Below are positions 1 to 64,000 of a stretch of DNA of 64,000 nucleotides, one piece after another. The notes beneath the pieces were generated by a model. The model ran no database searches, was not told the origin of the DNA, and worked only from the letters and a program-made list of their open reading frames with translations. The translations under genes were made by a program, and so were the position numbers. Each line of letters opens with the position of its first letter. The stretch's first letter is position 1. Source of the stretch: Candidatus Eiseniibacteriota bacterium (GTDB taxonomy: Bacteria; Eisenbacteria; RBG-16-71-46; CAIMUX01; VGJL01); assembly GCA_041946735.1 (NCBI GenBank), contig JBHGAY010000009.1, positions 32,001 through 96,000 on the forward strand, in the 5' to 3' direction.

Positions 1-3000
1 CGCGCGGAATCGCTCGTGGTAGCGCGTCGCCACCCGGATCGTTCCGCTCCCGCGCTGCTCGTCGAAGACGACCTTGTCCTGCTTGTCGCCGATCACGTAA
101 CGGAAGCGCAGCTCGGGCGCCGCGGCCGGTTGCGACGTCGCGCCGGCGGGCTCCGCGTCCTTTTCGATGAAGATCCGATCGCTACCGACCTGCCCCGAGA
201 CGATCCCTTCGCCGAGGCCGAGGCAGACGTTCACGACCATCTCGCGCATCTTCCCTTCGGCGGCGTTCACCGTCTGCAGGACCCCGGAGACCCGCGACCA
301 GGCGATCCGCTGCACGAGGATGCCACCGCCCCCTTCGCGGCGCCCTGGCATGCAGGCGGGGGCGCCGGCGGCGGCGGCGGCTGCGCAGGAACCGGCGGCG
401 CCGCCCGTCGGACGGCCGAAGAGTGCGCGGTTGTGAATCGCGCGCTCCGTCCAGAAACCGCTCCAGGCGCGCCGGACGTGAGAGAGAAGCTCTCGTTCCC
501 CGCGAACCATCAGGAAAGTCTCGAACTCCCCGGCCCGCGTCGCGGCGCTCGTATCCTCCTCGAGGCCCGAAGACCGCACGGCGACGAACGGCATGCCCGT
601 ATCGCGATCCGGGCAGCCCGGGCCGCCCAGGCGGCGGTATGCCTCGACGATGGCGGCGGCGACCGGCTCCGGGATCGAGGCCGCTTCCCAGAGCTTGCCG
701 ATCATCCAGGACTTCTGGGCGTCCGTCGTATCCGGATCGGCCAGGATCCCGTCGATCGCCTCGCGCAGTGTGCCCGCCTGCCCGTCCCCGAGCGGCGCCG
801 CCATCGTCCATCGAAGGGCGAAGTCGGTCACGGCGAACCAGGGCGGAACCGGCCGCGGCCCGAGGAGGTGGGCAACTCGCGTGAGATTGGCCGCCTTGCT
901 GCCGATCCACGGGAGCATCTCGTAGCCGCCATCCATAGGATCGAGAACGATCTTCTCGCCAAGGAGCGCCGCGCGCTCGCAATCTCGAGCCTCGATGGCT
1001 TCGCGGATCGCGTTCGCCCGCGCGTCGCGCGAGCGTCGAATCTCTACGCGGCGCGCGCCCGCCGGCAGCAAGGAGTCGAGCAAGGAGAGCGCCTCCAGAC
1101 GGCCGCGCGCCCGCGCGAGTTGCTCGCCGTTGGCGAGATCGAGACAGCCGCTCGCCGCAAGCTCCTCGGCCAGGCGATCACGGAGGATCCGTAGCCGCCG
1201 GCCGGCGAGGCGGTCGAGACGATCGAGACGATCGAGACTCTCGAGACTCTCGCGACGTTCGAAACCTTCGCGGCGCTCGAGACCCTCCACGCGACCGGGA
1301 GAGTGGAAGCCGCCGGGCGCCGACGATGGCGACGAAGCCCGCGCAGGCTCCGACGCGGCGGCGCACCCGACCTCGTCGAACGCCGCGTCGCGGAGCGCTT
1401 CCGCCTCCCTCGCGCTCTTGAAGACTTCGAGCAGGCGGCGCCGCAGCATCAGGATCTCGAGCGGGTCGCCGGAGGAGGCGACGGCGGCCTCGGTCTCCGC
1501 AAGGAGCCGTTCGCGCCGGCCGGTCCGCTCGCGCGCGACCGCCGCGATCCGCTGTCCCGCCGCCGCTCCGACCCTCGGATTGGCCAGAAGGTTGCGAAGC
1601 AGCGCTCCCCGCGAGGAAGCGAGCGCGGCATCCTCGGGCGCGATGCGGCCGATCTCGTCGATCGCAAAGACGGCGAGGCGAGGATCTTCGATGCGGTCGA
1701 GCAGCCGGCCGAGCTGATGCCTCGCCCGCAAGCGCCGGCCGCGGATCTCGAGCAACTCCGCCTCGTCGGCGGCGCTGCCGAGTCGACGCTCGCAGTCCGC
1801 CAGAGTGGAGAGCGCCGCGCGAAGGGCGAGGGCGTCGGGGTCCTGGCCGAGGACTTCGAGCGTCCCGCTCTCGGCGTCGAGCACGAGGAGGTCTCCTTCA
1901 CGCAAGCGATCCTGGCCGAGCGAACGCCGGGACCGGGCGCGGATCGGAACTCCGCGCACCTCGCTCACGGTCTCCTCCTCCTCGAAGCGCTCGAACGGGA
2001 GAGACCAGGAGCCGCCGGAATCCAGGCGAGGCTCGCCCGGAACGAGGAGAGCCGGCTTGCGGAACTGCAAGGCGAGCAGGCCGGCATGGCTCAGGATCGC
2101 GCCGCCGGTCGAGACGATCCCGGAGGCGCGGTAGAGGAAGGTGTTGTCCTCGGGCCGGAGTGTCGCGCTCACGAGGATCGCGCCGTCGAGATCGGCGGGC
2201 TTGCGCCCCGTCGTGCCGAAACGGGCGAGGCCCGCCGCGCGCCCGCCGGAGACGATGGTACCGGCCAGCAGCCGAGCGCCGGGGGTCGACTCGGCCGGCG
2301 GGGCCGGGCCGGCCCGTTCGAGCATTTCCGCCGCGATCGCCGCGTCCTCCCCCGGCGCCGGCGCGTCCCGGCCTCCGACCGGGAACCCGTAACGCCGCAG
2401 CTCGGCGGTGATCTTCTCCGGATCCTCGGACGCGTTCGCCTTCCAGGGATCCCGTTCGCCCTGCCTACGGGAAAACAGGAGACCCTCGCGCGCGACGAGA
2501 GCGAAGCGCGGGACGCGATCCCGATCGAGCAGCAGGTAGATCCGCGGGCGGGTGCCGGGAAGCTCGACCGTGGCGGCGATCGTCTCGTATCCGTTGACCG
2601 ACCCGGTCGTCTCGACTCGTAGCCCCGGGAAGATACCAGCGAGCAGGCGGGCGCGCTCGTAGGACTTCCACCTCTCCGTCCCCGCGCAGAGCAGGAGCCG
2701 CGCGAACCGCTCCGTTTCGTGTTCGCGCCGGAACCGCGAGGCAGGGGTCCGCGAGATCCGGTCGAGGCCGGCGATCGCCTCCCCGCGGAGAACGGCGTCG
2801 CGGAGCGGAGCGAGGCAGGCGCGCTCCAGCGCCTCCTGGCCGGGATCGCGGGCGATCGCCTCGAGATCGGGAACGAGGTCGCGAAGTCCCGCCTCGCGGA
2901 GCCGCGCGTCCAGCCGCGAAACGAGCCGCCGGCCGCTGGGAGAAGCGAAGGGGATGGGGCAGGCGCCCGCCCCGCTCCATGGCACCTCGCGGTTCCCGTC

Positions 3001-5157
3001 CGGCCCGACGCGCCATCCGGACAGAACGGCCCGGCGGTCGCGCGTGAGGAAGCGCTCGTACGGGATCGTTCCCCAGAGCAGGAAGAAGCGGCTCCACGCG
3101 TCCGCGACGGAGAGCTTCTCCTCGGCCGAGTGCGTCGTGGCGCTTATCGTCCAGTCGAGATCCATCAGGAGCGGCAGCATCCGGAAGAGCAGCGAGGCGC
3201 GCATGCGGAGGTCGCCGAGGGTGGCAGCCCGCTCCTTGTCGTAGCGGGCGTGCACCCGGGTCGAGGCGACGGCGCAATCGAAGTCCAGCCGCTCGAACAG
3301 CGTGCGGATTGCGGGGAGCTGGGGCGCGGGATGGCTCTCCAGCTCGTTCTTGCTGACGCCGTAGTACTCGAGGTCGATCATCCCGCCGCGCGAGGGAGGC
3401 GACCAGTCGATCCGCAGCAGCGCCGGATGGCTCCCGAACGAGACGTAGTAGTGCACCTCGTTGCCGTAGCCGAAGACCTTCACGTCCGGGAGCGGGCCCG
3501 AGCCGGCGGTCAGATGGCGCGCGCACGCTTCGACGAGGAGGCGCACCGACAGCGGGAGATCGAGCGGCTCTCCGTCACGGCGGTCGAGCGGCTCGTACTC
3601 GACGTACTCGATCGGGCGCGCGAGATGGAGAATCCGCTCCGGCGAGGCGTGCACCAGGTCGACCGTGCGGTTCGTCCCTTGAGCGGCGTCCATGAGGCGG
3701 AACCCGAGGCGGAGGCCCTTCTGATGCAGGTAGCGTTTCAATCCGTGCAGCGTCCGCACCTGGTCGAGCGCCCGGGGATCTTCGAACATCGTGACGAGGC
3801 GCGTGAGGTCGCCGCCGAGCGGCGCGTCGGGCGCGGCGTGCTCGAGCCCCCCCACGATCCTTTCGCGCATCGTCCCGTAGAGCTCAGGCAGCCGTCTCGC
3901 CTCCGGATCGTGCTCCGAGAAGAGGACGGTGAAATCTCCGACGATTCGATCGCATGCGCCGACGAGCCGCCGGGCGCGCTCGCCGGTCAGCGGCGAAAGG
4001 CTCAGGATCTCGGCGAGCGCCGTCGCGTGCGCGAGGTTGTAGCGCCGGAAGAGAGCGATCCGATCCTCGCTCCCCTTCTTCGCCGTGCCGCCGCCGTCCG
4101 CCGAGGTTGCTGCGGCAGCTGCCCCGCCGCTTTCTGCTGCCGCAGTTGCCGCGGCGGTTGCCACGCCGCCGCCTGCCGCGGCGGTTGCGCCGCCTCCACC
4201 GTCACCCGCAGCCCCGCCACCGCCATGCGCGATGAGCAGGAACGATCGCGTTCGTCTGCCCGCGGCCGCGGTGGCCGCTCCGTCCGGATCTTCGAGAAGA
4301 AAGGCTTCCGATGGCCGCACCCGGAAGGGGAAGGTTTCTCCGACGGGGATCTCCACCTCTTCCTGCACCTCGAGGCCGAGGTTGACTCGGCTCCATCCCA
4401 GCTCGGCGATCGCGGCACCGAGGAGGCGGTCGCCGCAGCGCGCCTCCGCTTCCCGGAAGCTCTCGAGGACGGCCGGCGGCACCGCCCCGTTCGGAGCGAG
4501 GTCGAGCAGATCGAGATGGCTCGCCCTCGTGTAGGCGAAGTACGGGGCTAGGAAGCGGAATGCCTCCGGTCCGACGATCCGCTCCGCGCGCTTCGGCGGA
4601 ATGGGGGCTCCCCGGTCGTCCAGCGATCGGGCGGCGAGACGCCTCAGCCGCAAGTCGGAATCGTGGAGGAGGAGATCGACCAGCGGCTCGTCTCCGGGAT
4701 GCGGCGCTTCGGAGGCGAACCGCTCGAGGATCGCCCGCACCGGTCCGACCCAGCGCTCCGGAGGGACGGGAGCGGACTCGCCGGTCTCGAAGCGCGAAGC
4801 GAGACCGAGGGCAAGCGCGCGATCGACGGGCAGCCCGCCCTCGGCGGCGGCCCGCGCGAGATCGGGAAGCAGGGAGAAGGCGAGATCGGGATCGCGAGCG
4901 GCCAACAGGCCTCGCAGCAGCGGCCACGGATCGGGAGAGGCAAGCGCGACGGAACGGAGCCGGTCGAACAGCGGCCGGGCGAGCGCTCCGCCCCTTCGCT
5001 GCAGCAGGGGGAGCAAGCGGATCCAGAGATCGGCCCCGACCGCTCCCGATTCCGCCGCCTCCCCAAGGCTGGCACAAGCCGCCGCCACCCGCTCGGGACT
5101 CCCCATCGCGATCGCGAACTCGGCCTCGATCCGGCGACAGGTTTCCTCGGGATCCAT
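1..5157 (-). CDS. Large (>1719 aa) PEP-utilizer/dikinase-like protein: unknown N-terminal region, phosphohistidine swivel domain, C-terminal PEP/pyruvate-binding (PPDK_N ATP-grasp) domain; runs off the left edge
   Basis: Absent from the ORF track because it has no in-window stop. Hand translation (ATG 5157, alternative TTG 5163) gives GIVSTGGAILSHAGLLALQFRKPALL (~2050-2130), then GSKAANL, VPPWFAVT, VAVRSSGLEED..AGEFETFLMVRG, ILVQR..SGVLQTVN and GLGEGIVSG (<910). Plus-strand ORFs 16..1194, 1303..2622, 2719..4551 and 4663..5253 are its exact-register shadows. Confidence 0.85.
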   Translation of the reverse strand, partial: MDPEETCRRIEAEFAIAMGSPERVAAACASLGEAAESGAVGADLWIRLLPLLQRRGGALARPLFDRLRSVALASPDPWPLLRGLLAARDPDLAFSLLPDLARAAAEGGLPVDRALALGLASRFETGESAPVPPERWVGPVRAILERFASEAPHPGDEPLVDLLLHDSDLRLRRLAARSLDDRGAPIPPKRAERIVGPEAFRFLAPYFAYTRASHLDLLDLAPNGAVPPAVLESFREAEARCGDRLLGAAIAELGWSRVNLGLEVQEEVEIPVGETFPFRVRPSEAFLLEDPDGAATAAAGRRTRSFLLIAHGGGGAAGDGGGGATAAAGGGVATAAATAAAESGGAAAAATSADGGGTAKKGSEDRIALFRRYNLAHATALAEILSLSPLTGERARRLVGACDRIVGDFTVLFSEHDPEARRLPELYGTMRERIVGGLEHAAPDAPLGGDLTRLVTMFEDPRALDQVRTLHGLKRYLHQKGLRLGFRLMDAAQGTNRTVDLVHASPERILHLARPIEYVEYEPLDRRDGEPLDLPLSVRLLVEACARHLTAGSGPLPDVKVFGYGNEVHYYVSFGSHPALLRIDWSPPSRGGMIDLEYYGVSKNELESHPAPQLPAIRTLFERLDFDCAVASTRVHARYDKERAATLGDLRMRASLLFRMLPLLMDLDWTISATTHSAEEKLSVADAWSRFFLLWGTIPYERFLTRDRRAVLSGWRVGPDGNREVPWSGAGACPIPFASPSGRRLVSRLDARLREAGLRDLVPDLEAIARDPGQEALERACLAPLRDAVLRGEAIAGLDRISRTPASRFRREHETERFARLLLCAGTERWKSYERARLLAGIFPGLRVETTGSVNGYETIAATVELPGTRPRIYLLLDRDRVPRFALVAREGLLFSRRQGERDPWKANASEDPEKITAELRRYGFPVGGRDAPAPGEDAAIAAEMLERAGPAPPAESTPGARLLAGTIVSGGRAAGLARFGTTGRKPADLDGAILVSATLRPEDNTFLYRASGIVSTGGAILSHAGLLALQFRKPALLVPGEPRLDSGGSWSLPFERFEEEETVSEVRGVPIRARSRRSLGQDRLREGDLLVLDAESGTLEVLGQDPDALALRAALSTLADCERRLGSAADEAELLEIRGRRLRARHQLGRLLDRIEDPRLAVFAIDEIGRIAPEDAALASSRGALLRNLLANPRVGAAAGQRIAAVARERTGRRERLLAETEAAVASSGDPLEILMLRRRLLEVFKSAREAEALRDAAFDEVGCAAASEPARASSPSSAPGGFHSPGRVEGLERREGFERRESLESLDRLDRLDRLAGRRLRILRDRLAEELAASGCLDLANGEQLARARGRLEALSLLDSLLPAGARRVEIRRSRDARANAIREAIEARDCERAALLGEKIVLDPMDGGYEMLPWIGSKAANLTRVAHLLGPRPVPPWFAVTDFALRWTMAAPLGDGQAGTLREAIDGILADPDTTDAQKSWMIGKLWEAASIPEPVAAAIVEAYRRLGGPGCPDRDTGMPFVAVRSSGLEEDTSAATRAGEFETFLMVRGERELLSHVRRAWSGFWTERAIHNRALFGRPTGGAAGSCAAAAAAGAPACMPGRREGGGGILVQRIAWSRVSGVLQTVNAAEGKMREMVVNVCLGLGEGIVSGQVGSDRIFIEKDAEPAGATSQPAAAPELRFRYVIGDKQDKVVFDEQRGSGTIRVATRYHERFRA

Positions 5158-5323
5158 CCGCAAAGCATCCTACCTTCCTCGTCTTCCATCGTCAAATCGG
5201 AGCGCGAGTTCCAGCGATGGTGCCTTCCGCCGGATGGGTCACGCGGAGGGTGAAACCTGCCGCTCCTGCCGCTAGACTTGCTTGTTCGCCAGGTTCGACG
5301 AACGGCAACAAGAGAGGAACTCG

Positions 5324-7525
5324 ATGGTCTCGAAGAGGAAGACGAGCGGTTCGGAGGCGCGTGAGCGGCAGGCGGCGCCGCGTCCCGACCGGGAGCTATA
5401 CGAGCGGCTGTGGTTGGTCCGGGAGTTCGACGAGCGCGTCTCGATCCTGCATCGCCAGGGGAAGATCGTCGGCGGCGCCTACTCCGGGCTCGGCCAGGAA
5501 GCGATCCAGGTCGGCGTCTGCCAGGTCATGCAGGAGGGGGACGCGATCTTCCCGATCCATCGGGACATGGGTGTCTTCCTCCTTCGAGGGATCGACCCGG
5601 GCCGCCTGATGGCCCAGTTCCTCGCCCGCCGCGATGGGTTGTCGGGGGGACGGGACTCCTTCCTCCATACCGGAGACCCGGAGCGTGGCGTCGTGGGCGC
5701 GACGAGCATGCTCGGCGCGACCCTTCCGGTCGCCGCCGGAGTCGCGCTGGCGATGAAGCTGCGCCGGCAGCCGAACCTCGCGATCGCTCTTTTCGGCGAG
5801 GGGGCCACGAGCCGCGGCGACTTCCATGAGGCGCTGAACTTCGCAGGGGTCCACAACCTCCCGGTCCTCTTCGTCTGCGAGAACAACCTCTACGCCTACT
5901 CGACCCCGATGCGCCTGCAAATGCCGGTCGACAGCGTCGCGGCGCGGGCCGAGGCGTACGGCATGCGCGGGGTCCGCTGCAACGGCAACGATCTGCTTCG
6001 GGTGCTGTCGACGGTCGAGGAGGCGGCGCAGCGCGCCCGCGCCGGCGAAGGCCCGACCCTGATCGAATGCGTGACGTATCGCATCCACGGCCACTCGGAG
6101 CACGACCCGGCTCGCTATCGGAGCGAGGAGGAGTGGACCGAGTGGGCGGGACGGGATCCGATCGAGCTCTTCGAGCTGTACCTCGCCAAGCGCGGCCACG
6201 ACGTTCCGAAGTTGCGCGAGGAGGTGCGGGCGAAGGTGCGCGAGATCGCGGACCGCGCGATCGAGTTCGGCGAGGCGAGCCCGTTCCCGGATGGCCCGGA
6301 GGCGCTCGAGGGCATCTGGTGCCCGGACGGCCCGGACGCCGGGACTCTCCCGCATCCCGCTACTCGACCCGCCGGAGCGGCCACGGGCCGGCCGGGGAGC
6401 GACGGGAGCGGCGCGCCGGACGGCGGCCATGCCGGCGCAGGCGGAGAGGGCGCGCGCCTCCCGGTGCGCTCCCTGATCCCGGACGGAACGATGCCCGGCA
6501 CGGCAGCCGAGCCGGGGGGCGAGCCGCGCTCCGCCGCGCCGGCGGGCGAGTCGACGTACATCGACGCGATCCGCCAGGCGCTCGACGAGGAGATGGAGCG
6601 CGATCCCAGCGTCATTCTCCTGGGCGAGGACATCGGAAGGCTCGGTGGCGCCTTCGGCGCGACGAAAGGGCTGATCGAGAAATACGGCGAGGAACGGGTG
6701 ATCGACACGCCGATCTCCGAGTCGCTGATCATCGGCGCGGCCGTCGGAGCCTCCATCGCGGGGATGCGGCCGGTCGCCGAGATGCAGTTCGCGGACTTCA
6801 TCTCGTGCGGCTTCGATCAGATCGTGAACACGGCGGCGACGCTCGCCTACCGCCATCCCGGGATGCTCGGCGCCCGGATCGTCATCCGCGCTCCGGCTGG
6901 AGCCCGCATCCATGGAGGCCTCTTCCACTCGCAGAACCCCGAGTCGTTCTTCCTTTCGACGCCGGGGATCAAGATCGTCGCGCCGTCGTCGGCCGCCGAC
7001 GCGAAGGGGCTCTTGAAGTCCGCGATCCGGGACAACAACCCGGTCCTGTTCCTCGAGTACAAGTACCTCTACCGGCGCGTGAAGGAGATGCTCGGCGCGG
7101 CGGACGAGGAGGTCGTGCCGATCGGCCGGGCCGCCCGGGTCGCGAGCGGCTCCGACCTGACGATCCTCGCCTACGGTCCCGCCGTCCCGCTCTGCAAGGA
7201 GGCGGCCGAGACGCTCGGCAAGGATGGGATCGGCGTGGATCTACTCGATCTGCGGACGCTGAAGCCTCTCGACATGGACGCGATCCGCGCGTCGCTCGAG
7301 ACGACCGGACGGCTGATGATCGTCCACGAGGACCGGCGGTTCTGCGGACTCGGCGCGGAGATCGCCGCCCGCGTCGCCGAGGAGATGTTCGAGATGCTCG
7401 ACGCTCCGGTCGCCCGGGTCACGACGCTCGACGCGCCCTACGCGTATAGCCCGCCGATGGAGGAGTTCCTCCTTCCGGACGCCAAGAAGGTGATCGAGGC
7501 GGCTCACCGGCTTCTCGCCTATTAG
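5324..7525 (+). CDS. 2-oxoacid (probably branched-chain or pyruvate) dehydrogenase E1, fused alpha+beta subunits
   Basis: TPP motif GEGATSRGDFHEALNFAG..ENN and YRIHGHSEHD in the alpha half. The beta half has GEDIG, DTPISE, PVAEMQFADF and HSQ. Start moved to ATG 5324 behind a GAGGA RBS. Confidence 0.92.
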   Translation: MVSKRKTSGSEARERQAAPRPDRELYERLWLVREFDERVSILHRQGKIVGGAYSGLGQEAIQVGVCQVMQEGDAIFPIHRDMGVFLLRGIDPGRLMAQFLARRDGLSGGRDSFLHTGDPERGVVGATSMLGATLPVAAGVALAMKLRRQPNLAIALFGEGATSRGDFHEALNFAGVHNLPVLFVCENNLYAYSTPMRLQMPVDSVAARAEAYGMRGVRCNGNDLLRVLSTVEEAAQRARAGEGPTLIECVTYRIHGHSEHDPARYRSEEEWTEWAGRDPIELFELYLAKRGHDVPKLREEVRAKVREIADRAIEFGEASPFPDGPEALEGIWCPDGPDAGTLPHPATRPAGAATGRPGSDGSGAPDGGHAGAGGEGARLPVRSLIPDGTMPGTAAEPGGEPRSAAPAGESTYIDAIRQALDEEMERDPSVILLGEDIGRLGGAFGATKGLIEKYGEERVIDTPISESLIIGAAVGASIAGMRPVAEMQFADFISCGFDQIVNTAATLAYRHPGMLGARIVIRAPAGARIHGGLFHSQNPESFFLSTPGIKIVAPSSAADAKGLLKSAIRDNNPVLFLEYKYLYRRVKEMLGAADEEVVPIGRAARVASGSDLTILAYGPAVPLCKEAAETLGKDGIGVDLLDLRTLKPLDMDAIRASLETTGRLMIVHEDRRFCGLGAEIAARVAEEMFEMLDAPVARVTTLDAPYAYSPPMEEFLLPDAKKVIEAAHRLLAY

Positions 7526-7537
7526 GGGGCGCACGCG

Positions 7538-8518
7538 ATGCGGATCCTCGCGGGAGACGTGGGAGGGACGAAGGCCCTCCTGTCGATCTTCGAATGGGAG
7601 GGCGGACGGCTCCGGACGCTGCGCGAAGAGCGGTACCCGAGCGCGGAGGTCGAAGGCCTGCACACGCTCGTGGAGCTGTTCTGCGGAGAGGACCTGTGCA
7701 CGATCGACCGTGCCTGCTTCGGCGTCCCGGGCCCGGTCCTCGACGGCGAGGTTCGCGCGGTGAACCTGCCATGGAACATCAGCGCGAGGCAGGTCGCCGA
7801 GCGAACGCGGATCGGGGCGGTGGTGCTGATCAACGACTTCGAGGCGGTCGGATATGGGCTCGAGGCGCTCGAGCCGCATGATCTGCTCGTGCTGCAGGAG
7901 GGGCGCCACGCGCCGCGGCGTCCCGCCGCCTTGATCGGCGCGGGAACGGGGCTGGGCGAAGCCTTCCTCCTTTGGATCGGCGACCGCCGCATCGTCTACC
8001 CGACCGAAGGGGGACACACCGACTTCGCACCCCGCAACGAGCTGGAATGCCGGCTGCTCCTTTACCTCGCGCGCCGCTTCGGTCACGTCTCCTACGAGCG
8101 GGTTCTCTCCGGCCCCGGTCTCGTCAACCTCTACCGGTTCCTGGTGGACGAGGGGATCGAGGGGCGTTCGATCGACGTCGAGAGGGAGATGCAGCGCGAG
8201 GATCCCGCGGCGGTGATCTCCGCGCGCGCGATCGATCGCGCCGACCCGGCCTGCGAGCGGGCGCTCGATCTCTTCCTCTCGATCTACGGAGCGGAGGCGG
8301 GCAACCTGGCGCTGAAGGTCCTGGCGAGCGGAGGCGTGTACGTGGCTGGCGGCATCGCGCCGCGCATCACGACCGCGTTCGCCGCGGGGACGTTCCTCGC
8401 CGCGTTCCGCGACAAGGGGAGGCACGACCCGCTGATGGAGGAGATCCCGGTGAGGGTGGTACGCAACGTGCGGGTCGGCCTGCTCGGCGCCGCGCGCTTC
8501 GCCGCCCTGCTTCCCTGA
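7538..8518 (+). CDS. glk: Glucokinase
   Basis: ILAGDVGGTK, INDFEA, GAGTGLG, EGGH, SYERVLSGPGL, GGVYVAGGIAP and F.DKGR motifs. Confidence 0.93.
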   Translation: MRILAGDVGGTKALLSIFEWEGGRLRTLREERYPSAEVEGLHTLVELFCGEDLCTIDRACFGVPGPVLDGEVRAVNLPWNISARQVAERTRIGAVVLINDFEAVGYGLEALEPHDLLVLQEGRHAPRRPAALIGAGTGLGEAFLLWIGDRRIVYPTEGGHTDFAPRNELECRLLLYLARRFGHVSYERVLSGPGLVNLYRFLVDEGIEGRSIDVEREMQREDPAAVISARAIDRADPACERALDLFLSIYGAEAGNLALKVLASGGVYVAGGIAPRITTAFAAGTFLAAFRDKGRHDPLMEEIPVRVVRNVRVGLLGAARFAALLP

Positions 8519-8568
8519 TCCTGCTGCCCGGATCCTGCTGCCCGGATCCTTGGAGTTCGCCGTTCGCC

Positions 8569-9438
8569 CTAGCGATCGAGCGAGCGAAGCGCGAGCGATC
8601 CCGCGGCGTCCGGGATTCCGCCCGGCGCGCGCGCGAATGTGCCCTCCCCTCGCCCCATGTCGTGGCATCCGGCGCACAGCTCGTCGCTCGCCGGCTCGAA
8701 GCGAACGAGATTGTCTTCCCCGGCCTCCGTCAGGTCGTGGCAGGTGGCGCACTCGATCCGGCCGTCGAAGAGGCGAATCCGTGGATCGAGCGTGGCGCGG
8801 ATGCGGCTCCCGCCCAGGTCGGAGCCGGGCGTGACCTCGATCCCGAAGGGATGGGTCGCCTCCTCGCGGAATCGCGGAGCGCCGGCGGATAGCGACGCGA
8901 CCACGCTCGCCCCGCCTCGAGTTGCAGCCGCCGAAGCGACGGCGCCCGAAGCTCCGTGGCACGTGAGGCAGAGGTCCGAGGCGCTTCGCGTCGCGAACGC
9001 TTCCCCGTCCGCGTGGTAGAGGCTCGCCGCCTCCCTGTGCCCGCGTGACAAGAGGGAGAGCGGCCGTCCCGGCACGTGACACGCGACGCAGGCCTGGCGC
9101 TCCGACCCTCCGGCATGAAAGCGCGCCTCGCCCGCGAGGATCACGCCGGGATCATGGAAGCGGTGGCAGTCGGAGCAATCGCGCCCCCCGGCGTGGAAAG
9201 CTTGCAGAACGCGGTCCGCGTCGGCAGATTGCATCGCGTGGCATCCCGCGCACGCCGAGGACGGCGGCGCCGAGAACCGGCCCCCATCCGCGTGGCATTC
9301 GGAACACGGAAGCAAGTCGTGCGTACCGCCAGCGGGACAGGAGGAGGACGCGGCGACGCTCGCCGCAACGACAACGCACAACAGGAGCAAGCCGCTTCGC
9401 GCTCGCGCTCTCCGGCGGCACCGATCGAGGCCGTTCAT
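8569..9438 (-). CDS. Exported heptaheme c-type cytochrome
   Basis: 7 CxxCH motifs (CSECH, CAGCH, CSDCH, CVACH, CLTCH, CATCH, CAGCH). A basic then hydrophobic signal peptide follows ATG 9438, with GGGAG upstream. Confidence 0.88.
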   Translation of the reverse strand: MNGLDRCRRRARARSGLLLLCVVVAASVAASSSCPAGGTHDLLPCSECHADGGRFSAPPSSACAGCHAMQSADADRVLQAFHAGGRDCSDCHRFHDPGVILAGEARFHAGGSERQACVACHVPGRPLSLLSRGHREAASLYHADGEAFATRSASDLCLTCHGASGAVASAAATRGGASVVASLSAGAPRFREEATHPFGIEVTPGSDLGGSRIRATLDPRIRLFDGRIECATCHDLTEAGEDNLVRFEPASDELCAGCHDMGRGEGTFARAPGGIPDAAGSLALRSLDR

Positions 9439-9538
9439 ACCCGCTCCCTCTCCGCGGCCACGGGGCGCTGCCCGCTTCCCACCGCCGACCGGCGAGGGGA
9501 AACCGGGGAGCGTACACGCGGACCGGGCGGGATCGGAG

Positions 9539-9555
9539 TGCAACGATCGTACCAG
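9539..9555 (-). promoter_or_regulatory. Putative sigma54 (-24/-12) promoter of the heptaheme cytochrome gene
   Basis: Minus strand reads CTGGTACGATCGTTGCA, i.e. GG-N10-GC close to the TGGCAC-N5-TTGC consensus. It is intergenic, about 100 nt upstream of ATG 9438. Confidence 0.65.
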
Positions 9556-9644
9556 CCGAGCTGTTCGCCCGGTTCACTCGTGGCGGGCACCGGGCCGAAC
9601 GGAAGGCGGACAGGATGCCGGCCGTCACCGGCACTTCGTCGCGA

Positions 9645-10883
9645 TCACCGCTTGTGGCACTGGATGCAGAGGTCTCCGTCCGGATTGCGCGGAAGGTACT
9701 TCTCGAAGCGCGCGCCGTGCATCTGATGGCAGCTCAGGCAGGTCACGGACTCGCCCGACCTGGGATCGATGACCTCGGGACCGACCGGGTGCGAGGCCTT
9801 GTGCGCGCTCTCGTGGCATCGCACGCACAGATCGATTTGGCGGGTGGAGAGAAGGAGAGGATCGTCCGACCCATGCGGCGTGTGGCAGTTCGTGCAGTCC
9901 ATCCCCTGATGCGTCAGGTACTTCTGCTTGTCTCCGCCGCTCTCGTTGAAGTGGCACCGCATGCAGAGATCCTTCTGTTCCCCGGCGAGCAGCTTGGTCG
10001 CGTTCGAGGCATGCGGGTTGTGACAGGCCACGCACGACTCCTCGGTGTCCAGGTTGTGCCGGTGCGCGAGCGCGAGCGACTTCTCGATCGACCGGTGACA
10101 ACCGGTGCAGGTCTTCTGCACGGACGCCTTCATCGCGAAGGCGGACGCTCCGTCGGTCGCGGCGTGGCAGCTTCCGCAGGAGCCTGCGGCGAACGGCGCG
10201 TGCTGGTTCGCCCTCAGGAGCTTCCGTGAGGCGGAGGCGTGCGGATCGTGGCAGGCCGCGCAGTCCGACGCTCCGATCGCGTATCCCTTGTGCGCGGCCT
10301 GGAAAGAGGTGTTCTGCGGATGGCACCGCGAGCAGAGGCCCGCGACGTCCTCCACGAGGAGCTTTCCTGCGCTCGATCCGTGCGGCTCGTGGCAGATCGA
10401 GCAATTCCCCGACTTCAGCGGAGCGTGGACGACCGGCGAGGCGAGCCATTGCGCGACCGGGGCGTGGCAGCTTCCGCAAAGCGACTTGGGCTCGGCGACG
10501 AGCTGGTTCGGAAGGGCGGAGGCGTGAGGGGAGTGGCAACCGTCGCACTCTCCCGCCGCCGCCGGCACGTGCACGCTCGCCTTCTTCGTCTCTTCCGCGA
10601 CGGCCGGATGGCAGGAAAGGCAGAGCGGTCCCGTTTCCTCCTGAAGAAGCGCCGCGTGTCGCGATGCATGCGGATTGTGGCACTGGGAGCACTTGCCGCT
10701 CCGGAACGCGGTGTGCAGGTGCGCGGCCTTCGTCTGCTCCCGCACGTCGGCATGGCACTCGTAGCAGACGGCCGGCTCGTCCACGGGCGGGATCTCGGCC
10801 GACACTCTCGCCGCGCTCCAACCGAGAAGCGCGAAGAGAAGCGTGGCGAGGCCGGTGATTCCGGAAGGGAATCGACTCCTCAC
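9645..10883 (-). CDS. Periplasmic 16-heme c-type cytochrome (repeated H-P..CxxCHxPH..LCxxCH modules)
   Basis: 16 CxxCH motifs counted and a signal peptide. GTG 10883 overlaps the TGA of the upstream gene (GTGA coupling). Confidence 0.93.
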   Translation of the reverse strand: MRSRFPSGITGLATLLFALLGWSAARVSAEIPPVDEPAVCYECHADVREQTKAAHLHTAFRSGKCSQCHNPHASRHAALLQEETGPLCLSCHPAVAEETKKASVHVPAAAGECDGCHSPHASALPNQLVAEPKSLCGSCHAPVAQWLASPVVHAPLKSGNCSICHEPHGSSAGKLLVEDVAGLCSRCHPQNTSFQAAHKGYAIGASDCAACHDPHASASRKLLRANQHAPFAAGSCGSCHAATDGASAFAMKASVQKTCTGCHRSIEKSLALAHRHNLDTEESCVACHNPHASNATKLLAGEQKDLCMRCHFNESGGDKQKYLTHQGMDCTNCHTPHGSDDPLLLSTRQIDLCVRCHESAHKASHPVGPEVIDPRSGESVTCLSCHQMHGARFEKYLPRNPDGDLCIQCHKR

Positions 10884-12880
10884 GGCTTGCCCCCCTCCTT
10901 CCCGGCCGGTTCGCGATGGCAGACTTCGCACGCATTGCTGTCGAACGGCTGATGGCGCAGCTTGGCGATCAATCCTTCCCCATCGGATCCATGCGGGTCA
11001 TGGCACTTCGCGCAGTCCAGATCCGTCCCCGCCTCCCCGAGATGCGCGGCGCGGAACTCGGTCGCCTCCCCGTCGTGGCAGGCGAGACAGGTGGCCGGCA
11101 TGGCGCTCGTGAGAAGCGACGGGTGCTCGCTCTCGTGCGCCTGATGACACGACAAGCACTGTCCTTCCGCGGCCGGCGGGTGCTTTCCCGATTCGGCCAG
11201 CGTCTCCTGCACCTCCTTGTGGCAGTCGAGGCAGAGCGCCCCGGGCTCCTCCGGAAGCAGCTTCGCGATCTTCCCTCCATGGGGAAGATGGCAGCTCGTG
11301 CAGTCCCCTTCGCGGACCGGCTGGTGTCCGGAGGGGGCCGCCGCCGCCTCTCCCCGGACATCGCCGTGGCAGCCGCCGCAAGTCTCTGCGACCGGAGCCG
11401 CCATCAGATGCGCCTGCTCCGACGCGTGAGCAACGTGGCAGGTCTCGCACGCGCGCTCCTCGAACGGAGGATGGTGGACGGTCCGCTCCTGATCCTCGAG
11501 GAGCGACGCATGACAGCCGGTCGAGCAGAGCTCCGCCGGATCCACCTTCAGCAGATGCTCGTTCGCGGAGGCGTGAGCGGCGTGGCAGTCGTTGCAGTCG
11601 CCGGTCTTGACCGGCATGTGGATGCTCGTCTCCGCGCTCCATGCGGCCGTCTGCTCGTGACAGTCGCCGCACAGGTCGGAGCGGTTCTTCGCGGTCAAGG
11701 CAGGATAGTCGGACCCGTGCGGGCGGTGGCAGTCGAGACAGCTGCCTCCTTCGAACGGGGCATGGACGAACGTGGCCTCCGGGCCGCGAAGGTCCGAATG
11801 GCAGCGAAGACAGAGGTCGTTCGCCGGGACGGCGATCAGTCTTGCCTCCGTCCGGCCATGCGCCTGGTGGCAGAGCGTGCAGTCCTTCGAGGCCGGCTCG
11901 TGGCGCGAGGCTTTCGCGATCTCCTGCGCCACCTCTCCGTGGCAGCTGGTGCAGAGCGACGCAGCCGGCTTCACGAGGAGCGCCGGCTGCGTCGAGCCGT
12001 GAGGACGGTGGCAGTCGGTGCACATCCCAGCCGCGACCGGCTGGTGGACTCCCTCGCCCGGCGCCTCGTGGCAGCCGGTGCAGAGTTCGTTCGCGTCGGC
12101 GGCGTTCAAGGCGAACGGCTCCGCGTCGTCGGGCGGATGGTGGCACGCCTCGCACGATCCGTCGGCGACCGGAGCGTGGAAGGATACGGCGAGCAGCTTC
12201 GGACTGGCCGAGGAATGCGGCGCATGGCACTCCCCGCAGTCCTTCGAGGAGAGGTCATAGCCGGCGTGGGCACTGGCGAACTGCGGCTTGCCCGTCTCGT
12301 GGCAGTCGGCGCAGAGCGCGGTCTGCTCCTTCTTCAGTAGATGCTCGGCGTCGGAGCCGTGCATCTCGTGGCAGGCGGCGCAACCGTCCTTGAGGGGTGC
12401 GTGGCGATGCTCTCGTTCGAATCCGGCTCGATCATGGCACGAGAAGCATGCCTCCCCGCCGGCGGCTCGCATCAGGCCCCGGGCGTCGCTCGCATGGGGA
12501 TCGTGGCAGGCGGTGCACTTCCCTTGAGCGGCCGGAGCGTGCGTGTTCGCGCGGTCCAAGCCGAGCGCGGCGCGGTCGTGGCAGGTATAGCAGAGGGCCG
12601 CTCCGTCCTCCTTGAGGCGCAGCGCGCCGACGAGGCCGTGCGGCTTGTGGCAGGAGAGGCATTCCTTCGCCGCGAACGGGGCATGCTGCACTGACCCGGG
12701 AAACTGTGAGACGGGATGGCACTTCAGGCAGGACTCGTCCTTGCCCGAGAAGCGCCGGCCTCGCTTGACCTGGCCGGCAGCGGGATCCGCGGCGACGGCA
12801 GCGAGGCCGAGCGCGAGCAACGCGCAGGCGATTCCTGTCCAGGAAACGGAGCAAGTCATCCGCGCCGGGACTCCCCTCAT
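10880..12880 (-). CDS. Periplasmic 26-heme c-type cytochrome
   Basis: 25 CxxCH plus one CX3CH (CSTGCH), in the same double-heme repeat. Signal peptide after ATG 12880. Confidence 0.93.
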   Translation of the reverse strand: MRGVPARMTCSVSWTGIACALLALGLAAVAADPAAGQVKRGRRFSGKDESCLKCHPVSQFPGSVQHAPFAAKECLSCHKPHGLVGALRLKEDGAALCYTCHDRAALGLDRANTHAPAAQGKCTACHDPHASDARGLMRAAGGEACFSCHDRAGFEREHRHAPLKDGCAACHEMHGSDAEHLLKKEQTALCADCHETGKPQFASAHAGYDLSSKDCGECHAPHSSASPKLLAVSFHAPVADGSCEACHHPPDDAEPFALNAADANELCTGCHEAPGEGVHQPVAAGMCTDCHRPHGSTQPALLVKPAASLCTSCHGEVAQEIAKASRHEPASKDCTLCHQAHGRTEARLIAVPANDLCLRCHSDLRGPEATFVHAPFEGGSCLDCHRPHGSDYPALTAKNRSDLCGDCHEQTAAWSAETSIHMPVKTGDCNDCHAAHASANEHLLKVDPAELCSTGCHASLLEDQERTVHHPPFEERACETCHVAHASEQAHLMAAPVAETCGGCHGDVRGEAAAAPSGHQPVREGDCTSCHLPHGGKIAKLLPEEPGALCLDCHKEVQETLAESGKHPPAAEGQCLSCHQAHESEHPSLLTSAMPATCLACHDGEATEFRAAHLGEAGTDLDCAKCHDPHGSDGEGLIAKLRHQPFDSNACEVCHREPAGKEGGKP

Positions 12881-12938
12881 CCCCCCATCCTCTCCATCGG
12901 CCAACTGCCCCCTTGCCCCCTCGATCCCGTCCCGCGAC

Positions 12939-14636
12939 CTACGAGCCGGAGCCAAAGTACTCGTCGATCGCCTTCTCGTCCCGCACGATCCTCGAAGCCG
13001 CCTTCAACGCTTCGAGCTGCCGGTCCAGGATCTCGTTGAACTTCTGCTGGAACATCACCCGGCGGATTTCGCCGTCGGCCTCCTCGATCGTTCGAAGCGG
13101 CCCGGGTCGGCGATCCTTCATCTTCACGAGAAGCCAGCCCGTCTCGACCGCGAACGGGCCGCCGATGCCGCCGATCGAGATCGTCTTGAGCTGCTCGGCC
13201 ATGGGCGGCGGCAGCGTCCCAAGGCCGATCCATCCCCGGTCTCCGATCGGATCCCCGGCCGCGGCTTCCGCCTTCTGCTTGAGAAACGCGAAGTCCGCGC
13301 CTCTGTTCAGCCGCTCGAGCGTCGCCTCCGCCTCCTCCTGCGTCGGCAGGAGAATGGTGAGAAGTTGGATGTCGTCGGGTCCCCGGAACTCCTCCTGGTG
13401 GCTCTCGTAGTAGTCGCGAAACTCTTCGTGCCGAAACGTGATCTTCGGGACGACCATCTCCTTCAGATAGAGATCGATCAGCACCTCGGCCCGCTTCTGC
13501 TCCACCTTCCTCCGGACCTCCGGATCGTCCAGGAAGCCGCCGTCCCGAGCCGAGCAGTAGAGCACGAGATCCTCGATCTTCGTGTCGATGCCGCGCTGGA
13601 GAAGGGTGTCGAACGGCGCCGTCGCCTCGGTCATCGCGCCGTGGGAGACGGCCCGGCGAAGCGCCCCCTCCGTCACCGTGTCGCAGCCGGCCACCGTCAG
13701 CGCCGCCCGCGTCGATTCGCGAAGGAACGTCCCGGTGAGAACGGCGTCCGAGTCCGCCTCGAGAGCCGCGATCGCCTCGGGATCGATCTGCACCGGGATC
13801 GCCTGCTTCCGCGCGCCGACGAAATCCCGCCAGGCCTTCTCCTTCGCCGCGCTCTGGAGGAAGCCGATCACCTTCGCGCGAACCTTTCGGTAGTCGCTCG
13901 TGTCCGGCTCGTCCCGTGACTCCATCCGGACGAGGCTGAAGAGGCTGCCATACGCGAACGGCCGGGAGATCTCCCCCGCCTTCAGGTCGATCGCCGCCGC
14001 ACGGACGGGGATCTCGACGTCGATCCAGGGTCCGAGGTGATGGAGGCCACCCCTCGCGGACCAGGAGTCGCGGGAGCGCTGGCGCGCGAGGCTGTCCATC
14101 GAGGCGCCGGCGCGAATCGCGGACAGCACCTCCTCCGCCTCCTCCATCGATGCGACGGAGATCTGGCGTATCTGCAGCTTCCAGTAGTACTCCCGGAAGT
14201 GGGCCAGCGCCTGCTCCTCGGCAACGGGGGGAGGCGGGACATACGCCGAAGCGACGTACCGCCGGATCGCCTGTTGTCGCCGCTCCTCCGCGATCGCCGC
14301 CTGCGCTTCGGGCTCCTCGTCCAGACCGATCGATTCGGCTTCACGGACGAGCAGCCGGTCGTGGATCAGCTTCGTGAGCAGCTTGCGGTAGTCGAACGAT
14401 TCCTTGCGATCGCGACTCATCGTCTGATGAGTCCGGATCAGAAGCTCGTCGAGGTCGCACGCCCGGATCGTGTCTTCGTCGACGATCGCGAGAACGGTCG
14501 CCTCCGCGGCTCCCTTCGGTCCGGAAGATCGAGCCGGCGGGGCGACCGCGATCATAGCCGCCAGGCCGATGCCCGCGAGGAGGACGAGAGGGGGCACGAG
14601 CGCGCGCGCGCCGCTCGGTTCATCGCCTCGACGCAT
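12939..14636 (-). CDS. SurA/PrsA-like foldase with two parvulin (PpiC) domains
   Basis: Signal peptide. First domain: IRQISV..EEAEEVL..GASMDSLARQRSRD..GG..GEISRPF. Second domain: LLTILL..EEAEATLERLNRGADFAFL..GDRGWI..GPFAVETGWLLVK. Confidence 0.85.
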   Translation of the reverse strand: MRRGDEPSGARALVPPLVLLAGIGLAAMIAVAPPARSSGPKGAAEATVLAIVDEDTIRACDLDELLIRTHQTMSRDRKESFDYRKLLTKLIHDRLLVREAESIGLDEEPEAQAAIAEERRQQAIRRYVASAYVPPPPVAEEQALAHFREYYWKLQIRQISVASMEEAEEVLSAIRAGASMDSLARQRSRDSWSARGGLHHLGPWIDVEIPVRAAAIDLKAGEISRPFAYGSLFSLVRMESRDEPDTSDYRKVRAKVIGFLQSAAKEKAWRDFVGARKQAIPVQIDPEAIAALEADSDAVLTGTFLRESTRAALTVAGCDTVTEGALRRAVSHGAMTEATAPFDTLLQRGIDTKIEDLVLYCSARDGGFLDDPEVRRKVEQKRAEVLIDLYLKEMVVPKITFRHEEFRDYYESHQEEFRGPDDIQLLTILLPTQEEAEATLERLNRGADFAFLKQKAEAAAGDPIGDRGWIGLGTLPPPMAEQLKTISIGGIGGPFAVETGWLLVKMKDRRPGPLRTIEEADGEIRRVMFQQKFNEILDRQLEALKAASRIVRDEKAIDEYFGSGS

Positions 14637-15681
14637 GATCCTCCCGCGGCTGTTCTTCGATCTTCGCAACGAGGCGATCGAGGGACTCCTCGACAAGGCG
14701 CCCGAGGCTCGTGGTCCAGCCGAGCGGAAGAAGGCCGGCCCGTCGTTCTCCTCCAGTTTGTTCCTCGATCGCCTGGAACAGATGGCCCGTGCGGGCGTCG
14801 ACCAGGCGAACGCCATAGGCGAGCCGCGGCATCGCCATCTGGGCGTCCCCTTGCGACTCGACGGCCTCGTCGACCTCTCCGGTGATCGCGAGATCGATGG
14901 CCAGATCCTCGCGTAGAGCGCGGAGCGTCTCGAGATCGATCCCTCCGCGCGGCGCGACATGCAGGCGCTCGAAGAGCCGCCGGAGCAAGCCCGGCTCGAC
15001 GATGTCATAGCCATGGGCGAACAGCACGGGGAGCAGAAGATCCGAGACGAGGGGGCCGTCCTGGGGATCCTGCGGGCTTCCATCGAACGGGACGATCGCG
15101 ATCCGTCCCTGCGTGGGCCCCGTTCTCTTGCCGTCCAGGCAGGCGGCGAGACGCGCGATCGCCTCGCGCACGACGTCCCTCGCGAGGAGATCCGGATCGC
15201 GGACCCTCCCGATCTCGAACAGCGAAGCGTGGTCGAGCCCTGAGGAGGCGGCCGAAGCGGCGGCGATCACGCGGAGATCGGACGGCGCGAGCAACCGGAG
15301 GGCGACGGCAATCTCGGGGTTCTCCCCCTCCTGGTAGAGAATCACCGAACCGAGCAGGAGCGCCTCGGCGCCTGTCGCCTCCGCAATCCGCGCGCCGTCC
15401 TCTTGATCGAGCGAGGCCAGCGAGCGGATCCGGTGCTCGCGCAGGACTCCGCGAACCTGCTCGTCGTCGAGGAGCCGCCACCGCTTCGCCGCCTCCTCCC
15501 GCACGATCGGCAACACCTTCTCGGCGCCCGAGCCGTCCGCCGTGCCATCGGCAAGGCCGAGGACAGCGACGGCGAGAACGCCTTCGGGCGCCGTCTCGGG
15601 CATGGCCGTCTGCGCGAAAGCCGCGGTGGAAACCGCGGAGATGGAGGCGACGAGAAGGATGCCGAGCAGGGCCGCACGCAT
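14620..15681 (-). CDS. Exported protein with two tandem CsgG/PelC/GNA1162-like alpha-beta domains
   Basis: Signal peptide (..STAAFA). Two repeats of the AV/IVPF..G...A.GAEALLLGSV...RLVDARTG pattern, which also resembles the neighbouring lipoprotein. Confidence 0.7.
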   Translation of the reverse strand: MRAALLGILLVASISAVSTAAFAQTAMPETAPEGVLAVAVLGLADGTADGSGAEKVLPIVREEAAKRWRLLDDEQVRGVLREHRIRSLASLDQEDGARIAEATGAEALLLGSVILYQEGENPEIAVALRLLAPSDLRVIAAASAASSGLDHASLFEIGRVRDPDLLARDVVREAIARLAACLDGKRTGPTQGRIAIVPFDGSPQDPQDGPLVSDLLLPVLFAHGYDIVEPGLLRRLFERLHVAPRGGIDLETLRALREDLAIDLAITGEVDEAVESQGDAQMAMPRLAYGVRLVDARTGHLFQAIEEQTGGERRAGLLPLGWTTSLGRLVEESLDRLVAKIEEQPREDHASRR

Positions 15682-15683
15682 CG

Positions 15684-16280
15684 TCAATGCACCAGGGTGC
15701 GGATCGTCCGGTCGACGCACCGTCGTGTCACTTCGCTCGCCGAGGCATCGTCCGATCCGAGGAGCGAGCCCCAGAAGCTGCGTCCATCCTCCGTGTGCGT
15801 GGCGGACCAGACCGTCGATCCCCTTTCGACCTCCACGAGCCTGGCCGTCAGAGTGATGACCGGCGTGCTGGAGGCGCCGCTGCGAGCCGTACCCGACTCT
15901 CCCACGCTTCCGAGGAACAGCGCTTGCGTACTGAGCTCTTTCCCTATGTCGACGATCTGCTGCTCGGTAAGCTCCGCCGTCCGCGTCAGCCCGTACTTCT
16001 CGAGGACGCGCGTCACCTCCCCCGGCTCGACCACTTCAAACGCCCCGGTCGCGAGAAGCTCCGAGACGAAATACCGGGTCGTGCGGAACGCGGCTCCCTG
16101 GTCCTGGCTCAGGTTCTCGAACGGAATGACCGCGACCTTCTCGACGTAGTTGAAATCGTAGTCGGGATGGAGAAACACAGTCGGCCTGCTTCCGGCGCAT
16201 CCCGAGCCGATCACGGCGGCCAACAGCGGCAGCAGGACTCCGATCCCGGGGAACGAGCGGACTGGTTTCACGGTTCTCAT
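15684..16280 (-). CDS. Lipoprotein, PelC/GNA1162(DUF799)/CsgG-like
   Basis: Lipobox-like IGSG-C, then KVAVIPFENLS, FEVVEPGEV, ALFLGSV and ARLVEVERGSTVWS. Confidence 0.8.
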   Translation of the reverse strand: MRTVKPVRSFPGIGVLLPLLAAVIGSGCAGSRPTVFLHPDYDFNYVEKVAVIPFENLSQDQGAAFRTTRYFVSELLATGAFEVVEPGEVTRVLEKYGLTRTAELTEQQIVDIGKELSTQALFLGSVGESGTARSGASSTPVITLTARLVEVERGSTVWSATHTEDGRSFWGSLLGSDDASASEVTRRCVDRTIRTLVH

Positions 16281-16287
16281 CCTGTCG

Positions 16288-18423
16288 CTAGAAGGTGGTC
16301 CGGATCCCCTGCTGGAGAGACGTCGTGCTGCTCCCTCCCGCCTCTCGAAAGTCCGAACGGGATCCGGTCAGGTAGAGGCTCGTACGGGAGTTGAGGTCGT
16401 ACTCCAGCGTGGCTCCGTACCTCTCGGTCGCGGTTCCACCCGCGTAGCTGTCCAGCTCCGCCTGGGCGCTCAGGCGCACCTTGCCCGTCAGAAGCCATCC
16501 GAGCGCGTATTCCTGCGTCACCGTGCTGCCATGGTCGTCGCTCACGCTCGCCGCGGCGCGAAGGTCGATCTTTCTCGTGGCGTTCCAGTCGAGATCGAGG
16601 CGTCCCTGCGTCCGCACACGCACCGTCTCGGTCGGGATCGTCCGGGTATCCTGATGCTGCAACGACGCGCTCATATTGAGCGCAGGATGGAGCGAACCGC
16701 CGAGTGTCGCGCCATAGCTCCAGGTGTCGTGTCGAAGGCGGCCGAGGTAGTCATTGTCCCGAATCTTGCCGCCTTCGAGCCCCAGCCGGAGCTCCGGGAG
16801 CGGAGTCCCCTGAAAGCGGACCAGGACCGAGTTGTTCTCCAGGCTCCGACGCTCGTCCAGGAAGCTCAGGCGCGTTTGCGCGGTCAGATCGAGCTGGATC
16901 GTCGACAGAGGATCGAACTGCAGTGTGTAGGAGCCGAGCCTCTCCGTCACGTCCCCGATCCCCTCCCGCGACTCCTCCAGCCCCTGTTGCCAGCGCGCTG
17001 AATGCTGGAACAGGCGCGACTGGCGTAAGCGGCCGGCGAGCCGATAGTACGCGCTCGTCCGGCTTCCAACAACCGCCTCCCCCGTCTTGTGGCGGTAGCC
17101 GAGGTTGATGGAGGCGTCCGCCGCCTCGGAGAACTTCATCTGTCCGCCGACGTCGGCGATATGGGCCAGCTCCTCCCGCCGGTCCTCGTCCTCGCCGGGG
17201 ATCCCCTGCAGCACCTCGATCTCGGTGACGAGGACGTCCACGATCTCATTCAGGCCTTGCTTGACGACCTTGACATATCGCGTCTCCACCGGGACGAGCA
17301 GTATCTCGTAGCGGTTGAGCCCCGGATTGAAGAGTGGCGCTCGATCCTGAGGGACCAACCGCCAGGTCAGATTGTCGTCCGAGACGTAGGCCGCCCAGCC
17401 CGGCTGCGATCCGGAGGACCGGTCCGTGTAGAGGTACAGCGCGCGAATCTCGCGAGAGAATCCTAGATCCGCACCGGCGTTGGTTCCCTCGACCGCTCCT
17501 CCGATCCGGACCGGCGGCTGGGTCGCCCCTTGCCGGTCCCCGTCTCCGAGACCCGGGAGCGGGTCGAGCGAGCCGAACTCCGGCGTCAGATCTTCGGCGA
17601 AGAGAGGAGTGAAGTCGGGAATGGGATCCAGGATCTCCTCGCCAACGGTCCGCCGATCACGCTGGAAGCGGTCGGAGAACGTGTACGCGGCGTTCACGCG
17701 GAGATGATTGGAGAAGCCCCGAGTGGACGTGTCAAGACGAGCGCGGTGCCCCGTGAGGTCGCTCTGCACGCCGTGGATCACGTTCTCGGTCCTACGCCTG
17801 TCGAACTGATAGGTGACCGACTGCCCTTTCCAGGTATGCCGGATCGAGGCCTGCCCTTCCTTGTCGCGGATGTCCTGGGAGAGGTCGGCGCCACGATCGA
17901 AGATGTGATCCGCATCGAAGCGGAAGGTCAGCCTCGGATACCGGACCGCTCGGGTGGACCCATGGATCGTGAAGTTGTCCGAGATCACGTCGCCGGCCAG
18001 GCTGGACGCATGGGCCGTGCGGCGACGGATGCCCGCGCCGAGCGTCAACGCGCGGCCGCCATAGAGGATCTCGGCGGACGGCTGCACTTCGCGGTTCCAG
18101 AGGTCGGTCGCCTCGGCCTGCCGCTGGTCGGCCTTGGTGTAGAGGATGCCGGCGCGTAGATTCAGGTGCTTCACGAACGTCTTCGACCAGTTGAGCGTGT
18201 AGTGCTGCCGGACATTCCCTTGATCGTCCCCGTCGATCTCCGACTGCACCGCGCTGACGTCGATGGAGCCGCTGAACGCCTGCGGAAGGATCGCTGCGCG
18301 AGCGGAGGGAAACGAGAGGAGAAGCAGACTCAGGGCCGCACCCGTCCACCGCCCCGCACTCCCGATTCCGAGCACTCGAGTCACTCCGATCGTTCTCCCC
18401 CTCGGCCGCGAGGACGCCCGCAC
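16288..18423 (-). CDS. Large outer-membrane beta-barrel protein with an inserted soluble domain
   Basis: Signal peptide, many alternating amphipathic beta-strands, and C-terminal Phe (QQGIRTTF). The start could instead be GTG 18384. Confidence 0.8.
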   Translation of the reverse strand: MRASSRPRGRTIGVTRVLGIGSAGRWTGAALSLLLLSFPSARAAILPQAFSGSIDVSAVQSEIDGDDQGNVRQHYTLNWSKTFVKHLNLRAGILYTKADQRQAEATDLWNREVQPSAEILYGGRALTLGAGIRRRTAHASSLAGDVISDNFTIHGSTRAVRYPRLTFRFDADHIFDRGADLSQDIRDKEGQASIRHTWKGQSVTYQFDRRRTENVIHGVQSDLTGHRARLDTSTRGFSNHLRVNAAYTFSDRFQRDRRTVGEEILDPIPDFTPLFAEDLTPEFGSLDPLPGLGDGDRQGATQPPVRIGGAVEGTNAGADLGFSREIRALYLYTDRSSGSQPGWAAYVSDDNLTWRLVPQDRAPLFNPGLNRYEILLVPVETRYVKVVKQGLNEIVDVLVTEIEVLQGIPGEDEDRREELAHIADVGGQMKFSEAADASINLGYRHKTGEAVVGSRTSAYYRLAGRLRQSRLFQHSARWQQGLEESREGIGDVTERLGSYTLQFDPLSTIQLDLTAQTRLSFLDERRSLENNSVLVRFQGTPLPELRLGLEGGKIRDNDYLGRLRHDTWSYGATLGGSLHPALNMSASLQHQDTRTIPTETVRVRTQGRLDLDWNATRKIDLRAAASVSDDHGSTVTQEYALGWLLTGKVRLSAQAELDSYAGGTATERYGATLEYDLNSRTSLYLTGSRSDFREAGGSSTTSLQQGIRTTF

Positions 18424-18506
18424 CCTGCGGCGCGGGCGTCCCCTTCTCGTGCTTCTCTTCTACTGCTTCTCTTCCGGCCGGTAGATGTCCCGGCCGCGCG
18501 GCTCAC

Positions 18507-19562
18507 TTACGGATTCGAGCCCTCGTCGTCCGCGTCCTTGACGTGGCACTTGTTGCAGAGCGAGCGCTGATGCTCGTCGTAGGGGTTCGGGATCGCGTAG
18601 CTACCCGACTCGACGCCGTCTTCGGCCAAGAGCGTGAGATTGAAGTCCCAGCGGCCGGCGTTCGGCGCGGAGGTCGCGTGCGCGCGGTGGCAGCTGATGC
18701 AGGAGACCTGGCTGCCGGCGCTGGGACCCATCGTCGACTCGATCGTCATCGACGCGTCCTCGAAGGGAACCGCGGCCAGGTACGCCGTCGCCTGCGTTCC
18801 GCCCTCGTAGTCGCTCGTCCCGTTGTACATGTTGTAGTTGTCGGCGATGCTCCCGCCGACCGTCTCGCCCGACGGGTGGATGAGCGCGGTGCCGTTGTTG
18901 TGGTAGTCGCCGTGGCAGTTTGCGCACCAGGCGCTCATTCCGCCCTGATAGGCGGTGTGGTAGTTGTTCGCCTCGGGGGCGCTGTCGCTGAAGTTGATTC
19001 CCTCGGCGGTCGGCGCCGCGTTCTCGAAGAGGAAGTAGCCGTCGTTCACCATCCGGCCCGCGCCGTACAGCAGCCGGAACGCCTGGGTCCCGTGCGGGTC
19101 ATGGCAGCTCGAACACGCGAGATGATCCGACCGGAACGAACCTCCGGGAGCGGTGACGAGGACCGGGTCGGCGACCGAGCCGTACGAGGGGGCGATGATG
19201 TTGTGTCCCGCCTTGTGCCCCGGAATCGGGTTCTGGCCACCGTTGTGACCGTCGTTGATGTTGTCCTCGAGCAGGTAGGTGAAGTTGCCGGCGCCCTTCT
19301 CGGGCGGCGGATTCAGCGGGTCGTTCCAGAACACCTTGCCACGGCTCGTCGCGTGGCACGAGAGGCACATCTCGCTCGGGTTGGCCTCTTTCAGGAGCCA
19401 GGCGTTTCCGTTCGGATGGTCCGGGTCGATCGGAACCCCATCCTCGCTGTTGTGCATCGTGTGGCACCCTCTGCAGGCCGCCACTCCGCCGTCATGGAAT
19501 GCGAAGCTGGGGGTCGCGAGGACGAAGCAGATTCCCAGCCCGATGATGATCATCCTGTGCAT
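18507..19562 (-). CDS. omcS: OmcS-family hexaheme c-type cytochrome (candidate nanowire subunit)
   Basis: GGGAGGA RBS and a 21-aa signal peptide, then FHDGGVAACRGCHTMHNS, GHNIIA, TAPGG..LACSSCHDPHG, GMSAWCANCH, AYLAAVPFE, VSCISCHRAHA and QRSLCNKCHVKD. These are collinear with G. sulfurreducens OmcS motifs as I recall them. Six CxxCH motifs. Confidence 0.92.
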   Translation of the reverse strand: MHRMIIIGLGICFVLATPSFAFHDGGVAACRGCHTMHNSEDGVPIDPDHPNGNAWLLKEANPSEMCLSCHATSRGKVFWNDPLNPPPEKGAGNFTYLLEDNINDGHNGGQNPIPGHKAGHNIIAPSYGSVADPVLVTAPGGSFRSDHLACSSCHDPHGTQAFRLLYGAGRMVNDGYFLFENAAPTAEGINFSDSAPEANNYHTAYQGGMSAWCANCHGDYHNNGTALIHPSGETVGGSIADNYNMYNGTSDYEGGTQATAYLAAVPFEDASMTIESTMGPSAGSQVSCISCHRAHATSAPNAGRWDFNLTLLAEDGVESGSYAIPNPYDEHQRSLCNKCHVKDADDEGSNP

Positions 19563-19693
19563 GGACTCGTTCCTCCCAAGTTTGGAAGCGAATGGAATGG
19601 ATGTCGTGTGCGACCACTTCGAACTGTTCTCCGCAGTGCTTCCCCTCGCGCTCGTTCCTCCTTCCCGGTCTGTCAGCCCCGATTCCGAAATCT

Positions 19694-20806
19694 CTATCGA
19701 CGAACGGCGTATCCACTGTCCGGATCGATCCCGACGGCTTGCGCATTCGCTTCTCGAATGAAGCGCGGCACACGGCACATCTGGACCTTCCCCTCGAACC
19801 ACTGCCCGACGTACACGATCTCCTTGCCGTCCGTGGCGAGCAGAGTCGGGTGGTAGAACCATCCCGGGCTGGATCCCAGCCCGCCGAATTCACCGAGGAA
19901 GGTTCCTTCCCGATCGAAGCAGAGGACCGCATAGCGGTGCTTGTCGAGAACCAGAAGAAGTCCCTCGTCGGTTCCTGCGACGGCCACGGGAAAGTTCAGC
20001 TCCCCGATGTTGTTGCCCCCGTAACCAACCGTGCGCAGGAACTTCCCCGCCAGCGAAAAGACCTCGACGGTCGCGGCCGGCGTGATCGGAACGTAGAGAC
20101 AGTCTCCGATTCGTTCGATCGAGCCGTATCCGACTTCGCTGGGCCGCGGCTCCCGCTCCACCCCGACAGGGAAGGAGCGAACGCGGCGGCCGCCCGCATC
20201 GAGGACGACGACGACGCCCTCATCGGGATCGAGCAGGTAGATCGAGCCTTCGTCATCGACCGCGAAGCTGCTCGCGTGGGCCGGGAGATCTTCCGGCTGT
20301 CCCACGGTTGCGAGAAAAAGCCCGTCGAAGTCGAAGAGGAAGAGTCGGGATCCCTCAGGCGTAGAGCCGAGGACGAGGATCCGGCCGAGTGGATCGATCG
20401 CTACATCGAGGGGTGCCCCGAAGCGAGAGCCACCGCGGAACTCGAAGCGGTAGGTTCCTTCCGCATCGAAGACGAGTATCCGGTTGTGTCCCGCTTCCGC
20501 CAGCACGAGCTCCTTCGCCGCCGGATCGAAGGCGACCGCTTGAGGTCGGAGCAGTTCGTCGGTCTCCCCGGGGAGGTTCACCATCCGGACGAAGTCCGAA
20601 GGAACCGCCCGAGACGGGGGCGCTTCCGCGCGAGGCGGGGGCGCTTCCGATGCTGCAGACTGTGCAATCGACATCGAAAGAAGGCCTGAGGCGAGCGAAA
20701 GGAGAACCGCATGCAGCGCGGCTCTTGCCTGGTGCGGAAAGAAGGCGGGGGCCCGGGTTTGGCGATCCGGCCGGCTCGCCGTTAGCATTACTTTCTGTGA
20801 ATCCAT
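19694..20806 (-). CDS. NHL-repeat six-bladed beta-propeller protein, exported
   Basis: Repeats LLRPQAVAFD, FGAPLDVAIDPLGRI, GELNFPVAVA and PGWFYHPTLLATD, with a hydrophobic N-terminal segment. Start uncertain (20806 or 20788). Confidence 0.85.
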   Translation of the reverse strand: MDSQKVMLTASRPDRQTRAPAFFPHQARAALHAVLLSLASGLLSMSIAQSAASEAPPPRAEAPPSRAVPSDFVRMVNLPGETDELLRPQAVAFDPAAKELVLAEAGHNRILVFDAEGTYRFEFRGGSRFGAPLDVAIDPLGRILVLGSTPEGSRLFLFDFDGLFLATVGQPEDLPAHASSFAVDDEGSIYLLDPDEGVVVVLDAGGRRVRSFPVGVEREPRPSEVGYGSIERIGDCLYVPITPAATVEVFSLAGKFLRTVGYGGNNIGELNFPVAVAGTDEGLLLVLDKHRYAVLCFDREGTFLGEFGGLGSSPGWFYHPTLLATDGKEIVYVGQWFEGKVQMCRVPRFIREANAQAVGIDPDSGYAVRR

Positions 20807-20970
20807 TCGCGATCAATAATATCAATAAGGGACGGCTAGTGACAAAGGCGTTAGCTGCCTTATTTATGAAGTACATCATCAGACGCGCTAATGTAATCTC
20901 TGGCCGGGACACGCATCCACTGAAGCACTTCTGAGCTAAGCTCTTCGAAAATAACAAGATTCAGTGTTGC
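20780..20970 (-). promoter_or_regulatory. AT-rich upstream regulatory region of the omcS cluster
   Basis: Sharp drop in GC content. Contains a TTATTGAT direct repeat (minus strand) and an imperfect Rex-like palindrome at 20795-20812. Confidence 0.45.
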
Positions 20971-21178
20971 GTCTGTCGCATTGGGAATGGAGCCGTCACA
21001 TGTTGACGGCTGACGGATGGGAGGATTCCCGGAAGCTACCGGCGGCGCACTCCGACTTCGGATCCGCTGTCCGAATCTCGGCGGGGGCCGGCCACGTGGG
21101 GAGTAGGCGCGGAGGGAGGGAAGCCAGGAGCGAGCTTACCCGATGCGCTCGTCCCGTCCTGCCCGACGGGCGCGGGCT

Positions 21179-21733
21179 TCAATCCCCGTGGGCTTTTGCT
21201 GCCGCGGCCGCGGCATCGAGCCGGCGGCGGCAGTCCTCACAGAAGTCGTCCCCTTTGAGGTCGACCTCCTCCACTCCGGAGGAGAAGTGCATGGCGCAGT
21301 CGAACGAAGCGCAGTGGACGAGGCCGAAGGCGTGCCCCAGCTCGTGGAGCGCCTCCTTCTCGGCCCGGTGGTAGAAAAGCTCCGAGTCCTCCGGCAGCCC
21401 ATAGAAAGTCGGACGGAGCCGGGTGAGCGAGAAGGTGGCGGCGGGCCCGCCGAGATGGGCTTCACCGAACACGAACGTCAGGATCGGGATGTGGAGGTCC
21501 GCGTCGATCACGCCGAGGATCTTCTGCCCGCTCTCTTCCCTTCCTCGGGCCAGGGCATCGAGGATCTTCGTCGAGTGGTGCTGTCGCCGGACCGGGTCAT
21601 AGGCGAAATCGGCCAACAACGGCTCGGGCGCGACACTCACCTCCGCTTCGAGTCTCTCCGCGAGAAAGAGAGAGAGATAGGAGGTGAGAGCCTCGTCGAC
21701 GACCCCCACCGGAACGATGAGGATGCGGCGCAC
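21179..21733 (-). CDS. Archaemetzincin-family (M54) Zn metalloprotease
   Basis: KEALHELGHAFGLVHC...CAMHFS..EEVDLK...FCEDC, and LTFVFGEA. Confidence 0.9.
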   Translation of the reverse strand: MRRILIVPVGVVDEALTSYLSLFLAERLEAEVSVAPEPLLADFAYDPVRRQHHSTKILDALARGREESGQKILGVIDADLHIPILTFVFGEAHLGGPAATFSLTRLRPTFYGLPEDSELFYHRAEKEALHELGHAFGLVHCASFDCAMHFSSGVEEVDLKGDDFCEDCRRRLDAAAAAAKAHGD

Positions 21734-21736
21734 CTC

Positions 21737-23085
<1,349 letters not shown>

Positions 23086-23089
<4 letters not shown>

Positions 23090-24723
23090 TTCGCCACCTC
23101 CGGTTGCCCTTCCCGGTTTTCCGGGGGCTGGGGAGGAAGATGGAAGCGGAAGCTCGTTCCTTCCCCAGGAACGGATTCCACGTCCACCTTGCCTCCGTGC
23201 CCCTCCAGGATCCCATACACAACGGCCAGGCCGAGCCCGGCGCCGCCTTCCTTCGTCGTGTAGAACGGCTCGAAGAGATGGCGCCGCGTCTCCTCGTCCA
23301 TCCCCACTCCCGTGTCCCGGATCTGCACGCAGATCCCGCGTCCCTCCGAATCGCGCCGGGTCGTCACCGACAGCACTCCGGAGCCCGACTCGCCCTGCAT
23401 CGCTTCGCACGCGTTGATCAGGACGGCGACGAACGCCTGCCGGATCTGCTGCGGATCGCAAACGATCGAGGGCAGATCGGCGGCCAGGTCGAGCTCGCAG
23501 CGCAGCCCCTGCAGGTCGATCTGGTGCTGGACGAGGCGGACGGTTCCCCGGACGAGTTCGTTGATGTCGCACGGCTCCGCCTTCGGCCTCGACGGGCGCG
23601 AAAACTGAAGGAGATTCTTCACGATCTCGCCGCAGCGGGTCGCCTCGCTTTCGATCTGCGCGAGGATCTCCTGGGTTTCCGACGAAGCGGAGTCCGGACC
23701 GTTCTCTGCCGCGCGCCTACTCGCGCGCTTGCCGAGCAGCTTGGCGTAGGTGCGGATACCGGCCAGGGGATTGTTGATCTCGTGAGCGACGATCGCGGCG
23801 AGCTTCCCCATCGACGCCATCTTCTGCGTCTGCAGCATCTCCTCCTGCGCCCTCTCCAGCGCCCGCGACTTCTCCTCCACCCGCGATTCCAGCGTGCGAG
23901 CCCAGGCCGCCTCCTTCTCGCGCGCCAGCGCCAGCTCCGCGGTCATCCGGTTGAACGAGACGGCCAACCGTCCCAGCTCGTCGTCCGACGCGATCGGGAT
24001 GCGCCCGGTGAGGTCGCCCCCGCCGATCCGCTGAGTCTCCTTCATGAGGCGCTTCACCGGAACGTGCACCATCCGGTACAGCAGCCAGGAGCACAGGGCG
24101 ATCAGCGCCAGCAGGACGAGCGAGATCGAGACGATCAGCTGCCGCGAGACGCGAGCCAGCTCGCGATCCACGTTCTCGAGGGTCATCTGCACGTCGAGCA
24201 CTCCCAGCACCCTCTTGTCCGCTGGGTGGGCATGGCACGAGGCATTCGCGCAGCTCGGCTCGTTCTGGATCGGGGCGATCATGCCGAGAGTCCGGTGGCC
24301 GTCCGGGTTGCGGAAGATGCGGAAGCGCTCCGACTGCGGGATCTCCGGGACCGGCTCCTGGCCCCGATGGCAGTTCACGCACGCCTCGGCGCGCGGATCG
24401 ACCATCTGCCCCACTTCCTCGGAGTGAGTCGAGTAGCGGATCCGTCCCCCCTCGTCGTAGATCCGGATCCGGTCGAACTCGGGCTGCTCGCCGGTCGCCT
24501 GGATGATCTCGAAGATTTCTTGCCGTTCGTTGCGGAACATGAAGGACCGGGTGCTGCGACGGATCAGATCGCAGACCCGGTCGGTGTCCCGTACGACCGT
24601 CTTCTCCATCTGCCTTCGGCTCTCGCCCACCACCCAGAAGCCGAGCAGCCCCAGGAACAGGGCCACTCCACCGGCGAGAAGCAGCGAGAGCCGAAACGCG
24701 AGTGCCCTCGGTCCGAACCTCAT
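23086..24723 (-). CDS. Sensor histidine kinase with HAMP domain and a periplasmic c-type heme-binding sensor domain
   Basis: Two TM segments flank CVNCH and CANASCH motifs. H-box AHEINNPL, N-box NACEA, and G boxes DTGVG and GAGLGL. Confidence 0.92.
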
Positions 24724-25883
24724 CGATTCCCCGCGCGGTCCTCCCTCCCGGCCGCCCCCACGTAGGCAGGCTGCGCGTGCGTGCCGTGCCCGAAGAGGGG
24801 AAGATGGCGCGCGGCGAGCCCGAAGACGGCGAACCCGATCGCGACGATCATGACCGTGATCGAGACCTCCGTCCAGGCGGGGAAGTAGTCCGCCCGAATC
24901 GACGCCTCCATTCCGGTGATGCTGACGTTCAGCCGGTGCATCACGAACCCGAGGATCGCGAGCAGCGAGATCGCGAACTGGCCGCGCGGATGCTGCCGCA
25001 CCTTTCCGACGAGCAGCAGCGCGATCGGCGCGAGCAGCCCGAGGAACACCTCGATCCAGAAGAGGCCCGCCTCGGGCGTGGCCTGGACCGCGTAGCGGAT
25101 CGCCCCGCGCTGGACGACGTCCAGGATCCGCAGCAGGGCGTACGGAACGAGCAGGACCAGCGCCATCCGGCAGAGATCATGACGGACGTCGGGAGCGAGC
25201 GCGTGCCCGAACGCGCGCTGGCTCAGGAACGACTCCATCAGGACCATGCAGCAGCCGACCGCCAGCGCCGAGAGGAAGAACAGCACCGGCAGCCATGACG
25301 AGTACCAGAGCGGATGCAGCTTGTTCGGAACGATCAGGTAGAGCGAACCGAGCGACGACTGGTGCAGCGTCGAGAGGAGCACGCCGGCGATGATGAAGAA
25401 CGGCAGCGCCGATCGAACCAGCGAAAGGGCCCGCTTCCAGCGCAGCCGCTCCAGCACGGCGGGGCTGAACTCGACGGCGAGCACGGTCGTGTAGAGCATG
25501 ACGCACCAGGCGACCTCGAACATCACCGAGCGCGGGTTCCACATGACGATCGGATGCCAGATCATCCACGGCCTGCCGAGATCGATCAGCAAGGCGAAGA
25601 TGACGAGGAGGTAGCCGAGAAACGCGGTGAGGATTGCAGGCCGGATCACCGGCTCGAACCTCTTCACGTTGAAGATGTGGACGGTCGCGGCCATCGCGAA
25701 ACCGCCCGCGGCGAGCCCGACGCCGCAGAGCAGATCGAAGCCGATCCAGAGCCCCCAGGGGAATCGGTCGCTCAGATGGGTGGCCGAACCCAGGCCCTGC
25801 GTGAAACGCAGAACGGTGCTGTAGAGACCGAGACCGAGGATCACCGCGAAGACGACACGCCAGAAGCCGAGGCGCACCTTCAT
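24720..25883 (-). CDS. NrfD/PsrC-family integral membrane subunit (HybB-like)
   Basis: PWGLWIGFD..GVGLAAGGF, DLGRPW, SVMFEVAWCV, LSTLHQSSLGSL and KLHPLW; about 10 TM helices. Confidence 0.9.
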   Translation of the reverse strand: MKVRLGFWRVVFAVILGLGLYSTVLRFTQGLGSATHLSDRFPWGLWIGFDLLCGVGLAAGGFAMAATVHIFNVKRFEPVIRPAILTAFLGYLLVIFALLIDLGRPWMIWHPIVMWNPRSVMFEVAWCVMLYTTVLAVEFSPAVLERLRWKRALSLVRSALPFFIIAGVLLSTLHQSSLGSLYLIVPNKLHPLWYSSWLPVLFFLSALAVGCCMVLMESFLSQRAFGHALAPDVRHDLCRMALVLLVPYALLRILDVVQRGAIRYAVQATPEAGLFWIEVFLGLLAPIALLLVGKVRQHPRGQFAISLLAILGFVMHRLNVSITGMEASIRADYFPAWTEVSITVMIVAIGFAVFGLAARHLPLFGHGTHAQPAYVGAAGREDRAGNR

Positions 25884-26656
25884 CACTCCACCCCCATCCC
25901 TTCCGCCCGCTCGCGCGCCGCCATGCGCTCGCGAGCCAGAACCATGCGCCGGTTGATGATCCAGTAGAGGCCCGACAGGAGGCTCCCGCCCACCAGGACG
26001 ACGTTCGGCAGCTTCGAGAGAACCGCCTCGGTGTACTCCTCCATCGGATGGCCGGGCAGGTTCACCGGGAGTCCCAGCTCCGCGAAGGAAACGTCCGAGA
26101 GGATCAGGACCGAGGTCCCGCCTCCCTCCTCCTCGCCATAGACCTGCTGGACGTAGACGTCCGGCTGCTGCGCGATCCTCTCGTGCGCGATCTTCAGCAG
26201 CTCCTCGCGATCCCCGAAGAGGGTCGCTCCGGTCGGGCAGGCCTCGGCGCAGGCGGTGGGAAGTCCCTGTGCGAGTCGCGGCGCGCAAAGGATGCACTTG
26301 CGGACGGCCGGGTTCGTCGAGGACCACTCGTAGCGCGGCACCCCGTACGGGCAGGCCATCATGCAGTAGCGGCAGCCGATGCACCGAGACTCGTCGTAGA
26401 GCACCGGCCCCTCGGGGGTCTTGTGGAACGCGCCGACGGGACAGACGGACGCGCAGGTCGGGTGGAGGCAGTGCATGCACATCCGCCGGATGTTGCGCGA
26501 ACCGTCCGCTACCTGCCTCTCCTGCACGACCGTGTAGGACTTGTCGGAGAGCTCGTTGCCTTCCGTCTCGGGAAGGTGGTTCGCCTCACGGCAGGCCTCG
26601 CGGCACGCACCGCATCCCACGCACTGGGTGACATCGAACAGGATCCCCTTACCCAT
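25883..26656 (-). CDS. 4Fe-4S dicluster protein (HybA/NrfC-like) with C-terminal TM anchor
   Basis: CVGCGACREAC, CMHCLHPTCASVCP, CIGCRYCMMACP and KCILC..ACAEACP, followed by a C-terminal hydrophobic helix. Confidence 0.92.
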   Translation of the reverse strand: MGKGILFDVTQCVGCGACREACREANHLPETEGNELSDKSYTVVQERQVADGSRNIRRMCMHCLHPTCASVCPVGAFHKTPEGPVLYDESRCIGCRYCMMACPYGVPRYEWSSTNPAVRKCILCAPRLAQGLPTACAEACPTGATLFGDREELLKIAHERIAQQPDVYVQQVYGEEEGGGTSVLILSDVSFAELGLPVNLPGHPMEEYTEAVLSKLPNVVLVGGSLLSGLYWIINRRMVLARERMAARERAEGMGVE

Positions 26657-26717
26657 GACCTCCCTCCGTCGTGAGCGTGCTGCAGCGCGCGCTCGCCGTA
26701 TCGATCCCCTCTTGAGA

Positions 26718-27371
26718 TCACTCCTGCGGGATCAGGAACTCGTGGACCAGCTTCTGACGGCTCGACGGATCCAGGGCGCGGAGCAGCCCGTGCGCCGGCT
26801 CTCCGCCGTCGGGAAGAGCGGCCGCGACCTCCGCGCGCAGACCGTGCAGCGACTCGCGCAGCCGGGCGAACTCGGCCGCGAGCCAGGCGGTTGCGTCCTC
26901 GGCGATCCGCAGAGGACGGATCTCCTCGCCCAGCCTCTCGGCCTTCAGCGTGCAGAGCCAGCGTGAGGGATCCGGCAGATCGGAGCCGCCCTCGGGACGC
27001 TGCGTCTCGAGGAGAACTCCGGAGACCGGAGAGGAGATCGGGATTTCCTGATTGCCGATCACGACCGAAAGCAGCGTCTGGCCGCGCTCGATCCTCGATC
27101 CCTCGGCCGCGAACCGCACCTCGTCGATCGGGCCGAAGAGCCGCTCCGCCAGCTCATCGAGACCCACATGCACTCTCCCGTCCGCCGCCACCGTCAGCCA
27201 GACGTGGGACGGATGGAGGAACATTCCCGCCGGCATGCGACGCGGGCCGGGCAGCTCCCGAACCGGCGCCGCTACAGGCGCCAACGCTGCCTTCCTCTTG
27301 CGCGACGCGACGACGATCGCGTCGACGCCGAGGAAGAACAGGATCGTCCCCAGCACGAAAAGCGGAACCAT
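26718..27371 (-). CDS. GcvH-like protein without the lipoyl Lys, N-terminal TM helix
   Basis: FLHPSHVWL..VHVGLDE..G.I..V..G..IERGQ..SPVSG pattern; no ESVK-type lysine. Confidence 0.75.
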   Translation of the reverse strand: MVPLFVLGTILFFLGVDAIVVASRKRKAALAPVAAPVRELPGPRRMPAGMFLHPSHVWLTVAADGRVHVGLDELAERLFGPIDEVRFAAEGSRIERGQTLLSVVIGNQEIPISSPVSGVLLETQRPEGGSDLPDPSRWLCTLKAERLGEEIRPLRIAEDATAWLAAEFARLRESLHGLRAEVAAALPDGGEPAHGLLRALDPSSRQKLVHEFLIPQE

Positions 27372-27383
27372 GACGTACCTCCT

Positions 27384-28121
27384 CTACCGGCGGCGCTCGC
27401 CGGACCGGAGCATCCGCTCCTCGATCAGGCGCCGCCGCACTTCGGGCTCGATGTGATCCAGAACCGCGAGATCGAGGGTGCCCCCATCCGGCACGCTGCC
27501 GAACGCGATCGTGCGCTCCTCGACGAGAAGGTCGCGGACTCTCTCCAGCTCCTCGCGCAGCCACGCGACTGTCCGCTTGCCGTAGAGCAGGCGGGAGAGA
27601 TCGTCCTGAAGCCGGTCCGGACGCACCCGGGCAAGCCAGGCGTGCGCGCGATCCAGCTTCCGAAAGCCTCTCGGGTCTTCCACGAGCGTTCGGTTGACGG
27701 AGAGGACTTTCCCGCTCACGGGACACGGGAGAACGACCTCGCCGGCATCGCCGAGGAAGACCCAGTTGCGCCGCTTGGGACCGACGTTCGCACCGGCGTC
27801 GGGGACTCGGAGCTCCTGGAGAGATCCCAGGAGCCGGCGGCCGAGATCATCGACACCGACGTGAACGTTCCCCAGCCCGCTGACGCGAACGCAGAGATGG
27901 CTCGGGTGGTAGAAGCCGGTCCGCGAGTAGCGGAGACCGCCGATCGCCTTGGGCGCCCCTCGCGCCTCCGCTGCCTCCTCATGCAGGGCGTGCACGGGCG
28001 GCGACGATCCCTCCCGCAACGCCTGGTCCACCAGGCAGTGATCGCAGTCGTAGCCGCGATCACAGAGTCGGAAGGACAAGACTCCGGCAGACATCCAAAC
28101 GCACTTGTAGAGCGGCTCCAT
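27384..28121 (-). CDS. GcvH-like protein with N-terminal Cys-rich domain, no lipoyl Lys
   Basis: CVWMSAG...CDRGYDCDHC, then FYHPSHL..VHVGVDD..PVSGKVLSVN..L.EDP..WLARV. Start at ATG 28121 (RBS GAGAGG), alternatively 28139. Confidence 0.75.
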   Translation of the reverse strand: MEPLYKCVWMSAGVLSFRLCDRGYDCDHCLVDQALREGSSPPVHALHEEAAEARGAPKAIGGLRYSRTGFYHPSHLCVRVSGLGNVHVGVDDLGRRLLGSLQELRVPDAGANVGPKRRNWVFLGDAGEVVLPCPVSGKVLSVNRTLVEDPRGFRKLDRAHAWLARVRPDRLQDDLSRLLYGKRTVAWLREELERVRDLLVEERTIAFGSVPDGGTLDLAVLDHIEPEVRRRLIEERMLRSGERRR

Positions 28122-28160
28122 GACCTCTCTCCTCGCCATTCCGCGACCACATTCTTGTGA

Positions 28161-28176
28161 AGCAGGGAACATGCCC
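28161..28176 (-). promoter_or_regulatory. Putative sigma54 (-24/-12) promoter of the GcvH-like/HybAB/two-component operon
   Basis: Minus strand reads GGGCATGTTCCCTGCT (GG-N10-GC), 40 nt upstream of ATG 28121. An AT-richer tract lies further upstream, and the operon encodes its own enhancer-binding protein. Confidence 0.55.
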
Positions 28177-28435
28177 GATGCTACTCGTCCTCCAGAAAGC
28201 TCGCATCTCCTTGGGTTCCCTAGCTTTCCCGCCCCGCTGGTGAGACTCGCGAAGACTCGGTGTAGAGGAGTTCTGTTGATGGATTCATCACTGCAACAGG
28301 GAGTATAACACCGATCGGACGTGGCCTGTTGCGCTGTCAACACTTACGGAGCCGCTGAAATTTTTATCAGCAGGTGTTGTATCTCTTAACAGACGCCGGA
28401 TGACTCGCGCTCGCTGGGTGGTGGGACGAAAGGGC

Positions 28436-29164
28436 CTACGGCTTCGACCAGATCTCGTAGCACTCCCCAAAGACGCGGAGGACCGCTGCGGGAGCCAGGA
28501 GGGCGACCGGATCGAGGAGGGCCCCCGCCGCGCGCCTCTGCAATCGCGTGCTCGCTTCTCCCCTGGGCCGGCGGCATCGCTGCCGCGCGATGGGGCGCAG
28601 CGCGACCGATCCGCTCCTGCTCCATCCTCGTTCGAGCAGGATGTCCGGCTGCTCACCTCTCCATGCCGCGAAGAACAGCCGGCCACCCCGGCGGACGGCG
28701 GCGCCGATGGCGAGGATCTCCTTCTCCCGAGGGGGTGACGGGCGGCAGGCCGGATCCCCGATCAGCAGCGCTGCGTCGCATTCCTCTTCCCCGGGGAGGT
28801 CGGCGGGGCATCGCGCCCGCCCCTCGACCCCCGCATGCCGCAAGCGCTCGGCGCGCAACGGCCGATAGACGGGATTGGAGTCGAACGAGTCGATCCGCGA
28901 GAATCCCAGGCGCGCGAGCGCTACGGTCGCCGCGCCGGCGGCCGCGCCTCCGTGGAGCAGGCGCGCTTCGCGCGGAAGCTGCTGCAGCAGCATCCCCAGC
29001 CTCGCGCCGAGCCTCCCCGGCTCCTCCGAGACGAGCAGATCCTCGACGAGCGCCGGCCCCCTCCACGCGGCGGAGAGCCTCGAGAGGAACTCCATCGGGT
29101 ACGGCGTGGGGCGTCGATAGGAGGGCCCGACGAGAACGGCGAGCCCGCCGGAATCGGACTCCAC
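28436..29164 (-). CDS. Hypothetical protein, possibly degenerate class I SAM-methyltransferase fold
   Basis: RLLHGGAAAG resembles motif I, followed by D.FD and RRGGRLFF. Start uncertain. Confidence 0.45.
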   Translation of the reverse strand: MESDSGGLAVLVGPSYRRPTPYPMEFLSRLSAAWRGPALVEDLLVSEEPGRLGARLGMLLQQLPREARLLHGGAAAGAATVALARLGFSRIDSFDSNPVYRPLRAERLRHAGVEGRARCPADLPGEEECDAALLIGDPACRPSPPREKEILAIGAAVRRGGRLFFAAWRGEQPDILLERGWSRSGSVALRPIARQRCRRPRGEASTRLQRRAAGALLDPVALLAPAAVLRVFGECYEIWSKP

Positions 29165-29187
29165 GCGGACTCCGGCCGACGACCAGT

Positions 29188-29505
29188 TCAGCGCCGCAGC
29201 CTCCGGCCGAGATGCCTCTCCACGGACTCGATTTTCGATTCGAGCCGTCCCGCTCCCCCGCGGCGATAGTCGATGCGGATCGAGACGGAGATCCGCTCGC
29301 AATCGGATCGAAGCTCCTCGAAGCAACGGGTGACGACGTCGAGGACCTCCGCCCACTCCCCTTCCAGTACCGTCCCCATCGGGTGAAGCCGGTAGTCGAT
29401 GCCGCTGCCGTCGATCACGTTCAGCACCCGGGCCACGTACGGACTCACCGAGACCCCGGCGCCAACCGGGCTCATCGAGAAATCGAGCAGAACGGGACCG
29501 CTCAT
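29188..29505 (-). CDS. MTH1187/thiamine-binding (DUF77) family protein
   Basis: FSMSPVG..SVSPYVA...SGIDYRLHPMGTVLEGEW...IRIDYR...KIESVE. ATG overlaps the upstream TAA. Confidence 0.88.
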   Translation of the reverse strand: MSGPVLLDFSMSPVGAGVSVSPYVARVLNVIDGSGIDYRLHPMGTVLEGEWAEVLDVVTRCFEELRSDCERISVSIRIDYRRGGAGRLESKIESVERHLGRRLRR

Positions 29506-30092
29506 TACGGATCCTCCTCCTGCGGCCGCATTCCAGCCTCCGGGGGACGCGGGATCTCCAACCCGGCTGCGGAGCACCGAGCACCCGGTCCGTCTCCGAA
29601 TCCAGAATGTCCGCCATACCTTGCCGGATCTCGGGTTTCGTCGGTTTCGCCGGTTGCACCGGTCTCTCCCATCCCCGGCACCCGACCGCCGGCCAGCACG
29701 GCCCGCAGCCATTCCGGAGAACGGACCGCTCTCCCCGAGGAGCGTTCCACGGGAAGGTGTGACGTCGTTCCATCGGCGAGGCATTCGCCGCCTCGCAGAA
29801 TCCGGTAGCCGAACACGATTCGTCTCGGGTGGTCCTCGTCCACCCACGATTCGATGTCCAGCAGATCGTCGTAGCGAGCTCCACGACGGAAGCGCAGCCG
29901 GGCTTCGACGACCGGAAGGGCGATCCCTCTTTCCTCGACCTCCCGGTAGGTCAGGCCCACCGCGCGGAGCCACTCGGTCCGCCCGACCTCGAACCAGACC
30001 AGATAGGCCGCGTTGTATGCGACCCCCATGGCATCGACGTCGGCATAGCGCACGCGAATCGGGACCCGGATCGCGTTCCGGGGATCCTCCAT
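29505..30092 (-). CDS. Acyl-CoA thioesterase (YbgC/4HBT hotdog family)
   Basis: RVRYADVDAMGVAYNAAYLVWFEVGRTE and ARYDDLL. Confidence 0.88.
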   Translation of the reverse strand: MEDPRNAIRVPIRVRYADVDAMGVAYNAAYLVWFEVGRTEWLRAVGLTYREVEERGIALPVVEARLRFRRGARYDDLLDIESWVDEDHPRRIVFGYRILRGGECLADGTTSHLPVERSSGRAVRSPEWLRAVLAGGRVPGMGETGATGETDETRDPARYGGHSGFGDGPGARCSAAGLEIPRPPEAGMRPQEEDP

Positions 30093-30249
30093 TTTCACCC
30101 CCTTCCGTCAAGCCGGCGGAAGGGTAGCATGTCCGCAAGCCTTGCCCGGCGCTTTGCGCCGGTGCTACCCTTATTCACGAAGCTTCTATCGAGGGAGCGC
30201 TCGAGCCATTCACGAAGCTTCCATCAAGGATTGCTCGAGGAGGATGTGT

Positions 30250-30828
30250 ATGCGCCCGCGCAATGCGCTGCGGCATCGAGTGCTCGGCCTGATCGTTAGC
30301 CTCTGGCTCGGAGCCGCCGCGGGCTCGACGGCTTTTGCCATCGAGGTAGGCGATCATGCCCCGGACTTCACGCTCAGCGATTTGAGCGGGATGTACCACA
30401 CGCTCTCGGGCTACTCCTCCCACCCGGTGCTCCTGATGTTCCTCGAATGCGACGGGGCCACATCGATCTCGACCGCTCCCCTCGTCCAGAACGATTTCTT
30501 CTATCCCTATGTCAGCCGGGGGCTGTTCGTGCTCGGCCTCGACACGGCGGGGTGCGACTCGGAAGCCCTCACTCAGTTCCAGTACCAGACCAGCGTCGAT
30601 TTCCCTCTGCTCAGCAACGCGGGCAGCACCGCCTCCGCCTACGGTCTCGTCGCTCCAAGCTTCGTGATCCTCGATGGTGGCGGCACCGTCCGGTACGTCG
30701 GCCGGGGTCCGGGAACGGGGGGATACGACCCCTCGACCATGCGCGGAGTCGTCGAGCAGTGTCTGCGCGAGGCGAACAACACGAAGACGGCGACGTGGGG
30801 GCTGATCAAGAGCCTCTATAGCGGATAG
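30250..30828 (+). CDS. Exported redoxin/AhpC-TSA-fold protein with degenerate active site and C-terminal TWGLIKSLY motif
   Basis: GAGGAGG RBS and signal peptide; VGDHAPDFTLSDLSG..TLS, FPLLS and FVILDGGGTVRY; no CxxC. Confidence 0.8.
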   Translation: MRPRNALRHRVLGLIVSLWLGAAAGSTAFAIEVGDHAPDFTLSDLSGMYHTLSGYSSHPVLLMFLECDGATSISTAPLVQNDFFYPYVSRGLFVLGLDTAGCDSEALTQFQYQTSVDFPLLSNAGSTASAYGLVAPSFVILDGGGTVRYVGRGPGTGGYDPSTMRGVVEQCLREANNTKTATWGLIKSLYSG

Positions 30829-30849
30829 GCCCGGCTCCCACCTTCTCGC

Positions 30850-31863
30850 CTAACCTGCCCGCATCACTCCGAGACCGGGTGTCTGCGTCGGCGCGACCGT
30901 CGCCCCGGCCAGCACCAGCCCCGTGTACGGATCAGCTTCGAGATGCAGGGGCGAATCGAGGTCGATCCGGTCGGCCAGCGCCTGCAGATGCGCGGACGCG
31001 GAGATGCCGAGCGAGCTCTCGAAGAAGCAGCCGAGCAGGACCTGAAGCCCATGCGCCCGGGCGACGTGGATCGCCCGAAGCGCCTCGCGGATGCCTCCCA
31101 TCTTCGCCATCTTCACGTTGACGCCGTCGATTCCTCCCGCGCAGGCGGCCAGCGCGACGTCCTCCGAGGAGCGCACCTCCTCGTCGAGGAAAATCGGGAT
31201 GCCGAGGAGGGGCCGCACGCGCGCGTATTCCTCATAGCGCCCGATCGGGAACGGCTGCTCGATCAGCTCGACCGAATCCCTCTGAAGGATCGGCGCGAGC
31301 CTCACCAAGGACTCCGGATCGAGACCCTGATTGGCGTCCACCCAGATGCGGACCTCCTCTCCTCCCGCCATCCGGATCTCGTGGATGATGTCCGGATCGG
31401 TGTCGCTCGCGACCTTGATCTTCAGGATGTGAAAGCCGGCCGCAAGCCATCGCCGCGCCGCATCGAGCATCGCGGACGGCTCGTCGACGCCGATGGACAC
31501 GCAGGTCGAGCGGTTCTCGAGGGCGAGGCCGAGGAGATGGCAGACCGGCAGTCCGGTGAGCTTCCCGAGCAGGTCGTGCAGCGCGATATCCACCGCGGAG
31601 CGGGCGGGCGCGCTCGGGATGTCGCCGAGAATATCGTCCATCAGCCAGGGGGTGCGCCCGCGGAGCGGGAGCTGCTGCAGCAGGTCCCTGTCCTCGTCGA
31701 AGCGCATGGTGTACGCCTCCCCCTCTCCCCAGACTCCACCCGCGCGAATGCGATAGAGAAGTGTGCGGTGCTCGCGGATCGTCTTGGTGTTCGTGCGGAA
31801 GGTCGACCGCAGCGTCAGGTCGAGCGAATCGATCTCAACGTCTTCGATCCGGATCCGGATCAT
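30850..31863 (-). CDS. Dipeptide epimerase (L-Ala-D/L-Glu epimerase, enolase superfamily)
   Basis: GEGEA, DIALHDL.GK, KIK, DANQG, EQP, DE, NVKMAKMGGI, GCFFES and DLD. Confidence 0.85.
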   Translation of the reverse strand: MIRIRIEDVEIDSLDLTLRSTFRTNTKTIREHRTLLYRIRAGGVWGEGEAYTMRFDEDRDLLQQLPLRGRTPWLMDDILGDIPSAPARSAVDIALHDLLGKLTGLPVCHLLGLALENRSTCVSIGVDEPSAMLDAARRWLAAGFHILKIKVASDTDPDIIHEIRMAGGEEVRIWVDANQGLDPESLVRLAPILQRDSVELIEQPFPIGRYEEYARVRPLLGIPIFLDEEVRSSEDVALAACAGGIDGVNVKMAKMGGIREALRAIHVARAHGLQVLLGCFFESSLGISASAHLQALADRIDLDSPLHLEADPYTGLVLAGATVAPTQTPGLGVMRAG

Positions 31864-32553
31864 TCAACTCCTCCTACTCGGCGGATCGGAAAAGCCCGCT
31901 TCGCGGAATCCCTTCGCGCGAAGCGAGCATGCGTCGCAGCGGCCGCAAGGGCTCCCGTCGGGGAGCGGGTCGTAGCAGCTGGAAGTGAGGGCGAAGTCGA
32001 CCTGAAGCTCGCGCCCGAGCGAGACGATCGCCGCCTTGTTGCACGCGAGCAGCGGGGCCCGCACCTCGATCCCCCTTCCCTCCACCCCCCTGCGGGTCGC
32101 GAGCGCCGCGAGCCGGCGGAACGCCTCGAGATACTCGGGACGAGTATCGGGATACCCGGCTCCATCCTCGGCATGGACGCCGATGTAGATCGCGCCGGCT
32201 CCGATCGCCTCGGCGCACGAGAGGGCGAGCGCGAGCAGCACCGTGTTGCGCGCGGGGACGTAGGTCGAAGGGATCGCCGAGACGATCTCCTGCTCGCTGC
32301 GATCCTTCGGCACCGGGGGGCCGCCGCCGATCAGGCTCGAGCCTCCCCAGGAGGACAGATCCACGTCCAGCACCCGGTGGGAGGCGACGCCAAGAGAGCG
32401 CGCGACCGCGCGGGCGCACGACAGCTCCACCGCATGCCGCTGTCCGTAACGGACGGTGAGCGCGTGCACCTCGCCGCACTCGCGCTTCGCGATCGCCAGC
32501 GTGACGGCGGAATCCAGCCCCCCGCTCAAGAGGACGATGCCATCGTCGGGCAT
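31864..32553 (-). CDS. queC: 7-cyano-7-deazaguanine synthase
   Basis: LLSGGLDS, YGQRH, TYVPARN, YPDTRP and SCY..CGRCDAC. Confidence 0.95.
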   Translation of the reverse strand: MPDDGIVLLSGGLDSAVTLAIAKRECGEVHALTVRYGQRHAVELSCARAVARSLGVASHRVLDVDLSSWGGSSLIGGGPPVPKDRSEQEIVSAIPSTYVPARNTVLLALALSCAEAIGAGAIYIGVHAEDGAGYPDTRPEYLEAFRRLAALATRRGVEGRGIEVRAPLLACNKAAIVSLGRELQVDFALTSSCYDPLPDGSPCGRCDACSLRAKGFREAGFSDPPSRRS

Positions 32554-32555
32554 CT

Positions 32556-33203
32556 TCAGACCCCCCTCGCATCCGCTCCCCAAATGAGCTTGTGGAGCTG
32601 CAACTGCAGCCGGACAGGCGCGGCATCCTCCAGGATCCATGCCGCGAGATCGCTCGGGGGGCACGAGCGGGTGACGGGAGAGAAGAGGACGGTGTGCCGC
32701 TCGTGAAGCCTTCGCTCCCGCAGGACCTGCAGCGCCCAGACGTAGTCGCGGCGGGAGGCGAGGACGAACTTGACCTCGTCCCGGCCCGGCCTGAGGAGCG
32801 GGAGGTTCTCCCAGCGGTTGCGCTCCACCTCGCCGCTGTCCGGGCACTTGACGTCGTAGATCAGGACCGCGCGAGGGTCGATCCCTTCGATCGAGACCGC
32901 GCCGCCGGTCTCGACCAGGACCTCGTACCCATCCCCGGAGAGCGCGCGGATCAGGTCGAACGCGGCCGGCTGTGCGAGTGGCTCCCCGCCGGTGATCTCC
33001 ACCAGGCGGACCGGGCGCTTCCGCACCTCGGCGAGAACCTCTTCGACGGTCCACGACGTGCCACCCTGGAACGCGTAGGCGGTGTCGCACCAGACGCAGC
33101 GGAGCGGGCAGCCGGTCAGCCGCACGAAGAGACAGGGGCGGCCGGCATAGGTCGACTCGCCTTGGATGCTGTAGAAGATCTCGGTAATGCGGACTTTCGC
33201 CAC
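32556..33203 (-). CDS. queE: 7-carboxy-7-deazaguanine synthase (radical SAM)
   Basis: EIFYSIQGE, FVRLTGCPLRCVWCDT, TGGEPL and QLHKLIW; adjacent to queC. Confidence 0.93.
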   Translation of the reverse strand: MAKVRITEIFYSIQGESTYAGRPCLFVRLTGCPLRCVWCDTAYAFQGGTSWTVEEVLAEVRKRPVRLVEITGGEPLAQPAAFDLIRALSGDGYEVLVETGGAVSIEGIDPRAVLIYDVKCPDSGEVERNRWENLPLLRPGRDEVKFVLASRRDYVWALQVLRERRLHERHTVLFSPVTRSCPPSDLAAWILEDAAPVRLQLQLHKLIWGADARGV

Positions 33204-33256
33204 GGTGCGCCCGGGGTTTTCGGCCTGCTCGCCTCGGCCCGTTCGATCTCTCGACC

Positions 33257-34489
33257 CTACCATCCCCCGGCACCCTCCCATTCGGCGCTGTCCGGCGATT
33301 CCCATCCTTCCCGAAAGCGGAACCGTCTCGGGTGCCCCAGTTGGTCGAGGACCGCCCCGAGATCCTGCATCGGCTCCGCCCCCCCGCAGAGGTACGCATC
33401 CCACCCGGACAGATCCTCGAAGAGCGCCGGCAGCAGATCGGTCAGCCTGCCTCGATACCCCGGCCAACCGGCCGTCTCCGGTCTCGAGAGGCTCGGATGA
33501 TACCGGAACCAAGAGGCGGATGCGTGGAGCGCCCGGAAGTCGGATTCGTAGAGAAGATCCGCTTCGCTGCGCGTCCCGAAGAGCAGAACGGAGCGTGTGG
33601 AGTCCCCGCGATCGGCGCGGTCCAGGATCATCGATCGCAGGGGCGCGACCCCGGTGCCGGTACCCACGAACAGCCGCGGCCGGCCGGTCCCCGGGTGAAC
33701 GCGGAAGCGTCCGAGCGGTCCTCGCAGAAGGAGTATCTCTCCCGCCCGGCATCCTCGCAGCCGCGTCGTGAAGGGATCGCCGTCGGTCAGGCGCAGGCAG
33801 AGGGTGATCGCATGACGGGACCGCGGGGGCGAGGCGATCGAAAGATGGCGGCGCAAATCCCCCGCCTCGGGAATCTCGACCTCGACGTGCTGCCCCGCCT
33901 CGAATCGGAGTCCTTCCGGGCGGACCGGCTCGAGGACCACCTGCCACGCGGCGCGGGCGACTCTCTCGCCTCGCAGGATCCTCGCCGGGATCGGAGGGAA
34001 AGTGGCGGGGCCTGGCGGGGCTGCGGGCGCCGCGGTATCCGAGGCAGGGGCAGGGGATGTCACCGGCAGCCAGCCTCCCCTATGCAGGGCATCGAGGACG
34101 GGGAGGCTCGCGTCGGGCAGCGGGTACCCCTTCAGCTCATCCGGGCGAACCCAGCGCCACCGCTGGCATCCGATCGCTCTCGGCTCGCCGGAGAGGCGCC
34201 GGGCGACGAAGAACCAGAGGTCGACCTTTCGATCCGCATAATCGTACGGTCGTTCGAGAAGCAGCCCGAGAACCTCGATCTCGATCCCGAGCTCCTCGCG
34301 GACCTCACGCACCGCGCACTCCTCGGGCTTTTCTCCCGGGTGGATCTTTCCCCCCGGAAACTCCCAGAGATCGGGAAGATGCACGTGAGGAAATCTGTGC
34401 GCGATAAGGAGATTGCCGTCTTCGACGATCACGGCGACCGCCGCCTTGACACGCCCTTCCGCAGATCCGGCTCCGTTCGTCCGGGACAG
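33257..34489 (-). CDS. Fusion: MutT-like NUDIX hydrolase plus ferredoxin-NADP-reductase-like FAD/NAD(P)-binding domain
   Basis: NUDIX box WEFPGGKIHPGEKPEECAVREVREELGI, a Pro/Ala linker, then RHLSIAS, GPLGRF, GTGTGVAPLRSM and YLCG. Start is GTG 34432 or CTG 34489. Confidence 0.8.
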   Translation of the reverse strand: MSRTNGAGSAEGRVKAAVAVIVEDGNLLIAHRFPHVHLPDLWEFPGGKIHPGEKPEECAVREVREELGIEIEVLGLLLERPYDYADRKVDLWFFVARRLSGEPRAIGCQRWRWVRPDELKGYPLPDASLPVLDALHRGGWLPVTSPAPASDTAAPAAPPGPATFPPIPARILRGERVARAAWQVVLEPVRPEGLRFEAGQHVEVEIPEAGDLRRHLSIASPPRSRHAITLCLRLTDGDPFTTRLRGCRAGEILLLRGPLGRFRVHPGTGRPRLFVGTGTGVAPLRSMILDRADRGDSTRSVLLFGTRSEADLLYESDFRALHASASWFRYHPSLSRPETAGWPGYRGRLTDLLPALFEDLSGWDAYLCGGAEPMQDLGAVLDQLGHPRRFRFREGWESPDSAEWEGAGGW

Positions 34490-34764
34490 AGGCCCTCCCT
34501 TCCTTGGTCTTGGTCAATTCGTTGGCGCGTGCTGCCGCCGTGTGCTGCGGCCGCTCTATCACTCCCTCGCCCGCCCGCCTCACGCTCGATGGCCCGCTCC
34601 ACCTGGCGACCTTGCGCCCGCCGCCCGGGCCGGGATGCTGCTACCTTGTGAGGAGTATGACCGGCTGGCCGGCGGCCGCGCCTGCTTGCTTCCGACCCCC
34701 GTTCGAGCGCGGGCTTCCGGTCGAATCCGCCGCAGTTGCCAAGCTCCGGGCAGGCGCCTAAACT

Positions 34765-34789
34765 GGAACATTTGCCGGAAGTCCGGGTT
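34765..34789 (+). promoter_or_regulatory. Possible ECF-sigma promoter upstream of degP
   Basis: GGAAC-N17-GTT about 70 nt upstream of the ATG; degP genes are commonly ECF-controlled. Confidence 0.3.
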
Positions 34790-34861
34790 CTCCACACGAG
34801 CGGGTTGGTGCTACACCACTCACAGCATCCCCGGATCGATGGAAGGAGGCAACAGGACAGC

Positions 34862-36394
34862 ATGAAGCGATGGATCTCGCTATTGGTCCTATCCCTCGTG
34901 ATCGGCATCGGCCTCGCGTGGATCGCACGTCCACTCGAGGTCCAGTTCCGTTGGGGTGATCGTCCGGATCAGTCGGCGACGCTCGCAGTTCGCGAATCGA
35001 CCGCACAGGCCGAATGGTCTCCCGAGGAACGGAACGCGATCGCAGGGGCAGAGACGATGAGCAAGGCATTCGCGGCGATCGCCCGGGAGGTTTCCCCTTC
35101 GGTCGTCACGATCCATAGCGAACGGGTCGTCACCGCCAACCGTCCGGGCGGCAACAACCCGTTCGGCGGAATGTTCCCCGACGACTTCTTCGGACGATTC
35201 TTCCAGATGCCCGACCGCATCCCACAGCGAGGGATGGGCTCGGGCGTCATCGTCTCCTCGAACGGTCGCGTCCTCACGAACAACCACGTCGTGGCGAACG
35301 CCGACCGGGTACGTGTGACTCTCTCCGACGGAAGGACGTTCGACGCCAAGGTGCTCGGGCGCGACGAGAAGAGCGACCTCGCGGTCGTGCAGATCGACGC
35401 CGACAACCTCCCCGCCGCCCACCTCGGCGATTCCGATCGGCTCGAGGTCGGCGAATGGGTGCTGGCGATCGGCAATCCGTTCGAGCTGACCCAGACGGTC
35501 ACCGCGGGGATCGTGAGCGCCAAGGGGAGAAGCTCGGTAGGGCTCGCCGACTACGAGGACTTCATCCAGACCGACGCGGCGATCAACCCGGGCAACTCCG
35601 GCGGAGCGCTCGTCAACCTCGAGGGCGACGTCGTCGGGATCAATACCGCGATCGCCACGCGGACCGGAGGCTATCAGGGGGTCGGCTTCGCGATCCCGAT
35701 GAACATGGCGAGCAAGATCATGGACAGCCTCGTGCGAACCGGGAAAGTGGTCCGCGGCTACATCGGCGTGACGATCCAGGACGTCGATGCGGCGATCGCC
35801 GACAACTACGGGCTCGACCATCCCTACGGGGCGCTCGTCAACAGCGTGAGCAACGGAGGCCCGGCAGCGGAGGCAGGGCTGAAGGCCGGCGACCTGATCA
35901 CCGAGCTGAACGGCCAGCAACTGAAGAACCGGGACGACCTGCGACTGAAGATCGGGGAAATGGAGCCCGGGACGCGGGTGGAGATGAAGGCGATCCGCGA
36001 CGGATCGACCAAGACGTTCCAGCTGCGGCTCGCCGAGTTCCAGGATACGAACGAGATGTCGGAGAATTCGGACGATTCGTCGGGAGATAATCAGGGCTCG
36101 GCGCTCGACAAGTTCGGATTCGGGGTGCAGCCGCTCGACCGGGCGACGCGCCAGCGGTTCGAGATCGGCGGTGACGTCGGAGGCGTTCTGGTCACCGAGG
36201 TGGAGCCGGGAAGCGCCGCTTTCGATGCAGGTCTTCGTACCGGCGACGTGATCCAGGAAGCGGCTCGCGAGCCGGTGTCGAGCGTGAACGATCTGCGGGA
36301 TCAGCTTCGCAAGGTGGATCCCGGCCACACGATCCTTTTGAAGGTGTATCGAGGCCAGGCGAGCTTCTTCGTCGCGCTTCGAATGCCGCGGTAG
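34862..36394 (+). CDS. degP: Do/DegQ-family periplasmic serine protease with two PDZ domains
   Basis: GSGVIV, LTNNHVV, DLAVV and IQTDAAINPGNSGG, followed by two PDZ domains. Confidence 0.93.
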   Translation: MKRWISLLVLSLVIGIGLAWIARPLEVQFRWGDRPDQSATLAVRESTAQAEWSPEERNAIAGAETMSKAFAAIAREVSPSVVTIHSERVVTANRPGGNNPFGGMFPDDFFGRFFQMPDRIPQRGMGSGVIVSSNGRVLTNNHVVANADRVRVTLSDGRTFDAKVLGRDEKSDLAVVQIDADNLPAAHLGDSDRLEVGEWVLAIGNPFELTQTVTAGIVSAKGRSSVGLADYEDFIQTDAAINPGNSGGALVNLEGDVVGINTAIATRTGGYQGVGFAIPMNMASKIMDSLVRTGKVVRGYIGVTIQDVDAAIADNYGLDHPYGALVNSVSNGGPAAEAGLKAGDLITELNGQQLKNRDDLRLKIGEMEPGTRVEMKAIRDGSTKTFQLRLAEFQDTNEMSENSDDSSGDNQGSALDKFGFGVQPLDRATRQRFEIGGDVGGVLVTEVEPGSAAFDAGLRTGDVIQEAAREPVSSVNDLRDQLRKVDPGHTILLKVYRGQASFFVALRMPR

Positions 36395-36414
36395 TTGAAG
36401 AGGAGAACGACGCG

Positions 36415-36681
36415 ATGAGCGACGAGTCGAGGGCGTCTCGCCCAGGGCGCAAGCTGCCCGAGGGGATCCGTTCGAAGTACGAGATGGTCGTGGCCGCCGC
36501 GAAGGAGGCGGAGCGGTTGAACGACCTCTACCGCCACCGGGGCGACAGCGTGAACGAGAAGGTCACGATGATCGCGCTGCGGCGGATCGAGAAGGGGCTC
36601 TCGAAGGTCGTCTATGAGGAGCCGGAGAAGGGGACCGAGGATCGCGACCGCAAGGAGACCACCTTCTTCTTCACCTCCTGA
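36415..36681 (+). CDS. rpoZ: RNA polymerase omega subunit-like protein
   Basis: SKYEMVVAAAKEAERL and KVTMIALRRIEKG pattern; 88 aa; GAGGAG RBS. Confidence 0.7.
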   Translation: MSDESRASRPGRKLPEGIRSKYEMVVAAAKEAERLNDLYRHRGDSVNEKVTMIALRRIEKGLSKVVYEEPEKGTEDRDRKETTFFFTS

Positions 36682-36719
36682 TCCTCGTCCTTCGCGCACG
36701 CGAAGACGCCGGAGAACCA

Positions 36720-36760
36720 AAGCCGCCGGAGGGCGCAGCAGCCGCGCCCTCCGGCGGCTT
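36720..36760. terminator. Probable bidirectional intrinsic terminator
   Basis: Perfect 17-bp inverted repeat AAGCCGCCGGAGGGCGC / GCGCCCTCCGGCGGCTT with a 7-nt loop, between convergent genes. Confidence 0.75.
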
Positions 36761-36793
36761 CGTTGCGCGTCGTCGATGGAGGCGCGGTGCGTC

Positions 36794-37483
36794 TCACAGT
36801 CCCCCTTTCATCTGGATCAGCGAGCCGTTGACCCCGGCCGATCGGTCGGAGCAGAGGAAGGCGACCGCGCGAGCGAGCTCTTCGACGGGGACCCAGGCGG
36901 AACGGTCGGCGTGCGGCATGGCGGCGCGATTCCCCGGCGTATCGAGAATGCCGGGAACGATGCAGTTCGCGCGGACGCCCGACACGCGCCCCTCCTCGGC
37001 GAGGCAGCGCGTGAAGGCGACGACTGCCGCTTTCGCGACCGCGTAGCCGGAGGAGAGAGCTCCTCCGGAGAGCGCCGCGAGCGCGCCGAAGGTCACGATC
37101 GATCCGGCGCCGCGCCGCTTCATGCGCGCGTAGGCGAGGGAGCCGGTCACGCGGAGCGTCTCCCAGTTGGCGGAAAAGACGCCGGACCACGACGCCTCGC
37201 TCGCCTCCTCGATTGCTTCGCCGCCCAGGTAGCCACCGGCGAGATGCACGTAGGCGTGGAGAGGAAATGAGTCGTCGATCTCCGCGATCCGCTGGGAAGC
37301 GGCCGCGCGATCGGTCGCGTCGAGCGCGAAGCCGTGCGCTTGCGGGATCTCGTCTACGAGGGCCTCGATCGCCGGCTGGCGCCGGCCGGTGAAGAACACC
37401 TCGTAGCCTTCGAGCACGAGCGAGCGAACGACCTCACGTCCGGCCCCGCCCGTTGCGCCGATCACGAGCGCGGAGCGCTTCAT
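36794..37483 (-). CDS. Short-chain dehydrogenase/reductase
   Basis: IGATGGAG, YAVAK and PGILDTPGNR. Confidence 0.88.
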   Translation of the reverse strand: MKRSALVIGATGGAGREVVRSLVLEGYEVFFTGRRQPAIEALVDEIPQAHGFALDATDRAAASQRIAEIDDSFPLHAYVHLAGGYLGGEAIEEASEASWSGVFSANWETLRVTGSLAYARMKRRGAGSIVTFGALAALSGGALSSGYAVAKAAVVAFTRCLAEEGRVSGVRANCIVPGILDTPGNRAAMPHADRSAWVPVEELARAVAFLCSDRSAGVNGSLIQMKGGL

Positions 37484-38019
37484 GAGCCGCCTCCCTTCGG
37501 GCGCTCCTCGTCGAATCCTTCCTGAAGGATCCCGAGAGCGGCCACCCAACGCCGTGCCTCTTCACCCGGCCATCGGGCCTCGGCGAGGGCGAGCTCCCAC
37601 GCGCGAAGCGTCGCGGCTGGATGGGCGGCCGCCGATTCGGAGAGAACCGCCTCGGCCCACGCCCGCGCCTCGGGCCGAGCGCGCATCCATTCGCGGATCG
37701 CCGTGCGCGCCGCTTCGGCCCATACCACGGCGCTGCGGTCCCCGGCGTCGATCCTGCGCATCCAGGGGCGGGCGCGCCGGCAGAGGTAGGCTTCCAGAGC
37801 GGGGGCCTGGGCGACGTCGACGCCGTCTTCGGCCAGGGCGGGGGTCACCTGAGGATCGTTCACGTCGAGGTCGAAGAACAGGTACTGCAAGGCAAGGAGC
37901 GCATCGCCCGTCCCGCGAAGCACGACGCGGAGGGCGCAGAGAGCGAGGCCGATCGGGAGCCACTCCCGATCGGCCGCAGGATCGCTCGACGGCGAGACGT
38001 TCGAAGGCGAGCCGCTCAC
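37480..38019 (-). CDS. Hypothetical protein
   Basis: Fills the gap in a co-oriented run, its stop overlaps the SDR start, and composition is plausible. Confidence 0.6.
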   Translation of the reverse strand: MSGSPSNVSPSSDPAADREWLPIGLALCALRVVLRGTGDALLALQYLFFDLDVNDPQVTPALAEDGVDVAQAPALEAYLCRRARPWMRRIDAGDRSAVVWAEAARTAIREWMRARPEARAWAEAVLSESAAAHPAATLRAWELALAEARWPGEEARRWVAALGILQEGFDEERPKGGGS

Positions 38020-38029
38020 CGTCCCGGGC

Positions 38030-38806
38030 TCACTGGACGTCGAACGCGGTCAGCACGCTCGTCGTCGTCGAGACGTCCTCCGCCTGGCCCGTCATCTGCA
38101 CGCGCAGCTCCGTCTCGTCCTTCACGATCCCGACTCCATCCTTGACGTAGAGCGTCTGGGTGGTCGTGCTCGAGGAAGTGCCGGTGAGCGGCGGCAGGAA
38201 GGTCAAGGTCATCGTCTGGATCAGCTGCCCCTTGTACACGTCGTCGTAGTTGCCCGCCGGCACCTGGACGTTGTCGATACGTCCGAGGCTCTTGCCGCTG
38301 TAGTGAATCTCGACCGAGAAGCCGTCGGAGGGGAACTGCTCGGAGTAATCCAGGATCGTCCAGGTCGATCCGCTGTTCGCCGCGAAGTCGGCCGCTTCCC
38401 AGGGCAGACTGTTCGCGATCGCCTCGCCCATCGACGAGGGAAGCTCCGAGACGTCGACATTCAGATGGAGTAGAAGCTGTTGCGCGCTCTGGCGGACGAA
38501 GGACGTGTCCGGATCGCCGCCGGCGTCGTCGCTCGCTTCCAGCGCATAGTAGGGCTGCCCGTCGATCGTGGCGGTGCCGATGATCGTGTCGGTGCGGTTG
38601 TAGGCCGGCGCGCTCTTGCCGGTGCCCGTTTCGGTGACGCTGTAGGTCCACCCGTTTCCGACCTTCAGCGGGAAGGTGATGCTGCCGCCTCCATTGCCGT
38701 CGCCGTCGGGATTCGTCCCGTTGTCGTCGTCGCCGCATGCGAGTGTGAAGACAATCGCAAGCGCAAGCAGCCAGGGGGCGCGTCGCATCCAGTGCTGGAT
38801 CCTCAT
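38030..38806 (-). CDS. Lipoprotein of unknown function (beta-rich)
   Basis: GGAGG RBS, lipobox TLA-C followed by GDDDNG, FPLKVGNGWTY, VQVPAGNY and YVKDGVGIVK. Confidence 0.82.
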   Translation of the reverse strand: MRIQHWMRRAPWLLALAIVFTLACGDDDNGTNPDGDGNGGGSITFPLKVGNGWTYSVTETGTGKSAPAYNRTDTIIGTATIDGQPYYALEASDDAGGDPDTSFVRQSAQQLLLHLNVDVSELPSSMGEAIANSLPWEAADFAANSGSTWTILDYSEQFPSDGFSVEIHYSGKSLGRIDNVQVPAGNYDDVYKGQLIQTMTLTFLPPLTGTSSSTTTQTLYVKDGVGIVKDETELRVQMTGQAEDVSTTTSVLTAFDVQ

Positions 38807-39492
38807 CTCGTTCCTCCATCTTCCTGGGATCGTTCCGGTCTTTCGCTTGTGTTTTTGCTTTTGCTCTTGCCGAGCAGGACGCGAAGCGGCGCCCCGTCAG
38901 ACGTCTGCAGCTTGATGGGCAAGGACCACATAGTGTATCGGGACGCCTTCACTGCCGCCAGATGAAGATTCTCGACGATCAGGGTGCCGGCGCGCAGAAG
39001 GATCCGATGGGCATCCAGTCGTTCGCCGGGGGGATCGATCGAGAGCGCGTCGGTGCCGACCAACGCCGCTCGCCCGGCAAGCCAGGCGGCCGCGTCCGCG
39101 TCCAAGCCCGACCAGACCGACGACCCGCGCGGGTCCGTCCGGAGAAGAAGCCTCGAGGGCGGGCGACGCGCGCCGCCGAGGGCGTGGCGGAGAAGGTCCA
39201 GCGGGATCGCCTTGCCGCAAAGGCCCGGAAGATGGATCACGACGGCCGGCCCGTTCAGCGCGCCCAGGATCTCGCGGTCGGTAGGCCGGCGGCCGGCGGG
39301 CAGGACGTGGCGCGGGAGGTCGAGGTGCGTCCCGGTGTGCGTCGTGAGGGACAGGTAGACGATCTGCGTGCCGTCGCGCCTCTCGGTCGCGAGCACGGGC
39401 GGCGGGTCTCCCGGGTAGATGGGAAGCCCGGGGCCGATCGGACGCGTGACGTCGATCCAACCGGCGGCCTGCGAGGAGCGTCGCATCGGCAT
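38803..39492 (-). CDS. Cyclase family (kynurenine formamidase-like) metal hydrolase
   Basis: PIYPGDP, HTGTHLDLPRH, VGTDALSID, IVENL and DGAPLR. Confidence 0.85.
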   Translation of the reverse strand: MPMRRSSQAAGWIDVTRPIGPGLPIYPGDPPPVLATERRDGTQIVYLSLTTHTGTHLDLPRHVLPAGRRPTDREILGALNGPAVVIHLPGLCGKAIPLDLLRHALGGARRPPSRLLLRTDPRGSSVWSGLDADAAAWLAGRAALVGTDALSIDPPGERLDAHRILLRAGTLIVENLHLAAVKASRYTMWSLPIKLQTSDGAPLRVLLGKSKSKNTSERPERSQEDGGTR

Positions 39493-41474
39493 CAAGGCAC
39501 CTCCGGCGAGGGGATCGGGATCGCATCGAAGCGCGCGAGCGCCGAGCGCCAGCGCTCCGCTTCGTCCTTGCGGCCGAACTCCTCGAGAAAAGCGATCCGG
39601 GAGCGGGCCAGGCTTTCGGGAATGCGCCAGGCCCGCGCACGGACCGGTTCGCGAACGAAGCGGGCCTGCAGGGCCCAGATCCCGGCATCGAGCGGATCGA
39701 CGGGCGGCGCGGCCTGCGCCGAGGGGAGCAGGCGGACCGCCATCGCCTCCGGAATCCCCCACCATCCCTCGTAGAAGCTCGGCTCGACCTCGGGAGTCTG
39801 ATAGATCGGCCGCTCGGACCGGTGCGCGGAGGAGATCCCGGCGATCACGGCGCGGTAGCGCTCCTCGATTTTCCGCGGATCGTACGGCTCGCCGGCCTCG
39901 AAGAGGCGAAGCTGCTCGAGAAAGCCCTTCACGCGGCTCTCGATCGGAGCGAGGAGCGAGGGGTCGATCCGCTCGAGCTCCGTGAAGTACCACGATCGGC
40001 GCAGGAGCTCCGGGTCGACGATCGTGACGTCCGGCCGCTTCCCCTCCACCCTCTGCACATAGAGCAGGGGCGAGACGACCATGTCCCAGTGCGACGACAG
40101 AAGGATCGTGCGAGGCGGGAGCTGGTCGAGAAGGCTCTCCGCGTAGAAGCGGACGAAGCGATCCTGGCGGCGGTCGAGAGCCGACCAGCGAAGTCCGAAG
40201 AGCAGGAGGGCGGCTACGGCCGGCAGGAAGACCCAAACCCGGGCGGCCCGGCGCTGCCAGGACGGCTTGCTTTGCCGCGGCGCCGTCCGAGCGGCCGCGC
40301 GAGCGGCGGAGACCGCGGTGTCCGTGAGGACCGCGGAACCCGCGAGGACCGCAGAGGGCGCGGAACCGGGGAGCAGGATCGTGGCGCCGGCTGCCGCGAG
40401 GCACAGGAGGGCGAGGCGCGCGACCATGTAGTAGGGCTCGATGTCGTGGATCGCGTAGCCCGATGCCCATGCGGTCCCGACCAGGAAGGCGAGACCGAAG
40501 CGCGCGAGGCTCGGACGGTCGCGCCGCGCGAGCGCGAAGACGCCGGCCGCCGCGGCGAGCAGCACAGGGATCGACAGCGGCGAGGCGATTTCCGAGACGA
40601 AGCCGGAGAGGTTCGTCCAGAAGTCGGAAGCCGAGGCGAAGAGCCAGACCCGATACTGCGCCCCCCCGACGTGCCGCAACAGCCGCGTCACCGTGACCGG
40701 ATCCCCCCAATCGAGCAGAGGGCGTTGGTGCGAGCGGATCGGCAGGTAGAGATAGAGGGTCAAGGGGAACAGCAGGGCAGCGCCGGCGGCAAGGAACCCT
40801 CCTGTCGAGTCGAGGCCCGCGAAGACGAGGCGGCCGGAGCGCTTGCGACGCGCCGCATCGAGGATTGCGCCGGCGGCGAGGCCCGGAACGAGGAACAGGA
40901 TCGAAAGGTGGTTCGTCAGCGCGAGTCCGAGCATATAGGCGGAGAGCAGGATTCCGCGCCCCCCCGCCCGGATCGCGCGCGAGGCGAGCCAGAGCGTCGC
41001 CGCGGCGAAGGCGGCCTGCAGCGCGTGCACCTCGTTGCCGATCGCCTGCTCCCAGAGGGCCGGGTGTGCGCCCCACAGCCAGGCGGCGCCCAACGCGAGG
41101 ACGGAGGAGGCCCAGGGCGGCGCGTCGGGGCGCGAACGCCGCACGATCTCGCGGACGAGCAGGAAGACGAAGAGCGCCGAAGCCGCCGCGAGGACGGCGC
41201 TCAGCAGGTTCAGGCGCTCGATCGGCGAGTGTCCCGGCAGCAGCAGGACCGCGATCCGCCCGAGTAGCGTGTAGAGCGGATAGCCGGTCGGGTGGGCGAT
41301 CCCCAGGGTTGCGGCAACGGCGGCCAGCTCTCCGGAGTCGATCGACCCGAGATCGGGAGCCAGGGTCGCCGCGTAGACGGCGAGCGGCACAGCGGCGGCC
41401 GCGGCCGCGGCCGCTGCGGCGGCGGTGAAGGCGCGAGGCGCGGCCGGCGCCGTCTCAGTCGATCGGATCCTCAA
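39492..41474 (-). CDS. DUF2723/TMEM260-like GT-C membrane protein (putative protein O-mannosyltransferase)
   Basis: DSGEL..A.TLGIAHPTGYPLY, EVHAL, NH and YLYLPIRS...DWGDP; many TM helices. Start uncertain. Confidence 0.8.
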   Translation of the reverse strand: MRIRSTETAPAAPRAFTAAAAAAAAAAAVPLAVYAATLAPDLGSIDSGELAAVAATLGIAHPTGYPLYTLLGRIAVLLLPGHSPIERLNLLSAVLAAASALFVFLLVREIVRRSRPDAPPWASSVLALGAAWLWGAHPALWEQAIGNEVHALQAAFAAATLWLASRAIRAGGRGILLSAYMLGLALTNHLSILFLVPGLAAGAILDAARRKRSGRLVFAGLDSTGGFLAAGAALLFPLTLYLYLPIRSHQRPLLDWGDPVTVTRLLRHVGGAQYRVWLFASASDFWTNLSGFVSEIASPLSIPVLLAAAAGVFALARRDRPSLARFGLAFLVGTAWASGYAIHDIEPYYMVARLALLCLAAAGATILLPGSAPSAVLAGSAVLTDTAVSAARAAARTAPRQSKPSWQRRAARVWVFLPAVAALLLFGLRWSALDRRQDRFVRFYAESLLDQLPPRTILLSSHWDMVVSPLLYVQRVEGKRPDVTIVDPELLRRSWYFTELERIDPSLLAPIESRVKGFLEQLRLFEAGEPYDPRKIEERYRAVIAGISSAHRSERPIYQTPEVEPSFYEGWWGIPEAMAVRLLPSAQAAPPVDPLDAGIWALQARFVREPVRARAWRIPESLARSRIAFLEEFGRKDEAERWRSALARFDAIPIPSPEVP

Positions 41475-42867
41475 AGCAGGGAAGCGAGGAGAAGGCGAAG
41501 CCTGCTCCGTCGGGATGGAACTCGCCCGTCTCGGGATCCTGCTCGTAGCGACCCGACCAGCGGCGGCCGCAGATCGCGCGCATCCCGTCGAGGAAGCGAT
41601 CGATGTCTTCGTCGTCGTTGTGAAGGCCGATCGAGACACGTACCGCTCCGGGGATCTCGCGCCGGTCGCCGGCGCGGATCGAGTGCTCGAGCCGCTCCTC
41701 CTCTTCGTGCGGGACGCGAAGGAGCTTCTTGATCAGCGGGTGGGCGCAGAAGCAGCCGTGCCGCACCGACACCCCGTGCTCGTAGGCGAGGATCGCCGCG
41801 ACCAGCGCATGGTGCAGGCCGTCGACCGTATAGCTCACGACGCCGAGACGATCCTCCGTCCTCTCCGGATCGCAGCTGCCCAGGATCCGGATCCCGGAAA
41901 GATCGCACAGCCCGGCCAGGAGCCGCCGCGTCAGCCGGTCCTCGTGAGCGGCGACGCGATCCATGCCGTAGGACTCGAGCACCTGGACCGCGCGCGCCAT
42001 CGCCAGCATGCCGAGAATGTTCGGAGTCCCGGCCTCCTGGCGATCGGGAGGGTCGGCCCAGATGACGCTATCGAGCGAGACCGAGTAGACCGTCCCGCCC
42101 CCTTGGAGGTACGGGACGGCGTCGGCGAACGGCTCGCGAAGACCGATCACCGCGCCCTCCCCGTAGGGGCTGTTCATCTTGTGGGCCGAGAAGACGACGA
42201 AGTCGACGCTCTCCGCCGCGCCCGGCTTCCCCATCGAGAAGGCGCGATGAGGAAGGAGCTGCGCCCCGTCCACGACCACCCACGCGCCGTGCGCGTGCGC
42301 CCGAGCGGCGATCTCGTGGACCGGGAGGATCTGCCCCGTCACGTTCGACGCCCCCGTGATCGTCACGACCCGCACGTTCCCCGGCTCTCGGGACAGAGAC
42401 CGCTCCAGCTCCTCGATCTGGAAGCGCCCCTCCGCATCGATCGGGATGTACTCGACCCTCGCCTTCCCGCGCCATGGCAGGTCGTTCGAGTGATGTTCGA
42501 GGATCGTGGTGAGCACGCGCTCCTCGGGCCGCAGAGCGAGCGTGTTCGCGAGGAGGTTCAGCCCCTCGGTCGTGTTGCGGACCGGGATGACGACGTGGCG
42601 GCCGGGATCGCCGCCGACGAAGCGGATCAGGATGTCGCGCGCCTGCTCATAGAGGCGTGTGCAGTAGAGGGAGTCGTACCCCGTGCCTCGATGGATGTTG
42701 GAGTAGTAGGGCTCAACGCGACGCAGCCAGTCGCTGACCGCACGGAAGCTTTTCGTGCTCGCGGCGTTGTCGAGGAACGCCTGCCGCACCATCCGGCCGT
42801 CGAGGAGCGGCACCTGGCGGTGGGAACCAAGGACCTCCGGGGCCGCGCGCGAGGCGACGGACTGCAT
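41455..42867 (-). CDS. Class V PLP aminotransferase, cysteine desulfurase (SufS)-like
   Basis: LDNAAST, EHHSNDLPW, ASNVTG, VDGAQ, SAHKM, EAGTPN and RHGCFCAHP. Confidence 0.9.
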   Translation of the reverse strand: MQSVASRAAPEVLGSHRQVPLLDGRMVRQAFLDNAASTKSFRAVSDWLRRVEPYYSNIHRGTGYDSLYCTRLYEQARDILIRFVGGDPGRHVVIPVRNTTEGLNLLANTLALRPEERVLTTILEHHSNDLPWRGKARVEYIPIDAEGRFQIEELERSLSREPGNVRVVTITGASNVTGQILPVHEIAARAHAHGAWVVVDGAQLLPHRAFSMGKPGAAESVDFVVFSAHKMNSPYGEGAVIGLREPFADAVPYLQGGGTVYSVSLDSVIWADPPDRQEAGTPNILGMLAMARAVQVLESYGMDRVAAHEDRLTRRLLAGLCDLSGIRILGSCDPERTEDRLGVVSYTVDGLHHALVAAILAYEHGVSVRHGCFCAHPLIKKLLRVPHEEEERLEHSIRAGDRREIPGAVRVSIGLHNDDEDIDRFLDGMRAICGRRWSGRYEQDPETGEFHPDGAGFAFSSLPCFEDPID

Positions 42868-43195
42868 GCCTGACCCTCCCTTGGAGCAGGGAGCGGCCCT
42901 CTCCCTCCCTCCTCTGCGTTGCGGTTTTCTACACTCCACTTCCTTCGCTCGGCTCGGCCCGGCTCGGCGGGGCTCGGCTGCGCCGCGGCTCCATCGACAG
43001 CCGGTCGTCCGGCCGTCCCTCCACAGCGGTGCCGCCAAGGCGTCGCGGCGCGCAAAGCCGTCCGGAACTCTAGCACGCGCGCCTCGACCACTCGCCCGGG
43101 AATCGCGGGGTGCGGAGCAGGCCGCGCTTCGCGACCGCCGGCGACCGTCGGCGACCTCCGGCAAGCGCGAAGGCCGCTCCGAGCGGCCGGCTGCG

Positions 43196-43225
43196 TTGAC
43201 ACCCCCGCGAAACGTCGCCTATGGT
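43196..43225 (+). promoter_or_regulatory. Putative sigma70 promoter
   Basis: TTGACA-N18-TATGGT in the divergent intergenic region upstream of ATG 43341. Confidence 0.55.
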
Positions 43226-43340
43226 ACGGACACCCGGCTCGGCCCGTTTCGCGCGATCGCGCGAACGATCGGCAGTCGATGGAGCCGCGGCGCGCTCGAG
43301 GCTACCAACCCACGCCCTCAGGCGTCAGAGAAAGCGAGCC

Positions 43341-44423
43341 ATGAAGCAGGGAAGGCATGTTCACGTCGTCGGCACGGGGACGATCGGCGAGCCGCTGATC
43401 GGACTGCTTTCGGACTTCCGGCAGGATTTCGGGATCGACACGGTGAGTTTCCACAAGCGGACGCCGCTGACGACCGAACGCGCCAAGGTGAAGAACCTGC
43501 TCGATCGCGGCGCGCTCCTTTGCACCGATCCGCAATCGATCCCCAAGTTCGAGGACCAGGGCCTGAAGGTCTCCTGGGACGCCGAGGAAGCGATCGCCCG
43601 CGCTTCGGTGGTGATCGATTGCACGCCGAGCGGCGTGGGGCAGGCGAACAAGCAGCAGTACTACGACCGCCACAAGGACACGACGATCGGATTCGTCGCC
43701 CAGGGGAGCGAGTTCGGGTTCGGCAAGATGTACGCGCGCGGCGTCAACGACCGGGCGCTGAAGCATGGCGAGGACCAGTTCGTCCAGGTGGTCAGCTGCA
43801 ACACCCACAACGTCGCGGTCCTGCTGAACACGATCGCCCTCTCCGACGACCGCCCGGAGAATCTGATCGAGGGAAAGTTCCTGCTGATGCGGCGCTCGAG
43901 CGACATCAGCCAGGACGAGGACTTCATTCCCGCCCCGAAAGTCGGCAAGCACGATGACCCGGTGTTCGGGACGCACCACGCGCGCGACGCCTACCACCTG
44001 TTCCAGACGCTCGGCTACAAGCTGAACATCTTCTCCTCGGCCATCAAGCTCCCGACGCAGTACATGCACTGCCTCTGGTTCAACATCAAGCTGGGCGAGC
44101 GCGTGACCTTGAACCAGGTGATCCAGCGGCTCCAGGACAACCCGCGAATCGCGCTGACCGAGAAGAGGTCGGCGAACCAGATCTTCTCCTTCGGGCGCGA
44201 CCACGGCCATTACGGGCGCATCTTGAGCCAGACGGTCGTCGTCGTGCCGACGCTGCAGGTGCTCGAGCGGGATGGCGAGACCGAGATCATCGGTTTCTCC
44301 TACACGCCGCAGGACGGCAACCCGCTTCTGAGCAGCGTCGCCGTCGCGTCCTGGTTCCTCTATCCCGAGGAGTACGAGAAGCGCCTGAAGTGCCTGAGGC
44401 CGTTCCTGTTCCAGGAGGTCTAG
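43341..44423 (+). CDS. Archaeal-type (class II) glyceraldehyde-3-phosphate dehydrogenase-like protein
   Basis: VGTGTIG, VIDCTPSGVG..NK, QGSE, VVSCNTH, GTHHARD and PTQYMH. Confidence 0.7.
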   Translation: MKQGRHVHVVGTGTIGEPLIGLLSDFRQDFGIDTVSFHKRTPLTTERAKVKNLLDRGALLCTDPQSIPKFEDQGLKVSWDAEEAIARASVVIDCTPSGVGQANKQQYYDRHKDTTIGFVAQGSEFGFGKMYARGVNDRALKHGEDQFVQVVSCNTHNVAVLLNTIALSDDRPENLIEGKFLLMRRSSDISQDEDFIPAPKVGKHDDPVFGTHHARDAYHLFQTLGYKLNIFSSAIKLPTQYMHCLWFNIKLGERVTLNQVIQRLQDNPRIALTEKRSANQIFSFGRDHGHYGRILSQTVVVVPTLQVLERDGETEIIGFSYTPQDGNPLLSSVAVASWFLYPEEYEKRLKCLRPFLFQEV

Positions 44424-44426
44424 AAC

Positions 44427-46391
44427 ATCGCCGGATCGGAGGCTGTCGCGGGAGGCCGCCGCCGCCCCGTCGGGGCGGAGCTTACCCCGGAAGGGGGCGC
44501 GGACCTGCGCGTGTGGGCGCCGCGCTCCTCCCGCGTAGAGGTCGTCCTCGAGGATCGCGACGGCTCGATCCGCTCGACCCATCTGCTCGATCCCGACGGC
44601 GACGGCTACTTCCGGGCGCGCGTCGCCGAAGCCGCCGCCGGCGACCGCTACCGTTTCCGCCTCGACGGCTCCGAGGAGCGCATCCCCGACCTCGCCTCGC
44701 GCTTCCAGCCGGACGGTCCTTTCGGTCCGAGCGAGCTGATCGATCCCGGGGCGTTCGAATGGACCGACGGCGCGTGGGAAGGGATCCCGCGGGAGCGGGT
44801 CGTCCTCTACGAGATGCACGTCGGGGCATTCACTCCGGAGGGGACCTGGGAAGCGGCGGCGCGCGAGCTGCCGGAGCTTGCGAGGACCGGAATCACCACG
44901 ATCGAGGTGATGCCGGTCGCCGATTTCGCGGGACGGTTCGGCTGGGGATACGACGGCGTCTGTCCGTATGCGCCGACGCGCCTCTACGGGACTCCGGATC
45001 AGTTCCGCTCGTTCGTCAATCGCGCGCACACGCTCGGCATCGGCGTGATCCTCGACGTCGTCTACAACCATCTCGGTCTGGAGGGCTCGTTCTTCCGCCG
45101 CTTCACCGACGACTACTTTTCCGACCGGCACAAGAGCGAATGGGGCGACCCGCTGAACTTCGACGGACCGCGGTCGGGCCCGGTGCGCGAGTTCTTCATC
45201 GAGAACGCCGGCTATTGGATCGAGGAGTTCCATCTCGACGGGCTGCGCCTCGACGCCACCCAGCAGATCTTCGACCTCTCCGAGGTGCACATCCTGTCCG
45301 AGATCGCGCGCGAAGCGCGCCGGGCCGCCGGGACGCGGAAGATCCTGCTCGTGGCGGAGAACGAGCCTCAGCATTCCCGCCTGGTCCGCTCGGCGGAAGC
45401 GGGCGGGCACGGACTGGACGCGCTGTGGAACGACGACTTCCACCACAGCGCGATGGTCGCGATGACGGGACGGCGCGAGGCCTACTACAGCGACTATCGC
45501 GGCCGGCCGCAGGAGCTGATCTCCACGATCAAGCGCGGTTTCCTCTATCAGGGACAGTGGTACTCCTGGCAGAAGAAGGGACGCGGATCTCCCGCCTTCG
45601 ACCTTCCGCCGCAGGCGTTCGTGCACTTCCTGCAGAATCACGACCAGGTCGCGAACACCGGCCGCGGGCTGCGCATGCAGCAGCGGACGTCGCTCGGACG
45701 GGCGAGGGCGATGACCGCCCTGCTGCTCCTCGCCCCTCAGATTCCGATGCTCTTCATGGGGCAGGAGTACTTCGCCTCGACTCCCTTCCTCTACTTCGCC
45801 GATCACGAGCGGGAGCTGGCCGCGTCGGTGGCGGCGCAACGCAAGAAGTTCCTCGCGCAGTTCCCGAGCCTGGCGAACCGGGCGGCCGCCGACCGGCTCG
45901 CGGATCCGGCCGAGGAATCGACGTTCCTGCAAAGCAAGCTCGATCCGGCGGAGCGCCAGCGCGACATCGAGATCCAGGAGATGCATCGCAACCTGCTGAC
46001 GCTGCGCCGCGACGATGCTGTGTTCTCCGCTCCCCGCGCGGGTGGCGTCGATGGGGCCGTGCTGGGCGAGGAGGCGTTCGTCCTGCGGTTCTTCGGCAGC
46101 GGCGGCGACGACCGCCTGCTCCTCGTGAACCTCGGCATCGATCTCCACCTGCCAAGCTTGCCGGAGCCGCTTCTCGCCCCTCCCGAGGGATGCGACTGGG
46201 AGACGCTCGTGTCGACCGAGGATCCCGCCTACGGCGGAGGGGGATGCCCGGCGATCGTCTCCGAGAAGGGTTGGACGATCCCAGGCCACGCCGCTTTCGT
46301 GATGGTGCCGGTCCGGCCGAGGAGGAGCCCCGGCGAGCCGGCGATCGCACGCGCGCCCGCGTCCTCACAAGGGACGGAAGGGGAACCGTGA
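44427..46391 (+). CDS. treZ: Malto-oligosyltrehalose trehalohydrolase (GH13)
   Basis: RVWAP, YEMHVGAFT, WGYDGV, DVVYNH, GLRLDATQ, WNDDFHH, QNHDQVAN and PMLFMGQE. The first canonical start is GTG 44511, but homology extends upstream (see findings). Confidence 0.9.
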   Translation: MAGSEAVAGGRRRPVGAELTPEGGADLRVWAPRSSRVEVVLEDRDGSIRSTHLLDPDGDGYFRARVAEAAAGDRYRFRLDGSEERIPDLASRFQPDGPFGPSELIDPGAFEWTDGAWEGIPRERVVLYEMHVGAFTPEGTWEAAARELPELARTGITTIEVMPVADFAGRFGWGYDGVCPYAPTRLYGTPDQFRSFVNRAHTLGIGVILDVVYNHLGLEGSFFRRFTDDYFSDRHKSEWGDPLNFDGPRSGPVREFFIENAGYWIEEFHLDGLRLDATQQIFDLSEVHILSEIAREARRAAGTRKILLVAENEPQHSRLVRSAEAGGHGLDALWNDDFHHSAMVAMTGRREAYYSDYRGRPQELISTIKRGFLYQGQWYSWQKKGRGSPAFDLPPQAFVHFLQNHDQVANTGRGLRMQQRTSLGRARAMTALLLLAPQIPMLFMGQEYFASTPFLYFADHERELAASVAAQRKKFLAQFPSLANRAAADRLADPAEESTFLQSKLDPAERQRDIEIQEMHRNLLTLRRDDAVFSAPRAGGVDGAVLGEEAFVLRFFGSGGDDRLLLVNLGIDLHLPSLPEPLLAPPEGCDWETLVSTEDPAYGGGGCPAIVSEKGWTIPGHAAFVMVPVRPRRSPGEPAIARAPASSQGTEGEP

Positions 46392-48472
46392 CGGACGAGG
46401 AATCGCAGGGCGCCGGGGAGGAGAAGCCGCAGAAAGCGGCGGCGCCCGGGGGAGCGAAGGACGCGGCGGAATCGGCGGAAGGCTGGGAGTCCCTCCTGAC
46501 GCATGAATGGCTCGTGACCAACGGTCTCGGCGGATACGCGTCCGGGACGGTCGGAGGCGTGATCACGCGCCGCTATCACGGGCTCCTCGTGTCGGCCTTG
46601 CCCGCGCCCAAGGGACGCGTCGTGATGCTCTCGCACCTCTCCGAGGCATTGCGGCTGCCGGATCAGCGGGTGATCCGGATCAGCGGAGAGGAGTCCGAAA
46701 GCGGGTGGCCGGAGATCGAAGGGGCGAAGCACCTCCGCGACTTCGGGCTCGAAGGCGGGCTTCCGGTCTGGCACTACGCGATCGAAGGCTTCCGGATCGA
46801 GAAGCGGATCGTGATGCCCCACTTCCAGAACACCGTACACGTCACCTACAGGCTGCTCGAGGGGGAGGGCACCGTCCGCCTGATCCTCACGCCGGCCGTT
46901 CATTTTCGTCCCCACGAGGAGCCGGTCGACACCCCGCTTCCCGGTCCGTTCTCGATCCGCGTGACCGGAGACCGCTACGAGGTGTGGATGCACCCCGACT
47001 TCCCCCCGCTGAAGATCGTGATGGTCGGCGAGAGGGGCGCATTCACGTTGGCCGCGCAGCACATCGAGAAGGTCTTCTTCCGGAGCGAGAAGGAGCGGGG
47101 CTACCAGTCGAGCGGGCGTCTGTGGAGCCCGGGAGAGTTCCGCGTCGATCTTTCCTCCGGCGAGAGCGCCACCTTCCTCTCTTCGACCGAGACGTGGGAG
47201 GAGATGCTGGCGCTGCGCCCGGCCGAGGCGCAGGAGGCGGAGCAGGAGCGCCGCCGGCGCCTGGTGCTCGCCGCGCACCCGAAGCTGCGCGATGGCTTCC
47301 CGGCGAGGCTCGTCCTCGCCGCCGACCAGTTCGTGATCACTCCCGCAGGCCGGGTCGAGGACACCTCCCGCGCCCGCGCTCGCGGGGACGAGGTGCGGAG
47401 CGTCATAGCCGGCTATCACTGGTTCACCGATTGGGGCCGCGACACGATGATCAGTCTCGAGGGGCTCACCCTGCTCACCGGGCGCTCCCTGGAGGCGGGC
47501 TACATCCTGCGAACCTTCGCCCACTACGCGAAGGACGGCCTCATCCCGAATCACTTCCCGGAAGGGAACAACGAGGCGATCTACAACACGGCGGACGCGA
47601 CGCTCTGGTACTTCCACGCGATCGATCGCTACCTGGAGGCGACCGGGGATCGCCGCACCCTGGCGATCCTCCTGCCCCTGCTCGTCGAGATCGTCGACGC
47701 CCATCTCCGCGGGACGCGCTTCCACATCGGGGTCGATCCGAGCGACGGCCTGCTCCGCCAAGGGCAGGAGGGCTACCAGCTGACCTGGATGGACGCGAAG
47801 GTCGGAGACTGGGTCGTGACCCCGCGCCGCGGGAAGGCGGTCGAGATCAACGCCCTCTGGTACAACGCCCTGCGCCTGCTCGAACGGTGGATCCGCGAGG
47901 AGCGTGGCGAAGCGGACGCGCATCGGTATGCGGAGCTGGCGGACCGGGCGCGCGACTCCTTCCGCCGGCGCTTCTGGTACGCGGAAGGCGGCTATCTCTA
48001 CGACGTGGTCGACGGAGAGCAGGGGGACGACGCCTCGTTCCGCCCCAACCAGATCTTCGCGGTCTCCCTCCCCCATCCGGTGCTCGAGCAGGAGCGGTGG
48101 GAGCCTGTCGTGCGCGCCGTGCAGGAGCGCTTGCTCACGCCGGTCGGCCTGCGGAGCCTGGCGCCCGGCGATGCCGACTTCAAGCCGCGCTACTACGGCG
48201 ATCTCCGGTCGCGCGACGCCGCCTACCACCAGGGGACGGTGTGGGCCTGGCTGATCGGCCCCTTCGTCGACGCCTGGCTGCGGGTCCATCCCGGCGATCG
48301 CGAAGGGGCGCGGCGGCTCCTCGAGGGATTCCCCGGCACGCTCGAGCAGGCCGCGATCGGGACGATCAGTGAGATCTTCGACGCGGAGGCTCCGTTCACC
48401 CCGCGCGGCTGCATCGCGCAGGCGTGGAGCGTCGCCGAGGTGCTGCGCGCCTGGGCGCAGACGGCGGAGTAG
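46388..48472 (+). CDS. Amylo-alpha-1,6-glucosidase (glycogen debranching enzyme, GDE_N + GDE_C)
   Basis: EWLVTNGLGGYASGT, TRRYHGLL, IAGYHWFTDWGRDTMISLEG, TWMDAK, YHQGTVW and QAWSVAE. GTGA-coupled to treZ. Confidence 0.92.
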   Translation: MTDEESQGAGEEKPQKAAAPGGAKDAAESAEGWESLLTHEWLVTNGLGGYASGTVGGVITRRYHGLLVSALPAPKGRVVMLSHLSEALRLPDQRVIRISGEESESGWPEIEGAKHLRDFGLEGGLPVWHYAIEGFRIEKRIVMPHFQNTVHVTYRLLEGEGTVRLILTPAVHFRPHEEPVDTPLPGPFSIRVTGDRYEVWMHPDFPPLKIVMVGERGAFTLAAQHIEKVFFRSEKERGYQSSGRLWSPGEFRVDLSSGESATFLSSTETWEEMLALRPAEAQEAEQERRRRLVLAAHPKLRDGFPARLVLAADQFVITPAGRVEDTSRARARGDEVRSVIAGYHWFTDWGRDTMISLEGLTLLTGRSLEAGYILRTFAHYAKDGLIPNHFPEGNNEAIYNTADATLWYFHAIDRYLEATGDRRTLAILLPLLVEIVDAHLRGTRFHIGVDPSDGLLRQGQEGYQLTWMDAKVGDWVVTPRRGKAVEINALWYNALRLLERWIREERGEADAHRYAELADRARDSFRRRFWYAEGGYLYDVVDGEQGDDASFRPNQIFAVSLPHPVLEQERWEPVVRAVQERLLTPVGLRSLAPGDADFKPRYYGDLRSRDAAYHQGTVWAWLIGPFVDAWLRVHPGDREGARRLLEGFPGTLEQAAIGTISEIFDAEAPFTPRGCIAQAWSVAEVLRAWAQTAE

Positions 48473-48548
48473 GGACCGGAGCAAGGAACGCTGGCTGGGG
48501 GCTGGGCGGCCCCCTCTCACTCGCCCGGGCGGCGCGTACCGGCGGGAC

Positions 48549-49277
48549 TCAGAGATTGCCGAGGGGCGGGACGATCCGCACTTCCTCCAGGAGCGCGTCT
48601 CCCGGAGCTTCCGCCGCCTCGCGGACGATCCGCGCGACGGCGCGCGGCGGCATCATCTTGGAGCGGTCCCAGTCCCCTTCGAGGCGGTCCCAGAACGGCG
48701 TCTCCGTTGCGCCGGGAAGGATCGCCGTCACCCGGACGCCTGCGCGGCGCACTTCGGCTCGTAGCGCCTCGACGAAGCCGAGTGCGCCGAACTTCGAGGC
48801 GTTGTAGGCGGCGTTCTTCGGGAAGGCGGTTCGGGCCGCGACGGAGAGGATGTAGAGCAGCCTTCCGTCGCCACGTTCGAGCATGGCGGGAAGAACCGCC
48901 CGAGTGACGAGGAAGAAGCCCCGGAGATTGGTGTCGATCGTCCGGTCCCACTCCTCGTCGGTCGTCTCGACGACCTTGCGAAAGACGCCCCAGCCCGCGC
49001 ACTGGATCACGGCGTCCGGCTCGCCGGTCGCCGCGCGCAGGGTGGCGGTCCATGCCGCGACCGATTCGGTGCGCCGGACGTCGACGGCAGCGAAGGCATG
49101 GCGCTCCGGTTGGGCGAACGAGGAGACGAGGTCGCGGAGGGCTGGCTCGTCGCGCGAGCCCGCCCCGATGGACCATCCCGCCTGCTCCAGCTCGATCGCG
49201 ACGGCCCGTCCGATCCCCGACGACGCGCCGGTGATCCAGGCCGTCGGGCGCTTCTCGCGCGGCTCTCCTCCTCCCAT
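48549..49277 (-). CDS. Short-chain dehydrogenase/reductase, possibly sepiapterin/pterin reductase
   Basis: TGASSGIG, YNASK and PGATETPFW; lies downstream of PTPS and folE. Confidence 0.85.
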   Translation of the reverse strand: MGGGEPREKRPTAWITGASSGIGRAVAIELEQAGWSIGAGSRDEPALRDLVSSFAQPERHAFAAVDVRRTESVAAWTATLRAATGEPDAVIQCAGWGVFRKVVETTDEEWDRTIDTNLRGFFLVTRAVLPAMLERGDGRLLYILSVAARTAFPKNAAYNASKFGALGFVEALRAEVRRAGVRVTAILPGATETPFWDRLEGDWDRSKMMPPRAVARIVREAAEAPGDALLEEVRIVPPLGNL

Positions 49278-49339
49278 CCCTTCCTTCTCTCTCCCTCTTG
49301 TTCCAGGGGGCTGTTCCGGGGGGCGGACCCGCCCGGCGC

Positions 49340-49894
49340 TCAGCGAATCGTGTGGTGGCCGATCAGGTTCATGAACTCGCTGCGCGTCGCCCGGTCCTCG
49401 CGGAACACCCCGAGCATCGCGCTCGTCGTCGCGAAGGCGTTCTGCTTCTCCACCCCACGCATGGCGATGCAGAGATGGAACGCCTCGATGACGACCGCGA
49501 CGCCGGCCGGCTGGATCGCTTGTTGGATGCACTCGGCGACCTGCTGCGTGAGGCGCTCCTGCACTTGCAGGCGCCGCGCGAACAGATCGAGGATCCGTGG
49601 CAGCTTCGAGAGGCCGATGATCTTCCCTTGCGGGAGGTAGGCGATGTGCGCCCGCCCGTAGAACGGCAGCAGGTGATGCTCGCAGAGCGAGTAGAAGTCG
49701 ATCTCCTTGACGATCACCATCTCGTCGTACGGCTCGTCGAAGATCGCCCCGTTGAGGACCGCGGTCAGGTCGGCCTCGTAACCCTTCGTCAGGAAGCGCA
49801 ACGCTTTCGCCACCCGCTCGGGCGTCTTCAGCAGCCCCTGGCGATCGGGATCCTCTCCGATCTCGCGCAGCAACGCCCGCACATGCTCTTCCAC
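49340..49894 (-). CDS. folE: GTP cyclohydrolase I
   Basis: [36 protein letters not shown] and HLCIAMRGV. Confidence 0.96.
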
Positions 49895-49898
49895 GTCC

Positions 49899-50375
49899 TC
49901 ATTCCTCCGTCGGCCCGAAATAGCGGGCGAAGTTGGTGCGAGATTCGTACAGCGTCAACTCATGGAGCGTGCAACCCGGGATCCGGCCCTCGAGCTGCTC
50001 CCAGAAGCGGATCACCAGGTTCTCGACGGTCGGCACCACGCCACGGAGGAAGTCGACGTCGAGATTGAGGTTCTTGTGATCGACCTTCGAGATCAGGACC
50101 TCGTCGAGGATGTCCTTCAAGCGCTTCAGGTCGAGGATCATGCCGGTCTGCGGATCGGGTTGGCCGGCCAGCGTGACGTCGAGGACGTAGTTGTGCCCGT
50201 GCCCGTTCGGGTTGTTGCAGATCCCGAAGACCTCCCAGTTCTTCTCGTCCGTGAAGTCCGGGCTGTAGAGGCGGTGTGAGGCGCTGAACTCCACCTGCTT
50301 GGTGATACGGACGACGGTCTTGCGGCGCGCGGCGATGGCCGGGATCTTCCCCGCCGGGCGAGCGGCATCCTGCAT
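49899..50375 (-). CDS. 6-pyruvoyltetrahydropterin synthase family (CX5HGH type)
   Basis: [29 protein letters not shown] and LYES. Confidence 0.9.
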
Positions 50376-50460
50376 CGTTTCCCCCTGTGCCCGACGAAAT
50401 GGAAACTCGCGGAACGGCCGGGCATCCGACCACTGTACCCCAAGAGGACCGACGGGCGAA

Positions 50461-50570
50461 CGGGAGGCGCAGGCTGGCGAGCAGGGCGAGCGGGAGACAC
50501 AGGCCGGCGAGCAGGGCACCCGAGAGGCACAGGCCGGCGAGCAGGGCGCAGGGGACACGGCCGGCGAGCG
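50461..50570. repeat. Intergenic tandem repeat, ~30-bp unit x ~3.6
   Basis: CGGGAGGCGCAGGCTGGCGAGCAGGGCGAG / CGGGAGACACAGGCCGGCGAGCAGGGCACC / CGAGAGGCACAGGCCGGCGAGCAGGGCGCA / partial fourth copy. Confidence 0.8.
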
Positions 50571-50625
50571 AGCGGGAGTTCGTCTCGCCTGCTTCGCGCG
50601 GTCGCCCGGACGGAGGATGGACGGA

Positions 50626-51660
50626 TCAGTCGCAGTAGAGGCGCTGCGGCTTCGGTGCCATCGTGCGGTCGTAGAGTCGGCGCACCATCGGCAGAACCAA
50701 CTCCTCCGCCTCGCTGATCGTCCCGGGCAGGAAGGCTCCGGCTGCGGTCGGCCGCCCTCCCCCGCCGATCCGCGTCGCGAGAGCGCCAACGTCGTGCTTG
50801 CCCTTCGACCGGAACGTCACGCGCACCCCCGAGCCGAGCACCTCCCGGAAGAGGATGCACAGGTCGATGTTCTGGATGGCGAGCAGGTTGTCGAGGATCC
50901 CGTCGCCGTCCTGCAGGACCGTGCGCGTCTCGACGAACGTCGTGTGCGGCACCGAGAGCCAGGCGACCTTGCCGTCCCGCTCGTGCCGCAGATTCGCGAG
51001 CGCACGCCGGTAGAGGTCGAACCGCTCGAAGCTCTCGCTCTGGAAGATCCAGCGGGCGACGCTGGCGTGGTCGGCGCCGTGTCGCAGAAGGTCCGCCGCG
51101 ACCAGGACCGCCCGGTTCGTCGTCTGCGGAAGGCGCAGGCCGCCCGTGTCGAACATCAGGCTGGCGTAGAGCGCCTGGGCGATGTCGGGATCGATGCGCA
51201 CTCCCGCCCAGCGGAAGTAGTGGTAAAGCATCTCGCCGGTGCTGCACGCGGAGGGATCGATCAGCTCGAGATCGCCGAAGTCTCCGATCGGATGGTGATG
51301 GTCGACAGAGACGACCGGTAGGCCGCTCGAGCGGAGGATCTCGGCGAGCGGACCGATGTAGCTCCACTGGCTGACGTCGAGAGCGATCAGGATCTCCGTC
51401 CCTGGAGGAATCGGGGGAGCCCCGTTCTGCCCGAGGTAGCGGGCAGGAAACAGGTCCATCAGAAACCGGTAGCACGGCCGCGCGGGCGTCGGATTCAGTA
51501 TCTGAACCGTCTTCCCTCGCTCCCTCAGATGGAGAGCGAGGGCCACTTCAGACCCGATCGAATCCCCTTCGGGGAACACGTGCGATGTGAGCAAGAACCG
51601 ATCGTATCTGTCGAGAACCTGTCGCAGACTATCCCAACCCCGGCCCGGTCCTGCGTCCAT
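50626..51660 (-). CDS. DHH/DHHA1 phosphoesterase (NrnA-like)
   Basis: SHVFPEGDSIGS, VDHH, DTGG, TFRSKG and GGGGRPTAAG. Confidence 0.88.
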   Translation of the reverse strand: MDAGPGRGWDSLRQVLDRYDRFLLTSHVFPEGDSIGSEVALALHLRERGKTVQILNPTPARPCYRFLMDLFPARYLGQNGAPPIPPGTEILIALDVSQWSYIGPLAEILRSSGLPVVSVDHHHPIGDFGDLELIDPSACSTGEMLYHYFRWAGVRIDPDIAQALYASLMFDTGGLRLPQTTNRAVLVAADLLRHGADHASVARWIFQSESFERFDLYRRALANLRHERDGKVAWLSVPHTTFVETRTVLQDGDGILDNLLAIQNIDLCILFREVLGSGVRVTFRSKGKHDVGALATRIGGGGRPTAAGAFLPGTISEAEELVLPMVRRLYDRTMAPKPQRLYCD

Positions 51661-51793
51661 GCGATTCGCCCCTCGCCGACTCGTTCGCGGAACCGATACT
51701 CCGTCTATATGTCGCCCTGCGTCTTTCGGGAACAGGGCGTTCGAATTCGCCAGGGTTGGAAACTCCCATGGCCGATCCGTCATGTCAACAAAT

Positions 51794-52219
51794 TCATTGC
51801 GACATATTCGTAAATCTTTCGTGCAACGAGACTTCCAGGAGACGAACGAACGCCGAACGAGGCCACACCTGGTCGGTTCCGGCTTCTCGAAGAGCGCGAA
51901 GGCCGCCGGCGTCGACGTGCGAGCCGAATCCCCAGATCGACCAGGAGGATTCCGTCTGCCCGCCGGCCCGGGCTGCGTCGATCGCGTGACGGATCGCTTC
52001 GATGCCGGCATCGAGATCGACGAGGAGCACGCCGCCGGGAGAATCGAGCGCGGCGCCGGCCTCGAGTTGCGAGATTCTGCGGAAGGCGAGGCGCAATCGC
52101 TTCGCGATCGCTTCGATGCGGCTCGAGAAGATCAGATCGTCGGATAGGAGGACCACGCGGCGCGCGCCGGGCGGCATCTCGCTCATCCGTTGTCGCCCAT
52201 CCGGTGGCGCCTCGCTCAT
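51794..52219 (-). CDS. Small receiver-like domain protein
   Basis: DDLIFSSRI, LLVDL, GFGSHVD and AG.DQVWPRSAF. The start could be 52186. Confidence 0.65.
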   Translation of the reverse strand: MSEAPPDGRQRMSEMPPGARRVVLLSDDLIFSSRIEAIAKRLRLAFRRISQLEAGAALDSPGGVLLVDLDAGIEAIRHAIDAARAGGQTESSWSIWGFGSHVDAGGLRALREAGTDQVWPRSAFVRLLEVSLHERFTNMSQ

Positions 52220-52241
52220 CGAGTCCTCCGAGGGGGACGGC

Positions 52242-53273
52242 TCACTCCGCCTCTGCGCGACGCGGAAGCCCGGATTCCGCGAACGGGAGCGCTTCCACCG
52301 TGCCGGTCACGCCACCGGCCGTCACTTCCCTTCCTGCGAGCGGCGCGTCGATCCGAAGCACCGCAAGGCCCAGATCGTCCCCGCCGGTGCGCGATGGCGC
52401 GAAGCTCGTGAGACGGCCCAGCGGCTCCGAACCGGACTCGGCGAGGAACACCTCGGGACCTTCTCCGTGGCCTTCGCGGCGATCGAAGGCCGAGGCGGCG
52501 GTGAAGCGGGATCCGGCAGCGAAGCGGATCCCGAGGAGCGCACGATGCACCTTCCCTTGAAAGTGGATGCGAGCGATCGTCTCCTGGCCGACGTAGCAGC
52601 CCTTCTGGTAGTGCACCGCCTCCTCGAGCCCGGCCTCCATCGGAAAGAGCGCGCCGTCGACGTCCTTGCCGAAAAGAGGCCGACCCGCCTCGATGCGCAG
52701 CCGCTCGAGCGTCTCCGAGCCGATCGGGACGGCGTCCGCCTGCGCGAGCGCCTCCTCGAGCCCGTTCCCCTCGGAAAGCAGCAGGAGCCGGTCATTCGGC
52801 CCGACCTCGCGCACCTTCCAGAACTCCACGCCGCGAGCTGGCGGGACCCGGTCGGAACCCGGGCCTGTCAGGAGCAGGAGCCTCTGGTCCTCTCGCCGAT
52901 CGATCGCGAGCGATTCGAGGAAGTGGAACTGATGGAGGATCGCCAGGACGCCGGCCGCAGTCGAGGAGTCGAGGACAAGGTGCGCACCGTCTTCGAGCCG
53001 GAGGAGGCGGAGCGGCGCGAGGAGGTGGCCTTTCCGCTCGAGCAGGCAGGCGAGGCGGCTCTCGCCCGGGCGCATCCCGGCGACGTCCTGCGTCAGCATC
53101 CCTTGAAGGAAGGAGATGGCATCGGGACCGCGCACCGAGACGATCGCCCGTCGGGGAAGCGGCGTGTACGCGATGCGCCACCGCGCCGCTTCGTACTCCT
53201 CGCGCGGATCGCCGAAAAGAGGCGGGACGTGCGTCGCCGCCTGCGCGTGTCGCTCGCGGGCCGCCTCGCTCAC
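52242..53273 (-). CDS. ygfZ: YgfZ/GcvT-family folate-binding protein
   Basis: GPDAISFLQGMLTQD, LRIEAG and the signature KGCYVGQE. Confidence 0.88.
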   Translation of the reverse strand: MSEAARERHAQAATHVPPLFGDPREEYEAARWRIAYTPLPRRAIVSVRGPDAISFLQGMLTQDVAGMRPGESRLACLLERKGHLLAPLRLLRLEDGAHLVLDSSTAAGVLAILHQFHFLESLAIDRREDQRLLLLTGPGSDRVPPARGVEFWKVREVGPNDRLLLLSEGNGLEEALAQADAVPIGSETLERLRIEAGRPLFGKDVDGALFPMEAGLEEAVHYQKGCYVGQETIARIHFQGKVHRALLGIRFAAGSRFTAASAFDRREGHGEGPEVFLAESGSEPLGRLTSFAPSRTGGDDLGLAVLRIDAPLAGREVTAGGVTGTVEALPFAESGLPRRAEAE

Positions 53274-54082
53274 GATCCCGTCGCCTTGCGGTATTCCTTA
53301 TCCGCCTCCGGCATCCACTCCTCGAGCTGCCGGACGCGCGTCCCATGGCTCGGGTGCGTGCTCAGCCATTCGGGCGGCGCGCCCCCCTTCGACTGCTGCT
53401 CCATCCGCTGCCAGAACTGGATCGCGGCATGCGGATCGTAGCCGGCGCGAGCCATGTAAACGAGTCCGATGTGGTCCGCCTCGCTCTCCTGACTCCGGCT
53501 GAACGGCAGGAGGAAGCCGACCTGGGCGCCGACGCCGTAGGCGGCGAGGACGAGGTTCTGCGTCGCGGCGCTCTTCTCGTTCAACAGCGCCTGCAATCCC
53601 ATCCCTCCGAGCTGCAGGGCGAGCTGATCCGTCATTCGCTCCCCGCCGTGGCGCGCGACCGCATGGGCGATCTCGTGCGACATCACCGTCGCAAGCCCCG
53701 CCTCGTTCTCCGTCACCGGGAGGATGCCGGTGTAGACGGCGACCTTGCCGCCCGGAAGGCAGAACGCGTTGACCACCTTGTCGTTCTTGATCAGGTTGAA
53801 TTCCCAGTCGTAGTCCTTCTTGTTCGAGACCGCGGCGATGCGGCGACCTACGCGCCGGACCATTTCGACGTCCGGGCCGGACTGCACGACCTCCTCTTGT
53901 TTCAGCAGCTGCTGGTAGCTGTCGGCGCCCAGGGCGATCTCCTCGCCTTCGGGAATCAGGTTGAAGCTTTTCCTGCCGGTGATCGGGACGGTGGCGCACG
54001 CGGCGAGGACGACGAGCAAGAGCAGGAGCGAAGCGGCGAGCGGACGGGCGCGATGCCGCGCGAATGACCGTGGCTTCACCAT
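53270..54082 (-). CDS. M48-family metalloprotease lipoprotein
   Basis: Lipobox LAA-C, NAFCLPGG, HEIAH, ESEAD and LSTHP. Confidence 0.92.
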   Translation of the reverse strand: MVKPRSFARHRARPLAASLLLLLVVLAACATVPITGRKSFNLIPEGEEIALGADSYQQLLKQEEVVQSGPDVEMVRRVGRRIAAVSNKKDYDWEFNLIKNDKVVNAFCLPGGKVAVYTGILPVTENEAGLATVMSHEIAHAVARHGGERMTDQLALQLGGMGLQALLNEKSAATQNLVLAAYGVGAQVGFLLPFSRSQESEADHIGLVYMARAGYDPHAAIQFWQRMEQQSKGGAPPEWLSTHPSHGTRVRQLEEWMPEADKEYRKATGS

Positions 54083-54313
54083 GGTTGCCTCCTTTCCTGT
54101 CAGGTTAGACGATTCCCGGCTCGTCCAACACGAGCGCGGAGAGGCATGAGCGACAAGCGCACGCGGGGCGAACGTATCGGGGCGTATCGCCGGGCGGCGA
54201 TCACGCGGAGAACACCCGGGGCCGGACGTCCGGCGCGAGGGCGGAACAGCGAGAAGTTTACCAACGTGCGTCAATCCGATAGCTTAAGGTCTTTGGGCGG
54301 AGGTCTCATCCCG

Positions 54314-55813
54314 ATGCCGATCGGTTCGCTTTTCGGTCCTTTCCCCATGCAAGCGACCGGCCAGGAACGGCCGGGTGAAAGCGCGGACGAACCCGCCCTC
54401 GCCACCTGGGTGACGACCCTGTCGTGCGAAGACCTGCTCGCTCTTGGGCGGCAAGCCGACCTCTTCCCCCAGGCCGCCTGGTGGGACTCCGAGACGGGAA
54501 TCGCCTGGATCGGCATCGGCGCCGCCCGGGAGCGGATCGCCCAGCCTCCGGTGCCACCCTGGACCCTCATCGACGACTGCAGGCGGGAGCTCTTGCGGAT
54601 CCCGGCCCCGCAGCAGGCGAGCAAGGTGCTTCGGTATGCAGGCGGAGTTCCGTTCGACCCGGTAGCCGGAGCCCATCCGGAGTGGCCGGCAGGGGGAGCG
54701 ACCCGCTTCTTCCTTCCCCGCCTCTGCCTGCAGCAGGCGCCGGGAAGCCGCCAGGCGATCCTCGCCGTGACCGTGGAAGCCGATCCGGCGCGGCCCGAGA
54801 GGGCGTGCGAGCAGGTGGGCCGCTGGATCGAGACGGTTCGCGGCTGGGCGCTCGCGCGGGGCGGAAGCGGAGCAGCGGCCGGGAACGGCGAGCGCGGGGG
54901 GAACGGCGAGGGCGGAAGGCACGGCGACGGCACCGGCAACGGCGCGGGCGGGGCGGACGGGACGAGCGGCGGCGAGCCCGGCACGCAGCTTCGTGAAGTC
55001 GCGATCCCCGGAGGACAGGAGCGCTTCGAGGCGAGCGTCGCGCAGGCGCTCGCAGCGATCGAACGAGAGGAGATCCGCAAGGTCGTCCTTTCCCGCGACG
55101 TCATCCTCGAAGCTTCGCAGCCGCTCGACCCGTGGGATCTCTTCGCGCGAATCGTTCGACACGCGCCGCCCGGGTTCCCCTTCCTGTTCCGGTTCGACCG
55201 CGAAGGATCCTTCCTCGGCGCTACGCCGGAGCGGCTCGTCCGGGAATCGCGGGGCACGATCTCGTGCGACTGCCTCGCCGGGACGATCGGACGCGGAGCG
55301 GACGCGGCGGAGGACGCTCGCCTCGAGGCGTCGCTGCGGAGCAGCGAGAAGGATCTGCGCGAGCATCGCTTCGTCCTCGACGGAATCCGGGGGGCGCTCG
55401 CGCCGCTGGTCGCACGCATGGAGGTTCCGGCCAGCCCGGAGGTGCGGAAGCTGCCGCGCGTGCAGCACCTCTCCTCGCCGGTCCGCGCCCACCTGCATCC
55501 CGGCGTCGCCCTCGGGGAGATCGCGGCGCGCCTGCATCCGACGCCCGCCGTCGGAGGAGCGCCACGCGAAGCGGCGCTTGCGAAGATCGCCGCTCTCGAG
55601 TCCCGCCCGCGCGGCTGGTACGCCGGCCCGGTCGGATGGATCAGCGCGGGCGAGGCGGATCTCGCCGTCGCGATCCGCTCGGCGATCGTGCGCGGCGCGC
55701 GGCTGACGCTCACCGGGGGCGCAGGGATCGTACGCGGCTCGGACCCTCGATCGGAGTGGGAGGAGACGGCGCGCAAGACCGCCTCGATCCGCTCGCTTCT
55801 CGAGGAACGATGA
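54314..55813 (+). CDS. menF: Isochorismate synthase
   Basis: KVVLSR, FLGATPERL, LAGT, KDLREH, LHPTPAVGG, RGWYAG, AVAIRS and GAGIV; GGAGGT RBS before ATG 54314. Confidence 0.92.
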   Translation: MPIGSLFGPFPMQATGQERPGESADEPALATWVTTLSCEDLLALGRQADLFPQAAWWDSETGIAWIGIGAARERIAQPPVPPWTLIDDCRRELLRIPAPQQASKVLRYAGGVPFDPVAGAHPEWPAGGATRFFLPRLCLQQAPGSRQAILAVTVEADPARPERACEQVGRWIETVRGWALARGGSGAAAGNGERGGNGEGGRHGDGTGNGAGGADGTSGGEPGTQLREVAIPGGQERFEASVAQALAAIEREEIRKVVLSRDVILEASQPLDPWDLFARIVRHAPPGFPFLFRFDREGSFLGATPERLVRESRGTISCDCLAGTIGRGADAAEDARLEASLRSSEKDLREHRFVLDGIRGALAPLVARMEVPASPEVRKLPRVQHLSSPVRAHLHPGVALGEIAARLHPTPAVGGAPREAALAKIAALESRPRGWYAGPVGWISAGEADLAVAIRSAIVRGARLTLTGGAGIVRGSDPRSEWEETARKTASIRSLLEER

Positions 55814-57612
55814 GCGGCGAGAACCGCAACATCGTGTGGGCGGAGCGCCTGCTCGGCGTCCTCCGGAGCGTCTTCTCCGTCCGCTACCTCGTCATGAGCC
55901 CCGGCTCCCGGTCCTCGCCTGTCGTCTGCGCCGCCGCCGAGCCGAGGAGCGGCATCGAGATCCTGATCCAGATCGACGAGCGGTCGGCCGCCTACTTCGC
56001 GCTCGGGCTGGCGAAAGCGACGCAGGCTCCGGTGGCGGCGCTCTGCACTTCCGGCACCGCTGCGGCCAACTTCCATCCCGCGGTCGTCGAGGCCTCGCAC
56101 GCCGGCATCCCCCTGCTGCTGCTGACCGCCGACCGCCCGCCGGAAGAACGCGGAATCGGATCCCCGCAGACGATCGATCAGATCCGTCTCTTCGGCTCCG
56201 CGGTGCGCGACTTCGTCGAGCTGCCGCTCCCGGACGACTCGCCCGGCCGGATCGAACGGATGGAGACGCTCGTCGCCCGCGCCGCGCTCGCGTCGCTCGA
56301 GCCGGTCCCGGGGCCCGTGCAGATCAACGTCCCGTTCCGCGAGCCTCTCGCCCCGGTCCCCGTCCCGCCCGGGGATGGCGCGATCGCCGACCTGTCGGCC
56401 GTGTCCGGCGCTCGCCCTCGCCGGCTGCGCCTGCCCGTCGCGGTGCCGCGCGTCGTCCCTTCCCCCGATCGATCGCGGATCGAGTGGGCGGCCGGACGCG
56501 TCGCGCATGCCGAGCGCGGTCTGATCCTCGCCGGCCCGGACTCGGTGCGCAGCAGCGAGGACCGGTTCGCCTTGCTCCGCCTCGCGCGCCTGACGTGCTT
56601 CCCGGTCCTCGCGGACGTGGCGTCGGGTATTCGCTTCCCCGCCCCGTTCGAGGACACGATGGCCGGTCCGGGGGCACTCCTCTGCTCGCGCGCCGACGCG
56701 TTCCTTCGCGCGCCCGCGCTGCGCCGCGGCCCGGCGCCGGACCTCGTCCTCTGGTGGGGAGAGCTTCCGACGTCGAAGGCGATCCGGGAATACCTCGTCG
56801 CCAGCCGGCCGGAGGTGCTTCGCATCCAGCGCGACGCGCGCGTGTGCGATCCCGACGGCACCGTCACCGGCTCGCTGCTCGGCGATACGGCCGAGACCGC
56901 TTCGCTGCTCGCCGACTTGATGCCGCAGCAACGGGCGCCGGATCGATGGCGGGAGCGCTTCCTGCGAGCCGAGCGCGCCGCCGGATCGGTCGAGCGGGAA
57001 GTCGGAGAGGCGGACGCCGTCCGACTCGCTCTCGCCGCCTGCCCGGCCGGAGCCGCCGTCGTCCTCTCCAACAGCATGCCGGTGCGGTGGGCCGAGACCT
57101 ATGCGGCGGCCGGCAAGTATCTGCGAGTCTTCGTGCAGCGAGGCGCCAACGGTATCGACGGGATCGTCTCGACCGCATTCGGGATCGCGCGAGGGACGGC
57201 CGCGCCGCTTCTCCTCGTCACCGGCGACCTCGCCTTCCTTCACGATCTCGGAGGGCTGCGCCTCGCCCGTTACGCGCGAGCGCCGGTCGCGATCCTCTTG
57301 CTCGACAACGAAGGCGGCGGCATCTTCGCGCACCTGCCGATCGCGCAGTTTGCCGAACTCGACCCGTACTTCCGCACCCCGCACGGCTGCGATCTCGCCG
57401 CGGCGGCGGAGGTCTTCGGCTTGCGTCGCGTGGCGCTCGATTCGCCGCGATCGACGCCCGAGGCGGTCGATCTCGCGCTCTCCCAACAGACCGGCGGGAC
57501 GATGCTTCTCCATCTGAAGACCGACGCGGCGGAAGCGGCGAAGCAGCATCGAGAGCGGATGGAGCGGGTCGCACAGGCGGTCGGCAGCGAGCTTCCGGCG
57601 ACGAGGGACTGA
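55810..57612 (+). CDS. menD: SEPHCHC synthase
   Basis: SPGSRS, DERSAAYFALG, TSGTAAAN, TADRP, QTIDQ, RGANGIDG, GDLAFLHD and GGGIF. Confidence 0.95.
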   Translation: MSGENRNIVWAERLLGVLRSVFSVRYLVMSPGSRSSPVVCAAAEPRSGIEILIQIDERSAAYFALGLAKATQAPVAALCTSGTAAANFHPAVVEASHAGIPLLLLTADRPPEERGIGSPQTIDQIRLFGSAVRDFVELPLPDDSPGRIERMETLVARAALASLEPVPGPVQINVPFREPLAPVPVPPGDGAIADLSAVSGARPRRLRLPVAVPRVVPSPDRSRIEWAAGRVAHAERGLILAGPDSVRSSEDRFALLRLARLTCFPVLADVASGIRFPAPFEDTMAGPGALLCSRADAFLRAPALRRGPAPDLVLWWGELPTSKAIREYLVASRPEVLRIQRDARVCDPDGTVTGSLLGDTAETASLLADLMPQQRAPDRWRERFLRAERAAGSVEREVGEADAVRLALAACPAGAAVVLSNSMPVRWAETYAAAGKYLRVFVQRGANGIDGIVSTAFGIARGTAAPLLLVTGDLAFLHDLGGLRLARYARAPVAILLLDNEGGGIFAHLPIAQFAELDPYFRTPHGCDLAAAAEVFGLRRVALDSPRSTPEAVDLALSQQTGGTMLLHLKTDAAEAAKQHRERMERVAQAVGSELPATRD

Positions 57613-57616
57613 CCGG

Positions 57617-58552
57617 ATGTCGCGGATCCGCGTCTCGGGTGGGTTGCTCCTGCGCGTGCGCGAGAGCGGCGATCCAGGAAGCGGGGCGAACGCGCCGCCC
57701 GGGCCCGTCGCGGGAGAGGCCGACGCCGCCACACGACGAGAGGAGGAGCCGGGGCCGCCGCCGGCGCTCCTTCTTCACGGCTTCGCGGCGACCGGCGCGT
57801 TCTGGGAGCCGATCGCGCGCGATCTCGACCGCCGCTGCCTGATGCCCGATCTCCCCGGGCACGGGGCGAGCGATGCGCCCGTCCCCTCGGGCTCGTGGCC
57901 GCTCACGCGCGCGGCGGACGCGCTCGCGAGCCTCCTCGACCGCCTCTCGATCGAGCGCGCGGACGTCGTCGCGTACTCGATGGGGGCACGCCTCGCCCTG
58001 CACCTGCTGCTCGGTCACGGCGACCGCGTCCGCCGCGCCGTCCTGATCGGCGCGTCTCCCGGAATCGCGGGCGCGCGTGAACGGCGCGAGAGGATCGAGA
58101 GCGACACGGCCCTCGCCCGCCTGCTCGAGGAGGAAGGGATCGAGGCGTTCCTGAAGATCTGGGAGGCCAAGCCCCTCTTCGCGAGCGAGGCGAGATTGGA
58201 GCGTGAGCGGCGGGACTGGATGCGCGGGTTGCGCCGCGCGAGCGATCCGCGCGGGCTGGCCGCGGCGCTGCTCGCCTTCGGCACCGGCGCCCAGGAGCCG
58301 CTGCACGAGCGGCTCCGAGAGATCCGCGCCGAGACGCTTCTGGTCGCGGGCGGCGAGGACGCAAAGTTCCGCGCCCTGGCGAGCGAGATGGCCGGAGCGA
58401 TGACGTGCGCCAGGGCGGCGATCGTCCCCGGCGCGGGCCACAACGTCCCGCTGGAGGCGCCTCGCGCGACCGTGGCGCTGTTGCGCCGCTTCCTGGCCGA
58501 GGGGCCACCTCCGCTGGACGGCGGCGGCGGCGGCTCCGCCTCGATCGCCTGA
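57617..58552 (+). CDS. menH: SHCHC synthase (alpha/beta hydrolase)
   Basis: [22 protein letters not shown] and AGHN; position in the operon. Confidence 0.9.
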
Positions 58553-58578
58553 GGCCGGCAACCAAGGAGGAAGATCCG

Positions 58579-59415
58579 TTGCACGAGAACGAGGGCGGAG
58601 CGATCCGCTGGCAGAAGGCTCTCGAGTTCGAGGACATCCGCTACGAGAAGGCCGAAGGGATCGCGAAGATCACGATCGCGCGGCCCGAGGTGCGCAACGC
58701 TTTCCGGCCGCAGACCCTCTTCGAGCTGGAGCGCGCGTTCACCGACGTGCGCGAGGATCCGGCGATCGGCGTCGCGATCCTGACCGGCGAAGGGAAGGAA
58801 GCGTTCTGCTCGGGGGGCGATCAGCGGGTGCGCGGCGAGGCGGGCTACGTCGGCTCCGACGGAGTCCCCCGTCTGAACGTCCTCGACTTGCAGAAGCAGA
58901 TCCGCTCGCTGCCGAAGCCGGTGATCGCGATGGTCGCCGGCTACGCGATCGGCGGCGGTCACGTGCTGCACGTCGTCTGCGATCTGACGATCGCGGCGGA
59001 GAACGCCCGCTTCGGGCAGACCGGGCCGAGGGTCGGAAGCTTCGACGGCGGCTTCGGGGCGAGCATCCTCGCCGATCTCGTCGGTCCCAAGAGGGCGAAG
59101 GAGGTCTGGTTCCTCTGCCGGCAGTACGACGCGCGCGAGGCGCTTGCGATGGGGCTCGTCAACGCGGTTGTGCCGCTCGATCAGCTCGAGAGCGAGACCG
59201 TGCGGTGGTGCCGCGACATCCTGCGGCACTCGCCGCTCGCTCTCCGGTGCTTGAAGTCGGCGTTCAACGCCCGCACGGACGGCGAGGCCGGGCTGCAGGA
59301 GCTTGCCGGCAACGCGACGCTGCTCTACTACATGACCGAGGAGGCGCAGGAGGGGCGCAACGCGTATCTCGAGAAGCGCCGCCCCGATTTCTCGCGCTTC
59401 CCGCGGCTTCCCTGA
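58579..59415 (+). CDS. menB: 1,4-dihydroxy-2-naphthoyl-CoA synthase
   Basis: [33 protein letters not shown] and EAQEGR; TTG start with AAGGAGG RBS. Confidence 0.97.
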
Positions 59416-59471
59416 GTGTCCGCGGGCTCGAGGCGGGGAAGCTGGAGGATGGGGAAACGAGAGGAACGAAC

Positions 59472-60380
59472 GTGACTCCCGCGACGACGGTCCGACCGCC
59501 GCAACGCCGGCTGCCCGCGAGCCCGCTCGCGCTCTGGTGGACGGCGGCGCGGCCGCGCACTCTACCGGCCGCGATCGCGCCGGTGATCGTCGGGACGGCG
59601 ATCGCCGCCGCCGCCCACGCGTTCCGGCCGCTCGTCGCGCTTGCCGCTCTTCTCGGCGCCGTCTGGATCCAGATCGGGACGAACTTCGCCAATGACTACT
59701 TCGACTGGAAGCACGGCGCCGATGCCGCGCGCCAGGGACCGCTACGGGTGACGCAGGCCGGGCTCGTCACCGGACGGCAGATGCGTGTCGCGATCGCGAT
59801 CGCCTTCGCCGCCGCCACCGCCTGCGGCGTCTCGCTCGTGGCGGCGGCCGGATGGCCGGTCGTGGCCATCGGAGTCCTCTCGATCCTCGCCGGGCTCGCC
59901 TACACCGGAGGCCCGTGGCCGCTGGGCTACCACGGGCTCGGGGAGCTCTTCGTCCTCCTCTTCTTCGGCGTCGTCGCCGTCTGCGGCACCTACTACGTGC
60001 AGGCCCGCGCCGTGACCCCGCTCGCGCTGGCGCTCTCGATCCCGGTCGGGCTCCTCTCGGTCGCGATCCTCGTCGTGAACAACCTCCGGGACGAAGCGAG
60101 CGATCGCGCCTCCGGAAAGCGCACGCTGGTCGTGCGCCATGGCGGCCGCTTCGGCCGCGCCGAGTGGTTCGCCGCTGTCGGCGTCGCCTTCGCGGTCCCG
60201 CTGCTGCTGGTCGCGACGCGCCGGCTCGAGCCGCCGGCGCTTTTCGTCCTCGGCGCTCTCGCCCTCGTCCCCTCGCTCGCGCGCACCGTCTCCGGTCCCC
60301 GCCCGGGCCCCGCGCTCGCCGGCACCTCGCGCCTGCTCCTCGTCTACGCCTTCCTGCTCTCGGCCGGGCTCCTGCTGTGA
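59472..60380 (+). CDS. menA: 1,4-dihydroxy-2-naphthoate polyprenyltransferase
   Basis: [22 protein letters not shown] and NNLRD..D..GKRTL. Confidence 0.94.
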
Positions 60381-61492
60381 TCGTCGATCTCGCTCCCGTT
60401 CCGTATGTCCTGCGCCTGCGCGAGCCGGTCGTCACCGCGCGCGGCGCGTGGCAGGAGCGCCGCGGCTTCTGGGTGGTCCTCCTCGACGAGCAAGGCGGCC
60501 ACGGAATCGGGGAGGTGGCGCCGCTTCCGGGCTTCGGCACCGAGACGGAGGAGGAGGCGGCCGCCGCGCTCGATCGCCTGCGCGGCGAACGCAGAGCGGA
60601 TCCGCATCCGCAGAAGATCGAGAAGACGCTCGAGTCCTGGGACGTCACGCGAGAGCGGACGCCGGCGCTGTGCGCGGGGCTCGAGCTGGCGCTGCTCGAC
60701 TGGGCGGGACGATGCGCGGGGTTGCCGATCGCCGAGATCCTCGCCACCGCCCCGTGCCGCGAGGTGCCGGTCAACGCGCTCCTCGCCTCCGGCGATCCCG
60801 GCGCGCTCGCGAGCGCGGCGGCCGCGGCGATCGCGGCAGGCTACGGCACGCTGAAGGTCAAGGTGGGGGGACGTGCGATCGAGGAAGACGTCCGCAGGCT
60901 CGAAGCGGTGCGGCGCGCGGCCGGCGGCGCCGTGTCGGCGCGGCTGCGCGCCGACGCGAACGGCTCCTGGTCGGTCGACGAGGCGCGCGCGGCCTGCCAC
61001 CGGCTCGCCGGACTCGATCTCGAATACATCGAGGACCCCGTCGCCACGGCGGAGGATCTCGATGCGCTGCGCGCTGGCTGGGCGGGCGGGCAGCCGCCGG
61101 TGCCGATCGCTGCTGACGCGCTCGCCTCGACTCCCGGCCGCGCTCGCGCGCTGCTCCGGTCGCACGCGATCGACGTGCTCGTACTCAAGCCGGCCGTCCT
61201 CGGAGGGATCCGCCTCGCCGAGCGCCTCGCGCTCGACGCGATCGCGGCCGGCCTGCGGGTCGTCGTCACCTCCGCGCTCGACAGCGCCGTCGGGACCGCA
61301 GGAGCGTTGCACCTCGCCTGCGCGCTTCCGCCTTCCTCCGACACGGAGCGGCCGGTCGCGCACGGGCTCGCCACCGCCGGCCTCTTCGAAGAGATGCCGG
61401 CGGAAGGGCTGCCGGCGCCGGCCGATGGACGCATGCGACTTCCGGACGGCGCGGGCCACGGCGTGCGGCTGCCGTTCGCCTTCCCCTGGTGA
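60377..61492 (+). CDS. menC: o-succinylbenzoate synthase
   Basis: GEVAPLPGF, KVKVG, DANG, IEDP and LKP; position in the operon. Confidence 0.9.
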   Translation: MIVDLAPVPYVLRLREPVVTARGAWQERRGFWVVLLDEQGGHGIGEVAPLPGFGTETEEEAAAALDRLRGERRADPHPQKIEKTLESWDVTRERTPALCAGLELALLDWAGRCAGLPIAEILATAPCREVPVNALLASGDPGALASAAAAAIAAGYGTLKVKVGGRAIEEDVRRLEAVRRAAGGAVSARLRADANGSWSVDEARAACHRLAGLDLEYIEDPVATAEDLDALRAGWAGGQPPVPIAADALASTPGRARALLRSHAIDVLVLKPAVLGGIRLAERLALDAIAAGLRVVVTSALDSAVGTAGALHLACALPPSSDTERPVAHGLATAGLFEEMPAEGLPAPADGRMRLPDGAGHGVRLPFAFPW

Positions 61493-61511
61493 GGAGCGAC
61501 GGGAGGACCGG

Positions 61512-63056
61512 ATGCCGCCGAGCTTCCAGCGACCATCGAGCCTGACCGTCTCCCCCCTCGCCCGCGCGGCCCGCCGGTGGCCGGACGCGCCGGGCCTCCT
61601 CTGGAAGGATCTCTCCTTCGACTACCGCGCGATGGAGCAGGAGACGCGGCGCGCCGCCTCGGCGCTCCTCTCCCGCGGTATCGCACCGGGAGACCGCATC
61701 GCGATCGACGCGCCGCCGGGTCCCGCTTGGGTGGCCCTGCTGCACGCGGCGCCTCGCGTCGGGGCGATCCTCGTCCCGCTGAACTCGCGCCTGCACCCAC
61801 GGGAGCAAGCCGAGCAGATCGAGCGGATCGAGCCGCGGTGGACGCTGCGCGGCGCGGACGGATTGCGGGACTTCCTCGACGGCGCGCCGGAGCCCGACAC
61901 GGTCGCGCCCGACACGATTGCCACCGATCAGACGGCGCTCCTGCTCTTCACTTCGGGGACGACCGGACGTCCGAAGATCGTGCCGCTCACAGCCGGCAAC
62001 CTGCTCGCGAGCGCGCTCGCGTCGAACGCCGCCCTCCGGCTCCGCCCGCGCGACCGCTGGCTCGCCTGCCTGCCGCTCTTCCACGTCGGCGGGATCGGCA
62101 TCCTGTGGCGGTGCGCCCTCGCGGGAGCGTCCGTCCTCCTGCTTGAGCGATTCGACGCCGCCGGCGCCGAGAAGGCGTTCGAGAGCGGCGGGGCGACGAT
62201 CGCCTCCTTCGTCCCGGTGATGCTCGATCGCCTGCTCCAGCGTCGCGTGGGCGAGCCGCTCCCGCCGTCCGTCCGGGCGATCGTCGTCGGAGGCGGACCG
62301 GCGCGCCGCGCCTCGCTCGACGCCTGCCCGGCCGTCTTGGCGAGCTATGGCGCGACGGAGACCTCCTCGCAGGTCACCCTCGCGCGCGGCGAGCCGCGGC
62401 TGCCTGGCGCCGGCCGGCCGCTCCCGCGCGCGCGACTGCGGATCGTGGGGCCCGACGGCGCCACCCTCCCCGCCGAGCAGGTCGGCTGGATCGAGGTTCG
62501 AGGACCGATGGTGATGCGAGGCTATCTCGATGACACAGAGCCGGACGCCGCGGCGAAAGCGGCGGGCAAAGGCGCGGCGGAAACGGCGGGCGGCGCCGAT
62601 ACGCAAGCGGCGGGGCAGGGCGTGGCGATGACGAGCGGTTGGTTCCGCACCGGCGACCTCGGGTGCCTCGACGCGGCCGGCTGCCTGCACGTTCGAGGCC
62701 GCCGCGAGGATCTCATCGTCACCGGAGGCGAGAACGTCTATCCCGCGGAGGTGGAGGGCGCCCTCGCCGAGGATCCGAGCGTGGCCGACGTCCTTGTGAT
62801 CGGGATCGACGATCCTTCGTGGGGGGAGGTCCCGGCCGCCCTGCTCGTGCTCTCCCGCTCCGCGCCGGACGGTCCGCGCGAGGTGCTCGCGCGCCTGGAG
62901 AGCCGGCTCGGCCGCTACAAGATCCCGCGACGCTATCGGGTCGTGGAGACCATCCCCCGCCTCGCGAACGGCAAGCCGGATCGCGTCACGGCCCGCGCCT
63001 GGCTGACAGCCGAAAGCTGGCTGACAGCCGAAAGCTGGCCGACAGCCGAAAGCTGA
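61512..63056 (+). CDS. menE: o-succinylbenzoate-CoA ligase
   Basis: FTSGTTGRPK, LPLFHVGG, SYGATET, FRTGDLG and GGENVYP. Confidence 0.92.
   Translation: MPPSFQRPSSLTVSPLARAARRWPDAPGLLWKDLSFDYRAMEQETRRAASALLSRGIAPGDRIAIDAPPGPAWVALLHAAPRVGAILVPLNSRLHPREQAEQIERIEPRWTLRGADGLRDFLDGAPEPDTVAPDTIATDQTALLLFTSGTTGRPKIVPLTAGNLLASALASNAALRLRPRDRWLACLPLFHVGGIGILWRCALAGASVLLLERFDAAGAEKAFESGGATIASFVPVMLDRLLQRRVGEPLPPSVRAIVVGGGPARRASLDACPAVLASYGATETSSQVTLARGEPRLPGAGRPLPRARLRIVGPDGATLPAEQVGWIEVRGPMVMRGYLDDTEPDAAAKAAGKGAAETAGGADTQAAGQGVAMTSGWFRTGDLGCLDAAGCLHVRGRREDLIVTGGENVYPAEVEGALAEDPSVADVLVIGIDDPSWGEVPAALLVLSRSAPDGPREVLARLESRLGRYKIPRRYRVVETIPRLANGKPDRVTARAWLTAESWLTAESWPTAES
63000..63053 (+). repeat. 18-bp tandem repeat x3 at the menE 3' end
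   Basis: TGGCTGACAGCCGAAAGC x2 plus TGGCCGACAGCCGAAAGC, encoding W(L/P)TAES x3, then TGA. Confidence 0.9.
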
Positions 63057-63143
63057 TCGCGATGCCCTCGGTGCGTGCCGCCGTCAGGCATGTCGCCGCC
63101 GCGATGCCGCCGCCGCGCGCGCAGGCGCGCCGCGCCGAGCGGC

Positions 63144-63581
63144 TCACGTCGCCGGCGGGAGCGCCTCCTCCAGCGCCTTCCGGAGCGGAATCGGCAGCTC
63201 GCGCGGGCGCCCGGTCGAGGGATCGATGCAGACGTGCACCGTCCTCACGGTCGCGCGCAGCCTCTCCTCCTCCGGCGCCTCGGAGCCGGCGAGCGCGATC
63301 CGCACGGCGATCGTGTAGGACGTCCTGCCGATCGCGACCGGGACGAGGGACAGCGCCAGCTCGTCCCCCACCCGCATCGGCGCACGGAAGTCCGCCTCGG
63401 CATGCGCCAGCGGGAGCGCATAGCCGCGGTCCTCGATCGGGAGGTCCAGCGGCAGCCCGATCGACCGCAGCCAGGCTTCGTAGGCGTCGTGGGCATAGCG
63501 AAAGACGCGCGCGAAGAAGACGATCCCGGCCGGATCGGCCTCATGGAAGCGCACGCGGGTGTGGTCGAGGAACTCTGCCAT
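63144..63581 (-). CDS. Hotdog thioesterase, probable DHNA-CoA hydrolase
   Basis: RVRFHEADPAGIVFF..AHDAYE and PLAHAEADF; convergent on the men operon. Confidence 0.8.
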   Translation of the reverse strand: MAEFLDHTRVRFHEADPAGIVFFARVFRYAHDAYEAWLRSIGLPLDLPIEDRGYALPLAHAEADFRAPMRVGDELALSLVPVAIGRTSYTIAVRIALAGSEAPEEERLRATVRTVHVCIDPSTGRPRELPIPLRKALEEALPPAT

Positions 63582-63681
63582 CGCGAGGAAGGCTAGTCGA
63601 TCCGCCTCCGGCTAGAAAGACCGGCGCCGGCACAACCGTGCCGGCGCGCCCGGACCTGCCACCCGCGCCCCTCGCCGCCGC

Positions 63682-64000
63682 TCAGACCGTGAACGAGCTG
63701 CCGCAGCCGCAGCTTCCGGTGGCGTTCGGGTTTTCGAAGACGAAGCCCCGGCCGTTCAAGCCGCTCGAGTAGTCGAGGGTCGTCCCCTTCAGGACCGTCT
63801 CGCTCTTCGGATCGAGGAGAAAACGCACCCCTTCCTTCTCGATGACGCGGTCGCCTTCGCGCGCCTCGCTCTCGAACTGCAGGACGTAGGAGTAGCCCGA
63901 GCAGCCGCCCGCCTTGACGCCCACGCGCAGGTAGGTTTCCTCCGGAAGGTTCTCGGAGCGGATCGCGTCCTTGACCGCGCTGAGCGCGGAGTCGGTGATC
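63682..64000 (-). CDS. HesB/IscA-family Fe-S cluster assembly protein (5' end beyond the window)
   Basis: ITDSALSAV..LRVGVKAGGCSGYSY..F.FENPNATGSCGCGSSF; the frame stays open to the right edge. Confidence 0.93.
   Translation of the reverse strand, partial: ITDSALSAVKDAIRSENLPEETYLRVGVKAGGCSGYSYVLQFESEAREGDRVIEKEGVRFLLDPKSETVLKGTTLDYSSGLNGRGFVFENPNATGSCGCGSSFTV

Follow-up and report, generated by a model that had tools for sequence, protein, structure and literature searches.

OmcS forms conductive cytochrome filaments in Geobacter. The machinery encoded around it is reportedly termed widespread and ancient in the title of Shen et al. 2025 (Cell Chem Biol 32:239), and since the system type is published as widespread, a cluster of this kind outside Geobacter is unsurprising in itself. 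In the eight-gene block of G. sulfurreducens, GSU2494 presumably encodes a protein with 16 hemes, and the last gene, GSU2493, is assumed here to be of NHL type. The heme ligand supplied by the neighbouring OmcS subunit we take to be His16. The omcS-companion (osc) cluster is given as GSU2505-GSU2493 (PMC13194489; bioRxiv 2025.11.06.686851), GSU2495 is described as a 26-heme cytochrome and OmcS itself as the only family member known as a wire (bioRxiv 2025.11.06.686851); wire formation is not known for OscC, OmcT and OmcJ. One of the twelve OmcS heme ligands is donated by the neighbouring subunit (PMC6584659). OscD is proposed to shape the filament. Even in Geobacter the need for omcS is disputed, the gene having been reported as dispensable on anodes or Fe(III) oxide (PMC13194489).

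The window, the whole stretch of 64,000 nucleotides analysed here, comes from an uncultured member of Candidatus Eisenbacteria, which agrees with the non-Geobacter host proposed in a sequence-only reading of the same DNA. All nine ORFs of the cluster are on the minus strand and follow the order described in that reading. From the head of the operon downwards the features are:

21179..21733, minus strand: archaemetzincin gene (flank); then, upstream, sigma54 response regulator, sensor kinase and NrfD/4Fe-4S genes
20816..20845, minus strand: sigma70-like promoter at the head of the operon, a consensus match only (10 of 12 positions, with TG; within an AT-rich stretch)
19694..20806, minus strand: NHL-repeat beta-propeller with signal peptide (Pfam PF01436, PF17170), corresponding to the NHL gene upstream of omcS
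18507..19562, minus strand: short OmcS-family hexaheme cytochrome c of 351 aa (330 mature), the presumed filament subunit (sequence, fold, trees)
16288..18423, minus strand: OscE-like outer-membrane beta-barrel (AF2 model, fold search, family profile)
15684..16280, minus strand: OscF-like lipoprotein of PelC/CsgG/LpoB fold (conserved Cys28, profile matches to PelC)
14620..15681, minus strand: OscG-like periplasmic protein, about two PelC-like domains long, without lipoprotein Cys (profile match to PelC)
12939..14636, minus strand: OscH-like double-parvulin peptidyl-prolyl isomerase/chaperone, 565 aa (Pfam Rotamase, Rotamase_2)
10880..12880, minus strand: OscI-like 26-heme cytochrome with signal peptide (25 CXXCH plus one CX3CH, motif spacing 20-28 residues)
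9645..10883, minus strand: OscJ-like 16-heme cytochrome with signal peptide (motif count; C-terminal part of fused relatives)
8569..9438, minus strand: 7-heme cytochrome with N-terminal hydrophobic segment (motif count; generic cytochrome domains)
7538..8518, plus strand: convergent glucokinase gene (flank), marking a chromosomal slot common to family members

The likely starts of the hexaheme (19562), OscG-like (15681), OscH-like (14636) and 7-heme (9438) genes are well downstream of the listed ORF starts; the NHL gene starts at 20806 or 20788. With likely starts, the genes are separated by 131 nt (NHL-hexaheme), 83-122 nt (hexaheme-barrel), 7 nt (barrel-OscF), 2 nt (OscF-OscG), 58 nt (OscH-OscI) and 206 nt (OscJ-7-heme), with overlaps of 17 nt between OscG and OscH and 4 nt between OscI and OscJ. 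N-terminal export signals were found on all nine products. Upstream of the operon two overlapping sigma70-like sites were counted, versus 0.7 +/- 0.8 in shuffled sequences. No terminator was found on the minus strand. No sigma54 site, allowing two mismatches, precedes either the NHL or the hexaheme gene, thus control by the neighbouring sigma54 regulator is unsupported; in 80 related loci from other genomes, the sigma54 regulator, kinase and NrfD genes showed no linkage to the cluster.

The protein labels first assigned from the sequence were borne out by PF01436 (NHL), the match to 6EF8 (hexaheme), the AF2 model (barrel), the PelC profiles and two PPIC/rotamase regions (foldase). The total of 55 heme motifs holds if the CX3CH site is included; strictly, the CXXCH count is 6 + 25 + 16 + 7 = 54. 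The CX3CH is the 18th site of the 26-heme protein; at this position every one of the 42 complete orthologues with 26 CXXCH in the 80 loci has a CXXCH, and the motif spacing stays in register.

Osc names were assigned by position in two OmcS-bearing Geobacter-type loci (L126 and L079), and it is through these that homology to osc was established. The NHL protein is 30% identical to the NHL protein upstream of OmcS in L126 (E 4e-19), a barrel profile of the short clade (50 rows, the target left out of the alignment) matched the L126 barrel (E 1e-42), and the OscH-like protein is 23% identical to its L079 orthologue (E 1e-26). Gene order and homology thus confirmed both that the system is of the known osc type and that the companion genes are related to those of an OmcS-bearing locus. 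As in osc, an NHL gene precedes an OmcS-family hexaheme gene, followed 3' by the OscE barrel, OscF and OscG in this order, and then by the OscH parvulin, 26-heme OscI and 16-heme OscJ. The description 'apparently complete' had to be withdrawn: oscD, the downstream NHL gene, the spermidine-synthase-like gene and a second hexaheme gene are all missing from the cluster. There is no room in the window for OscD (about 470 aa) between the hexaheme and barrel genes, and tblastn of the genome (94.8% complete) with two OscD-like queries gave a best E of 7e-5 over under half the length. Nor do 42 of the 62 related loci with hexaheme and barrel have an OscD. Its absence was counted against the nanowire reading. 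The place after the 16-heme gene, where NHL was sought, is taken by the 7-heme gene; a downstream NHL gene occurs in 6 of the 32 full loci having more than 600 bases downstream.

The same operon variant turns up often, in many other uncultured bacteria. Its seven-gene core was present in 46 of 80 related loci from about ten lineages, a recurrence that excludes chance, and at least 198 stretches of GTDB genomes encode a relative. These numbers, the title that calls the machinery widespread and the OmcS genes reported earlier in a Krumholzibacteria MAG do not fit the rarity suggested at first. No match to the cluster was found in plasmids. Literature searches on Eisenbacteria with OmcS or nanowires, on Osc proteins and on a 42-heme fusion (see below), in a collection with few subscription papers, gave no description among the papers listed; FCB lineages, the OscD-less form or the fusion may already be dealt with in Shen et al. 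2025.

A Desulfuromonadia fragment could have entered the MAG through an assembly or binning error, and the cluster's GC3 (0.73-0.90) is slightly under that of the neighbouring glucokinase gene (0.89). Against this stand the tetranucleotide distance, which is ordinary (24% of 370 genome chunks were equally far or further), and the identities of the cluster proteins, 60-68% to FCB/Acidobacteriota copies versus about 31% to Geobacter-type OmcS. Moreover, the glucokinase and the contig's enolase had their best matches in same-family genomes, and in a genome of this family an osc-type cluster is bordered by the two flanking genes seen here. We consider such an artefact exceedingly improbable and the contig native. 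A Geobacter contaminant was rejected on composition, flank matches and the same-family slot.

The hexaheme is an OmcS-family member in the broad sense. OmcS (6EF8) was its sole PDB match by sequence (E 2.4e-42) and its sole fold match (TM 0.63, 31% identity). Alignment to 6EF8 pairs each of its six CXXCH motifs and six distal His with a counterpart, so that all 12 heme ligands are kept; in a family alignment of 74 rows five distal His are invariant and the His16 equivalent is present in at least 90%. The signal-peptide cleavage context is the same as in OmcS. Two segments of OmcS are absent: a loop of 32 residues (151-182) and, close to the C-terminus, about 22 more. The family has extra His residues, invariant H202 and nearly invariant H221. 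The expectation of a 'single omcS' failed in the strict sense: the protein is equally distant from OmcS (162 bits) and OscC (163 bits), and in quick trees it did not group with OmcS to the exclusion of OscC, branching instead outside a long clade with both (SH-aLRT 99). Grouping with OmcS was rejected with p-AU 6e-83 in a quick tree, for a group named after the tree was seen. Lack of strict orthology, the relatives OscC, OmcT and OmcJ not being known wires, and the loop and C-terminal deletions were all counted against the nanowire reading. By analogy with OmcS, the protein is presumed to be a polymerising filament subunit.

The AF2 model of the barrel (pLDDT 91) has 28 strands and no plug, with a CBM32/F5-8-like domain inserted after strand 11 (residues 224-366 match CBM32 7d2a_A, Z 11.9). 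The best fold match was MtrB (6r2q_B: Z 19.9, rmsd 7.2, 370 aligned; next Z 17.5), and PelB appeared at rank 41. The MtrB/PioB porin family PF11854 had no match in the barrel or elsewhere in the genome. In the OscF-like family of 59 rows, Cys28 is conserved in at least 90% and 40 members match the CsgG Pfam; the profile matched PelC chains 5t11, 5t10 and 9h80 (E 5e-9 to 2e-6). The OscG-like profile matched PelC 9h80_C (E 9e-15) in one stretch only, the C-terminal half; from length and motif repetition, a second, N-terminal PelC-like repeat may be present. The lipoprotein Cys is conserved only in the first PelC-like protein, the OscG-like one carrying an ordinary signal peptide. Polysaccharide export by the barrel was rejected, the operon being without synthase genes.

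In the OscH-like foldase, PrsA/SurA-type NCBIfam matches were below cut-off. The 26- and 16-heme proteins have paired CXXCH repeats that score best on a DmsE/MtrA-type model, the 26-heme protein being over the cut-off of a DmsE-family model. In 18 of 20 fetched relatives the two genes form one 42-heme ORF, to whose C-terminal part the 16-heme protein aligned in 18 of 18 cases and to whose N-terminal part the 26-heme protein aligned in 17 of 18. The chain is split as 26+16 here and in Geobacter-type loci and fused in many Eisenbacteria, the total of 42 hemes being constant, and the fusion points to a wire of fixed length. The 7-heme protein belongs to no named family beyond generic cytochrome domains, and an atlas search returned only generic cytochrome clusters. 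Its gene occurs in 24 of the 80 related loci, always upstream of the NHL gene, and follows the 16-heme gene in the window; it is an accessory of short-hexaheme clusters whose usual place is upstream of NHL.

The best barrel match, MtrB, accommodates a cytochrome rather than secreting it, which was counted against the nanowire reading. The locus might encode a porin-cytochrome conduit first and a secretion pore second or never: like MtrA in MtrAB, the 42-heme chain would thread the barrel, here MtrB-like, and also the PelC-like collar, with the hexaheme as a terminal cytochrome at the surface, monomeric or in short oligomers, as OscC may be in Geobacter. The MtrB match of the plug-less barrel, the DmsE/MtrA-type repeats and the constant heme total all suit such an arrangement. 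So do 17 of 20 fetched Eisenbacteria loci in which the PelC-like proteins and the 42-heme chain are kept, OscH has no match and only a distant hexaheme is found, as well as the barrel's backbone diameter, estimated at 50-53 A with an assumed shear number and tight for a 4-nm subunit. We think it rather unlikely, and the conduit and secretion models are compatible with each other.

We regard as moderately probable that the locus is an osc-type operon whose product is a surface cytochrome of the OmcS family, supplied along with the parts that export it and feed it electrons; that filaments form and that electrons travel over a long range is inferred. This reading rests on the gene order and homology shared with L126 and L079 and the published osc roles (PMC13194489), on OmcS being the only PDB match by sequence and fold with ligands conserved, and on the recurrence of the core, the 26+16 fusion and the presence in the genome of ccm, CbcL-like and NapC/NirT-like genes. 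Heme maturation genes, proposed for checking at the outset, were found in the form of ccmA/C/F; a contig (C23) encodes an 11-heme-plus-cytochrome-b protein of CbcL-like build and the NapC/NirT-like cytochrome. No short PpcA-like triheme was found, which was also counted against a nanowire, as were the reported dispensability of omcS in Geobacter and the host's four heme-copper oxidase-family subunits. The host Ccm system would attach the hemes, and the double parvulin, by analogy to OscH, may fold the periplasmic hexaheme or hold it there. The 28-strand barrel, which has no plug, could then serve as the outer-membrane portal, with PelC-like subunits forming a collar on its periplasmic side; the fold is modelled, and the assembly is suggested by PelBC and the role proposed for OscEFG. 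Outside, the hexaheme would polymerise head to tail through a neighbour-donated heme ligand, conserved here, into a slimmer OmcS-like filament. The 26- and 16-heme proteins, joined end to end into a periplasm-crossing 42-heme chain, would feed the filament base. The operon probably lets the cell respire on insoluble acceptors or partner cells, or exchange electrons with them.

An opposite or storage use, in place of Fe(III) reduction, appears improbable: electrons would be taken up from reduced minerals, electrodes or partner cells to respire oxygen or nitrogen oxides, or the hardware would act as a heme capacitor. Sequence cannot tell the direction of electron flow, and the host has four matches to heme-copper oxidase family subunits (PF00115), so that metal respiration is not the sole option. 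A pair of NrfA/NrfH-like multiheme ORFs was seen by inspection only. However, the characterised OmcS systems are all in electron-exporting Geobacter, and a CbcL-like quinol-side protein is present.

Returning to the osc-type export operon, a joint reading can be offered only tentatively. The locus would encode a pore for secretion that doubles as a trans-envelope wire of fixed length, with the 42-heme chain running from the inner membrane through the PelC-like collar to the 28-strand MtrB-like barrel and there charging a filament of a short, early-branching OmcS relative. In uncultured FCB and Acidobacteriota lineages, this slim nanowire type would be the common one. With nine genes and no OscD, the operon would amount to a portable kit close to the minimum; equally tentatively, it appears to have taken the place of the osc subtype resident in the family at this chromosomal site. 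Should the short hexaheme form polymers, then uncultured FCB and Acidobacteriota lineages, and not Desulfuromonadia alone, commonly have cytochrome nanowires, and the count of mineral- or partner-respiring microbes in soils and sediments would be revised. Having one hexaheme and lacking OscD, the operon is easier to work with than the Geobacter locus when asking which OmcS relatives form wires and how wires are exported and charged; from the 26+16 fusion and the unchanging count of 42 hemes, OscI and OscJ gain a concrete, testable role.

Among known systems, MtrAB of Shewanella (6R2Q) likewise has a large plug-less barrel encoded beside paired-CXXCH cytochromes, MtrB having 26 strands; here there are 28 modelled strands, a CBM32-like insert, PelC-like partners and 42 hemes versus 10. 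In the PelBC exporter (9H80) a barrel is also encoded together with PelC-fold lipoproteins, and a ring of twelve PelC sits periplasmically on the barrel (PMC12141448). The PelC fold is shared, whereas PelB has 16 strands and TPR domains and belongs to a polysaccharide operon, neither of which applies to this locus with its 28 strands and two differing PelC-like proteins. OmcS (6EF8/6NEF) and the hexaheme have six CXXCH with matching spacing, the N- and C-terminal motifs and the fold in common, unlike in length (77 residues shorter here), the two large deletions and H202/H221. From the Geobacter osc cluster, with three hexahemes, this locus differs in having one, of 330 versus 407 residues and outside the OmcS/OscC clade, in its added 7-heme cytochrome and in proteins only 20-35% identical. 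The locus is a slimmed-down variant of the already described osc cluster.

The nine ORFs of the cluster occupy 8569-20806 on the minus strand, with short or overlapping gaps, in the order NHL propeller, hexaheme, barrel, F, G, H, 26-heme (I), 16-heme (J) and 7-heme, which bears out the co-oriented, tightly packed arrangement described in the sequence-only reading. (Letters refer to OscC-OscJ of the omcS-companion cluster, osc, of Geobacter sulfurreducens, GSU2505-GSU2493.) The total of 55 heme motifs given there was fair: 54 CXXCH motifs and one CX3CH were counted, the latter at the 18th heme site of the 26-heme protein, a site at which CXXCH stands in every one of the 42 full 26-CXXCH orthologues from the best 80 of 198 related loci. 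The 7-heme family (window:8569-9438) has only six conserved non-motif histidines for its seven hemes, which may leave one heme open or with a ligand from a partner. Two further features were recorded:

20816-20845: sigma70-like site, by consensus match only, within an AT-rich stretch
21179-28343, same-strand block upstream of the cluster: a pair of GcvH-like proteins, a 4Fe-4S protein, a membrane protein resembling NrfD/HybB, a sensor kinase, a sigma54 response regulator and an archaemetzincin

The 80 loci from other genomes show no linkage between the latter block and the cluster, but the same-family genome G003 does.

The host genome (4.89 Mb, 94.8% complete, 1.8% contaminated) belongs to Ca. 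Eisenbacteria and so lies outside Geobacter, as had been supposed: the hexahemes of its same-family, same-order and same-class relatives are identical to those of the Ca. Eisenbacteria loci L001, L002 and L003. The contig is native to this genome and not chimeric, since the tetranucleotide distance of the cluster is ordinary (24% of 370 genome chunks are as far or further), its GC3 is 0.73-0.90, the flanking glucokinase scores best in 4/5 same-family genomes, and the enolase of the same contig does so in all three same-family genomes possessing one. A check for heme maturation genes found ccmA, ccmC and ccmF on host contig C41. Four matches to the heme-copper oxidase family were found in the host genome; a short PpcA-like triheme and an MtrB_PioB match were not. 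Two host cytochromes, a 6-heme protein of 900 aa (L156:478-3180, contig C1) and a 7-heme protein of 507 aa (L157:582-2102, contig C71), terminate in a sorting domain of the T9SS type A kind (TIGR04183, score over cut-off) and are possibly surface proteins exported via the type IX route. A second multiheme locus, encoding among others a protein similar to NapC/NirT and one that combines 11 hemes with cytochrome b, was located on host contig C23:

L133:8475-17995: 9-heme with PKD domain, 4-heme, 499-aa protein without Pfam match, 13-heme, 5-heme NapC/NirT-like, 11-heme plus cytochrome b

As a candidate route from quinol to the surface, this locus could supply the osc chain with electrons. A role of the cluster in inward electron flow or in storage appears improbable.

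The sole PDB sequence relative of the window hexaheme was OmcS (E 2.4e-42), the conductive filament subunit, and its model (pLDDT 74.5) gave a single Foldseek match, 6EF8 (TM 0.63). Its six CXXCH motifs and six distal histidines align with the OmcS equivalents. Five distal histidines are invariant in the family, and 90% or more of the 74 rows aligned (65 of 120 among the homologues listed, nine locus proteins and the window hexaheme) have the His16 equivalent; we take His16 to be the OmcS heme ligand donated by the neighbouring subunit. With 330 residues instead of 407, the mature protein is shorter than OmcS: residues 151-182 of OmcS and some 22 residues close to the C-terminus are missing. 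In the OmcS filament, about 4 nm wide, one of 12 heme ligands comes from the neighbouring subunit (PMC6584659).

For comparison with Geobacter-type loci, metagenomes were scanned, which gave 33 loci. One of them, L126, encodes an NHL protein and a close OmcS (E 6e-193 against 6EF8), with a spermidine-synthase-like gene next, followed by another hexaheme, a propeller of 467 aa and a barrel; because this is the published osc order, OscC, OscD and OscE were named by position. The window hexaheme is 31% identical to each L126 hexaheme (162 and 163 bits). A quick 105-row tree placed OmcS and OscC in one clade of 25 proteins, most of them long (SH-aLRT 99), with the 80 short proteins outside it; the separation held in 40 hand-picked rows with eight distant hexahemes as outgroup. 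This placement marks the window hexaheme as a relative that predates the OmcS/OscC split. A clade of the window hexaheme with OmcS, a group named after tree inspection, was rejected (p-AU 6e-83). Seven-heme proteins of the OmcS family occur at L035, L071, L085, L086 and L092, some of them solitary, without osc neighbours.

The window barrel had no Pfam or NCBIfam match. Its AlphaFold2 model (58 rows, pLDDT 91) has 28 long strands by manual count of the secondary-structure list, no plug, and a domain inserted after strand 11, which would lie outside the cell because an odd number of strands precedes it. The insert matches CBM32 (Z 11.9, rmsd 2.9). The best fold match of the barrel among 48,161 chains was MtrB (Z 19.9, rmsd 7.2, 370 aligned; next Z 17.5); Foldseek placed TonB receptors first and MtrB third, the MtrB TM-score of 0.40 being the highest among the matches listed. 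A conduit with a non-filamentous terminal cytochrome is accordingly a reading to be weighed here, and we regard it as possible but rather unlikely. A profile of 50 short-clade barrels matched the L126 barrel (E 1e-42), and the backbone diameter, estimated with an assumed shear number, is 50-53 A. The OscF-like gene encodes a lipoprotein with conserved Cys28 whose profile matches PelC structures, as does that of the OscG-like gene next to it (E 9e-15). Considered with PelBC, in which a periplasmic ring of twelve PelC sits on a 16-strand barrel (PMC12141448), these matches make a barrel with a PelC-like collar the likely architecture. For the cluster as a whole we moderately favour an osc nanowire operon whose hexaheme is exported and polymerised.

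The protein search yielded 3,986 homologues. Of 355 pattern-matching stretches in GTDB genomes, 198 encode a relative; the best 80 of these came from Eisenbacteria, Ignavibacteria, Zixibacteria, Krumholzibacteria, Calditrichota, Fibrobacterota, Delongbacteria, Gemmatimonadota, Acidobacteriota, Alphaproteobacteria and one deltaproteobacterium. Counts over the 80 fetched loci are lower bounds because many end at contig ends: hexaheme, barrel, F, G, H, I and J were all present in 46, hexaheme plus barrel in 62 (20 with an OscD-like gene, 42 without), and a 7-heme gene in 24, upstream of the NHL gene every time. Within this group, the sole unusual trait of the window is the downstream position of its 7-heme gene, which does not occur in any of the 32 full loci that extend more than 600 bases downstream. 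An OscD-like gene was not found in the host genome (best match E 7e-5). In L007, L021, L027, L033, L045 and L072 (Acidobacteriota where titled) the NHL gene follows the 16-heme gene and none precedes the hexaheme, so one NHL propeller per cluster, in either position, may suffice.

Among 201 phylum genomes, 10 matched the hexaheme profile at E 1e-50 and 63 the OscF profile at E 1e-30. Gene content was determined for 20 of the 62 other OscF-matching loci. In eighteen, one ORF holds precisely 42 CXXCH; in the other two it is broken up (36+6; 35+4). The C-terminal part of this ORF is matched by the window 16-heme protein in 18/18, and its N-terminal part by the window 26-heme protein in 17/18; the fusion and the unchanging heme total suggest a single working chain made up of OscI and OscJ. 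With a heme spacing of roughly 8 A, as in MtrA, such a chain of 42 hemes would be about 30 nm long, enough for crossing a periplasm. Most of the 20 loci have a distant hexaheme (all twelve ligand positions kept in 15 aligned), a further cytochrome gene with 6 or 9 hemes and a barrel-like gene that is shorter; 17 gave no OscH match. Gene orders in related genomes:

L136-L152, from 17 Eisenbacteria genomes (an example is L142:5459-14621), form a deeper subtype that is osc-like and has no parvulin match: the NHL gene is followed by a distant hexaheme, a cytochrome with 6 or 9 hemes, a barrel-like gene for about 520-575 aa and a pair of single PelC-like genes; a gene for about 200 aa often comes next, and a fused 42-heme cytochrome closes the series
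L155 and L158 (same-family genomes G003 and G004), beside the same glucokinase as in the window: spermidine-synthase-like gene, EFGH, 42-heme, NHL, hexaheme last

The G003 cluster lies between the same glucokinase and archaemetzincin genes as that of the window but is of the fused subtype, with only 34% identity in OscF and 43% in the hexaheme; G004 resembles it on the glucokinase side. The window OscF is 43-65% identical to most copies from other phyla. The simplest reading of this same-site difference and of the closer OscF copies elsewhere is a putative replacement of the family's resident subtype by transfer. The G004 heme genes lie in overlapping frames (7+18+17 and 3+3 motifs). Genome G008 (L154:105-3691) has ORFs with 17 and 11 hemes immediately ahead of the barrel gene and one with 4 hemes after the hexaheme gene.

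OmcS homologues have been described in diverse bacteria (PMC10954620), OmcS genes in a Krumholzibacteria MAG (bioRxiv 2020.09.22.307553), and Eisenbacteria among taxa with iron-cycling genes (PMC8478452); the available parts of PMC12307469, PMC13712944, PMC13748539, bioRxiv 2026.07.18.739370 and PMC11492766 added no information on this cluster. Its presence alone will not surprise a specialist. Tests of nanowire export and charging are nevertheless made easier by the clade of short hexahemes, the minimal layout lacking OscD and the 42-heme fusion. In the osc operon, folding was assigned to OscH, secretion to OscEFG and morphology to OscD (Shen et al. 2025, as summarised in PMC13194489 and bioRxiv 2025.11.06.686851), and OmcS was reportedly dispensable on anodes and Fe(III) oxide (PMC13194489). 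The sequence-only reading had called the locus an OmcS-type nanowire cluster: its genes, their order and the osc type stand, whereas the hexaheme is not a strict OmcS orthologue and two defining features of the Geobacter block, OscD and the last gene after the 16-heme gene, are missing. For these reasons the window locus is a variant of the osc cluster, apart from the Geobacter form.

Follow-up and report, generated by a model that had tools for sequence, protein, structure and literature searches.

A compact OmcS-family hexahaem cytochrome beside an osc-type gene block, a proposed filament subunit from a Candidatus Eiseniibacteriota genome

Could an OmcS-like cytochrome much shorter than OmcS still serve as the building block of an extracellular haem wire? 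This question is raised by one gene in a 64,000-nt stretch of contig JBHGAY010000009.1 (GCA_041946735.1), hereafter the window, within which all positions are given. The original prediction, made from the DNA letters, described the gene product as a loop-trimmed, acidic and minimal OmcS homologue that keeps the inter-subunit ligand His16 and might polymerise. We examined the gene, its relatives and its neighbours with this in mind.

The cytochrome gene and its kinship to OmcS

The features of the gene are as follows.

18507..19562, reverse strand: gene of an OmcS-family hexahaem c-type cytochrome, P0001 (translation, six CXXCH, phmmer against the PDB)
19500..19562, reverse strand: putative Sec signal peptide of 21 aa, ending in ...TPSFA before F (read from the sequence)
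19452..19454, reverse strand: codon of mature His16, candidate inter-subunit haem ligand (CAC; aligned to OmcS H16)

The gene reads from 19562 down to 18507 and comprises 351 codons and a stop codon (18507-18509). Its start is placed at 19562 because a GGAGG Shine-Dalgarno motif lies 9 nt 5' of this position, because GC3 is 0.90 within the gene versus 0.53 in the in-frame upstream extension 19563-19862, and because those listed homologues that have no N-terminal extension open with a signal peptide of comparable length. A 451-aa reading frame starting at 19862 was ruled out by GC3 and by the position of the Shine-Dalgarno motif. The signal peptide reads MHRMIIIGLGICFVLATPSFA, with S at -3 and A at -1, and the mature N-terminus reads FHDGGVAACRGCHTMH. 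Cleavage probably occurs after ...PSFA, since the first mature residue, F1, then pairs with residue 1 of OmcS. The mature chain has 330 aa, the length that had been anticipated, and is indeed acidic (pI 4.93, 38 D+E versus 14 K+R). Each of its Cys pairs (9/12, 45/48, 129/132, 192/195, 267/270 and 315/318) is aligned to a motif of OmcS, so that the six CXXCH motifs follow the identical order.

The search of the PDB by sequence with phmmer returned OmcS (6ef8) as the sole match, with an E-value of 2.7e-42, and the kinship is thus not due to chance. The matching stretches cover OmcS 1-150, 183-356 and 391-407. Query residue 22 pairs with OmcS residue 1 and the alignment is gap-free to OmcS residue 29; the register of H16 is therefore exact, and the mature N-terminus F1-H2 ... 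C9-x-x-C12-H13-T-M-H16 is as the original prediction had read it. The AF2 model of the cytochrome (pLDDT 90.1) led to the same protein: Foldseek found 6ef8_A (E 2.9e-21, TMq 0.79) and nothing else below E 1e-3, and VIA-align superposed 311 of 330 residues at 2.2 A (Z 31.0), spanning OmcS 1-407. The protein is a true OmcS-family hexahaem. It has in common with OmcS (GSU2504; PDB 6EF8/6NEF) this otherwise unique fold, the mature N-terminus in register and the C-terminal haem-6 segment QRxLCNKCHxKD.

It also differs from OmcS in several respects. The Foldseek alignment gives 31% identity and the VIA-align structural alignment 40%, and about 77 residues of the 407-aa mature OmcS are missing here. 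In the phmmer alignment OmcS 151-182 has no counterpart, the segment aligned to OmcS 357-390 is shorter by about 22 residues, and OmcS 64-70 and 305-311 each face a 7-residue gap, whereas the present protein carries 8 additional acidic residues at its C-terminus. Similarly, the long forms of the family exceed it by about 38 aa after residue 138, 11 aa after residue 251, about 18 aa after residue 305 and 8 aa after residue 309. The size gap does sit at a few loop positions between haem motifs, as the term loop-trimmed suggested; the trimming itself is not implied. Indeed, the midpoint-rooted family tree places only two clades, compact and long, on the two sides of its root, so that the long forms may equally carry insertions.

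A Sec signal peptide by itself leads to the periplasm only, and Pfam recognised generic multihaem motifs in the cytochrome and nothing further. Both points would suit a soluble periplasmic hexahaem carrier or redox enzyme with no role in extracellular electron transfer. We regard this as highly improbable, as the fold is specific to OmcS, with no other clear match in the PDB, and as the ligands and neighbouring genes described below also argue against it.

Haem-ligand histidines and the compact family

Conservation of histidines was counted across all 76 rows of the unfiltered family alignment. Exactly 12 of the 19 His of the cytochrome are conserved, each in 72-76 of the 76 rows, namely the six CXXCH His together with H2, H16, H99, H136, H208 and H274. 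His is present in 76/76 rows at H13, H49, H99, H196, H208, H271, H274 and H319, in 75/76 at H2, H133 and H136, and in 72/76 at H16. The seven remaining His are conserved in just 3-45 of the 76 rows; H181, for instance, is His in 38/76 family rows and invariant in the 36-row alignment A1, whereas OmcS has Arg at this position. The further candidate ligands that had been read from the motifs GHN (H99), DPH (H136), IHP (H208) and RAH (H274) are all found among the 12, and the pairwise alignment to OmcS proposed as a check retains all 12 family-conserved His, H16 included, despite the size gap.

According to the ligand description of Filman 2019 (PMC6584659), OmcS has 12 axial His ligands, of which 11 belong to the same subunit as their haem, and the twelfth, which binds haem 505, is donated by the adjoining subunit. 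The 12 conserved His match this all-His count and the six haems appear bis-His; by analogy we infer which His serves which haem. Six apparently bis-His haems leave no open catalytic site, which speaks against a periplasmic redox enzyme.

Two rows of the alignment are special cases, L023 being N-terminally cut and L031 having five CXXCH only, without the haem-3 His133 and His136. When these are set aside, H16 (H37 of the precursor) alone among the 12 is lost in some paralogues, and the haem-5 motif is kept in all four paralogues without H16. This is expected of a ligand that is dispensable for the fold of the monomer, and these rare paralogues lacking only H16 could be non-extending (capping) subunits. 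Conservation reaches 0.74 in the N-terminal 18 residues, 0.76 in the haem-5 motif and 0.70 in the haem-6 motif, with a whole-protein mean of 0.47, which ranks these three segments with the best conserved of the protein. H271 is aligned to OmcS H332, and we take it to be the proximal His of haem 5 and the partner of H16; in OmcS, H16 and H332 reportedly form the inter-subunit haem ligand pair, a result attributed to Wang et al. 2019. A complex prediction with two mature chains, alignment A2 and four haems scored 0.00 against a mark of 0.42 and counts neither for nor against binding. H16 is kept as well in rows L066, L070 and L072, whose loci are syntenic with the Geobacter-type block. Since H16 is retained in 72/76 rows and wire formation is known for OmcS itself only (PMC12977616, section 6), H16 alone is no proof of a filament.

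The protein is also less singular than the word minimal implied. All of the best 120 database matches share its N-terminus, register and size, and their median mature length is 330 aa; far from being a singular variant, it is of median size and, judged from these matches, a typical member of a large existing family. The compact relatives form a large clade from MAGs labelled Eisenbacteria, Zixibacteria, Krumholzibacteria, Fibrobacteria, Ignavibacteriales, Gemmatimonadota, Acidobacteriota and others. Near-identical DNA is met in soil and waste habitats. This clade branches outside the one that holds the OmcS-like and GSU2501-like rows. The cytochrome thus belongs to a deep clade other than that of OmcS, and no function can be transferred to it by orthology.

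The neighbouring osc-type block

The genes around the cytochrome, all on the same strand, are listed below in their reading order.

23086-24723, reverse strand: HAMP histidine kinase (Pfam)
21737-23572, reverse strand: sigma-54-dependent response regulator (Pfam)
19694..20806, reverse strand: NHL-repeat beta-propeller, 370-aa ORF, no CXXCH, OscD-like by position (Pfam NHL and 6-bladed propeller)
18424..18506, reverse strand: intergenic stretch with two G+C-rich hairpins 3' of the cytochrome gene (RNA fold)
16288..18423, reverse strand: predicted outer-membrane beta-barrel, 711-aa ORF (AF2, Foldseek, synteny in 25 loci)
15684..16280, reverse strand: LpoB/GNA1162-like lipoprotein, 198 aa (Pfam PF13036, PF05643)
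14620..15720, reverse strand: probably secreted 366-aa protein with no assigned family (signal-peptide-like N-terminus; position conserved)
12939..15083, reverse strand: putative periplasmic chaperone with two PPIC-type prolyl isomerase domains, OscH-like (Pfam Rotamase_2 and Rotamase; NCBIfam PPIase models)
10880..12955, reverse strand: giant multihaem cytochrome, 25 CXXCH and 1 CX3-4CH (motif count; 13 paired-CXXCH stretches)
9645..10931, reverse strand: 16-haem cytochrome, 428 aa (16 CXXCH; GC3 0.84)
8569..9543, reverse strand: 7-haem cytochrome, 324 aa (7 CXXCH)

The order NHL protein, cytochrome, barrel, LpoB-like lipoprotein, 366-aa protein, PPIase and multihaem cytochrome recurs in the compact-clade loci (L010-L020, L025, L031) and likewise in loci of Geomonas, Nitrospirota and Desulfobacterota (L042, L052, L064, L066 from Geomonas edaphica, L073). 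Geobacter sp. H2geo (L072) shares these genes as well, but there the NHL gene lies downstream and no match to the barrel reached 1e-5. The conserved block is syntenic with the osc clusters of the Geobacter type. This cluster type is reportedly widespread, to go by the title of the Shen et al. 2025 article in Cell Chem Biol. The osc cluster is the omcS-companion cluster GSU2500-GSU2493, as PMC13194489 and PMC12977616 relate from Shen et al. 2025; PMC12977616 names H2geo as a bearer of the osc-type block, and PMC13194489, a citing paper, gives the proposed role of the genes as folding and secretion of the OmcS nanowire. The present block resembles the cluster in its beta-propeller, candidate channel-like outer-membrane components, PPIase chaperone and periplasmic multihaem cytochromes, and in its synteny with the Geomonas, H2geo and Nitrospirota loci. 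Gene order suggests an assignment of the letters OscD to OscK, with the predicted barrel, the LpoB-like lipoprotein and the 366-aa protein, whose order is conserved across loci, as OscEFG-like candidates. Unlike the osc cluster, however, the block has an NHL protein without CXXCH and a barrel into which a beta-sandwich domain is inserted (roughly residues 264-408 of the AF2 model).

In Geobacter, Geomonas and their relatives, the osc block is immediately preceded by genes for OmcS-like hexahaems of the GSU2501 (OscC) type. Like them, the present cytochrome adjoins the block and is encoded by the lone OmcS-like gene of its genome; a single OmcS-like gene beside the block is the arrangement that PMC12977616 calls 'clade 3A'. 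It has the N-terminus [FY]HDGGVA.C.GCHTMHNS in common with the syntenic rows L066, L070 and L072, but their mature proteins have 424-441 aa and fall within the Desulfobacterota/Nitrospirota clade. Moreover, the NHL gene precedes the cytochrome gene here, whereas it follows in H2geo.

Conservation extends to individual genes. The NHL gene, with a sigma-70-like promoter upstream of it at 20845-20816, adjoins the OmcS-like gene in many related loci. Copies of the LpoB-like lipoprotein that are 30-65% identical occupy the equivalent position in related loci; syntenic homologues of the PPIase share 21-36% identity and syntenic copies of the giant 26-haem cytochrome 33-49%. Copies of the 16-haem cytochrome, 46-51% identical, lie downstream in compact-clade loci, and the 7-haem cytochrome is less conserved and located elsewhere in some loci. 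The 366-aa protein had no Pfam match. The PPIase reading frame overlaps the previous gene by 464 nt, and its true start is therefore probably downstream of 15083. An alternative reading frame at 9625-10935 is in the wrong frame, with no CXXCH and a GC3 of 0.54 versus 0.84 for 9645-10931. The 3' hairpin behind the cytochrome gene extends into the barrel ORF and has no U-tract; the segment 18410-18520 folds at -54.4 kcal/mol (z -4.21, 0/200 shuffles equally stable), and a function of these hairpins is presumed. The ORFs of the regulator and the kinase overlap, with uncertain starts. In many loci the OmcS-like gene has homologues of both nearby. A scan with the sigma-54 promoter consensus, through which the regulator might drive the cytochrome gene, gave 10 matches versus 10.9 expected, none beside the cluster.

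The barrel calls for a second comparison. Its AF2 model (pLDDT 88.4) consists almost entirely of long beta strands. The protein had no match in Pfam or NCBIfam, and its best Foldseek match was MtrB (6r2q_B, E 1.2e-10, TMq 0.39); the remaining listed matches were mostly TonB-dependent receptors and a few pilus ushers. As in MtrCAB or Pcc systems, a large outer-membrane barrel is encoded with multihaem cytochromes. No MtrB, MtrA or MtrC family was matched above the curated cut-offs; the DmsE/MtrA-type model TIGR03508 reached 305.9 bits on the 26-haem protein, but through repeated motifs. The block holds no MtrC-type partner, and the cytochrome has the fold of OmcS, not that of MtrC. The best match of the barrel also fits a porin-cytochrome conduit without any filament. 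The cytochrome could then be a non-filamentous surface protein, monomer or short oligomer, acting as extracellular terminal reductase of a conduit made of the barrel and the periplasmic 26-/16-haem cytochromes directly downstream, with H16 ligating a partner haem or closing a dimer. The block may have served secretion even before OmcS wires existed, a possibility raised in PMC12977616 (section 6), and in PMC6771412 Lovley and Walker argue on phenotypic grounds that the OmcS homologue of G. uraniireducens is not built into long conductive filaments, which would both suit such a conduit. We nevertheless consider it rather unlikely. The TM-score to MtrB is low and 22-strand TonB-dependent receptors score nearly equally. 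H16 follows the haem-1 ligand H13 by three residues and, with haems stacked in sequence order as the structural account in PMC6584659 has it, is remote from haem 5 of the same chain, so that some head-to-tail contact would still be required to fill haem 5. Finally, the block has homologues of the genes for which PMC13194489, where it turns to this cluster, records a proposed role in nanowire folding and secretion. The tight linkage to the barrel, lipoprotein and chaperone genes is likewise at odds with a soluble periplasmic carrier.

The proposed filament and its meaning

Taken together, the gene encodes a bis-His hexahaem cytochrome of the OmcS family, presumably exported by Sec, and we think it somewhat probable that this protein is the structural subunit of an extracellular filament of the OmcS type. 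The filament is known for OmcS and is here a proposal from gene and predicted fold; polymerisation is plausible by analogy with OmcS, although the OmcS segments missing here might contribute to its subunit interface of roughly 1900 A2 (PMC9473688). Cleavage of the signal peptide would make F1 the first residue, and H2, H99, H136, H208 and H274 would, after OmcS, act as distal ligands within their own subunit. The conserved N-terminal arm would deliver H16 to the following subunit, where it would occupy the open face of haem 5 (proximal ligand H271), and this contact would stack haem 1 on haem 6' into a continuous haem chain. As proposed for the osc genes of Geobacter, the PPIase chaperone might assist folding of the subunit, the barrel, lipoprotein and 366-aa protein its export, and the NHL propeller might have a modulating role, with the 26-, 16- and 7-haem cytochromes supplying electrons from the periplasm. 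No function is assigned to OmcT, OmcJ or GSU2501 (PMC12977616, section 6).

Outward flow of electrons is presumed here as well. The direction cannot be read from the sequence, and the same filament might run inward, as an uptake route for electrons from Fe(II), the oxidation of minerals or a syntrophic partner. OmcS and Cyc2 genes occur together in a Krumholzibacteria MAG from a bioreactor, for which the passage concerned in PMC7914226 leaves reduction versus oxidation open. We see inward flow as a minor, quite improbable alternative to the outward wire.

On the scale of the family, we tentatively suggest, as possible rather than probable, that the compact clade of about 330 aa constitutes a second type of OmcS nanowire with a minimal structure, which spread horizontally, accompanied by a biogenesis block of its own, among uncultured lineages of soil and sediment, the extra 77 or so residues of OmcS being dispensable decoration. 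If the compact form polymerises, it would define the minimal protein scaffold of an OmcS-type haem wire and would be useful for structural work and for the engineering of conductive protein materials. As it stands, the gene is mainly a well-annotated example of a type that marker-gene surveys, in their accounts of such lineages, already call 'OmcS' (PMC7914226, PMC8478452). Should the reading as a compact nanowire be true, electron transfer along cytochrome wires would be common well beyond Desulfobacterota, and extracellular electron transfer through nanowires in abundant uncultured phyla of soil and sediment would bear on models of iron and carbon cycling.

The compact cytochrome and its relation to OmcS

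The cytochrome is encoded on the minus strand from 19562 to 18507 (351 residues). Its start was placed at 19562 because of a drop in GC3, a GGAGG box 9 nt 5' of the ATG, and the signal-peptide length in homologues: the listed ones without an N-terminal extension open with a signal peptide about as long. A longer in-frame ORF from 19862 was rejected, with a GC3 of 0.53 in the extension versus 0.90 inside 18507-19562. A typical Sec signal peptide, with TPSFA as its last residues, precedes a mature chain of 330 residues that begins FHDGGVAACRGCHTMH and holds 12 Cys in six CXXCH motifs and 19 His; its pI is 4.93 (38 acidic versus 14 basic residues). The original prediction had given exactly this mature N-terminus, together with a length of about 330 residues and an acidic character, and all three agree with our data.

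The protein is an OmcS homologue, as had been proposed. Pfam and NCBIfam return generic multihaem motifs only, and phmmer against all PDB chains matched one sequence, OmcS (6ef8/6nef, 407 residues, E 2.7e-42). Query residue 22 falls on OmcS residue 1 and the alignment is gap-free up to OmcS residue 29, so that F1, H2, C9, C12, H13 and H16 stand in identical register with OmcS, which bears out the exact register claimed for His16. The AlphaFold2 model (80-row alignment) reached a mean pLDDT of 90.1 and a pTM of 0.87; its sole Foldseek match below E 1e-3 was 6ef8_A (E 2.9e-21, TMq 0.79), and VIA-align superposed 311 of 330 residues at 2.2 A (Z 31.0), spanning OmcS residues 1-407. Sequence and fold matches therefore indicate that the whole OmcS core, both ends included, is retained in the compact protein.

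Compared with OmcS, residues 151-182 are missing, residues 357-390 are matched by 12 residues only, seven-residue gaps occur at 64-70 and 305-311 along with several further 2-residue gaps, and the C-terminus is 8 residues longer. In the 21 rows of at least 400 aa of A2, an alignment of OmcS-like cytochromes, a median of 38 additional residues follows mature residue 138, just past the haem-3 motif, with 18 more after 305, 8 after 309 and 11 after 251; residues 54, 62, 152 and 202 are followed by small inserts. Among 12-residue windows, conservation is highest in the N-terminal arm (0.74) and in the haem-3, -4, -5 and -6 motifs (0.70-0.77; mean 0.47); thus, both ends meeting head-to-tail in OmcS are conserved. 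Length forms a continuum, from 326-353 aa in the compact clade through 344-375 in its sister group to 352-441 in a Desulfobacterota/Nitrospirota clade. The protein had been described as loop-trimmed; it is indeed shorter by these mapped segments, and the direction of the change is an assumption, because a midpoint-rooted tree cannot tell a reduced from an ancestral short form.

Axial histidines and loss of His16 in some paralogues

OmcS is reported to use His at each of its 12 axial positions, 11 of them supplied within the subunit and the twelfth, on haem 505, by the adjacent one (Filman et al., PMC6584659); the OmcZ paper likewise describes an OmcS inter-subunit His, with an interface of about 1900 A2 (PMC9473688). 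In an unfiltered alignment of 76 OmcS-like ORFs from the window and 72 genome loci, exactly 12 of the window protein's 19 His are conserved. H13, H49, H99, H196, H208, H271, H274 and H319 are His in all 76 rows, H2, H133 and H136 in 75 and H16 in 72, the other seven being conserved in 3 to 45 rows. The 12 comprise the six CXXCH His, H2, H16 and those of GHN, DPH, IHP and RAH, all four of which had been named as candidate ligands. The axial-ligand loss that would count against the original prediction is absent, all 12 being kept. From this count, rather than from coordinates, we infer a putative pairing of distal His with haems. The unfiltered alignment gives the unbiased H16 count: A2 omitted 6 of 73 plus-strand rows (four without H16 in register, one partial, and L046) and both minus-strand rows, a selection that itself makes H16 "invariant" there.

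Beyond the 12 ligands, two extra His are conserved: H181 (precursor H202) is invariant in the 36 close homologues of A1, a further alignment of OmcS-like cytochromes, and is Arg in OmcS and 27 of 76 family rows, and 45 of the 76 rows share H200.

H16 is the sole one of the 12 lost by some paralogues, leaving aside two loci: L023, truncated at its N-terminus, and L031, with five CXXCH only and neither His133 nor His136 of haem 3.

Paralogues deviating at His16
L068, 10058-11209: His16 lost, haem-5 motif kept
L060, 1008-2261: His16 lost, haem-5 motif kept
L077, 10004-11146: His16 lost, haem-5 motif kept
L047, minus-strand ORF L047_m18121: His16 lost, haem-5 motif kept
L040, 10067-11161 (L040_p9970): His16 displaced by one residue

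This pattern would be expected for a ligand dispensable to the monomer fold, and the deviant paralogues could be non-polymerising or chain-ending variants. All five come from Geobacterales and Desulfuromonadales loci and keep the six conserved CXXCH motifs, with a seventh in L047_m18121.

Breadth and spread of the family

The homologue search, with a cut-off of E 1e-3, yielded 4534 proteins, of which the best 120 have precursors of 341-398 aa (identity 61-69%), mature lengths of 322-345 (median 330) and a pI of 4.31-5.88 (median 4.76); all 120 begin [FYLV]H-x6-CxxCH-xx-H and 119 carry six CXXCH. The window protein is thus a median member of its family and not very special. Homologue sources include Candidatus Eisenbacteria, Zixibacteria and Acidobacteriota, to which the genome loci add Krumholzibacteriota, Fibrobacteria, Ignavibacteriales, Gemmatimonadota and others. 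In a quick IQ-TREE analysis (76 rows, midpoint-rooted), the compact clade comprises 23 rows (SH-aLRT 100) and forms, with 8 intermediate rows, a 31-row clade (SH-aLRT 99) separate from the 45-row clade holding OmcS-like and syntenic GSU2501-like rows.

The gene is single-copy in the window's genome. At E 1e-10, matches were found in 10 of 206 genomes of its phylum, the window's genome counted (6 of 121 high-quality genomes; 9 of 83 genera). Horizontal spread is suggested because the best identity within the phylum (67%) is no higher than across phyla (67-69%); with the patchy distribution, this points to a possible transfer of the whole block.

"OmcS" genes have been reported by FeGenie-based surveys in Krumholzibacteria (PMC7914226) and in subsurface communities, where Zixibacteria carry iron-oxidation and iron-reduction genes (PMC8478452). 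A structural or ligand-level account of the compact clade was not found in the open-access papers and preprints searched. The title of Shen et al. 2025 reportedly calls the osc machinery widespread, and their supplements may already list the compact clade.

Gene cluster, possible porin-cytochrome conduit and proposed filament

Genes around the cytochrome, in transcription order
21737-24723, minus: sigma-54 response regulator and histidine kinase
21179-21733, minus: M54 (archaemetzincin-like) peptidase, flanked by the two-component system and the NHL gene
19694-20806, minus: NHL beta-propeller
18507-19562, minus: OmcS-like cytochrome, fourth in order
16288-18423, minus: 711-aa protein, no Pfam or NCBIfam family match
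15684-16280, minus: LpoB-like lipoprotein
14620-15720, minus: 366-aa secreted protein
12939-15083, minus: protein with two PPIC-type isomerase domains
10880-12955, minus: 26-haem-motif cytochrome
9645-10931, minus: 16-haem-motif cytochrome
8569-9543, minus: 7-haem-motif cytochrome

When the cluster proteins were compared with the 72 loci by tblastn, the compact-clade loci showed the same gene order, as did L066 (Geomonas edaphica), L052 (Nitrospirota) and several loci of Desulfobacterota. In L072 (Geobacter sp. H2geo) the same genes occur, but the NHL gene lies downstream and the 711-aa barrel protein had no match. No match to the M54 gene turned up in the 72. GSU2501-type OmcS-like genes are described as always followed by a block of eight genes, GSU2500-2493, with links to the maturation and secretion of nanowires, and H2geo as among the genomes carrying that arrangement only (PMC12977616). 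On this synteny, the window block is an osc-type cluster. Shen et al. 2025, as summarised elsewhere, assign oscC to GSU2501, oscI to GSU2495 and oscJ to GSU2494, and propose roles for OscH in folding, OscE, OscF and OscG in secretion and OscD in morphology (PMC13194489); from gene order, we infer a tentative letter-for-letter Osc assignment of the window genes.

Several local features were also observed. A sigma-70-like promoter (20816-20845; TTGTCA, 18 nt spacer, TATTAT, TG present; 10/12) ends 10 nt 5' of the annotated NHL-gene ATG, suggesting either a nearly leaderless mRNA or a true start further downstream. Directly 3' of the cytochrome stop lie two strong G+C hairpins (18410-18506, z -4.21, no U-tract), the second overlapping the GTG annotated as the barrel gene's start codon; these hairpins may stabilise or attenuate the transcript, giving an excess of subunit over machinery. 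The isomerase ORF (start 15083) and the 366-aa ORF upstream of it share 464 nt; GC3 is high in both frames, and the isomerase gene probably starts further downstream. At 24720-28343, a quinone-linked module made up of an NrfD-like membrane protein and a 4Fe-4S ferredoxin subunit precedes two proteins with glycine-cleavage-H-like domains; this group may form an inner-membrane entry point for electrons, and is not conserved alongside the cytochrome cluster in other loci.

The model of the 711-aa protein (pLDDT 88.4) has about 29 long beta strands with an interposed beta-sandwich domain, and the PDB matches listed for it are nearly all large outer-membrane barrels, MtrB first (E 1.2e-10, TMq 0.39). 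The insert (about 145 residues, approximately 264-408) lies between strands and contains the best-conserved motifs of the barrel family, e.g. NRYEI and VTE (consensus of A3, the family alignment). The resemblance to MtrB is consistent with a plain porin-cytochrome conduit, the main rival explanation, which we nevertheless consider rather unlikely. Even in a conduit, some head-to-tail contact would still be needed to complete haem 5, because H16 is three residues away from the ligand of haem 1 and the haems stack in sequence order, as described for OmcS (PMC6584659).

Wire formation is presented as known for OmcS alone (PMC12977616). For the homologue of G. uraniireducens, Lovley and Walker contend that long conductive filaments are not formed (PMC6771412), and on the 76-row tree OmcS and the compact clade are not orthologues. 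Together with the MtrB-like barrel, these points argue against a simple transfer of function from OmcS. Our best reading, held with modest confidence, is that 18507-19562 would encode the subunit of a cytochrome filament of the OmcS type, alongside its biogenesis and electron-feeding genes.
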